36,270 bases of DNA from Acidimicrobiia bacterium. GTDB lineage: Bacteria; Actinomycetota; Acidimicrobiia; Spongiisociales; CAZKJJ01. Made by a program: the position numbers and the translations under genes. Under the pieces are notes generated by a model. It had not been told where the DNA came from, made no database searches, and saw only the letters and a list, made by a program, of their open reading frames with translations. Position 1 is the first letter of the stretch; each line of letters begins with the position of its first letter. The stretch spans positions 1-36,270 of the forward strand of contig JBHICV010000008.1 in NCBI GenBank assembly GCA_046759765.1. The letters are read 5' to 3'. This document shows positions 1 to 36,270 of the stretch, one piece after another.

Positions 1-935
1 GCGGTGATGAAGATGGCCAGGGCGCCATAGGTGACCGTTTTGGAGATGACTAGATCGATGTCGTATAGCCGGTACTTAGTTATGGCAACGGCGAAAGACA
101 AGATCAACAGCGTCTCGGCCGCGGCCAGCAGTAGCAGGCCTGACAACTCGCTGAGCCCGAGAGCCCCGGTTTCCTGGTCGATTACGAGCAGCACCAAGGT
201 GGCGGCCAGGAAGGCGCCAGCCCAGGCGATCCATCGAATCTGATGTCGAGTCATTCCGGAACTGCGCCGATAGCGAACGACGACCCCAACCACCGATGCC
301 ACAACCGTGAGCAATATCAAACCAAACAGCGCGACTTCCGCCGGATCCTCAACCGGGGCGCTGACCGGCGTGGTGCTGGAGGGTCGGTACTCCCAGACCA
401 CTATGGGGATGGCCAGCGCCAATAGCGCCACGCTCAACCACCCCACCCACCGCCAGCGTGGAGAAGGTGGCCGACCGTCGGGGAACAGCAACAGCCCTAG
501 CGTCAACACCAGGGCAAAGGCCGGCATCCAGGCCCAGATAATCGGATTGAGAGCGACTGCTGCAGCCACTGGAAGGTCGGACGGGCTCAAGGCGAGCATT
601 TCCTCATAAGGGAGTTCGAGGATGGACGCCGGTGCAGTGAGGCTGAAGGCAGCGGCGCCCGCGCTGGAGAGCGCGGCGAAGAAGGCGGCCCAGGCAAGCG
701 CCCACACGACCCCGTTACGGGGCTGAGGGCTGATCGTCAGCCAGGCCAACGATCCTGTGCCGATGGCCCAAAGACTGATGTGGCCGACGGCCAGGTCGGT
801 GACCAGATCCCACTGGCCCAGTACGGCGATTATTCCCAAGCTGATGAGGGCCACGGCTGCCGCGGTCCCGGCGAGGAGCCTTCCCCACCTCGTCACGGTT
901 CGATCGTCGATCCTCGCCATAGTCCCCTTAGTCAT
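1..935 (-). CDS. Multi-TM sensor protein, probable histidine kinase paralogue (partial, runs off the left window edge)
   Basis: Absent from the ORF track because there is no stop in the window. Manual translation from ATG at 935 (ATGA overlap with the upstream stop) gives MTKGTMARIDDRTVTRWGRLLAG...FPDGRPPSPRWRWVGW...RYRRSSGMTRHQIRWIAW...AITKYRLYDIDLVISKTVTYGALAIFIT, collinear with the N-terminal half of 932..3043. An alternative ATG lies at 920. Confidence 0.85.
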   Translation of the reverse strand, partial: MTKGTMARIDDRTVTRWGRLLAGTAAAVALISLGIIAVLGQWDLVTDLAVGHISLWAIGTGSLAWLTISPQPRNGVVWALAWAAFFAALSSAGAAAFSLTAPASILELPYEEMLALSPSDLPVAAAVALNPIIWAWMPAFALVLTLGLLLFPDGRPPSPRWRWVGWLSVALLALAIPIVVWEYRPSSTTPVSAPVEDPAEVALFGLILLTVVASVVGVVVRYRRSSGMTRHQIRWIAWAGAFLAATLVLLVIDQETGALGLSELSGLLLLAAAETLLILSFAVAITKYRLYDIDLVISKTVTYGALAIFIT

Positions 936-3043
936 GAGAGTTCCAAGGCTCCGGCCGGCAGACGACCAATGATCACGGCCCCACTGCCCGGCGTTGACTC
1001 CACGCTCAACTGTCCACCGAGGGCTTCCACCCGATCGGCGACTGCAGCGAGACCCGGACCCGTGCTGCCCGATTCCGCGCCATGGACCGAGAAGGTGACC
1101 ATCTCGCCGTCGTCACCCAGTGTGACCCGCGCCGCACTGGCGCCCTCTGTGGCACGGCCGATTGCCTCCAGCACGGCGAAGTAGATGGTGGCTTCGATCT
1201 CGGGTGGGTAGCGACCGAAGCCGTCGGTCTCGACCGTGATCGGTATCGAAGTGTCCCTTCCGGCAGCAACCAAGGCGGCGCGCACCCCTTCAGCCTCGAG
1301 CAGGGGTGGGTAGATACCCCGGGCTGCCTCCCGCATCCCATTCACGGCGCGCTGTGCGTCGTCGGCTAGATCGGCTACAGCCGCGGCAACTTGGTCGACG
1401 CCCTCTCGTTCTGCCAGCGTCTTGGCGAGTCCCAGTTTGACCTTGAGGGCGACGACCTGCTGCTGGGCGCCGTCGTGCAGGTCGCGCTCCAGCCTTCTCC
1501 GCTCTAGATCTTGAGCGGAGACCAGCCGACGCCGCGAGAAACGGAGCTCAGCGGCTCGGTCGGCTAGCTCGGCATTGAGTCGAATATTGCGGAGCAGCAA
1601 CCCCGCGCTGGCGGCTACGTCCTCGAGCAATCGTTGATCGGATGGCGTTACCGGATCTGACGCCCCCTTTTGTATGGACAGCGCTCCGAGGAGCTCGCCC
1701 CCGTGTTCAATCGGCTCAGCTGCATCGCCGGGAAGCTGTGGCAGCTCGCTGCCAACCAGGGGGACCGACGCGGTTACTTCGGGCGAGGTGGTTGCTTCTG
1801 GCCGAAGCTGATTTCCCACACGTAGCCACACCACCGCCTCGGTGGCTCCAGTGCCTGACATGAGTAGCTGCGCCAAACGGTCGAGCGCCTGCTCGTCAGA
1901 CTCGGCCTCGGACATTCGCGCCGTCAGTTGGGAGAGCACCTCGTAGGGGGTTGCTCGCTCTCCGTATACCAGTCGGTTGGCCCAACGTTGCAGCCGTGAC
2001 CGCACCGGCTCGAACAGAATCGCCACCAACGCCGTAGCGCCTATCGCCAGCATCAGGTTGGGCTCATCGCCTCCACCGGCGAGGGCTCCCACGCCGACCA
2101 CGATCGCCACGTACACGGCGGTGATGAAGATGGCCAGGATGCCGTAGGTGACCGTCTTAGAGATGACGACGTCGATGTCGTATAGCCGGTATTTGGTGAT
2201 CGCGACCGCAAAGGAAAGGATCAACAGAGCTTCTCCGAAAAGGGCGAGATACCCCGACACACTGGCTCCGGAGCCGGTGGGCCCTTCTAGGAGCTGGCCC
2301 CCGACCAATGATGCGGCGAGGAAGGTTCCACCCCAGGCGATCCATCGGATCTGGCGCCGGGTCACTCCCGAACTACGCCGGTAGCGGACGACGAGCGCGG
2401 TCACCGATAGCGCGACACCGACCAGTGCCAGGGAGATCGCCGCACCGGCTATTAGGCCGACCGTGTCCGCGGACTCCACATCGCTGTCGATGGGGACGGT
2501 GCTGGAAGGGCGAGCCACCCAAGCCAGGGAAACGACGGCAAGGGCTATCGTTGCCATACTGAACCAGCCCACCCACCGCCACTGCCTAGAGGGCGGCCCA
2601 CCATCAGGGAACCACAGGAGTCCCAAGGTCATTACGAGGACGAACGCTGGGACCCAGCCCCAGGCTACCGGCTGTAAGGCGATGGCCGCTGCTCGGGGAA
2701 GGTCCGACGGGCTCAACGCCGATATCTCCTCCGTTGGTAGCTCCAGGATGGGCGCCGGAGCAATGAGCGCGAAGGCAGCAAAACCCGCTGTGAAGAGCGC
2801 CCCGAAAAAGGCGCCCCAGGCGAGCGCCCACACCGCCCGGTTGCGCGCCTGGGTGGTCATCGTCACCCAGACCAACGAACCGAAGCCCACGGCGAGCAGG
2901 CCGTTGTGGACGACGAAGCCCTCGACGAAAATACCCCACTGGCCCAGCACGGCAAGGATTCCCATGCTGAGAAGCGCGATGGCCACCGCGGCCCCGGCCA
3001 GGACTCTCCCCCACCCGATCCGAGTTCGATCCTCGACGCTCAC
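932..3043 (-). CDS. Membrane sensor histidine kinase-like protein (multi-TM + GAF + HisKA_3 + degenerate HATPase)
   Basis: Many hydrophobic helices, a GAF-like segment (EPIEHGGELLGALSI), H-box ERRRLERDLHDGAQQ and C-terminal GLAAVADRVEALGG. Start moved to GTG 3043, which overlaps the upstream TGA (GTGA). Confidence 0.88.
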   Translation of the reverse strand: MSVEDRTRIGWGRVLAGAAVAIALLSMGILAVLGQWGIFVEGFVVHNGLLAVGFGSLVWVTMTTQARNRAVWALAWGAFFGALFTAGFAAFALIAPAPILELPTEEISALSPSDLPRAAAIALQPVAWGWVPAFVLVMTLGLLWFPDGGPPSRQWRWVGWFSMATIALAVVSLAWVARPSSTVPIDSDVESADTVGLIAGAAISLALVGVALSVTALVVRYRRSSGVTRRQIRWIAWGGTFLAASLVGGQLLEGPTGSGASVSGYLALFGEALLILSFAVAITKYRLYDIDVVISKTVTYGILAIFITAVYVAIVVGVGALAGGGDEPNLMLAIGATALVAILFEPVRSRLQRWANRLVYGERATPYEVLSQLTARMSEAESDEQALDRLAQLLMSGTGATEAVVWLRVGNQLRPEATTSPEVTASVPLVGSELPQLPGDAAEPIEHGGELLGALSIQKGASDPVTPSDQRLLEDVAASAGLLLRNIRLNAELADRAAELRFSRRRLVSAQDLERRRLERDLHDGAQQQVVALKVKLGLAKTLAEREGVDQVAAAVADLADDAQRAVNGMREAARGIYPPLLEAEGVRAALVAAGRDTSIPITVETDGFGRYPPEIEATIYFAVLEAIGRATEGASAARVTLGDDGEMVTFSVHGAESGSTGPGLAAVADRVEALGGQLSVESTPGSGAVIIGRLPAGALELS

Positions 3044-4344
3044 GTTGCTATCCGCGGGATTCGGAAAGCCTTCACCGGCATTTGGCGACCCTTGACCAGG
3101 GCCGGCTCCAACTGGTCGCTGTCCGGATGAGTGGCGATCGCGTCCCAGGTCGCCTCGCTCAGCACAATCTCGCCCGGATCGGCCCATTGTTGGAGGCGCT
3201 GCGACAGGTTGACCGTGTCGCCCACCACCGTGTATTCGAGCCGCTCTTCCGAGCCCAGCAGCGCGGCGGCAACCGTGCCCGTTGACAATCCAATTCCAAG
3301 ATGGAACGGCTCCAGGCCCCGAGCCAGCCAGGCGGCGTTGACTTCGGCTTGAGCAGCGTGCATCGCCTGGGCGGCGGCCAGTGCCCGATCGGCATGGTTG
3401 TCCAACGGGACCGGCGCCCCGAAGACACCCATTACGGCGTCCCCGATGAACATCATCACCGTGCCGTGCTCGTCGAGTACCGCTTTGTTCATGGCGGCTC
3501 GGTGCTCGTTCAGCTGTCCGGCCAGTGTGCTCGGGTTGGTGCGTTCCGCGATGCTCGAGTAGCCGCGGATGTCGGACATCAGCACGGTTACCTCCAGCTC
3601 CTCAGTCTCGCCGATCCGCTTTCCCTCCTCGCGCAGCTTTTGGGCGACACCGCCCGGGAGCAGTCGTCCCAAAGTCTCGCCTTGCTCCTCGCGCTCCATG
3701 ATCGCCTGGTGCAGTCGCTTGAGCCGTTCCAGACTCCCTTCCTCACCGGCGGAGAGGCCCTCGGCCAGCTTGACAAAAAGCTCCTCGACGGCGGCGTCGA
3801 TGTCAGTAGGAGTCGTCTTCCGTGCCACGGCAATCGCTTTGATCGGGGTTCCTTGAGCCACCTGCTGCAACAGGTCCTCCTCGTCGGCAGATAGCACTCC
3901 TTCGGTACGCACCGGAGAAGCGAGCGCCTCCACGATCTTCGGGTCGAGCAGCGACCCGCCCGACGCCACCTCGCGTATCGCACGGGCGAGCTGGTTGCCC
4001 TCACCCACCCGGTCTTTCAGCATGTAGGCATACCCGGCCGCGCCCTCCGAAAGAAGGGAAACCGCGTACTCGGGATCGTCGTACTGCGAGAGGATCACGA
4101 CCCCCGTGCCGGGATGACGCTTGCGGACCTCCTTCGCGGCGTCGATTCCCTCACGGGAGAAGTTGGGCGGCATCCGTATATCCGTCACCACAACCTGGGG
4201 CTTGGCATCCTCGGCGCCTTCGACTAACTCGTCGTAATCGGCGGCGACTCCAATCACGTCGAGGTCATCCTCGAGGTCGAGCAGGGCCTTAACGCCTTCG
4301 CGCACGATCAGGTTGTCGTCCGCTAAGAACACTGAGATCGTCAC
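3040..4344 (-). CDS. Response regulator receiver + LuxR-like HTH remnant + class III adenylate/guanylate cyclase fusion
   Basis: NarL-type receiver (LADD, VTDIRMPP, ILSQY, YMLK), HTH-like LSADEEDLLQQVAQG...IAVARK, cyclase motifs SDIRGYS, FIGDAVM, GIGLSTG, YTVVGDTVNLSQRL. GAGGTG RBS upstream of the GTG. Confidence 0.9.
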   Translation of the reverse strand: MTISVFLADDNLIVREGVKALLDLEDDLDVIGVAADYDELVEGAEDAKPQVVVTDIRMPPNFSREGIDAAKEVRKRHPGTGVVILSQYDDPEYAVSLLSEGAAGYAYMLKDRVGEGNQLARAIREVASGGSLLDPKIVEALASPVRTEGVLSADEEDLLQQVAQGTPIKAIAVARKTTPTDIDAAVEELFVKLAEGLSAGEEGSLERLKRLHQAIMEREEQGETLGRLLPGGVAQKLREEGKRIGETEELEVTVLMSDIRGYSSIAERTNPSTLAGQLNEHRAAMNKAVLDEHGTVMMFIGDAVMGVFGAPVPLDNHADRALAAAQAMHAAQAEVNAAWLARGLEPFHLGIGLSTGTVAAALLGSEERLEYTVVGDTVNLSQRLQQWADPGEIVLSEATWDAIATHPDSDQLEPALVKGRQMPVKAFRIPRIAT

Positions 4345-4499
4345 GGCTCACCTCTTGTCTGTCACTACGAATATCTCATAGCCTGTCAGTCGTGACCATG
4401 GTGCAGGCCCCCGAATCGAGGTGGGGTTAACCGAACCCCTCAGTTCGGATCCGCCAGCGCGGAGTAGGTTCCGCACGGACGAAGCAGGGGAGGGCATCA

Positions 4500-4880
4500 G
4501 TGTCGGAGCCGATCGTTTTCATTAGCCACCAGAGGATCAAGGAGGGCAAGCTCGAGGGATTCAAGGAGCAGGCTCGCGAAGTTGCGCGCACGCTGGAGGA
4601 GACCAAGCCGGGCACGGTCGTGTTCTATGCGTACCTCAACGAGGCCGGAACCGAGGCGACCGTCGTCCATGTGTTTCCGGACCGCGAAGCCATGGATGCG
4701 CACATGGAGGGGGTCATGGAGAGGGCACAGGCCGCCTACGAATACATCGAGCCGCAGAGGATGGAGATCTACGGCTTGCCGAGCGATCAGACAATGGAGG
4801 TCTTCAAGCAGTCGGCCGAAATGGGGGTCGGCGTAACCTTTGAGCCTGAACCCCTGGCTGGATACCTCCGCCTCGCCTGA
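4500..4880 (+). CDS. ABM/Dabb-like dimeric alpha-beta barrel protein (putative monooxygenase)
   Basis: 126 aa, pattern RIKEGKLEGFK...PGTVVFYAY...VHVFPDREAMDAH typical of ABM-like proteins; GGGAGGG RBS upstream. Confidence 0.65.
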   Translation: MSEPIVFISHQRIKEGKLEGFKEQAREVARTLEETKPGTVVFYAYLNEAGTEATVVHVFPDREAMDAHMEGVMERAQAAYEYIEPQRMEIYGLPSDQTMEVFKQSAEMGVGVTFEPEPLAGYLRLA

Positions 4881-5091
4881 CTCGCATCCCTGGCACTGAA
4901 GCCACGGCATTCATCTGCTCTGCGCCGGGCAGGGCAGTATTCATGAAGGCGCGGCTAGAGGCCGCCCATACGACTGTGCCGGCGGTCCTCCAACGGTGAG
5001 CAGAGCACACGGCGACTTTCCCTCCTCGGCCCGTCACGTGAAAGAGGGAGTGCGTAGGCTCAGCGAAGGCCGTAACTATAGGAGGAGTGTG

Positions 5092-5454
5092 ATGGGCAAG
5101 CTGCTGGTGGTCGGAACCTACGCCACGGATGATCCGACCCGAGCATCCATGCCCTTTGTGGCGGTCTCTGGCGCATTGGACCGGGGTCACGAACCAGGAA
5201 TCGTTCTGATGGGTGAGGCGGTCTATCTGATGAATGATCAGATCGTCGACGACATCCAAGGTGTCGGTTTTCCACCACTCCGCGACCTGTGGGACAAGGC
5301 CGTCGACAACCGCGTGCCGATATTCGTCTGAGGGCCTTGCAGCCAGGCCCGTGCGGTCGGCGAAGAGGCTCTCGAAGGCAAGAACGCACAGTTCACGGGA
5401 CCAGACGATTTCAGTGACCTCATGATGGAGTACGACCGGGTCCTGAGCTACTGA
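5092..5454 (+). CDS. DsrE/DsrF-like protein, probable selenoprotein (in-frame TGA at 5329-5331 in a U-G-P-C motif)
   Basis: AGGAGGAG RBS at 5080-5087, ATG 5092. DsrE-like N-terminus (TDDPTRASMPF...LMGEAVYLM...GVGFPPL). Reading through TGA gives VPIFV-U-GPCSQARAVGEEALEGKNAQFTGPDDFSDLMMEYDRVLSY-stop, a full-length 120 aa DsrE-like protein. Confidence 0.85.
5342..5361 (+). promoter_or_regulatory. Candidate bacterial SECIS hairpin
   Basis: GCC-A-GGCC/CGUGC/GGUC-GGC: stem with a bulged A and a GU-containing apical loop, starting at the 11th nt after the UGA. An alternative 6-bp hairpin GGGCCT/AGGCCC spans 5332-5350. Folded by eye. Confidence 0.55.
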
Positions 5455-5504
5455 GAGCTTGGCCTTCGGAGTCGGGGAGCGCCAGGGCATATCGAGCGCC
5501 CCTA

Positions 5505-5765
5505 TCAGCCGGAGTCATTCATCTCGCGCCGGATCTCTTCGTTGGTGATGGGCGCCTCTTCGCGGTAGACGTTCCAGCCGTGGAACGCGAAGCCGACGCC
5601 CCAACCCAGCAGCACCCATCCGGGCCAGAAACTGCCGGCGCCTGATAATGCCCAGATCCCCACCAGGAAGGCATTTATCACGACGTAGGTGACCAAGTGG
5701 GACCTGAAGCTTCGCTTTGCTCTGACTCGTTTGATGGCCGCCTTCCGACGCTCGTCGTTGTTCAT
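5505..5765 (-). CDS. 2TM domain-containing small membrane protein
   Basis: FRSHLVTYVVINAFLVGIW...FWPGWVLLGWGVGFAFH is the characteristic 2TM pattern; GGAGG RBS. Confidence 0.85.
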   Translation of the reverse strand: MNNDERRKAAIKRVRAKRSFRSHLVTYVVINAFLVGIWALSGAGSFWPGWVLLGWGVGFAFHGWNVYREEAPITNEEIRREMNDSG

Positions 5766-6058
5766 GGCCTCCTCCGTGGCTCCGTCTGGCAGACGGAGAC
5801 TGTCCGAGGACGCGAGACCAGAACTCGCCCGCGTCGGGCGAGCTCCGCCTGCTCGCTTGAATCTTGTCGCTGCAACTCAGCTGTGGCCATGGCCGTGGGC
5901 CGTGTTCGGCGCCAGGGCATCGCTGCTCTTTGGTCGTAGTCCTGCTTCTCCGGGTAGCACGCGATCCTGGGAGAATGGCGGCCGGTCGCGGCTAGAAACG
6001 AGTACGAGAGGTACATGGAGAGCCAACGCGCACGTAGCTCAAAGGCCGGGTTTGACCA

Positions 6059-6571
6059 ATGACGGGACGCCACGCAGGGCGGCGTCAGGAGGACTTCTGG
6101 AAGGACCTCTTGATTTTCGGCCTCAAGGTCCTGTTCTGGGGAGCCGTCGTCATAGGCGTTGTATGGGTCTTCCGACAGGTGCCCGGCTTGGGAGCCGGGG
6201 AAGAGAGCGACCCCGGCGAGATAGCCGCCGAAGTCCCGGCGCCCGTCACAACCGCGACTACTTCGGCAACGACCACGACCTCCGAGCCGGTCCTCGATCC
6301 ATCTGAGGTAACGGTCCTGGTACTCAATTCCACCGACAGGTCAGGCCTGGCGGGACGTGTGACGGATACCATCAGCGGCTTGGGATACGAAACTCTCGAG
6401 GCCGCCAACTACGCCAACCCACTCGAAGATTCGCTGCTTTGGTACGCACCTGGGCATGAGGATGAGGCGGAGGAGCTCGCCCGAGTCTTGCCCGACATGA
6501 TCATCGGGCCCAACCCGGAGGCACCTCAGGCCGATCTGGTCATCGTTCTGGGCTCCTCTTTTCAAGAGTGA
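6059..6571 (+). CDS. LytR C-terminal domain-containing membrane-anchored protein
   Basis: One TM helix, Thr-rich linker, then VTVLVLNSTDRSGLAG...ANY...ADLVIVLG (LytR_C pattern). Confidence 0.85.
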   Translation: MTGRHAGRRQEDFWKDLLIFGLKVLFWGAVVIGVVWVFRQVPGLGAGEESDPGEIAAEVPAPVTTATTSATTTTSEPVLDPSEVTVLVLNSTDRSGLAGRVTDTISGLGYETLEAANYANPLEDSLLWYAPGHEDEAEELARVLPDMIIGPNPEAPQADLVIVLGSSFQE

Positions 6572-7482
6572 CGGAACGTTCCCATTGGCCCCCCTGGCTT
6601 TGGCTGATGGACGGCGTGGTAGTTGTCGTTGTCGCCATTGCCTCACTCGGCGGCTTGTTGATGCCAGCTCTTTTGCTCGATCTCGCTTCGTTCTGGCCCT
6701 TCTATCTGGTGGGGATCGTCGCCGGTGTAGTTCTGGCGCTCTTCCCTCGCGCGAAGCGAGCCGGGGCCAAGGGGAGGGCCAGGCACAGCGAAGGTGGGCG
6801 GCGGCGGAGCCGCCGCAGGGTCCGGACGTGGCTCCGGCTGATAGCTCCCCTGTTCGTGCTCATGTGGCTAGTTGTGGCGCTGACGCTCCATTTCGTAGGC
6901 TGGATCGAGCTGCCTTCGGCCGCCGGAGATCTCCGCGGACCAGACGTTGGTTCGGTAATGGATGCCGAAGTCGCCGTTGCGATGTCTGGCCTCCTCACGG
7001 TCAGCGCTGGCACTGAGCCGCTCTACGAGGTTGCGCTCGCCAGAGCGGGCGGCGACACGGGCGTACCGGAGTCACTCGAATCGATCACAGTTTCAGACGC
7101 CGTCATCTCGATGCGCGAGACACATGACTCGTTCTGGTTTGAGACGTCGGGATGGAACCTGCGGCTGGCCGTTGGGCCTTCCTGGGCGCTGGATCTTCGC
7201 TCATCGGAGCTAGATGCCGATCTGCGAGGCCTGAGCCTGCGCTCGGCGCGGCTGGACGGCTCCGGAATGGCGGCCCTTCCTACCTCTGATGGACCCATGG
7301 AGGTCGGAGTGACCGGGGGCTTTGTCCTCAGCGTGCCCAAGGGCCAACCGGTGGAGATCGTGGGACCTGCGACGGTTCCCGATACGTGGCTTCAGACAGA
7401 AGGGGGCTGGCGGTCACCTGCCGACGGTGACGGGCTTCTGATCGCCGTCGAGGAGGGTCCCGTTGTGGTGATAGAGCGGTGA
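6568..7482 (+). CDS. Hypothetical membrane protein (N-terminal TM helices, beta-rich C-terminal domain)
   Basis: GTGA overlap with the previous gene; 304 aa with about three hydrophobic segments; no family confidently recognised. Confidence 0.65.
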   Translation: MTERSHWPPWLWLMDGVVVVVVAIASLGGLLMPALLLDLASFWPFYLVGIVAGVVLALFPRAKRAGAKGRARHSEGGRRRSRRRVRTWLRLIAPLFVLMWLVVALTLHFVGWIELPSAAGDLRGPDVGSVMDAEVAVAMSGLLTVSAGTEPLYEVALARAGGDTGVPESLESITVSDAVISMRETHDSFWFETSGWNLRLAVGPSWALDLRSSELDADLRGLSLRSARLDGSGMAALPTSDGPMEVGVTGGFVLSVPKGQPVEIVGPATVPDTWLQTEGGWRSPADGDGLLIAVEEGPVVVIER

Positions 7483-7512
7483 GTACACTCCCCGGCGAAT
7501 GAGCGGGCGACG

Positions 7513-8727
7513 ATGAGCGAACCCTCCCCGCTCTACGAGCGGTTCCGCAGGCTGGGTATCGCATCCTGGAGTGTCGTCGGAGTTCTGCTTGTGGCGGCGG
7601 TTGCGATATGGATCGCGATTCAGCTGCGGATCATCCTCCTGCCGCTGATCCTGGCCATCGGCATCATCTATCTGATCAACCCGTTCGTTGATCTCCTGTC
7701 CAGGACCAGGGTGCCCCGAATCCTGGGCACGGTTCTCGTGTACATCGTCTTCATCGGCCTTTTGGTCCTGGCCGGCGTGGCCATCTATCCAATGGTCCGT
7801 GATCAGGTAGTCACATTCATCGCCCAGGTCCCGGACATCGCCACGGACCTGACCGCCGAGATCGTCCGTATCGCCACGAATCTGGGTATCACCGTGGATC
7901 TGCCCACGATCGAGTCGATCCAGGAATGGCTGGCCGACCCGGCCAATCGCGAGCAGATAATCGAAGCACTCGGGCAGGTTTCCGAGGTGGGACTGGCGGT
8001 CTTCGAGGTAATCGGGATATTCCTGCTCGCTCCGATCCTCGCCTTGTACCTGCTGATCGATCTGCCTGCGATCAAGGAGCGGGCGACTGGCCTTTTGCCC
8101 CCCGCCTCTCGGGAAGAGGCAATTTTCCTGGGTCGGGAGCTGGGCCGGGCTCTCGGCGGGTTCGTCAGGGGCCAGCTGGTGGTTGCGCTCTTCGTTGGCG
8201 TGGCCTCGAGCATCGGGCTTCGGATCATCGACCACCCGTTCTGGCTGGTGATCGGACTGATAGCCGGAGTCTTGAACCTGGTGCCGTTCATCGGTCCGAT
8301 CTCCGGTGGGATCCTCGCCGCGGCCACCGCGATCGCAGTGCAGGACTTCTCGACCGCTATCTGGTCGGTGGTGGTGATGGTGATCGTTCAGCAGATCGAC
8401 AACCACCTGATCAGCCCGATCGTTTTACGAGTGGCAGTCAAGCTGTCTCCCGTGACGATCATCCTCGCCCTGATCGCCGGGGGAGCGCTCTTTGGACTGT
8501 TCGGAGTCTTGATCGCAGTGCCAACCGTCGCCGCCGTCAAAGTTCTTTTGGGCCATCTGTGGCGGACCCGGATCCTGGGCGAGTCCTGGGAGGAGGCTTC
8601 CGAGGCCATGATCGTCACGTATGAGCCTCCCGCCCGGCTTGTTCGGCGCGGCCGCAGCTCGCCCGAGCAGCTGACGCTCGATAGTTCAGAGGACGAAGAG
8701 GCGCCAGACGAGGCTGCCGAGGCTTAG
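7513..8727 (+). CDS. AI-2E family transporter (PerM/TqsA-like)
   Basis: Polytopic membrane protein with FVRGQLVVAL, LNLVPFIGP, QQIDNHLISP...LSPVTIILALIAGG..FGLFGVLIAVP motifs. Confidence 0.92.
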   Translation: MSEPSPLYERFRRLGIASWSVVGVLLVAAVAIWIAIQLRIILLPLILAIGIIYLINPFVDLLSRTRVPRILGTVLVYIVFIGLLVLAGVAIYPMVRDQVVTFIAQVPDIATDLTAEIVRIATNLGITVDLPTIESIQEWLADPANREQIIEALGQVSEVGLAVFEVIGIFLLAPILALYLLIDLPAIKERATGLLPPASREEAIFLGRELGRALGGFVRGQLVVALFVGVASSIGLRIIDHPFWLVIGLIAGVLNLVPFIGPISGGILAAATAIAVQDFSTAIWSVVVMVIVQQIDNHLISPIVLRVAVKLSPVTIILALIAGGALFGLFGVLIAVPTVAAVKVLLGHLWRTRILGESWEEASEAMIVTYEPPARLVRRGRSSPEQLTLDSSEDEEAPDEAAEA

Positions 8728-8753
8728 AGGCTCCTCGTTAGTCTCGGTCAGGC

Positions 8754-9506
8754 GTGACCACTCGCTTCTCACTTTGGTCGGGACCCCGAAACGTGTCGAC
8801 GGCCGTCATGTACGCCTTTGCGCAAAGGCCGGACACCAAGGTGGTTGATGAGCCCTTCTACGCCCACTACTTGACAGTGACTGGACTCCATCATCCAGGT
8901 CGGGATCTGGTGATCGCGGACCAGGAGAGCGACATCGACAAGGTGATCACAGATGTCGTGCTTGCCCCGTGTGACCGTTCGCTCCTCTTCATGAAGCAGA
9001 TGGCTCACCATCTCGTCGCAGTTGATCACTCCTTCCTGGCCCAAACCCTCAACGGATTGTTGATCAGAGATCCCGCCGAGGTGCTACGGACTCTGCCGAA
9101 CCAGATTCCGAAGCCGACACTTAGGGACACCGCACTGCCGCAGCAGGTTGAGCTGTACGACGAGCTGGTCGGGCTCGGACAGAAACCGTCGGTGGTAGAC
9201 GCGCGCGAGCTCCTACTTCACCCCAGATGGGTGCTCGAGGCACTGTGTGACTCGATCGGCGTTGTATTCGACGAAGCGATGCTGAGCTGGTCAGTAGGTG
9301 ATCGACCCGAGGATGGAGTCTGGGCGCCGTTCTGGTATGAGAACGTGCACCAGTCGACTGGCTTCAAGCCATATCGGGCCAAGACGAGCCCGTTTCCTGC
9401 CGAGCTCGAGCTGTTATTGGAGGAGTGCCGGCCCTACTACGACTATCTGTATGAGCGAGCGCTGCGACCCGATGGGAGGCGAAGTGAGGGAATACGAACC
9501 CAGTGA
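8754..9506 (+). CDS. Sulfotransferase-like P-loop protein (resembles the N-terminal domain of plant BCAT-like proteins)
   Basis: LWSGPRNVSTAVMYAFAQRPDTKVVDEPFY, FMKQMAHH, LIRDP, DGVWAPFWYENVHQSTGF. Confidence 0.8.
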   Translation: MTTRFSLWSGPRNVSTAVMYAFAQRPDTKVVDEPFYAHYLTVTGLHHPGRDLVIADQESDIDKVITDVVLAPCDRSLLFMKQMAHHLVAVDHSFLAQTLNGLLIRDPAEVLRTLPNQIPKPTLRDTALPQQVELYDELVGLGQKPSVVDARELLLHPRWVLEALCDSIGVVFDEAMLSWSVGDRPEDGVWAPFWYENVHQSTGFKPYRAKTSPFPAELELLLEECRPYYDYLYERALRPDGRRSEGIRTQ

Positions 9507-10401
9507 ACTAGCAGACCCGCGGAATGCGGACATCCAGGTTTATGTCGGCGGTGCGCTCTATCCAAGGTCGGAGGCCAAGGTGTCGGTTTTCGACAGCTCC
9601 GTTCAAGGCGGAGACGCCGTGTGGGAGGGTCTCCGGATCTACGACGGTCGCATCTTCGCCCTAGATGCCCATCTAGATCGGCTCGAAGCGTCGGCAAAGG
9701 CGCTGGCCTTCGCGGACATACCGTCCCGGGCCGAGATCAAGGATGCCATTTTTCAGACCCTCCGAGCCAACGGTATGCGGGAAGGCGTTCACGTCCGCCT
9801 TACGCTGACCCGCGGTCCGAAGTTGACCTCCGGCATGAGCCCGGCCTTCAACCAGGCCGGATCGTGCCTCATCGTGCTGGCCGAGTGGAAACAGCCCGTC
9901 TACGAGCGCTCAGGCATCCGTCTGATCACCGCGGCCGTCCGTCGCAACTCTCCCTCCACGCTCGACTCGAAGATTCACCACAACAATCTGATCAACAACA
10001 TCCTCGCCAAGCTCGAGGCGAACGCAGCCGGGGTCGATGATGCACTGATGCTCGACCTGCAGGGCTTCGTGGCAGAGACCAACGCAACCAACGTTTTCTT
10101 GGTGAAGCGCGGGCAGCTGCTGACTCCTTCGCCGGACGCCTGTCTTCCCGGGATCACAAGGGAGGTGGTCATTGAATTGGCCCGAGCTAACGGCATCGAG
10201 GTGGAGGAGAGGAACGTGTCGCTCTCGGAGGTGTATAGCGCCGATGAGGCCTTTACTACCGGGACGATCGGCGAGTTGACGCCCGTGTTGGAGCTAGACG
10301 GGCGGACGATCGGAACGGGTGTGATGGGACCGGTTACCGAGCAACTGCAGAAGCTGTACCTCGAGCGAACGGCGGCTGAAGGAGAAGTGCTTCCCTTCTG
10401 A
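9484..10401 (+). CDS. PLP-dependent aminotransferase class IV (BCAT/DAAT-like)
   Basis: VSVFDSSVQGGDAVWEGLR, HLDRL, KIHHNNLINN, ETNATNVF, CLPGITR, ADEAFTTGT. Start placed at GTG 9484 after GGGAGG; alternative ATG at 9472. Confidence 0.92.
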   Translation: MREYEPSELADPRNADIQVYVGGALYPRSEAKVSVFDSSVQGGDAVWEGLRIYDGRIFALDAHLDRLEASAKALAFADIPSRAEIKDAIFQTLRANGMREGVHVRLTLTRGPKLTSGMSPAFNQAGSCLIVLAEWKQPVYERSGIRLITAAVRRNSPSTLDSKIHHNNLINNILAKLEANAAGVDDALMLDLQGFVAETNATNVFLVKRGQLLTPSPDACLPGITREVVIELARANGIEVEERNVSLSEVYSADEAFTTGTIGELTPVLELDGRTIGTGVMGPVTEQLQKLYLERTAAEGEVLPF

Positions 10402-10406
10402 GCGGG

Positions 10407-10601
10407 CTACTCCTTCTTTTTCTTCTTCAAACTCGGGAGGCGCCAGGGCTCTCCTTCGGCTTGTTCCCCCTGATCAATGGACTTCAGTCGCCCGGCTCGA
10501 TCAGACACCTCTTCTAGTGAACGCAACGCGCAACCGCCGCACAGGTAGTGACCTTCGAGGATCGTCGCCGCCGGCTTCTCCTCGCAAACCTCGCACCACA
10601 C
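10407..10601 (-). CDS. Small putative zinc-finger protein (CxxC-x14-CxxC), 64 aa
   Basis: GTG at 10601 preceded by GGGAGGAAGGGG; translation MWCEVCEEKPAATILEGHYLCGGCALRSLEE...LKKKKKE. Fills an otherwise empty gap. Confidence 0.65.
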   Translation of the reverse strand: MWCEVCEEKPAATILEGHYLCGGCALRSLEEVSDRAGRLKSIDQGEQAEGEPWRLPSLKKKKKE

Positions 10602-10749
10602 CGCAGTGCCCCTTCCTCCCCCTGCATGACCCCGGCGCCATTCTGCGCGGCTCGATCCAATGTCGCACTGTCCCTTTTCCCCTGGCTCGATCTGACTAGC
10701 CCCCTCGTGTGTGCGAAGCGCCGATCGTCCCACGCAATATCCTCCTGCC

Positions 10750-12021
10750 ATGGCCAGGATCGACCTCACCGATCGGGACCGAGCGTTCCTCGCCGGTGAC
10801 ATGGGCGAGGGGGCGAAGCTCGCGATGACGATCATCATCCGAGTAGCCGAGGCAATGGGTGCGCGCAAGCTCCTCGACATCACCCGCGCTCACATCGACA
10901 GCTGCGTGTTCTATGGGGTCGCCGGGCTCGACTTCGCGGAGCGGATGCGGGACGCTGGGGCACACACCTCTGTTCCGACGACGCTCAACATCTCCTCGCT
11001 CGATCTTCTTCATCCCGACCTCTATCGGGGAGATGAGGAGACGAAGAAGCTCGCGACGCGCTTGATGAACGCTTACGTGGACATGGGCGGCCAGCCCACT
11101 TGGACGTGCGCCCCGTATCAACTAACGGACCGCCCTGGGTTCGGAGAGCAGATCGCCTGGGCGGAGTCGAACGCCATCGTTTTCGCCAACTCGGTGATCG
11201 GAGCCAGAACCAACCCCTATGGCGACTTCATCGACATCGCGGCCGCGGTGACAGGAAGGGTGCCTGCCGCGGGCCTCCACCTATCTGAGAACCGACGCGG
11301 GGAGTTGCTTTTTCGGTTACGCGGCCTGCCGGAGGCGCTGCTCAGGGAGGAAGTCTTCTTTCCCGTACTGGGTCACCTAATAGGCCGACGGGCCGGCCGC
11401 CGGATTCCCGTCATTTCGGAGTTACCGGCGTCAACCAGCGAGGACAGCCTCAAGGCGTTAGGGGCCGCGGCGGCATCCTCTGGGTCGGTGGCGCTGTTTC
11501 ACGCCGTCGGCCTCACCCCCGAGGCTCCTGACACGGGGACAGCCTTCGCGGAACTTGAGCCACTCGGCACGATCGATGTCGATTCCGCCATGATCGCCGA
11601 AGCTCGAGATGAGCTGACGACGGCCACGACAGGACCGCTTCGAGCAGTCACTCTCGGCACGCCGCACATGTCTATCGAAGGGTTCGCTCGACTAGCGGCT
11701 CTGCTGTCGGGCGAAGTCATTCATCCAGAGATCGAGTTCTACATCAATACCGGTAGGAGCGTTCTCGACGAGGTTCGGAATCGGGGCTGGCTTGCGGAGA
11801 TCGAACGAGCCGGCGCGCAGGTTGTCACCGACACTTGCACCTACGTCACGCCGATCCTGCGTCGACTCGATGGCGTCGTGATGACCGATTCGGGCAAGTG
11901 GGCCTATTACGCCCCTGGCAACCTGGGCGTGGATGTGGCCTTCGGAAGCATGAAAGAGTGCGTCCGGTCCGGAGTGGCAGGAAGGATCGTGAGAGACGAG
12001 GAGCTCTGGAGTGGAATCTGA
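10750..12021 (+). CDS. Aconitase X catalytic (large) subunit, probable cis-3-hydroxy-L-proline dehydratase
   Basis: AHIDSC, VPTTLN, WTCAPY, IAWAESNAIVFANSVIGARTN, GSVALFHAVGLTPEA, GTPH, DTC, MTDSGKWAYYAP; genomic context supports the substrate call. Confidence 0.88.
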   Translation: MARIDLTDRDRAFLAGDMGEGAKLAMTIIIRVAEAMGARKLLDITRAHIDSCVFYGVAGLDFAERMRDAGAHTSVPTTLNISSLDLLHPDLYRGDEETKKLATRLMNAYVDMGGQPTWTCAPYQLTDRPGFGEQIAWAESNAIVFANSVIGARTNPYGDFIDIAAAVTGRVPAAGLHLSENRRGELLFRLRGLPEALLREEVFFPVLGHLIGRRAGRRIPVISELPASTSEDSLKALGAAAASSGSVALFHAVGLTPEAPDTGTAFAELEPLGTIDVDSAMIAEARDELTTATTGPLRAVTLGTPHMSIEGFARLAALLSGEVIHPEIEFYINTGRSVLDEVRNRGWLAEIERAGAQVVTDTCTYVTPILRRLDGVVMTDSGKWAYYAPGNLGVDVAFGSMKECVRSGVAGRIVRDEELWSGI

Positions 12022-12430
12022 TGGGCGCACACTCGTGGCCGGAATGGCATCCGGCTCAGCTCTGGTCCTGGAAGAGCCGCTCTCTTTCTGGGGCGGTTTG
12101 GACGCCGAAACCGGCGAGGTGATTGACCGCCACCATCCTCAGAACGGGTCGGTTGTGACCGGCAAGGTGGTGGTGATGCCTCATGGTCGGGGTTCGTCCT
12201 CGGCGTCTGCGGTTCTGGCCGAGGCAATCCGGCTCGAAACCGCGCCGGCGGCGGTCGTAATGCGCAAAGTCGATCCGATCGTGATGCTCGGTTCGCTCGT
12301 GGCCGGCGAGCTCTACGGCCTCGTTTGCCCGGTGGTCGTTATTCCCTCTACCCAGTACGAGCAAATAGCAACGGGGGACTGGGTAGAAATCGTTGACGAC
12401 GGAACGGTGAGGGTCTCCACTGGTGGCTGA
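12011..12430 (+). CDS. Aconitase X swivel (small) subunit, DUF126 family
   Basis: PLSFWGGLDAETGEVIDRHHP, GRGSSS motifs; overlaps the end of the large subunit gene. Confidence 0.9.
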   Translation: MESDGRTLVAGMASGSALVLEEPLSFWGGLDAETGEVIDRHHPQNGSVVTGKVVVMPHGRGSSSASAVLAEAIRLETAPAAVVMRKVDPIVMLGSLVAGELYGLVCPVVVIPSTQYEQIATGDWVEIVDDGTVRVSTGG

Positions 12431-12449
12431 TAGCTGACAGCTGATAGCT
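12426..12449 (+). repeat. Heptamer tandem repeat (GCTGAYA)x3
   Basis: GCTGATA GCTGACA GCTGATA GCT spanning the DUF126 stop codon and the intergenic gap. Confidence 0.6.
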
Positions 12450-12456
12450 TCTCCCG

Positions 12457-13323
12457 ATGCGGTACCTGGCTGCCGATGACCTTCGCCAAGCGCTGCCCAT
12501 GGCCGACTGCATCGAAGCCATGAGAGCCGCTTTCTCCGACGATCGGGAGGTCCCGCCCAGGGTCATGCTCGGCACGTCGCTGTTCATGCCGGCGCGGGTC
12601 GGCGCCCACACGGGAATCAAGGTGGTGAGCACCGTTCCCGGTAACCCCGTCGGTGTCGTGGCTGTCTTCGGCGGCGATGGAACACCGCTGGGAATCGTCG
12701 ACGGACCCACCCTGACGGCCATCCGGACTGCAGCCGGAGCCGGATTGGCGACCGACCTGCTCGCTCGCACGGACAGCAAGTCCATGGCCATGCTGGGTGC
12801 GGGTGCCATGGCTTACGACCAGGTGGAGGCCATCCGGGCTGTTCGCCCTCTGGAGCGGATTCGAGTCTGGAGTCGCACCACCGAGCGGGCGGCCGCCCTG
12901 GCAGACAGGGTCGGCGGTGAGCCCGCGACGGACTCGGAGGAGGCGGTATCCGGCGCCGATGTGATCAGCTGCGCCACGCCGTCGAAACAGCCGCTTTTCT
13001 CGCCGGAGTCTGTCCAGACCGGAACCCACATCAATGCGATCGGCGCGTTCACACCCGACATGTGTGAGGTTCCTGCCGACACCGTCCGGTCGGCGTTTGT
13101 GGTCGTGGACGATCGTGCGGCGGCTGCGGCCGAGGCAGGGGACCTGATTCAGGCCGGCAAAAAACCCGACGCGACGATGGCCGACCTACTTGACGGTCGT
13201 CTCCGGAGAACGTCTCAGCCCATCACGTTGTTCAAGTCGGTGGGAATCGGTAGCCAGGATGTGGCGGCGGCGGTCCGGGCTTTGGAGAACGCAGCTGCGC
13301 GAGACATTGGTTTAGAGCTCTGA
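12457..13323 (+). CDS. Ornithine cyclodeaminase/mu-crystallin family protein, probable delta1-pyrroline-2-carboxylate reductase
   Basis: LTAIRTAAG, GAGAMA Rossmann motif, ADVISCAT, HINAIGA, TLFKSVGIGSQD; the specific function is inferred from context. Confidence 0.85.
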   Translation: MRYLAADDLRQALPMADCIEAMRAAFSDDREVPPRVMLGTSLFMPARVGAHTGIKVVSTVPGNPVGVVAVFGGDGTPLGIVDGPTLTAIRTAAGAGLATDLLARTDSKSMAMLGAGAMAYDQVEAIRAVRPLERIRVWSRTTERAAALADRVGGEPATDSEEAVSGADVISCATPSKQPLFSPESVQTGTHINAIGAFTPDMCEVPADTVRSAFVVVDDRAAAAAEAGDLIQAGKKPDATMADLLDGRLRRTSQPITLFKSVGIGSQDVAAAVRALENAAARDIGLEL

Positions 13324-13336
13324 GGGCTGACACATT

Positions 13337-13444
13337 TTCGTGTCAATCTGAACCGCACTTTCTGCGGCTCCGATTGACGGGAACGTGGGGGCATACTTCG
13401 TGTCAATGCCCGCGTCGGAAAGTGACACTGCGATTGACAAGAAC
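13337..13444. repeat. Two tandem copies (60-nt period) of a REP-like palindromic element
   Basis: TTCGTGTCAAT at 13337 and 13397; CGATTGAC at 13371 and 13431; inverted arms around a variable, partly self-complementary core. Confidence 0.8.
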
Positions 13445-13465
13445 GCGGCCAATACACTCCCCTCA

Positions 13466-14470
13466 ATGGATCCCCTCCGAATCACGACTACCGAGATGCA
13501 CACGGGCGGAGAGCCCGTTCGGATCGTTACCTCGGGCTATCCGGAAATCCGAGGATCCACGATCCTCGAGAAGCGGGCCTACGTACGCGAGTACCTCGAC
13601 CATCTGCGACGGTTTCTCATGTTCGAGCCTCGAGGTCACGCCGACATGTATGGCGTGCTCCCCGTGGAGCCGGATCATCCAGAGGCCGATCTGGCGGTTC
13701 TGTTCATGCACAACGAGGGGTATTCGACCATGTGCGGCCACGCCACCATCGCCCTGGGACGCTGGGCCGTTGACGAAGGCCTAGTCGAAGTCCGGAAGCC
13801 GGCCACGACCATCAAACTTCAAGTGCCGGCAGGGCTCGTCACGATCAGAGCGGAAGTAGACGACGGAACCATCGGCGATGTCTACTTCGAATCCGTTCCT
13901 GCCTTCGCGTTCGCGCTTGACCAACCCGTGGAGGTGCCTGGCCACGGCCAGGTAGCTGTAGACATTGGCTACGGAGGCGCGTTCTATGCGTTTGTCGCAG
14001 CCACTCGATTCGGGCTCAACGTACTGAAATCGCAGATGCACGATCTAGTGGAGGCCGCCTGGGCGGTAACCAAGGCCGTGCAAGCGAGTGTTCCCCTCCA
14101 CCACCCGGACACTCCTGACCTGGAGTTTCTCTACGGGACCATTCTCACCGACGGGTCCGATGATTATTCCGAGGAACCCACCGCCAATGTCTGCGTCTTC
14201 GCCCACCGCCAGGTCGACCGGAGTCCCACCGGTTCGGGCGTCACCGCGCGGATTGCCCTACAAAGGGCCCGAGAGCAAATCGAACTGGGACAGACCCGTA
14301 GCTTTCAAAGTGTCACCGGGGCGACTTTCACGGGCACGGGTGTCCGAGAAGGACGGGTAGGGGACATTCCCGCCGTCGTGGTAGAGGTCGGAGGGAGGTC
14401 CTACTACACGGGCGAGGCGGTGTTGGTCCTCGAACAAGACGACCCTCTTCCCGGCTTTCTGGTGACCTGA
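13466..14470 (+). CDS. Proline racemase family protein, probable trans-3-hydroxy-L-proline dehydratase
   Basis: MHTGGEP, EPRGHADMYG, STMCGH (Cys) and DRSPTGSG (Thr in place of the second Cys). The Cys/Thr pair is the known dehydratase signature. Start set at ATG 13466. Confidence 0.88.
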   Translation: MDPLRITTTEMHTGGEPVRIVTSGYPEIRGSTILEKRAYVREYLDHLRRFLMFEPRGHADMYGVLPVEPDHPEADLAVLFMHNEGYSTMCGHATIALGRWAVDEGLVEVRKPATTIKLQVPAGLVTIRAEVDDGTIGDVYFESVPAFAFALDQPVEVPGHGQVAVDIGYGGAFYAFVAATRFGLNVLKSQMHDLVEAAWAVTKAVQASVPLHHPDTPDLEFLYGTILTDGSDDYSEEPTANVCVFAHRQVDRSPTGSGVTARIALQRAREQIELGQTRSFQSVTGATFTGTGVREGRVGDIPAVVVEVGGRSYYTGEAVLVLEQDDPLPGFLVT

Positions 14471-14601
14471 AAAAGCTGGGAGGAGCGTCCTGCACATGGG
14501 CATGGGCGAGGTTTCCATGTCTATACTCGCCGGTTACCAAAGGGGGAACTCCGGTTCCTCCTGCCCAACTGTGAATTCATGCAATCAGTAGGAGGTATTT
14601 A

Positions 14602-15915
14602 GTGAGGCAAAGGAAGAAACCGTATCGCTGGCGCGCGATCGTGGGCCTCGGAGCTGCGTTGGCGCTCGTGGCGGCCGCCTGCGGCGGGGAGAAGACCCTG
14701 GACGAATTCAGCCCGGGTCCCCTCGGAGGCGTTCTCTACGGCGCGGACGAGCCGGTGGAGATTCGGACACTGCAGGCGATCAGCGGTGATGTTGCTTTCC
14801 TCGGAGTCGACCAGGTGCGAGGCACCGAGCTGGCCATCGAGGACTACACAGCCGCGTTTGGCGGCATCAAAGGCCACTCCATCAATCTGGGGACGCCCGA
14901 GGACGACCTCTGCTCTTCAGAAGGTGGGACTTCAGGTGCTAATGCGATCGCGGCCCAGGAAGGCGTTCTGGCGGTGATCGGGACCACTTGCTCAGGTGCC
15001 GGCGTGCCGGCTTCTCAGATCCTGTCACAGGCAGGCATTGTGCTCTTCTCGGGTTCGAACACGTCCCCGGCCCTGACCTCGGACTTGCAGGGCACGGCCG
15101 GAACGGCGTGGCAGCAGGGCTACTACCGGACCGCTCATAACGACCTCATCCAGGGTGCCGCCGCAGCCGCGTTTGCCTTGGAAGACCTTGGCTGGCAGAG
15201 CGCGGTCATGATCCATGACGGCGATCCCTATACCGAGGGCTTGGCGAACTCGTTCGCGGCGGCCTTCGAAGGCATGGGGGGCTCGGTCCCACTGATAACC
15301 GCCGTGAACAAGGGCGACACGGACATGGTGCCGATCCTGACGGACGCGGCGGCGCACAGCCCCGACGGGATCTACTTCCCGATCTTCCAGCCGGAGGGTG
15401 ACTTCATTCTCCAGCAGTACACAGGAGTGGCAGGGCTGGAGAACGTGCAAATGTTCGGGGCGGACGGTCTGATCACTCCCGACCACTTCAGTCGGATCGA
15501 GTCCGAAGGCGTGTACTACTCAGGACCTGATCTCGGCTTCGAAGGCAACACCGGGTTCACCGGAGAGACCTACACCAACTTGAGAAGCCGCTATACAGCG
15601 ACTTACGGCGAGGAACCCACCGCGGTGTTCCACGCCCACACGTATGACGCCACGATGATCGTCCTCGCGACGATCGACGCGGTGGCGGTCGAGGACGGCG
15701 ATCTGCTGTTCGTGGACAAGCAGGCTCTGCGTGACGCCCTGTACACCACCAGCAACTTCTCGGGGGTCACCGGGACGCTGGCTTGCGACGACTGGGGCGA
15801 CTGTGGAGGTAACGTCGTCTCGGTCGTGCTGAACGCGGATGCCAGCAATCCCGATACAGGTATTGCCAATGTGGTGTTCCGCTACGGTGCGGCTGGTGAG
15901 ATTCCGCTCGGCTAG
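14602..15915 (+). CDS. Branched-chain amino acid (HAAT) ABC transporter substrate-binding lipoprotein
   Basis: Lipobox LVAAAC, DDLCS...IGTTCSG, SNTSPALT, YYRTAHND, YDA, GVTG; AGGAGG RBS. Confidence 0.92.
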   Translation: MRQRKKPYRWRAIVGLGAALALVAAACGGEKTLDEFSPGPLGGVLYGADEPVEIRTLQAISGDVAFLGVDQVRGTELAIEDYTAAFGGIKGHSINLGTPEDDLCSSEGGTSGANAIAAQEGVLAVIGTTCSGAGVPASQILSQAGIVLFSGSNTSPALTSDLQGTAGTAWQQGYYRTAHNDLIQGAAAAAFALEDLGWQSAVMIHDGDPYTEGLANSFAAAFEGMGGSVPLITAVNKGDTDMVPILTDAAAHSPDGIYFPIFQPEGDFILQQYTGVAGLENVQMFGADGLITPDHFSRIESEGVYYSGPDLGFEGNTGFTGETYTNLRSRYTATYGEEPTAVFHAHTYDATMIVLATIDAVAVEDGDLLFVDKQALRDALYTTSNFSGVTGTLACDDWGDCGGNVVSVVLNADASNPDTGIANVVFRYGAAGEIPLG

Positions 15916-15938
15916 ACGACCCTAAGTGGTAGAAATGT

Positions 15939-15966
15939 GTCCGGCGCCGCCTCGGCGGCGCCGGAC
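15939..15966 (+). other. Strong intergenic stem-loop after the substrate-binding protein gene
   Basis: GTCCGGCGCCGC-CTCG-GCGGCGCCGGAC, a perfect 12-bp stem without a U-tract. Likely an mRNA stabiliser or partial terminator (inference). Confidence 0.7.
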
Positions 15967-15984
15967 CGCTACTACTAGCGAGAG

Positions 15985-17139
15985 ATGACCAAAGCCGCGG
16001 CGCCACCGAGCCCGCCCAAGAAGGCCCGTCGTCGACGACGGCTGGGTTGGGTCGACGCCTTCCTCTGGGCGATCCGCATCGCGGCCATCGTGGTTATCTC
16101 GTGGGGCGTCATCGGCTCGGTGGTGGCCAGCATCTCGGGCGAAGGCCTCACCGCCGAGGCGTGGCAGGGACTGCTCGTCTCCGGCGTTGCCCAGGGCTCG
16201 ATGTACGGACTCATCGCGCTTGGATACTCGATGGTCTATGGCGTCCTGGGATTCATCAATTTCGCTCACGGCGAGGTCTTCGCCCTCGGCGCCATCATCG
16301 CCTTTTATCCCGCGACCTGGCTGTCCGAATCGGGCCTCTGGGACTCCAACCCGATCCTGTCGATAGGCATCCTGTTTGCCACCTCGATGACGTTCTCGAC
16401 CCTCCTCGCCGTCGGCATCGAACGGGTCGCTTATCGGCCCCTGCGCAACGCTCCCCGACTGATTCCGCTGATCACCTCGATCGGGATCTCCTTCTTCCTT
16501 CAGTACGCCTATCGGGGTCTGTTCGGCGACTCCTTCCTCAGCTACCCGCCGCCTCCGGAGGCTTTGCAGGGATCGGTCAGCTTGCTGGGATTCGAGTTCC
16601 AGAAGATCCAGTTGATGGTGATCGTCATCGCCGCGATTTCGATGCTCATCCTTTATCAGCTCGTCGCTCGCACCAAGACCGGACGAGCGATGAGAGCCGT
16701 TGCCGAAGATCGCGAGATCGCCGGCCTGATGGGCATCGACGTCGATCGCACGATCGTGACCACGTTCGCGGTGGGAGGGGCGATGGCCGGGATTGCCGGA
16801 GTGCTCTGGGGGATGCTCTTCAGACAGGTGTACTTCCTCACCGGTTTCCTTGCCGGAATCAAGGCCTTTACCGCGGCCGTCCTGGGAGGCATCGGGAACA
16901 TGGTGGGCGCCTACTTCGGCGGCCTCCTGCTCGGGCTCTTTGAAGCGCTGGGACCTCAGGTCGTGCTCGGCGGCTTGGGCCGAATCGTGACGATCGAATT
17001 GTTCGGAGTGACTGTGGTGCCTGTGCCTGCCGTCACCCAACTCAAGGACGTCGTTGCCTTCACGGCCTTGGTGCTGATTCTTATCTTCCGGCCGACGGGC
17101 CTGTTTGGTGAGCGGTTGGCGGTGGAGGAGCGAGGATGA
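15985..17139 (+). CDS. livH: Branched-chain amino acid ABC transporter permease LivH
   Basis: GSMYGLIALGYSMVYGVLGFINFAHGE, ERVAYRPLR, TKTGRAMRAVAED, KAFTAAVLGGIG, RPTGLFG. Confidence 0.93.
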   Translation: MTKAAAPPSPPKKARRRRRLGWVDAFLWAIRIAAIVVISWGVIGSVVASISGEGLTAEAWQGLLVSGVAQGSMYGLIALGYSMVYGVLGFINFAHGEVFALGAIIAFYPATWLSESGLWDSNPILSIGILFATSMTFSTLLAVGIERVAYRPLRNAPRLIPLITSIGISFFLQYAYRGLFGDSFLSYPPPPEALQGSVSLLGFEFQKIQLMVIVIAAISMLILYQLVARTKTGRAMRAVAEDREIAGLMGIDVDRTIVTTFAVGGAMAGIAGVLWGMLFRQVYFLTGFLAGIKAFTAAVLGGIGNMVGAYFGGLLLGLFEALGPQVVLGGLGRIVTIELFGVTVVPVPAVTQLKDVVAFTALVLILIFRPTGLFGERLAVEERG

Positions 17140-18953
17140 CCAAGTTAGCCGAGGAGACCGCGCTTGAAGCCCCGTCATCTCTGGCAGACGCCTACGAGTG
17201 GGGAAAGGTCGCCCGCTGGGGGCTGTTTGCCGGTATCACCTTCGCTTTTGTGGCCTCGATAGGCGCCGTCGAGAGGCTGTCCGACCGATTTGTGATCGAT
17301 CCGATCCTGAACATGGGTTACGCAGCGATCATCTGGATCCCGCTGGCGTTCGGGTACATCGCCTCCCGGAAGCCGTCATTCGAGGGTCTGCCGGCCCCGG
17401 TCAACGATCGGACCAACGTGATTGCCGGCGCCCTGGCCGGGCTCATCGGGGGCGTGGTCGCCTCTGGCTTTCTCGTTTTGATCGATGCTGTCGATCTTCG
17501 TAGCGTCTTCAGAAATATCTCCCCGGCCCTATTGGATCTTCTGACGTTCGGGCGCGGCCTTGGCTTCGGCATTGCGGTGTTGGTAGTGCCCGGTGTCGTT
17601 CTCGGCGGACTGGGGGGGGCGATGCATCTCTTGTCCCCTGGCTGGCGTAAAGCCGTCGGGGGTGGGCTGCTCTGGGTTCTGATCATCGGCTTTCTTCAGA
17701 TCCCGGTGACCCAGATCCTCAAAGAGCTTTCGCTCGACTTCATCCCCGACGCTATGTATGGCAATTTCGGCGGGCTCACCTGGTACACCGCCCTGATCGT
17801 CTTCGCCATCGCCGTTATCCTTTCGCTGCGGTACAGCAGTCGGGGTGTCGGCTTCCGAGCTCGCTGGGAGGCTCAGTCCGAGGGGCAGAAACGGCGCAAC
17901 GGGCTGATCCTCGCGGTGGCTCTTCTGCTCGCGGCAGCTGTCCTGCCAGCATTCCTGGGCAGCTTCCTCAATGACCTGCTGTCCACAGTGGGTCTGTTCC
18001 TGCTGATGGGGCTCGGCCTCAACATCGTCGTGGGTCTGGCCGGCCTGCTCGACCTGGGCTACGTGGCCTTCTTCGCGGTCGGCGCCTACGCGACCGCTGT
18101 TCTCACATCTCCCGGGTCCCCGGCCTTGACACCACAGCTGACCTTCATCCTGGCGATCCTGTTCGTAGTGCTGGCAGCGGCGATCGCGGGCATCTTCGTC
18201 GGTACTCCGGTCATCAGGATGAGAGGCGACTACCTGGCCATCGTGACGCTCGGGTTCGGTGAGATCGCTCGAATCATGCTGGGTTCGGACTGGCTGAAGC
18301 CAGTATTCGGCGGTGCGCAGGGCATCCTGCAGATCCCCGCGATCGAGCTCGGTCCGATCACGATCCGGGGAACCGACAACCAAGCAGTTCTGTACATCGT
18401 GTTTGCCTTTTTGGTGCTCACCGTTTATGTGTCATGGCGTCTCCAGGAGTCTCGGGTGGGAAGGGCCTGGATGGCCATGCGGGAGGATGAACAGGTGGCC
18501 GAGGTGATGGGCATCAACACGGTGCAAGCCAAGTTGCTCGCCTTCGTTGTCGGGGCGATCATGGCTTCCTTCGGTGGCGCCCTCTTCGCCTCCAAGATCG
18601 GATCAGTCTTCCCCAACAGCTTCGAACTTGAAATCTCGCTCATCGTGCTGGTGCTGATCATCGTGGGCGGGATGGGCAGCATCCCCGGAGTAGCGGTAGG
18701 CGCGCTCGTGTTGATCGGCGTTCTCGGCGGACCCCGAACGTCGGGCCTGCTGAGAGAGTTCGAGGAGTTCAAGCTGCTGATCTACGGCGCCCTTCTGATC
18801 TTCATGATGCTCAAACGACCAGAAGGCTTGGTACCGAGCAAGCGAAGGGCACAGGAGTTACACCAAGAGGAGTTCATGCAGGATGCCTGGCTCAGGGGTG
18901 AGACGGAAGACGACGAGGGCTCGGCTGAGCCTCTTGCCGAGAGTGCCGGCTGA
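17136..18953 (+). CDS. livM: Branched-chain amino acid ABC transporter permease LivM with long N-terminal membrane extension
   Basis: GLNIVVGLAGLLDLGYVAFFAVGAY, RMRGDYLAIVTLGFGEI, SRVGRAWMAMREDE, RPEGL; ATGA overlap. Confidence 0.92.
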   Translation: MTKLAEETALEAPSSLADAYEWGKVARWGLFAGITFAFVASIGAVERLSDRFVIDPILNMGYAAIIWIPLAFGYIASRKPSFEGLPAPVNDRTNVIAGALAGLIGGVVASGFLVLIDAVDLRSVFRNISPALLDLLTFGRGLGFGIAVLVVPGVVLGGLGGAMHLLSPGWRKAVGGGLLWVLIIGFLQIPVTQILKELSLDFIPDAMYGNFGGLTWYTALIVFAIAVILSLRYSSRGVGFRARWEAQSEGQKRRNGLILAVALLLAAAVLPAFLGSFLNDLLSTVGLFLLMGLGLNIVVGLAGLLDLGYVAFFAVGAYATAVLTSPGSPALTPQLTFILAILFVVLAAAIAGIFVGTPVIRMRGDYLAIVTLGFGEIARIMLGSDWLKPVFGGAQGILQIPAIELGPITIRGTDNQAVLYIVFAFLVLTVYVSWRLQESRVGRAWMAMREDEQVAEVMGINTVQAKLLAFVVGAIMASFGGALFASKIGSVFPNSFELEISLIVLVLIIVGGMGSIPGVAVGALVLIGVLGGPRTSGLLREFEEFKLLIYGALLIFMMLKRPEGLVPSKRRAQELHQEEFMQDAWLRGETEDDEGSAEPLAESAG

Positions 18954-19741
18954 TGGCGCTGCTCGAAACCCTTCAGCTCACCAAGCGTTTCGGGGGTTTG
19001 GAGGCCGTGTCCAAACTCGATTTCTGGATCGAAGAGGGTGAGATCGTGAGCGTGATCGGACCTAACGGTGCCGGCAAGACGACCTTCTTCAACGTAATCA
19101 CCGGGATGCAGGATCCCGACGGGGGCGAAATCATCTTCCAAGGCGAGGACATCGCCGGCTTGGACCCGAGCACGATCACTGCGATGGGAATCGCCCGGAC
19201 GTTTCAGAACGTCCGGCTGTTCCCGAACATGACCGTTCTGGAGAACATGATGGTGGCTCAGCACTGCCGCACCCGAGTGGGCGTATTCGGGGCTGTACTC
19301 CAAACCAAGGGCTTCAAAACCGAGGAAGAGGAGATCAGGGAGCGGGGCAAGGACGTGCTTTCTTTCTTCGGCAGTCGCCTGGTGGGCTATCGGTTCGATC
19401 AACCGGCATTCGTCCTGTCCTACGCCAACCGCCGCCGGTTGGAGATCGCCCGAGCCATGGCCACTCAGCCCAACCTCCTGCTGTTGGATGAGCCGACCGC
19501 CGGGATGAACCCGCGGGAGACGGCCGAGTTGACCGAGTTGATCGGAAAGCTCAGAGATGACAAAGGCTTCACGGTGGTGCTAATCGAGCACGACATGAAG
19601 GTCGTGCGAGATGTGTCAGACCGTGTGGTGGTGCTCGACCACGGAGCGCAGATCGCCGAGGGCAGTTACGACGAGGTCTCGAGCAACGAAGACGTCATCG
19701 AGGCCTACCTCGGTCGGCCCGCAGAGGGCGGCCCAGGATGA
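18953..19741 (+). CDS. livG: Branched-chain amino acid ABC transporter ATP-binding protein LivG
   Basis: GPNGAGKTT, GIARTFQN, LLLLDEPTAG, LIEHDM, VIEAYLG. Confidence 0.95.
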   Translation: MALLETLQLTKRFGGLEAVSKLDFWIEEGEIVSVIGPNGAGKTTFFNVITGMQDPDGGEIIFQGEDIAGLDPSTITAMGIARTFQNVRLFPNMTVLENMMVAQHCRTRVGVFGAVLQTKGFKTEEEEIRERGKDVLSFFGSRLVGYRFDQPAFVLSYANRRRLEIARAMATQPNLLLLDEPTAGMNPRETAELTELIGKLRDDKGFTVVLIEHDMKVVRDVSDRVVVLDHGAQIAEGSYDEVSSNEDVIEAYLGRPAEGGPG

Positions 19742-20481
19742 CCACGAACGGCCGGGCGGTTCTCGAGTTCAAAGACGTGAACACTTGGTATGGCCCGGTT
19801 CACGTTCTGAGGAACGTCAATCTCGAGATTCGGCCGGGCGAGATCGTTTGTCTTCTGGGCGGCAATGCCAGTGGCAAGACAACCACCCTCAAGGCCATTC
19901 TCGGCATGATTCGTCCACCGGCGGGCAACGTTCGCGGTGAGGTCCTGCTCGAAGGAAATGACATCACTGAGACTTCGACGTCGCGAATCGTGGAACAGGG
20001 CATATCGATGGTCCCTGAGAACAGAAGGCTGTTCAAGCGGATGACCGTGAAAGAGAACCTGGAGATTGGGGCCTTTATGCGAGGCAGCCAGGACGGGCTC
20101 GAGGAAGACTACGAACGTATCTTCGAGCTGTTTCCCCGGGTCGAAGAGCGCCTCCATCAAAAGGCAGGGACGCTCTCCGGTGGAGAGCAGCAGATGGTGG
20201 CGGTGGGACGAGCTCTCATGGCTCGACCCAAGGTCCTGCTGATGGACGAGCCGTCGATGGGACTGGCACCGGTTCTCGTTGCCCAGAACTTCGAGATCAT
20301 CCGGCAGATCAACGAGGCCGGTACCACCGTGTTTGTGGTCGAGCAGAACGCGAATATGGCGCTCTCGATCGCCAACCGTGGCTACGTACTACAGACCGGA
20401 CAGATTGTCCTGTCTGACACGGCGGAGGGACTACTGGCCAATCCGCAGATGCGGCAGGCTTACCTGGGCGAGGTGGACTAG
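19738..20481 (+). CDS. livF: Branched-chain amino acid ABC transporter ATP-binding protein LivF
   Basis: GGNASGKTT, LSGGEQQM, MDEPSMGLAP, VEQNA, RGYVLQTG. Confidence 0.95.
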   Translation: MTTNGRAVLEFKDVNTWYGPVHVLRNVNLEIRPGEIVCLLGGNASGKTTTLKAILGMIRPPAGNVRGEVLLEGNDITETSTSRIVEQGISMVPENRRLFKRMTVKENLEIGAFMRGSQDGLEEDYERIFELFPRVEERLHQKAGTLSGGEQQMVAVGRALMARPKVLLMDEPSMGLAPVLVAQNFEIIRQINEAGTTVFVVEQNANMALSIANRGYVLQTGQIVLSDTAEGLLANPQMRQAYLGEVD

Positions 20482-20483
20482 GA

Positions 20484-20544
20484 CCCTCCCCCGCTGCTTC
20501 GCAGCTTCCCCCTCCCGCAAGGCGGGAGGGGGTCAGGGGGAGGG
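20484..20544. terminator. Branched GC-rich hairpin between convergent livF and htrA (terminator or REP-like)
   Basis: Outer arms CCCTCCCCC/GGGGGAGGG enclose GCTGC-TTC-GCAGC and the 11-bp stem CCCCCTCCCGC-AAG-GCGGGAGGGGG. Confidence 0.6.
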
Positions 20545-20565
20545 GGCTGGGGCAACCCTCGTTTG

Positions 20566-21705
20566 CTACGGAGTCTGTTCGGTCCTGTCGCCCAGCGTTG
20601 CGCGGATGGTCAGCTCCTGGGAACCTCGCACGACTTCAAACGTGACTTCGTCGTCGGGTTGTGAGGTGCTCACAAGGCCGGCCAGGGCGGCGAAACTCTC
20701 GATCGGCATGCCGTCGTAGGAGACAACAAGGTCGCCCGGCTGCAACCCGGCCGCGTCTGCGGCGGAGTCGGGCACCACATCGGTGATGAGGGCTCCCGCC
20801 CGTCCGAGATCCGGGTCGATTCCCATGATTCCCAGGAAGGCGGCTCTAATCGGCTCACCGGCGACGAGTCGGTCGGCGGACGCAAGAGCGGTGCCGATAG
20901 GGATCGCGAAGCCGATCCCGTCGTTGCCGCCGGAAAGGGAGAATATGGCGTCGTTGATGCCGATTACCTCTCCGTCCCGGTTGGCAAGTACGCCGCCTGA
21001 GTTGCCCGGGTTGATCGGAGCATCCGTCTGGATCATCGTCCGGATCCGCCCATCGGGCCCGGGGACCGCTTCGGCGACCGCGCTGACAACTCCGGCTGTG
21101 ACGGTGCCGTTCAGTCCGAACGGGCTGCCGATGGCGACGGCCATCTGGCCGACAACTAGCTCCTCCCGGAGAGCGAGCGGCGCGGCTGGAAGGCCCGTCT
21201 CATTTACCTGAAGCACCGCGACGTCGGACGCAGGGTCCGTTCCCACCACGATGCCCTCCAGGCGAGTGCCGTCGCTGAGCACTACCGAGACCCCGGAGGC
21301 CCCTTCGACGACATGCGCGGCGGTGAGGATCAGCCCGTCGGAGTCGTAGATCACTCCCGAACCCAGTCCGAATCCGGTTTCGAGTTGAACCACCGAAGGC
21401 GAGAGAGAGGCGGCCACCGCCGCCACCGGCTCCTCGGTGTTCTGACGCGGGGTGGTTGTCGGCTCCGGTTGGGGGATCGGATCGGGTTCCGCGACCACGG
21501 CGGCAGGCGTTTCGGCGGGTGAGTCCCCGGCCGGCAGGCTCGCTCGCCCGGCCATGAACGCGCCAATGGCCACTATGGCCACGAGGAGGGTGGCGATGGT
21601 CGCCAGGATTCCGCCGTAGTGGTGCCGGTTCTTTTCCTCAGTCCCGGCGTCCTGGTCCGATGGATACCCAGGTTCAGTGCCGGGCAGAGACGACATTTGA
21701 GTCAT
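20566..21705 (-). CDS. htrA: HtrA/DegP-family (S1C) membrane-anchored serine protease with one PDZ domain
   Basis: TM anchor; triad motifs LTAAHVV, SDVAV, TDAPINPGNSGG; C-terminal PDZ (AFLGI...SAADAAGLQPGD); GGAGG RBS. Confidence 0.93.
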   Translation of the reverse strand: MTQMSSLPGTEPGYPSDQDAGTEEKNRHHYGGILATIATLLVAIVAIGAFMAGRASLPAGDSPAETPAAVVAEPDPIPQPEPTTTPRQNTEEPVAAVAASLSPSVVQLETGFGLGSGVIYDSDGLILTAAHVVEGASGVSVVLSDGTRLEGIVVGTDPASDVAVLQVNETGLPAAPLALREELVVGQMAVAIGSPFGLNGTVTAGVVSAVAEAVPGPDGRIRTMIQTDAPINPGNSGGVLANRDGEVIGINDAIFSLSGGNDGIGFAIPIGTALASADRLVAGEPIRAAFLGIMGIDPDLGRAGALITDVVPDSAADAAGLQPGDLVVSYDGMPIESFAALAGLVSTSQPDDEVTFEVVRGSQELTIRATLGDRTEQTP

Positions 21706-21733
21706 CGATGCCTCCAGATTGTTCGCCCCCTGA

Positions 21734-21776
21734 CAACGAGGAACGGGCGCGGAATGTTGCTAAGAATCCGATGAGA
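21734..21776 (-). promoter_or_regulatory. Candidate ECF-sigma promoter with adjacent OmpR-family (MprA-like) direct repeat upstream of htrA
   Basis: Minus strand reads TCTCAT-cggat-TCTTAG, overlapping by one base into GCAAC-N17-CGTTG. Confidence 0.55.
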
Positions 21777-21797
21777 TTCAGGGCTAAGGAACGAGGG

Positions 21798-22673
21798 CTA
21801 CTTGGCCGCCGTGGCGACCGCGAACTGGAAGATCACATTTGCCGCCAGAATCACCGTCTGCTCTCGCACGTCGGTCATCGGGTTGACTTCATTGAGACAC
21901 ATGCCCTCTACCAGCGGAGCCAGGCCGACCACCAGGTCGAGTAGCTGTCGGGAAGTGAGGCCTCCGGGTTCGTGCCAGCCGACTCCGGGGGCGTGGGCCG
22001 GATCGAGAACGTCCATATCGAGAGCCAGGAAGGTGCGATCGACGCCCGCAGTGTGCTCGGCCAGCTGCTCCAAGAGCGCGTCCGTCGCGAGGTTGTGAAC
22101 GACGGTGGCAGGGATCTCGAGTAGTCCGACCTCGTCGATGAAGCGCTTGGAGGAGGCATAGTTCAGGTTCCGAGTACCGACCTGAACACTGGCACCTGGG
22201 TCTACGTGCTCGAGTTCCAGTGCTCGTCTCATGCCGCTCGAGTGGCTGAAGCGTCCTTGCTCCGGAGACTCGTCGAGTAGATCCAGATGCGCGTCGAAGT
22301 GGATGATCGCGAGCGATCCCTCTCCGGCGTCATGGACGGCAGCTACCGCCGGAAACAGGATCGAGTCATCACCCCCTACGACGATTGGTTTGCGGCCGGC
22401 ACGTATCTCATCAGCTGCCAACAAGCGAACGGCTGAGAACGTGGCTGCAGTGTCGTGCGGCACGACCGACGCGTCACCCACGTCGACCAGCGGATCCGCT
22501 TCGAGCTCGACAACGCGGTCTTGATCCAGCCAATACACCTCTCCGTCCTGGACCCGCATCTCCATCCAACTGAGGTGCCGCCGGATGGCCTCGGGTGCGT
22601 ATCTAGCTCCGGGCCACCCGAGCGTCGCCTCGCCGTCGAATGGGACTCCGATGAACGAGCAGGTCGAGCTCAC
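21798..22673 (-). CDS. Ureohydrolase (agmatinase/arginase family) protein, substrate unknown
   Basis: GVPFD, PGARYAP, GGDDS, HFDAHLD, LDMDVLDPAHAPGV, EPGGL, EVNP. Confidence 0.88.
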   Translation of the reverse strand: MSSTCSFIGVPFDGEATLGWPGARYAPEAIRRHLSWMEMRVQDGEVYWLDQDRVVELEADPLVDVGDASVVPHDTAATFSAVRLLAADEIRAGRKPIVVGGDDSILFPAVAAVHDAGEGSLAIIHFDAHLDLLDESPEQGRFSHSSGMRRALELEHVDPGASVQVGTRNLNYASSKRFIDEVGLLEIPATVVHNLATDALLEQLAEHTAGVDRTFLALDMDVLDPAHAPGVGWHEPGGLTSRQLLDLVVGLAPLVEGMCLNEVNPMTDVREQTVILAANVIFQFAVATAAK

Positions 22674-22737
22674 ATCGGGAGATTACGCCGTAGGTAGAAC
22701 GCAAACGATGCGACTGTCGTTAGCCTCTCTGAAGGGC

Positions 22738-23445
22738 ATGACTCTTGAGATTTGCAGCACAGACGCGTACGCGCGGTCGGTAGAAGCCACAGTCACCGAG
22801 GTCGCCGACGATGGCGTTGTGCTTGACCGCACCGTCTTCTATTCCCGTGGAGGGGGTCAGCCAGGCGATACGGGAACTCTCACCTGGAGTGACGGAAAAG
22901 CTCTCGTCACCGACACTGTTCGCCGGGGCGGATATCCACTTCATCAGCTCAACGGGTCGGCCCCGGGGGTCGGAACAGCTGTCACCGGCGAGATCGACTG
23001 GGAACGGCGCCACCGACTAATGCGGACCCACACCGCCCTCCACACTCTCACTGCAGTGATCTGGCGTGACTTCGACGCCAAGGTTACGGGCGGCAACATG
23101 GAGCCCGGCACCGCGCGAATGGATTTCGAGCTCGAATCCATCTCGGTCGAGTTCGGCCGAGAGGTCGAGGCCAGGCTCAACGAGGAGCTGGCACAGGATT
23201 ATCCCGTCGAGGTGCGTTTTCTTCCTAGGTCGGAAGCGCTTTCCGATCCGGATCTGATTCGCACCAAGGTGAACCTCATTCCGGAGCACATCGACCCGAT
23301 CAGAGTCATCGACATCGTTGGCTTGGACAAGCAGGCAGACGGCGGCACACACGTTCGGTCGTCGGGCGAGGTCGGTCTGGTCAAGGTGACCAAGACCGAG
23401 AGTAAGGGGAAGGCGAACAAGAGGATCAGGATCGAGCTGTCTTGA
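22738..23445 (+). CDS. alaX: Free-standing alanyl-tRNA editing protein AlaX
   Basis: LDRTVFYSRGGGQPGDTG, MRTHTALH, QADGGTH, KGKANKRIRI; start set at ATG 22738. Confidence 0.92.
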   Translation: MTLEICSTDAYARSVEATVTEVADDGVVLDRTVFYSRGGGQPGDTGTLTWSDGKALVTDTVRRGGYPLHQLNGSAPGVGTAVTGEIDWERRHRLMRTHTALHTLTAVIWRDFDAKVTGGNMEPGTARMDFELESISVEFGREVEARLNEELAQDYPVEVRFLPRSEALSDPDLIRTKVNLIPEHIDPIRVIDIVGLDKQADGGTHVRSSGEVGLVKVTKTESKGKANKRIRIELS

Positions 23446-24410
23446 TCGACTTCCTGCTGGGGCTCGCGTTTGCCGCGCTGATCATCCGAGGTTGGATGCG
23501 CGGGTTTGTCCGCGAGAGCATGGACCTGGTTGGCATCGTCGTCGGCATTGCCATCGGCTTCCGGCTGAGCGGCCCCGTAGGCGAGTTCCTCGCTGAGCGC
23601 TTTGGAATGTCCCCTGAAATCTCCCGCGTGATCGCAGGCGTGGCGATCTTCTTGATGGTCGGGCTGGCCGCTTCGCTAGTTGCCCGCTGGCTGTCCAGGG
23701 TGGCAAACCTGCCGGGTCTGCGGTTGGGCAACAAAGCGCTGGGCTCGGCGGTCGCCCTCGCCTGGGGCGTGTTCCTCGCCATTCTTGTTCTCTCCGTCGC
23801 AGTCGCTCTGCCGCTGCCGCCCTCCGTTGATGAGCAGGTCCAGGGCTCGGCGATCGCCCGGGAGCTGACCGATCCAGGGGGCCTCCCGCAGCACGCCTTC
23901 CACATGGTGGCCGGTGATCAGGTGCTCGAAGCGGTAGTGAATCTGGAGCAGCTGCTTGATACCGAGAAGGTCATCCTTGAAACGGACCAGACGTTTCCAT
24001 TGGTTGTCGTCGATCCGTCCGAACTCTCGGTCGCTTCGGGAGCCGCGCAAGACATATACGAGCGTGTCAATCGATCCCGGATCGAGGCAGGTCTCGACCC
24101 CCTTCAGTGGACTGAGGGCCTCGCGTTCGTGGGGGAGCAGTATGCCTGGGAGATGTATACCGAGGGGTTCTTTGGTCACACCTCACCTACGACGGGCGAT
24201 GTGGGAGACCGAGTAGAGGCAGCAGGGATTCCGTATGTCCTGGTGGGCGAGAATCTCGCGCTGGCTCCAACGGCGGCCACGGTTCACGAAGGACTGATGT
24301 CGTCTGAGGGGCACAGGGCAAACATTCTGGAACCGGATTTCACCAAGGTTGGGATCGGGGTAGTCGCGGGCCCGTTGGGGCTCATGGTGGTCCAGGTGTT
24401 CACGCGGTGA
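23442..24410 (+). CDS. CvpA (colicin V production) membrane domain fused to a CAP/SCP domain
   Basis: N-terminal IDFLL...IRGWMRGFVRE...NKALG (CvpA-like); C-terminal GFFGHTSP, GENLA, LMSSEGHRANIL, VGIGV (CAP). TTGA overlap with alaX. Confidence 0.85.
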   Translation: MIDFLLGLAFAALIIRGWMRGFVRESMDLVGIVVGIAIGFRLSGPVGEFLAERFGMSPEISRVIAGVAIFLMVGLAASLVARWLSRVANLPGLRLGNKALGSAVALAWGVFLAILVLSVAVALPLPPSVDEQVQGSAIARELTDPGGLPQHAFHMVAGDQVLEAVVNLEQLLDTEKVILETDQTFPLVVVDPSELSVASGAAQDIYERVNRSRIEAGLDPLQWTEGLAFVGEQYAWEMYTEGFFGHTSPTTGDVGDRVEAAGIPYVLVGENLALAPTAATVHEGLMSSEGHRANILEPDFTKVGIGVVAGPLGLMVVQVFTR

Positions 24411-24421
24411 CTCCCAGTAGC

Positions 24422-24469
24422 TTTCCTGTCAATCTCAGTGCCGCTGAGCGGCATTTCGATTGACAGAAA
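24422..24469. repeat. REP-like palindromic element, copy 3
   Basis: TTTCCTGTCAAT...CGATTGACAGAAA; TGTCAAT at 24427 and CGATTGAC at 24457, the same 30-nt offset as the other copies. Confidence 0.8.
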
Positions 24470-24483
24470 CGTGGGCGAAGGCA

Positions 24484-24798
24484 ATGTCCGGTGATCGTCA
24501 GGTCGTCATTGTCTCAGACAATCTCCTTGACCGCGCCCGCATCGAGGAAACGGCGCGAGCCGCCGGCTGGGAGCCAGTCCCTTGGTCCTCGGAGAGTGAC
24601 AAAGCCGACCTAGCTGTAGTGGACCTTCAATCTGAAAAAGCGGAAGCCGCCATAGGGGCGCTGGCGGTCCACTCGAGGGTCGTTGCCTTTGGCTCCCATG
24701 TCGATACGGATGCTTTGGCCGCCGCCGAAGGCCTTGGAGCTGATGCGTTACCGAGGTCCCGCTTCTTCGCGCGACTTGAGGAGCTCTTCGTCGTCTGA
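24484..24798 (+). CDS. Small hypothetical protein, degenerate receiver-like fold
   Basis: DNLLDRARI...LAVVDL...VVAFGSHVD...ALPRSRFF shows an alternating beta/alpha pattern; ATG at 24484. Confidence 0.65.
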   Translation: MSGDRQVVIVSDNLLDRARIEETARAAGWEPVPWSSESDKADLAVVDLQSEKAEAAIGALAVHSRVVAFGSHVDTDALAAAEGLGADALPRSRFFARLEELFVV

Positions 24799-25752
24799 CT
24801 CGTAGATCGGATCGGGCACCAGCACGATCTTGCCGAAACTGACTCCTGTCGCGACTCGCTTGTGTGCCGCGGCGGCGGCCGATAGAGGGAGGATCGAGTC
24901 GACAACGGGGTGGAATGTGCCCTCCTCCACCATCGCCAATATATGGGTCACGTCTCGAGCATCGACTTCATCAACATCAGCGCGGCGATCCTCCGCGCAA
25001 ATGATTCGCCCTTTCCGCTCCAACATGCCGACATTCGAGCGCAGCGTGTTGCGTGCTATTGAGTCGAAGATCAAGGTGGCACGACGACCGCCGAAAGCGT
25101 GGATCACTCGGTCGCTGAGATCATCGGCGGAACGTGACACCACCCTGTGTGCGCCGAGGCTCATCAGACGCTTTGCTTTGGTCCCATCGGCGACTGCGAC
25201 GACAGTGGCGCCCTTCCAGCGAGCGATCTGAACGGCCGCCGCGCCCACGCCGCCGGACGCTCCGGTAACCAGGACCCGCTCCCGGTTCTCAAAACGGTCC
25301 AGACGACCGATCTCGGCCTTGTGAACGAGAGCCACCCACGCGATCGCAAAGGTTCGTCCGACCGCAGCCGCGGTCGCAAATCCGACTCGGTTCGGCACCG
25401 GATACAGCTCCGACGTCTCGGCGATGACGAACTCGGCGTATCCGCCGTCTCGGTCACGTCCCATCGCCTCCGAGCAAGCCAACACCCGATCGCCGATGGT
25501 GGTGCCATGAGCGCCTGCGGCGGTCGCCTCGACCGTTCCGGCGACCTCTCCGCCGAGGATGTGAGGAAGGCCTTTGCCCAGCGGCTCCGTTCCGTCACGA
25601 AACGTCAGATCGGCGTGCGATACCGAGGCGGCGTGAACCCGAACTAGGACCTCCCCGGGCCCTGGTTCGGGGCGATCTACACGCTGCAGTCGAAGCACAT
25701 GGGGTCCCCCGGTCTGCTCCATGACCACAGCGCTCATGGGTGCAGGCACCAT
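24748..25752 (-). CDS. MDR-family (quinone oxidoreductase/zeta-crystallin-like) oxidoreductase
   Basis: GGPHVL, PGPGEVLVRV, PHILGGEVAG, GGYAEF, VLVTGASGGVG, FGKIVL. Confidence 0.85.
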   Translation of the reverse strand: MVPAPMSAVVMEQTGGPHVLRLQRVDRPEPGPGEVLVRVHAASVSHADLTFRDGTEPLGKGLPHILGGEVAGTVEATAAGAHGTTIGDRVLACSEAMGRDRDGGYAEFVIAETSELYPVPNRVGFATAAAVGRTFAIAWVALVHKAEIGRLDRFENRERVLVTGASGGVGAAAVQIARWKGATVVAVADGTKAKRLMSLGAHRVVSRSADDLSDRVIHAFGGRRATLIFDSIARNTLRSNVGMLERKGRIICAEDRRADVDEVDARDVTHILAMVEEGTFHPVVDSILPLSAAAAAHKRVATGVSFGKIVLVPDPIYESDDEELLKSREEAGPR

Positions 25753-25779
25753 GTTCAGTCTACGGAGACGTCCTTCTCG

Positions 25780-25826
25780 TTCCTGTCAATACACGCGTCG
25801 GAAACCGACGCGGCGATTGACAGGAA
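25780..25826. repeat. REP-like palindromic element, copy 4 (best preserved)
   Basis: Perfect 11-bp inverted arms TTCCTGTCAAT/ATTGACAGGAA with inner stem CGCGTCGG-AAA-CCGACGCG. Confidence 0.85.
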
Positions 25827-25829
25827 ACC

Positions 25830-27275
25830 TCAGGACGCCTCTTCTATCTCGACATCCCCCTTTCGTGCTGCTTCGAGCAGCTCCTCGAACGAGGAGCGGA
25901 TGCTCTCTACGAACACATCGATGTCGGGTACGAGATCCCAATCGGCATTGATGCCCCAGTCGAGGCTGCCGGCATAGCTGAAGAGGGCAACAGAGATACC
26001 GTGGCTGTGCCATAGCCCGACGAAGGGATACTGAACCTCCAGCTCGGACTCCATCAGATAGAGCGGGAACTGGGGTCCGGGGACATTGGTGACTGTCATA
26101 TTGAAGGGACGGGCGCCCGTGGCGAGCCGGGCTGCCAGAGACACCAGGGTGGCAGGTGCTCCCGAGCTCATCTTGATGATCGTTGACGCACCCAGGGCCT
26201 GGTTGGTCTTCTTCAGGTTGAGCGTCTCTTTCTTGATCGCCTCCAGCTGCGCGGTCGGGTCACGCTCGGAAAGCGGCATCCCCACCAGCCACATAGCCAC
26301 CTGGTTGCCCATGGCTCCCTGCTGGCCCTTGGTCCGTACCGAGACCGGGGCCATGACCCTGTAGTCGAGACCGTCGACCTCAAAGCCTCGATGTTCCCTG
26401 AGAAAGTAGCGGATTGCACCGGCCACGATCGCCAGGACGACGTCGTTGACTGTTCCACCGAGTCGGTTCTTTATCTCTTTCACATCGGCTAGCGGCAGAC
26501 GAAGCCAGGCCAGTCGTCGGTTCGGCCCGATGTCGCGGTTGATCGGAGTGCGAGATGCTTGTCTGAGCCAGCCAGATCCCAAGCTTTTACGGGCTGCTCG
26601 GAGTCGGGTGGTGGTTTCAGACATCCGCTCGGTAGGCCCACTGGGAAGGGAACCGGCGTTCCTCACCGCATCGACGAACCGGCGCATTCGCCGTCCAGTC
26701 TCGGCTCCGAGCAGCTGGCCGGGGCTCGGGGCCGGGCGCGGCTCCCACGGCTCGGGTGATTCGATCACGTCGCTGGGGCTGAAACCGAAGGCCACCGCCA
26801 TCAGCTCGACGCCGGCGATGCCGTCGATCATGCCATGGTGCACTTTGTTGATCAGGGCAACACGATCGCCTTCGAGACCCTCGATCACCCACAGTTCCCA
26901 GAGTGGCTTCTTTCGATCGAGTTTCTGAGAAACGATCCTGGAGGCGATCCTTCGTAGCTGATGGTCGGATCCCGGCCGGGGCAGGCTCGTGTGCCTGATG
27001 TGATAGTCGAGATCGAAAGTCTCGTCGTCTACCCAGACGGGATGCCGTTCGAAGGGAACCCAGGCGAGACGCTGCCGATAGCGGGGGATGTACTGGAGGC
27101 GAGAGGCGAAGAAGGCACGGATTCGGTCGATGTCCACTCCACCCGCGTCATTCATTAGAGGCTTGGCGTCGAAGATCGCCACGCCGGCTACGTGCATGTG
27201 GGTTGTCTCCGAGTCGAGAGCCAAGAACGAGTTGTCGAGGAACGACAACCGCTCGTAGTGGAAGGTGGGGGCCAC
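25830..27275 (-). CDS. Wax ester synthase/diacylglycerol acyltransferase (WS/DGAT)
   Basis: LSFLDNSFL, MHV, KPLWE, catalytic HHGMIDG (HHxxxDG), TVNDVVLA, TNVPGP, SYAG. Confidence 0.95.
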   Translation of the reverse strand: MAPTFHYERLSFLDNSFLALDSETTHMHVAGVAIFDAKPLMNDAGGVDIDRIRAFFASRLQYIPRYRQRLAWVPFERHPVWVDDETFDLDYHIRHTSLPRPGSDHQLRRIASRIVSQKLDRKKPLWELWVIEGLEGDRVALINKVHHGMIDGIAGVELMAVAFGFSPSDVIESPEPWEPRPAPSPGQLLGAETGRRMRRFVDAVRNAGSLPSGPTERMSETTTRLRAARKSLGSGWLRQASRTPINRDIGPNRRLAWLRLPLADVKEIKNRLGGTVNDVVLAIVAGAIRYFLREHRGFEVDGLDYRVMAPVSVRTKGQQGAMGNQVAMWLVGMPLSERDPTAQLEAIKKETLNLKKTNQALGASTIIKMSSGAPATLVSLAARLATGARPFNMTVTNVPGPQFPLYLMESELEVQYPFVGLWHSHGISVALFSYAGSLDWGINADWDLVPDIDVFVESIRSSFEELLEAARKGDVEIEEAS

Positions 27276-27333
27276 TCCGCGTCCTTGCTGTGAAGCTCTC
27301 AGCCTACGCCGTTGCCAACTACGTGATCCAGGC

Positions 27334-27786
27334 TCAACTAACGAGCCGAATAGTGAGTGGGTACTGATACTCCTCGCCCCGGGAGGCGGCGATGGCAGCG
27401 ATTATCACGAACACCAACCAGGCGATCCCCAGGGCCGCCGCCGCGATCAGTAACAGGATGCCGATTAGGACAATCAACAGGATGATCCCGGCTGCGACCA
27501 GGACGATCTCGTAGATGAAGATGGAGATGTTGAAGTTGAGCGCCTCCTTGGCGTGACGCTCAACGTAAGGATCGTCGTTCCTCTTGACGAGCCAGACGAT
27601 CAGGGGTCCGAGGATGTTGCCCACCGGAACACCGAACAGACCCGACAAGGCCGACAGATGAGCACCTAGCGCCCAGTTTTTGCTCTCGGGCCGCAATTCC
27701 CCCGGTTCTGACTCTGCCGGTGCAGGCGACAGATCCGGAGGAGGGTGGTCCGGCGAAGACTCTTCCGGCTGCTCGTCGTTGTTCAC
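27334..27786 (-). CDS. DUF4870 family membrane protein
   Basis: NWALGAHLS...LGPLIVWL...HAKEALNF...GEEYQYPLTIR; GTG at 27786 after AGGGG chosen as start. Confidence 0.88.
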   Translation of the reverse strand: MNNDEQPEESSPDHPPPDLSPAPAESEPGELRPESKNWALGAHLSALSGLFGVPVGNILGPLIVWLVKRNDDPYVERHAKEALNFNISIFIYEIVLVAAGIILLIVLIGILLLIAAAALGIAWLVFVIIAAIAASRGEEYQYPLTIRLVS

Positions 27787-27851
27787 GCCCCTGAGGCTAG
27801 TGGCCAGGAAAGACACAGGACCGGGTCTATCGGTTCGTATCCTGCCGACTG

Positions 27852-28682
27852 ATGCTCCCGATCCTGGCGGCAGAGGTACGTAGCCAGATCCTGGCCACGG
27901 TTGGGCTGCTCGTCGGCCTTGCCCTTGTATATCTGGTCCTTTTGTTTCTGGGTCGGCGTCTCCTGCGCCGGTTCGAGCGGGATCAGGAGATCGATCATCG
28001 GGAGCGGCGGTACCTGACCATGTGGGGCTTTCTCCGGCGGGTGGCGCTGGTGATCGTTGTCATTCTGGCGATACCGGCGATCTTCAACATCTGGGAGCTC
28101 AATCTGGGACCGCTGATCGCTATTGGCGGAGCAGTCGGTATCGCGTTGGGATTTGGCGCCCAAAACGTCATCAGGGACGTAATCGCCGGCTTCTTGATCC
28201 TGGCCGAGAACCAATATCGGGTGGGCGACGTCGTTGCGATCCAGGGTGTCTCCGGAACCGTGGAGGACATCCAGGTACGGCTGACGGTGCTCCGCGACCT
28301 GGATGGCAATGTTCATTACGTCCCCAACGGGCTGATCGAGGTGGCCTCGAACCTGTCGCAGGAGTTCGGGCAGGCCGTAATCGACCTAGGCGTGGACTAC
28401 GAAGCTGACGTCGACCGTGCCCTACAGGTGGTGCGGGACGAACTCGACCGGTTTGCGGCGGATTCCGATTGGGCCTCCAAGATTCTGGAGCCGCCGAAAG
28501 TAATGGGTGTACAGGAGCTCGGAGATTCAGCGGTGATCATCCGAAGTGTGGTGAAGGTTCATGCCGAGGCGAGGCAGCCGACTCGCAGAGAGCTTCTGCG
28601 TCGCCTGAAAAAGCGAATGGACGCAGAGGGAATCGCGATTCCGTATCCGACTCAAACTCTCTACCTGGCTGGGGACTCCTAA
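27852..28682 (+). CDS. mscS: Small-conductance mechanosensitive channel (MscS family)
   Basis: GIALGFGAQNVIRDVIAG, QYRVGD, GTVEDI, VHYVPNG, GIAIPYP. Confidence 0.93.
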   Translation: MLPILAAEVRSQILATVGLLVGLALVYLVLLFLGRRLLRRFERDQEIDHRERRYLTMWGFLRRVALVIVVILAIPAIFNIWELNLGPLIAIGGAVGIALGFGAQNVIRDVIAGFLILAENQYRVGDVVAIQGVSGTVEDIQVRLTVLRDLDGNVHYVPNGLIEVASNLSQEFGQAVIDLGVDYEADVDRALQVVRDELDRFAADSDWASKILEPPKVMGVQELGDSAVIIRSVVKVHAEARQPTRRELLRRLKKRMDAEGIAIPYPTQTLYLAGDS

Positions 28683-28954
28683 CGCCGCGACCGGCTGTAC
28701 GCCCCGCTGAAGTAAGAACTCAGATCGGCCAAGAAACCGAACACGACGAAGAACCACCCGATGCCCGAAACCCCGACGACGGGCGCGTACGCAACGACGT
28801 AGAAGAGGGTGGTCCAGGGGAGGAATACCAGCCCGAGCAAAGGCAGCAGGAAGCCGTCGAACGCACGATCAACACGCTCCGTGAAGATCCAGATGATGAC
28901 TATCGCCAGACGAGGGCTGAACAGCGCGACGAGTGCTACCAAGCATCCGCACAT
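28679..28954 (-). CDS. Small hypothetical membrane protein
   Basis: GGAGGTG RBS; three hydrophobic segments with PRLA and FLPWTTL motifs. Confidence 0.8.
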   Translation of the reverse strand: MCGCLVALVALFSPRLAIVIIWIFTERVDRAFDGFLLPLLGLVFLPWTTLFYVVAYAPVVGVSGIGWFFVVFGFLADLSSYFSGAYSRSRR

Positions 28955-29058
28955 GCGGAGGTCACCTCCCGAACCGGCGACGGCACTCTAATGAAGCAGC
29001 GGAGGCTTATGTTCTCGGAAGCTCGCATACAATCGGACCTCCCGTCCGATGAGGGTCG

Positions 29059-29481
29059 ATGAACCGAGCGGAGACGATTGCGCTTCTGAAGAATGTGGCC
29101 CTGTTTGAGACGCTCAGCCAGAAGGACCTCAACGAAGTGGCCAAGCGGACGGAGGAGGTGGATGTTCCCGCCGGCACGGTGCTCACCCAGGAGGGACGGG
29201 TCGGAGAGCAAGCATTCGTGATCGTCGACGGGAGCGCCTCAGTTCGAAGGAATTACCGGCAGGTCGCCAAGCTCTCCTCGGGAGATGTTCTCGGCGAGAT
29301 GTCGCTCGTAGAGGGCGTACCCCAGAGCATCACCGTGCAGACGCTGGAGGACTCCCGCCTGTTGATGATCAATCGGGCGGACTTTCGTTACTTGCTCGAG
29401 AACGTGCAGGGTTTTGCCATCAAGCTGCTGGTAAGCATGTCGAGAAGGCTGCGGGAGGCGACGGTCAGACTGGTTAGCTGA
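29059..29481 (+). CDS. Stand-alone cyclic nucleotide-binding domain protein
   Basis: LKNVALF, GTVLTQEG, FVIVDG, GDVLGEMSL, SRRLR; no HTH. Confidence 0.88.
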   Translation: MNRAETIALLKNVALFETLSQKDLNEVAKRTEEVDVPAGTVLTQEGRVGEQAFVIVDGSASVRRNYRQVAKLSSGDVLGEMSLVEGVPQSITVQTLEDSRLLMINRADFRYLLENVQGFAIKLLVSMSRRLREATVRLVS

Positions 29482-29767
29482 TAGTCGGCTGCTTGGCGAA
29501 CCCTCGCTCGTCTATGTAGCACCAAATCCATTCCTCGCCCGGTTGGAACGATTTAACGATCGGGTGGCCTTCCTGTCCGGCGTGCCATCGCCCGTGCTTG
29601 TTCTTGGACTGGTCGCAGCAACCGACGTGGCCACAGGTCAGGCAAAGGCGGAGATGAACCCAGGTGTCACCCATCTCGAGGCACTCTTTGCACCCTTCTC
29701 CACTCGGTGTTACTTCCCGGATTTGGTCCAGATGCGTGCACTTGCGTTGGCGGAAGGCGGTGCTCAT
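29474..29767 (-). CDS. UBP-type zinc finger protein
   Basis: CTH...GCKECL...WVHLRLCLTCGHVGCCD...HGRWH...HPI...WCY. Confidence 0.92.
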   Translation of the reverse strand: MSTAFRQRKCTHLDQIREVTPSGEGCKECLEMGDTWVHLRLCLTCGHVGCCDQSKNKHGRWHAGQEGHPIVKSFQPGEEWIWCYIDERGFAKQPTIS

Positions 29768-29865
29768 CGGGCCACTCTAAGCCGTGCAGATGCGGCCGTG
29801 TGCTCCATGCCGCGGCCACACGTCGACGGATGTGTAGGTTCTGAGCGTCTGACTTAGGAGCTTCG

Positions 29866-30801
29866 TTGATCAAACGTCTCGGACTCGTCGCAGGGATCCT
29901 GGCGCTGGTGCTCGTCGTGCCCACGGCGGCGCTCGCGCAGTCGGGAGAGGAGGACGAGGGCGTCCTCATTCGCATCGGTGGCGACGCGGTGCTTGGTTCT
30001 GGGGAGGAGACCGGACTGGCCCTCGTAATTCGGGGCGATCTCACTGTTGAGGGAACGTCCGAAACCGTCGTAGTTGTAAACGGCACGGCCTCCCTCGAGG
30101 GTGCGACGGTCGAGACCTTGGTCGTGGTGAGTGGGGAAGCCGTGCTTGGGGATGGGACGGTAGTCACGGGAGACGTCTGGCTGGCTGATTCCTCACTTAC
30201 CCGTTTGGGCACGTCAGAGGTCCAGGGCGTCATCAGACGTGACTTCCAGAGCGGTCTGCTGATCGGTCTCTGGATCCTGGGGATCATCATCGGGATCGGC
30301 CTGGGCGTGCTGGCGATCCTTGGGGGCATGGCCTTCGCCGCCGTGGGCGCAGAGACGGCTCGAAGGGCAGGACGAGCGATCAGAGAGAGCTTCGGCCAGG
30401 TGGTCATCGCTGGTCTTGTGTTCTGGATTGCCCTTCCCATTGTGGGCGGGTTCCTCTTTGTCACCGTCATCGGTATCCCGACCGCCCTGGCGATCTGGTT
30501 CGTGGTTCTCCCCGTGGTTGGGTTCCTCGGCTACCTCGTGACCGGGATTTGGATCGGCAAGCTGATCCTCTCGCGGGAAGATGACCGCGGTAAGCCATAT
30601 CTGGCTGCGTTCCTTGGCATCGTGATCCTGGTTGTGGCGGGGATCATTCCCGGACTTGGGGGTCTGATAGGCACACTGGCGGGGCTGCTGGGTGGCAGCG
30701 CGCTCGCCCTCCTGATGTGGAACTCGTTCCGCAAGCCAACGGGTGAGACCTACGAGCCCGAAACAGGGTCTGCCGAGGAAGCACCGCCGTCGACGGACTA
30801 G
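29866..30801 (+). CDS. Membrane protein with signal peptide, bactofilin-like beta-repeat region and multi-TM C-terminus
   Basis: AGGAG RBS; signal peptide ending ALA-Q; repeated (V/I)xGx(L/A)x(V/L) units; several C-terminal TM helices. Confidence 0.75.
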   Translation: MIKRLGLVAGILALVLVVPTAALAQSGEEDEGVLIRIGGDAVLGSGEETGLALVIRGDLTVEGTSETVVVVNGTASLEGATVETLVVVSGEAVLGDGTVVTGDVWLADSSLTRLGTSEVQGVIRRDFQSGLLIGLWILGIIIGIGLGVLAILGGMAFAAVGAETARRAGRAIRESFGQVVIAGLVFWIALPIVGGFLFVTVIGIPTALAIWFVVLPVVGFLGYLVTGIWIGKLILSREDDRGKPYLAAFLGIVILVVAGIIPGLGGLIGTLAGLLGGSALALLMWNSFRKPTGETYEPETGSAEEAPPSTD

Positions 30802-30848
30802 ATGAGACGACTCGCCTCCTGCAAAACTCGCCGCACGACCTGAACGAG

Positions 30849-31280
30849 GTGCTCATGACGATGGTGGAAGGGCTGGGCGGGGTGTTCATCGACAGCCACG
30901 ATGCCCGCGCCCTCGCGGACTGGTATCGGCAACATCTGGAGATCGACTTCCAGGAGCACCCCGAGGGCGGCTCGTTCTTCGTAGTCTTTCACAGTCGTGA
31001 CGCAACGACCGGCGAGATTCGCCAGAACCCCGTGTTCGCCATAAACCAGTCCAAGTCCGACCTCGCCGAACCAGCACATCGAGGACTTGTGGTCAATCTT
31101 CGGGTCGGTGACCTAGACCGTGCGATGCAGCGGCTTACAGCATCCGGCGTGGAGGTCGAGGACCGGAGAATTACGTGGGAAGGCGGAAAGCACGGTTGGA
31201 TCCGGGACCTGGACGGCAACAAGGTGGAGCTATACGAAGAGCTCACCCTGCCGCCCGATTCCCAATACCGCGCGGGCTAG
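30849..31280 (+). CDS. VOC/glyoxalase family protein
   Basis: GLGGVFI...LADWYRQHL...VNLRVGDLD...GWIRDLDGNKVELYE. Confidence 0.88.
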   Translation: MLMTMVEGLGGVFIDSHDARALADWYRQHLEIDFQEHPEGGSFFVVFHSRDATTGEIRQNPVFAINQSKSDLAEPAHRGLVVNLRVGDLDRAMQRLTASGVEVEDRRITWEGGKHGWIRDLDGNKVELYEELTLPPDSQYRAG

Positions 31281-31283
31281 CCG

Positions 31284-32615
31284 CTAGTTGACCGCAAAGA
31301 CCTCCCATTGGTCAGGAATGCCTTTGAGCGTATGCGTGCCGCGCGGAGCGAACTCGAACCCCGCCCCTGCCACGAGATCTTTGACGGTTCTCGACACGAG
31401 CACCTCACCCGGCCCCGCCATCGCTGAGATTCTGGCCCCGATATGCACGGCCAGGCCGGCAACATCGTCCCCGACTATCTCCATCTCGCCGGTGTGCAGA
31501 CCACACCGAACTTCGATCCCCAGTGGCTGAACCGCGGTCGAGATCGCCTGCGCGCAGCGAATGGCGCGAGCTGGACCGTCGAAGGTGGCTAAGAAGCCGT
31601 CCCCGGCAGTCTCGACCTCGGCGCCTCTCCACCTGCCGAGCTCTGCTCTGACCATCGCGTTGTGCCGCTCGAGGACGTTGCGCCACTTCTGGTCACCTAA
31701 GCCGGCCGCCATCTCTGTAGAGCTCACGATGTCGGTGAACAAGGCTGTGGCGAGGATCCTCTCCGGCTCCGCGGCCGTGCGGTATCCGGTGACAAACTCC
31801 TCGATCTCCTGAAGCATCGGTTCGGAGTCGCCGGCCCAGAAGTAGTGGTCGCGCCCCTCAAGCTCCACCAAGTGGGCGTCGGGGATCTTGGAAGCGATGT
31901 AGCGGCCCTCCTCGATCTTCACGTCCTCGTCCTCCTTCCGATACAACAGCAGTGCGGGCACGCGGATGGCAGGGAGCACAGTGGTCACGTCGATGTAGGA
32001 GTTCATCAATAAGAGCGACGCTGCTGCCTTGGGGCTGGCCGACAGTCGCAGCCAGCGCTCTGCCCAAGCCCTAAATGCTGCATCGTCGGCTCTGCTCGGC
32101 GCGTAATACTCGACGATTGCGTTGGACGGCTCGCGGAAGATTCGCTCGGTCTCCTCGACGTCCTTCATACGCTCTTCCCAGGTCGGCGCCCAGGGGTAAT
32201 CGTCGGAGCGGATCCGCTTGGCGTAGCACGCGATGAGTACTAGGCCCTCGGTGCGCTCCGGGTAGGTTCCGCCGAACAGCACGCACATGTTTCCACCCTC
32301 CGAGTGACCCATTAGCGTGGCCTTGTCGGATCCGACAGCGTCCATGACCGCCCGCAGGTCGTCCATCCGTACCTCGAGCGGCGGCAGCTCCTCGGGGGGG
32401 ACAGAATCAGACAGGCCGGTGCCGCGTTTGTCAAAGATGATCAGCCGGGAAAACGAGGCCAACCGGCGTAGAAAGCCGGCGAAGCCGGGGTCTTCCCACA
32501 TGACCTCGATGTTGGAGACCCAGCCAGGAACGTAGACGAGGTCACGAGGCCCGTCGCCGACCACCTGATAGGCGATGTTCACATCGCCACTCTTGGCGTA
32601 ACTCGTAGATGGCAC
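31284..32615 (-). CDS. Alpha/beta hydrolase-class III adenylate cyclase fusion (LipJ/Rv1900c-like)
   Basis: FDKRGTGLSD, GHSEGG nucleophile elbow, EGRDH; cyclase LFTDIVSST, TAGDGF, GLHTGE, AVHIGARI. Start set at GTG 32615; the frame stays open to ATG 32747. Confidence 0.9.
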   Translation of the reverse strand: MPSTSYAKSGDVNIAYQVVGDGPRDLVYVPGWVSNIEVMWEDPGFAGFLRRLASFSRLIIFDKRGTGLSDSVPPEELPPLEVRMDDLRAVMDAVGSDKATLMGHSEGGNMCVLFGGTYPERTEGLVLIACYAKRIRSDDYPWAPTWEERMKDVEETERIFREPSNAIVEYYAPSRADDAAFRAWAERWLRLSASPKAAASLLLMNSYIDVTTVLPAIRVPALLLYRKEDEDVKIEEGRYIASKIPDAHLVELEGRDHYFWAGDSEPMLQEIEEFVTGYRTAAEPERILATALFTDIVSSTEMAAGLGDQKWRNVLERHNAMVRAELGRWRGAEVETAGDGFLATFDGPARAIRCAQAISTAVQPLGIEVRCGLHTGEMEIVGDDVAGLAVHIGARISAMAGPGEVLVSRTVKDLVAGAGFEFAPRGTHTLKGIPDQWEVFAVN

Positions 32616-32747
32616 GACCGTGGATCGTAACGACGCGTCTCTCGACGCGGCGCCTGTAAGGGCGAGCAGATCGATCGGAGCCTCACCCAAGACGTGGTAA
32701 TAGATCCTCTGGTCTCCGAGACGGGCGTATCCCGTGGTGGGCTCCAT
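32616..32747 (-). pseudogene. In-frame remnant of the N-terminus of a second LipJ-like hydrolase
   Basis: MEPTTGYARLGDQRIYYHVLGEAPIDLLALTG aligns without gaps to VPSTSYAKSGDVNIAYQVVGDGPRDLVYVPG immediately downstream. Confidence 0.6.
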
Positions 32748-32827
32748 GAGCTCTCAGCTCGTTTGGCGGCCTCGCCGGGTCCTCCCGTCCGCAGACATAG
32801 ACTCGCGGTTCCGGAGAGGACCGGATC

Positions 32828-33772
32828 GTGAGTGATGCCATCCTGAGTGTGGTCGGCCTCCGCAAGTCGTACGGCGACGTGCTGGCGCTAGACGGCGTCG
32901 ACCTCGATCTGCACCGCGGCGAGGTAATCGGCTTGCTGGGTCCCAATGGCGCCGGCAAGACGACGCTCGTGTCGATCATCTGCGGCTTGCGCCGCGCTGA
33001 TGCCGGGTCAGTAACCGTAAACGGCGTCGATGCCCTTGCCCATCCCCAGCAGGCCCGCACGTACATCGGTCTCGCTCCGCAGGATTTGGGCATCTATCCG
33101 GTCGTAACCGCACGTCGGAATCTCGAGCTGTTCGGGGAGCTGGCCGGACTCGCCAAACCGACGTTAGGCGACCAGGTCGACCTGGTGGCTGAAGCGCTCT
33201 ATCTCGATGATCTGCTCGATCGGAAGGCGGGTGAGCTCTCGGGCGGCCAGAAGCGACGGCTGCACACAGCCATCGCCTTGCTCAACAACCCGCCCTTGGT
33301 CCTCCTCGACGAATCGACCACCGGGGCCGACGTCGAGACCCGTCAGGCGCTGATAGATCTGGTGAAGGACCTAGCTCGTCGCGGGTCCGCGGTGCTCTAC
33401 TCGACCCATTACCTCCAAGAGGTCGAAGCTCTCGACGCATCGGTGGTGATCATCGAGCACGGCCGAGTGATCGCGGAGGGAACAGTGGACGCTCTCATTT
33501 CTTCCAACGGAGGAGCGGTCGTCGAACTGACTTTCGACGGATCGCCGCCCACAGAAATCGGGACCTACGAGGTCACCGTTGACGGCTCTGCGGCAAGGGT
33601 TGTCTCGGACCACGCCGGCAGATCGATGCCGGACATCATGGCCTCGCTCGGCCCGGACGCGTCCCGCCTCACCGGCGTCGAGATCATCCGCCCCAGCTTG
33701 GAGACCGTATACCTCGGGCTAACCGGCCACCGATACGAGCCGGGAGAGGATCTCGATGTCGTGGCGTCGTAG
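32828..33772 (+). CDS. ABC-2 type exporter ATP-binding protein
   Basis: GPNGAGKTT, LSGGQKRR, LLDESTTG, YSTH, SLETVYL. Confidence 0.93.
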   Translation: MSDAILSVVGLRKSYGDVLALDGVDLDLHRGEVIGLLGPNGAGKTTLVSIICGLRRADAGSVTVNGVDALAHPQQARTYIGLAPQDLGIYPVVTARRNLELFGELAGLAKPTLGDQVDLVAEALYLDDLLDRKAGELSGGQKRRLHTAIALLNNPPLVLLDESTTGADVETRQALIDLVKDLARRGSAVLYSTHYLQEVEALDASVVIIEHGRVIAEGTVDALISSNGGAVVELTFDGSPPTEIGTYEVTVDGSAARVVSDHAGRSMPDIMASLGPDASRLTGVEIIRPSLETVYLGLTGHRYEPGEDLDVVAS

Positions 33773-34529
33773 CTCGGCGCTGATCAGCCACGAGCTGAGG
33801 GTCATGTTCGCTGACCCGGGAACCCTCCTGTTTCTCGTGCTGATGCCGTTCTTGATGATGTGGGTCATGAAACCCTTGTTCCAGCTCTCGCTCCAGGCGG
33901 AGGGCTTCGTCGGCGCCTCCGGTGCCGAACAAGCAGTGCCCGGCATCGCCGCTATGTTCGCCACATTCTCTGCCAGCTTTGCCGGGTTCACTTTCTTCCG
34001 TGAGCATGGCTGGAACACGTGGGAGCGGCTGCGCGCCAGCCGGGCCAGCACGGCCGACATCATGGTGGGGAAGATGTTCCCGACTCTGCTGGTCGCCGTG
34101 CTCCAGATGTTGGTGCTCTTTGTCCTCGGCGCCTTGATGCTGGATCTGACGATTGCTGGCTCAATCACGGGGCTGGCAGCACTGGTGGTCGTCTTCTCGA
34201 TCGCCATGTTGGCGTTCGGTATGGCAATCACAGCCATCAGCCGAACGTCACAGCAGCTCAACTCGTTCGTCAACGTCGGCGGGATCCTGTTTGCCGCGAT
34301 CGGAGGAGCGCTGGTCCCAATCTCCGTGCTGCCCGGCTGGGTGCAAAGCATCGCCGTCATCATTCCCACTTACTGGGCGATGAACGGGTTCCGCGACGTG
34401 ATCCTCGAAGGGGCGGGCGTCTTCGACGTAGTCGGGCCAGTCGTAGTCCTCATCCTCTTCGCGGCTGCGTTCACGCTGATCGCTGCGCTGAGGTTCAGGG
34501 TCGAGGAGAGCAAGATCTACTACGGCTGA
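33756..34529 (+). CDS. ABC-2 type exporter permease
   Basis: About six TM helices; REHGWNTWERL, GGALVP, IPTYWAMNG. Confidence 0.92.
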   Translation: MSWRRSSALISHELRVMFADPGTLLFLVLMPFLMMWVMKPLFQLSLQAEGFVGASGAEQAVPGIAAMFATFSASFAGFTFFREHGWNTWERLRASRASTADIMVGKMFPTLLVAVLQMLVLFVLGALMLDLTIAGSITGLAALVVVFSIAMLAFGMAITAISRTSQQLNSFVNVGGILFAAIGGALVPISVLPGWVQSIAVIIPTYWAMNGFRDVILEGAGVFDVVGPVVVLILFAAAFTLIAALRFRVEESKIYYG

Positions 34530-34580
34530 GCAGAGAACCCAGAGTCGATCCTATTCAGTGCTTCTGACCAGGCGTTTCCT

Positions 34581-34626
34581 TGCGGCCTCGGCAGGAATCG
34601 AACCTGCGACAAGGTTAGGAAACCGG
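34581..34626 (-). pseudogene. Degenerate 3' fragment of tRNA-Arg(CCT), possible att-site scar
   Basis: Minus strand: ccggt-TTCCTAA-cc-ttgtc-GCAGG-TTCGATT-CCTGC-CGAGGCC-GCA. Intact T-arm and acceptor 3' strand, CCT anticodon loop, broken anticodon stem, no D-arm or 5' acceptor strand upstream. Confidence 0.75.
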
Positions 34627-34684
34627 TTGGGGGCGGGCTCGTTGTCGCCATTTGGACGCGTGTTGGGGTTTCGGGCTGAATAGC

Positions 34685-35220
34685 TCAGGCGAGCTTCGTT
34701 GCGAAGCGTTCCATCGTTCGCTGCGTCCGGATCGTCATGCGACCCAGGAGCTTCCCGACCCTGTTCAGGTCAAGATCGGAATCCGACATGTTTCCGGTCG
34801 GTAGCCAATACAGCTCGCGATCGTCGATGGCGAGAAGGTCGGCGGACGTCGCCAGGGCTAACGCAGCGCTGCGGTTCGACTCCGCCGGGCGAGCCGAAAG
34901 AAGGGCGACCTGTAGATTCCCCGTCGAAGCGCCAACTGCGGCGTTCGAAAATGGCTTCTTCGCGGCGATCTCGGCGACCTCGGAGGGGAGCGCGCGAAGG
35001 TCGGCACCCGGTACCGCAGCCTTTCTTCGAGGCCCTGCTCAATCCGGCTCTCCAGCTTGGAAGCGGACATCCGACCGGACTCGAAGAGGATGTTTCCACT
35101 CGCGAGGAATGCAGACACGCGCTCGAAACCCGTCGCCTCGAAGTGGGCGCATAGCTCGTCGTTCTTCACCCGGCGACGCCCGAGGTTGATTCCACGCAAG
35201 AAGGCGACGCACATCGGCAT
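34685..35220 (-). pseudogene. DUF1697 family gene with a 1-nt frameshift
   Basis: N-half VAFLRGINLG...FLASGNILF...VPTFARS; the C-half continues in another frame as EVAEIAAKKPF...RELYWLP...MTIRTQRTMERFATKLA-stop (34685). The shift lies at or near the G4 run 34985-34988. Confidence 0.8.
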
Positions 35221-35275
35221 CGCTCGAGAGTACCGATATCCGAGCGAGGTGATTCTGAGCCCCTGGCGAGCCCAG

Positions 35276-35626
35276 TTAGCGGACGTAGAGCGTGCCGTCG
35301 CGTTCGACGACTGTGCCACGACCCAGCGGCAAGAACCGAGTCAGTGTCTTGTACGCCGTGCCGAGGCCGGGCACCTTGGCGAAGATGCCTCCTGGGCCCT
35401 GCACCATCCGGCCTGTTTCCACATCGTATTTGGAGCCGTGCCAGGGACACACCAGGCAGCCGTTCCTATCCAGGGAGCCGTTGGCAAGGTCAGCAAACAA
35501 GTGACGGCAGCGACGCGTCACCGCAAAGTAGCTACCCCCGACGTTGCCAACCGCGTAGTGACCTGCCCCGGTGACAGTCCCCGGGGGCAGCTCCGCGGCT
35601 GGACAGACTTCAACTTCGGCTGTCAT
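35276..35626 (-). CDS. Rieske [2Fe-2S] ferredoxin-like protein
   Basis: CRH...CPWHG Rieske ligand motifs, followed by GSKYDVETG. Confidence 0.9.
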   Translation of the reverse strand: MTAEVEVCPAAELPPGTVTGAGHYAVGNVGGSYFAVTRRCRHLFADLANGSLDRNGCLVCPWHGSKYDVETGRMVQGPGGIFAKVPGLGTAYKTLTRFLPLGRGTVVERDGTLYVR

Positions 35627-35797
35627 CGCCGATCCAAGAAGACACCCCCAGGTTGGCGGACGTTCGCCGATCCTGTCAAAGGCTCAGCCGCTCACAGACC
35701 AGGCCGACTGATCTCACTAGGGCATATGTACCGATTGGGCGGGTGGCGAGTTTCGGGTGTTTCCTGTCGTGGGTGGATCCCGGCTAGCGAAGGAGAC

Positions 35798-36106
35798 CTA
35801 GGGGAGGTTCTTGGGTTCGATTTCGATGGTGTGAATCGGGCCGGCAAGGACTTGCGCTGCGTGTTCCTCAGCGTCCGACCAGACCGCTTCTCCCGGCCGG
35901 CGGTCAACGATCGACACGTTTCCGGATTGGTCAGTTGACATAATCCGATAGGAGTTGATGGCAACGATGAGACGCGGGGGATGGGAATGCATTGCCACCT
36001 CGGCACCTTGCCGTAATCGAATCTCCAACACGCGTATGTGTTCGTTCTCGAAAGCGACCCGATGACCTTCAGGGTCTACAACCGTGGAATCCGGTGCTTC
36101 ACCCAC
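35798..36106 (-). CDS. Cupin-fold small protein
   Basis: FENEHIRVLE, MHSHP, GEAVW...EEH, IEIE; start uncertain (GTG 36106 chosen). Confidence 0.75.
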   Translation of the reverse strand: MGEAPDSTVVDPEGHRVAFENEHIRVLEIRLRQGAEVAMHSHPPRLIVAINSYRIMSTDQSGNVSIVDRRPGEAVWSDAEEHAAQVLAGPIHTIEIEPKNLP

Positions 36107-36270
36107 CCGTACTGCCAACCTACTCAGCCCAAACCTGCCGCAGCCCCCTCGCCTGCACACACCCCGTCGACATGAGCCGATTTGGGCGGGTGGGTGATCT
36201 GTCACGGTCGTGTCTGTCCTACCGTGTTGTCAATGACTCAGCCGTACGACAAGGCAGGTCTCCTTGGCAT

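Follow-up and report, generated by a model that had tools for sequence, protein, structure and literature searches.

Positions 5092–5454 of an Acidimicrobiia DNA stretch of 36,270 nucleotides (called the window throughout, always the whole analyzed stretch) raise the question of whether an in-frame TGA ends a 79-residue protein or is read as selenocysteine (Sec, U) inside a longer one. An earlier note on this DNA had described a hidden selenoprotein gene here, and the frame is as described: the mechanical ORF list stops at the TGA of codon 80 (5329–5331), beyond which the same frame continues for 40 sense codons (GPCSQAR...YDRVLSY) up to a second TGA at 5452–5454. The read-through product has 120 residues and carries the motif U80-G-P-C83, the first position of which is supplied by the internal TGA. 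In all likelihood, 5092–5454 is one gene for a stand-alone DsrE/YchN-type protein of 120 residues in which UGA codon 80 is recoded as selenocysteine. The gene is whole, its UGA, its downstream frame, and an RNA hairpin behind the UGA are each under selection, and the pairing of Sec with Cys at position 80 holds among homologs. The coordinates of the features are collected in Table 1.

Table 1. Features of the DsrE-like gene and its RNA, in window coordinates
Feature	Positions	Strand	Details and basis
DsrE-like gene, complete, very probably encoding a selenoprotein	5092–5454	+	120 codons and stop TGA 5452–5454; translation, Pfam PF02635, AlphaFold2 model, PDB fold matches
Shine–Dalgarno-like AGGAGG	5080–5085	+	6 nt before ATG 5092; read in the sequence
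In-frame UGA, codon 80, very probably a selenocysteine codon; supplies the U of U-G-P-C	5329–5331	+	TGA in 21/21 site-covering loci; aligns with Cys of homologs
Cys83 codon TGC, likely resolving partner in UxxC	5338–5340	+	Cys at +3 in all 22 aligned sequences
SECIS-like apical stem-loop, conserved in the family	5344–5360	+	6-bp stem, columns 16–21 with 27–32; loop CGUGC 5350–5354; G5351 and U5352 invariant
Longer lower helix of the window RNA, not a family feature	5329–5374	+	5329–5338 pairing with 5365–5374 (10 bp); MFE fold

The upstream piece in the mechanical ORF list begins at GTG 4996. The ATG at 5092 is favored as the start codon because the homologs start with M-G/A-K-L-L. A scan of 4800–5600 for promoter and terminator consensus sequences found none.

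Taken alone, the open frame and the hairpin do not go beyond chance. At least 40 sense codons also follow the stop in 7 of 29 Pfam-supported control genes from the same window, which has 62% G+C. The hairpin at 5342–5361 folds as (((.((((.....))))))) with the loop CGUGC at −8.0 kcal/mol, and 50 of 200 shuffled sequences fold equally well (z = −0.59). For the 62-nt stretch 5329–5390 the MFE is −28.1 kcal/mol (z = −2.52). It is the homology and the comparative conservation among relatives that lift the case above chance. TGA is also the ordinary stop of 19 of the 29 Pfam-supported window genes and the commonest stop among them, and a general reassignment of UGA can therefore be set aside.

The protein encoded across the TGA is a DsrE-like protein of 120 residues, as had been claimed. 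The Pfam DsrE/DsrF-like profile PF02635 matches residues 3–119 with profile positions 2–115 of 116 (57.7 bits versus a cut-off of 22.7), so that the domain is split by the TGA. The full-length AlphaFold2 model, built from a 54-row alignment with Cys substituted for Sec, reaches a mean pLDDT of 98.0 and a pTM of 0.90. It places U80 at the end of the strand 77–80 and C83 inside the helix 81–86, and the part encoded past the UGA forms the strands 99–102 and 116–119 and the helix 104–113, which are predicted to be integral to the fold. The predicted model takes on the α/β fold of DsrE and YchN, and the top 11 PDB matches found with Foldseek are all of the DsrE/YchN/TusD type (TM 0.58–0.82). They include a DsrE/DsrF-like protein from Sulfolobus solfataricus (3mc3, TM 0.82), TusD (2d1p_A, TM 0.76), YchN from E. 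coli (1jx7, TM 0.75), and DsrE (2hy5_A, TM 0.71). In a profile search of the PDB, position 80 is a Cys in 3mc3, in YchN (C-K-T-C), in 3pnx, and in TusD (residue 90 of 2d1p_A); DsrF has no Cys at the position aligned with U80. Residue 90 of 2d1p_A would be Cys78 of TusD, provided that the deposited chain has a 12-residue tag. Cys78 of TusD and Cys78 of DsrE are persulfide-accepting residues.

One scan of a collection of species-representative genomes yielded 23 related loci, all from MAGs and with 38 to 88% identity, of which 13 belong to Actinomycetota (Acidimicrobiia, Nitriliruptorales, or unclassified) and ten to Chloroflexota. The homologs do not end at codon 80: in each of the 21 loci that span this position, the corresponding codon is TGA, behind which come x-x-TGY (Cys) and about 40 further conserved codons. 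The terminal stop varies among the 19 complete genes (window and 18 loci; TGA in eight, TAA or TAG in 11), while codon 80 is TGA in every one of them. In the same set, from which L002, L012, L021, L022, and L023 were excluded as partial or shifted, pairwise identity at codon positions 1/2/3 is 0.64/0.65/0.42 over codons 92–112 versus 0.66/0.78/0.41 over codons 1–79. The pattern past the UGA is like that before it, and the downstream part therefore evolves as a coding sequence under purifying selection.

These counts bear on the simplest alternative, namely that a Cys codon (TGC or TGT) was mutated to TGA or misread as TGA and that the gene is dead. TGA is one base away from both Cys codons, Cys forms of the family exist, and damaged copies do occur, as the frameshifted L021 and the truncated L022 illustrate. 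A pseudogene or a sequencing error is nevertheless exceedingly improbable, given that the same codon is TGA in each of the 21 other loci covering the site, across two phyla and down to 38% identity, and that the codon-position pattern is the same on both sides of it. The conservation of the hairpin with covariation and the many database relatives that stop at exactly the same residue, both described below, also speak against it. The two loci without the site are L021 (2656–2992), in which the frame shifts after about residue 47, and L022 (10001–10126), which is cut after codon 42 and lies beside DDE-transposase ORFs. A further copy, L012 (10001–10354), has a short N-terminal deletion and lacks a stop at the usual end.

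The RNA directly behind the UGA was compared in a gap-free alignment of 22 sequences that covers 60 nt from the TGA. Its invariant columns are C22, G23, T24, and T29, in addition to T10 and G11 in the Cys83 codon. RNAalifold places a consensus stem at columns 17–21/27–31 with the loop C-G-U-G-N. In the 6-bp stem, 90.2% of the cells are paired across the 22 sequences and four of the six pairs show compensatory changes; its covariation score is reached by none of 500 column shuffles, and every slid register of the stem is only 20 to 52% paired. The window itself has an A-G mismatch at the pair 17:31, and an alternative register with a bulged A5345 spans 5342–5361. This is the bulged hairpin with a GU-containing loop to which the earlier note had pointed. 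It folds as claimed, but it does so no better than shuffled sequences, and the bulged register, when tested across the family, is not conserved. What stands is the broader claim of a SECIS-like hairpin 3′ of the UGA, carried by the family-conserved stem at 5344–5360 with its compensatory changes and its frozen synonymous sites. The longer lower helix is 64.1% paired across the 22 sequences, which is not clearly above controls.

The constraint on the RNA is also visible in the codons that form the stem-loop. Arg87 is encoded by CGT in 19 of 19 genes, while the equally invariant Arg17 uses all four third bases (A in three, G in six, C in seven, and T in three). Ala86 is GCC in 18 of 19 genes; the exception, L009, has T in column 21 together with A in the partner column 27, so that the pair is kept. 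Among four-fold codons, the mean synonymous identity is 0.81 over codons 85–90; elsewhere it averages 0.36 and never exceeds 0.63. The two invariant loop bases, G5351 and U5352, lie at a distance of 23 and 24 nt, respectively, counted from the U of the UGA. When compared by named features, the element agrees with the description of a bacterial SECIS, in which a stem-loop follows the UGA directly and carries a G in its small apical loop. Rfam gave no matches at gathering thresholds over the whole window; bacterial SECIS elements are poorly covered by Rfam according to a preprint on Actinomarina (10.64898/2026.04.03.716425).

In protein databases, the gene is mostly present in shortened form. 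A word-indexed protein search gave 135 matches, and of the 120 matches listed (57–90% identity to the query) 107 are exactly 79 residues long, nearly all ending at the homolog of V79. The first 79 residues of the window product recur unchanged in a 79-residue database entry (P0273). The expectation that standard pipelines truncate the gene is hence borne out by its own entry and by these relatives, and the present analysis corrects the annotation of a gene that, along with most of its relatives, is listed publicly as a 79-residue fragment. The fragments go under the source names “predicted peroxiredoxin” and [quoted passage not shown]; no NCBIfam model covers the protein.

An exhaustive search against 1.84 billion cluster representatives gave 517 matches at E ≤ 0.001. 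Among the best 150 of the 517, which were examined, 61 stop exactly at residue 79, two stop earlier, and 87 read past this point. The residues at positions 80 and 83 of these 87 form CxxC in 41, SxxS in 13, GxxC in three, and WxxC in two, and the remaining ones show scattered residues or are poorly aligned fragments. Together with the Cys of the PDB relatives, the 41 CxxC forms show the Cys/Sec pairing at codon 80 for which the earlier note had suggested looking in an alignment of DsrE homologs.

The prevalence of the short form invites the reading that UGA 5329 simply terminates translation, that the product has 79 residues, and that the conservation downstream belongs to an RNA element or to a separate small gene. 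Public sources do carry the 79-residue form, the window's own included, and the hairpin could in principle be regulatory. The Pfam domain and the confidently predicted fold, however, require residues 81–120, the Cys homologs are continuous 120-residue proteins, the downstream part shows the third-position wobble typical of coding sequence, and it has no start-like codon until codon 111. Termination at codon 80 is accordingly regarded as highly improbable, and recoding of the UGA remains the preferred reading.

Three close full-length homologs of 120 residues (P0004, P0009, and P0014) have G-S-S-C in place of U-G-P-C. Residue 80 is thus not indispensable in every lineage, as Gly occupies it in these three proteins. 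The GxxC forms reflect either a loss of Sec by a TGA-to-GGA change or the use of genetic code 25 in gene calling. In a tree of 32 sequences, they are nested within the Acidimicrobiia Sec clade (support 98/97), and the window protein groups with the Acidimicrobiia locus L001 (support 99/98). In this tree, the forms with Sec, Cys, Gly, and Ser are intermixed and most deep forks are unsupported, for which reason neither an order of the Sec/Cys changes nor a transfer between the phyla can be claimed. Two database proteins, P0161 and P0228, have Trp at the Sec position (PIIVW-TAC and PIYIW-GGC) within K/I/N-rich sequences; the Trp residues probably stem from TGA codons that were translated with table 4, which would make these proteins further Sec forms of low-G+C lineages. 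P0111 (109 residues) is 75% identical over residues 1–67 and then continues with a different, Ser/Arg/Pro-rich sequence, which suggests a frameshift in the gene call rather than a genuine variant.

If codon 80 is translated, the amino acid inserted there could still be Cys, Trp, or Gly if the organism lacked Sec machinery and the codon were served by a suppressor tRNA, by local recoding, or through near-cognate suppression. The 36-kb window contains no tRNA-Sec detectable by ARAGORN and no SelA, SelB, or SelD domains in 38 ORFs searched with Pfam, an outcome that is uninformative either way. The flanks of the 23 loci (up to 10 kb on each side) likewise yielded no SelA, SelB, or SelD in 311 ORFs with Pfam and no tRNA-Sec; the ORFs for both Pfam searches came from a longest-first filter with a minimum of at least 90 residues. 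Across the window and the 23 loci, ARAGORN found only ordinary tRNAs, plus a tmRNA in L005. That no sel genes were found in the window would suit an insertion other than Sec, as would the Trp and Gly forms in the databases, although these were maybe called under other genetic codes. On the other side, the conserved stem-loop with G-U in its small apical loop behind the UGA fits the SECIS features given in PMC1088965, the UxxC/CxxC pairing is the classical signature of a selenoprotein, and UGA as the commonest stop of the window argues against its general reassignment. Read-through with an amino acid other than Sec is therefore considered very unlikely. The reading of UGA as Sec, which the earlier note had proposed, draws together the TGA conserved in 21 of 21 loci, the coding-like codons downstream, the covarying hairpin, the CxxC homologs, and the correspondence of U80 to the Cys position of TusD.

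We infer that SelB and tRNA-Sec perform the recoding in this organism. The stem-loop at 5344–5360 starts 15 nt past the first base of the UGA, and its small loop would present the invariant G-U. It would recruit SelB together with Sec-tRNA(Sec) to the ribosome, where the UGA is then decoded as Sec, and the other UGAs of the window would stay ordinary stops. In the folded protein, Sec80 at the end of strand 4 would take the place of the catalytic, persulfide-carrying Cys of TusD and DsrE. Cys83 would be located one helical turn from Sec80, and where strand meets helix the two residues would make up a redox pair. This UxxC pair most likely alternates between the selenol/thiol and the selenenylsulfide state, and the protein may serve as a small redox carrier or as a carrier of sulfane sulfur (possibly of selenium).

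For the function, the earlier note had offered a Se-dependent sulfur-relay or peroxiredoxin-like protein, which can only be inferred. The predicted fold lends no support to the term peroxiredoxin, which is a label from the source databases: Pfam gives only DsrE, the thioredoxin fold of AhpC/TSA peroxiredoxins is not found, and no PDB match titled as a peroxiredoxin appears at E ≤ 0.001. A role as a thiol/persulfide-type redox carrier has about an equal chance of being right or wrong. The closest structural relatives share the fold and differ in the active site. By sequence, the best matches are 3mc3 and YchN (1jx7; profile E = 8.9e-17 and 4.8e-09, respectively), which are in the same length class and are stand-alone DsrE folds. 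Both have Cys rather than Sec at the position of U80, and YchN has a second Cys whereas 3mc3 does not. We know of no function for 3mc3 or YchN, and they therefore give little functional guidance. TusD of TusBCD (2d1p) and DsrE of DsrEFH (2hy5) are sulfur-relay proteins that have their fold in common with the window protein; unlike the latter, they contain neither CxxC nor Sec. YedF has a DsrE-like domain with CGxC that has been linked to selenium utilization (PMC5322559), and UGPC of the window protein is the Sec counterpart of CGxC. YedF differs from the single-domain window protein by an extra N-terminal SirA/TusA-like domain, and it is not reported as a selenoprotein in PMC5322559. A bolder reading, which we hold to be rather doubtful, is that the Acidimicrobiia and Chloroflexota genes represent a large unannotated YchN-type clade in which Sec replaces the persulfide Cys of TusD/DsrE, and whose proteins would act as selenium-based carriers of sulfane sulfur (or selenium) and not as peroxidases. 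If this were true, the protein could be among the selenoproteins for which these mostly aerobic lineages retain the Sec machinery.

The genomic context supports no particular function, since the neighborhoods differ from locus to locus. The DsrE-like gene of the window is flanked by a gene with an ABM domain and a gene with a 2TM domain. Partner genes of the DsrF/TusC or DsrH/TusB type are not adjacent in the window or in any of the 23 loci, the nearest case being one DrsE_2 ORF 9 kb off in L023, and a Pfam search of the flank ORFs found no conserved neighbor genes across loci. L023, from Chloroflexota, is the only locus with a sulfur-trafficking neighborhood around the Sec gene (55–9546 and 12808–13194), which comprises OsmC, DrsE_2, a pyridine-nucleotide disulfide oxidoreductase, a cysteine-desulfurase-like protein, a rhodanese, a metallo-beta-lactamase, and ArsR. 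Its DrsE_2 gene (L023:927–1346) was considered as a second interrupted gene and ruled out, as its frame of 140 residues is closed by an ordinary stop, TAA or TAG.

The window gene belongs to a selenoprotein family that has been known for two decades and occurs in phyla for which Sec decoding has been described before. The earlier statement that DsrE-like selenoproteins have been reported is correct: the Sargasso Sea study of 2005 by Zhang, Gladyshev, and co-workers (PMC1088965) lists a “DsrE-like protein, Pfam02635, UXXC, 2 sequences” as one of 15 new families and gives a predicted SECIS for it, and a 2026 review (PMC13188914) lists the DsrE-like family with UxxC and PF02635. A DsrE-like selenoprotein is also listed for Desulfovibrio vulgaris (PMC1794560, 2006). 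The published members combine PF02635, UxxC, Cys homologs, and a SECIS-like hairpin with a G in the small apical loop after the UGA, as is the case here. They comprise two sequences from marine metagenomes and one gene of a deltaproteobacterium, whereas the present ones come from MAGs of Actinomycetota (largely Acidimicrobiia) and Chloroflexota. The likeness to published members (AACY01486889, WP_014524487.1) is one of family and motif description, not of sequence alignment. The suggestion that such a gene would be notable in an actinobacterial-type genome was overstated. PMC1794560 counts 12 selenoprotein families in Actinobacteria and three in Chloroflexi, and a 2026 preprint reports selC, selA, selD, and a divergent selB for all 84 complete genomes of Actinomarina, which belongs to the class Acidimicrobiia (10.64898/2026.04.03.716425); DsrE is absent from the main text of that preprint. 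General knowledge of selenoproteins is left unchanged by the finding. The gene marks its host as a probable user of selenocysteine, and the compact, conserved bacterial SECIS (GGCC-CGUGN-GGUC) from high-G+C lineages is usable for training selenoprotein finders.

Further selenoprotein candidates were sought in the window and all loci with a loose regular expression (TGA, 12–20 nt, SECIS-like core) that required open frames on both sides. It gave 34 hits. The DsrE-like genes themselves account for 22, and the 12 that remain have no UxxC-type context and were rejected, including two in the window (in the 3040–4344 region and at 30043 on the minus strand).

The remainder of the window is rich in genes for cyclic-nucleotide signaling. 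Upstream of the DsrE-like gene, 932–4344 on the minus strand encodes a GAF/HisKA_3 histidine kinase and a fusion of a response regulator with an adenylate/guanylate cyclase. The region 31284–32747 on the minus strand codes for another cyclase, here as a fusion with an alpha/beta hydrolase, and 29059–29481 for a cNMP-binding protein. On the plus strand, 10711–20481 harbors genes for AcnX (PF04412), the AcnX swivel domain (PF01989), an ornithine-cyclodeaminase-like protein (PF02423), and a proline-racemase-like protein (PF05544), and behind these genes comes an ABC uptake system of the branched-chain type. The region looks like a catabolic cluster for hydroxyproline or a proline derivative.
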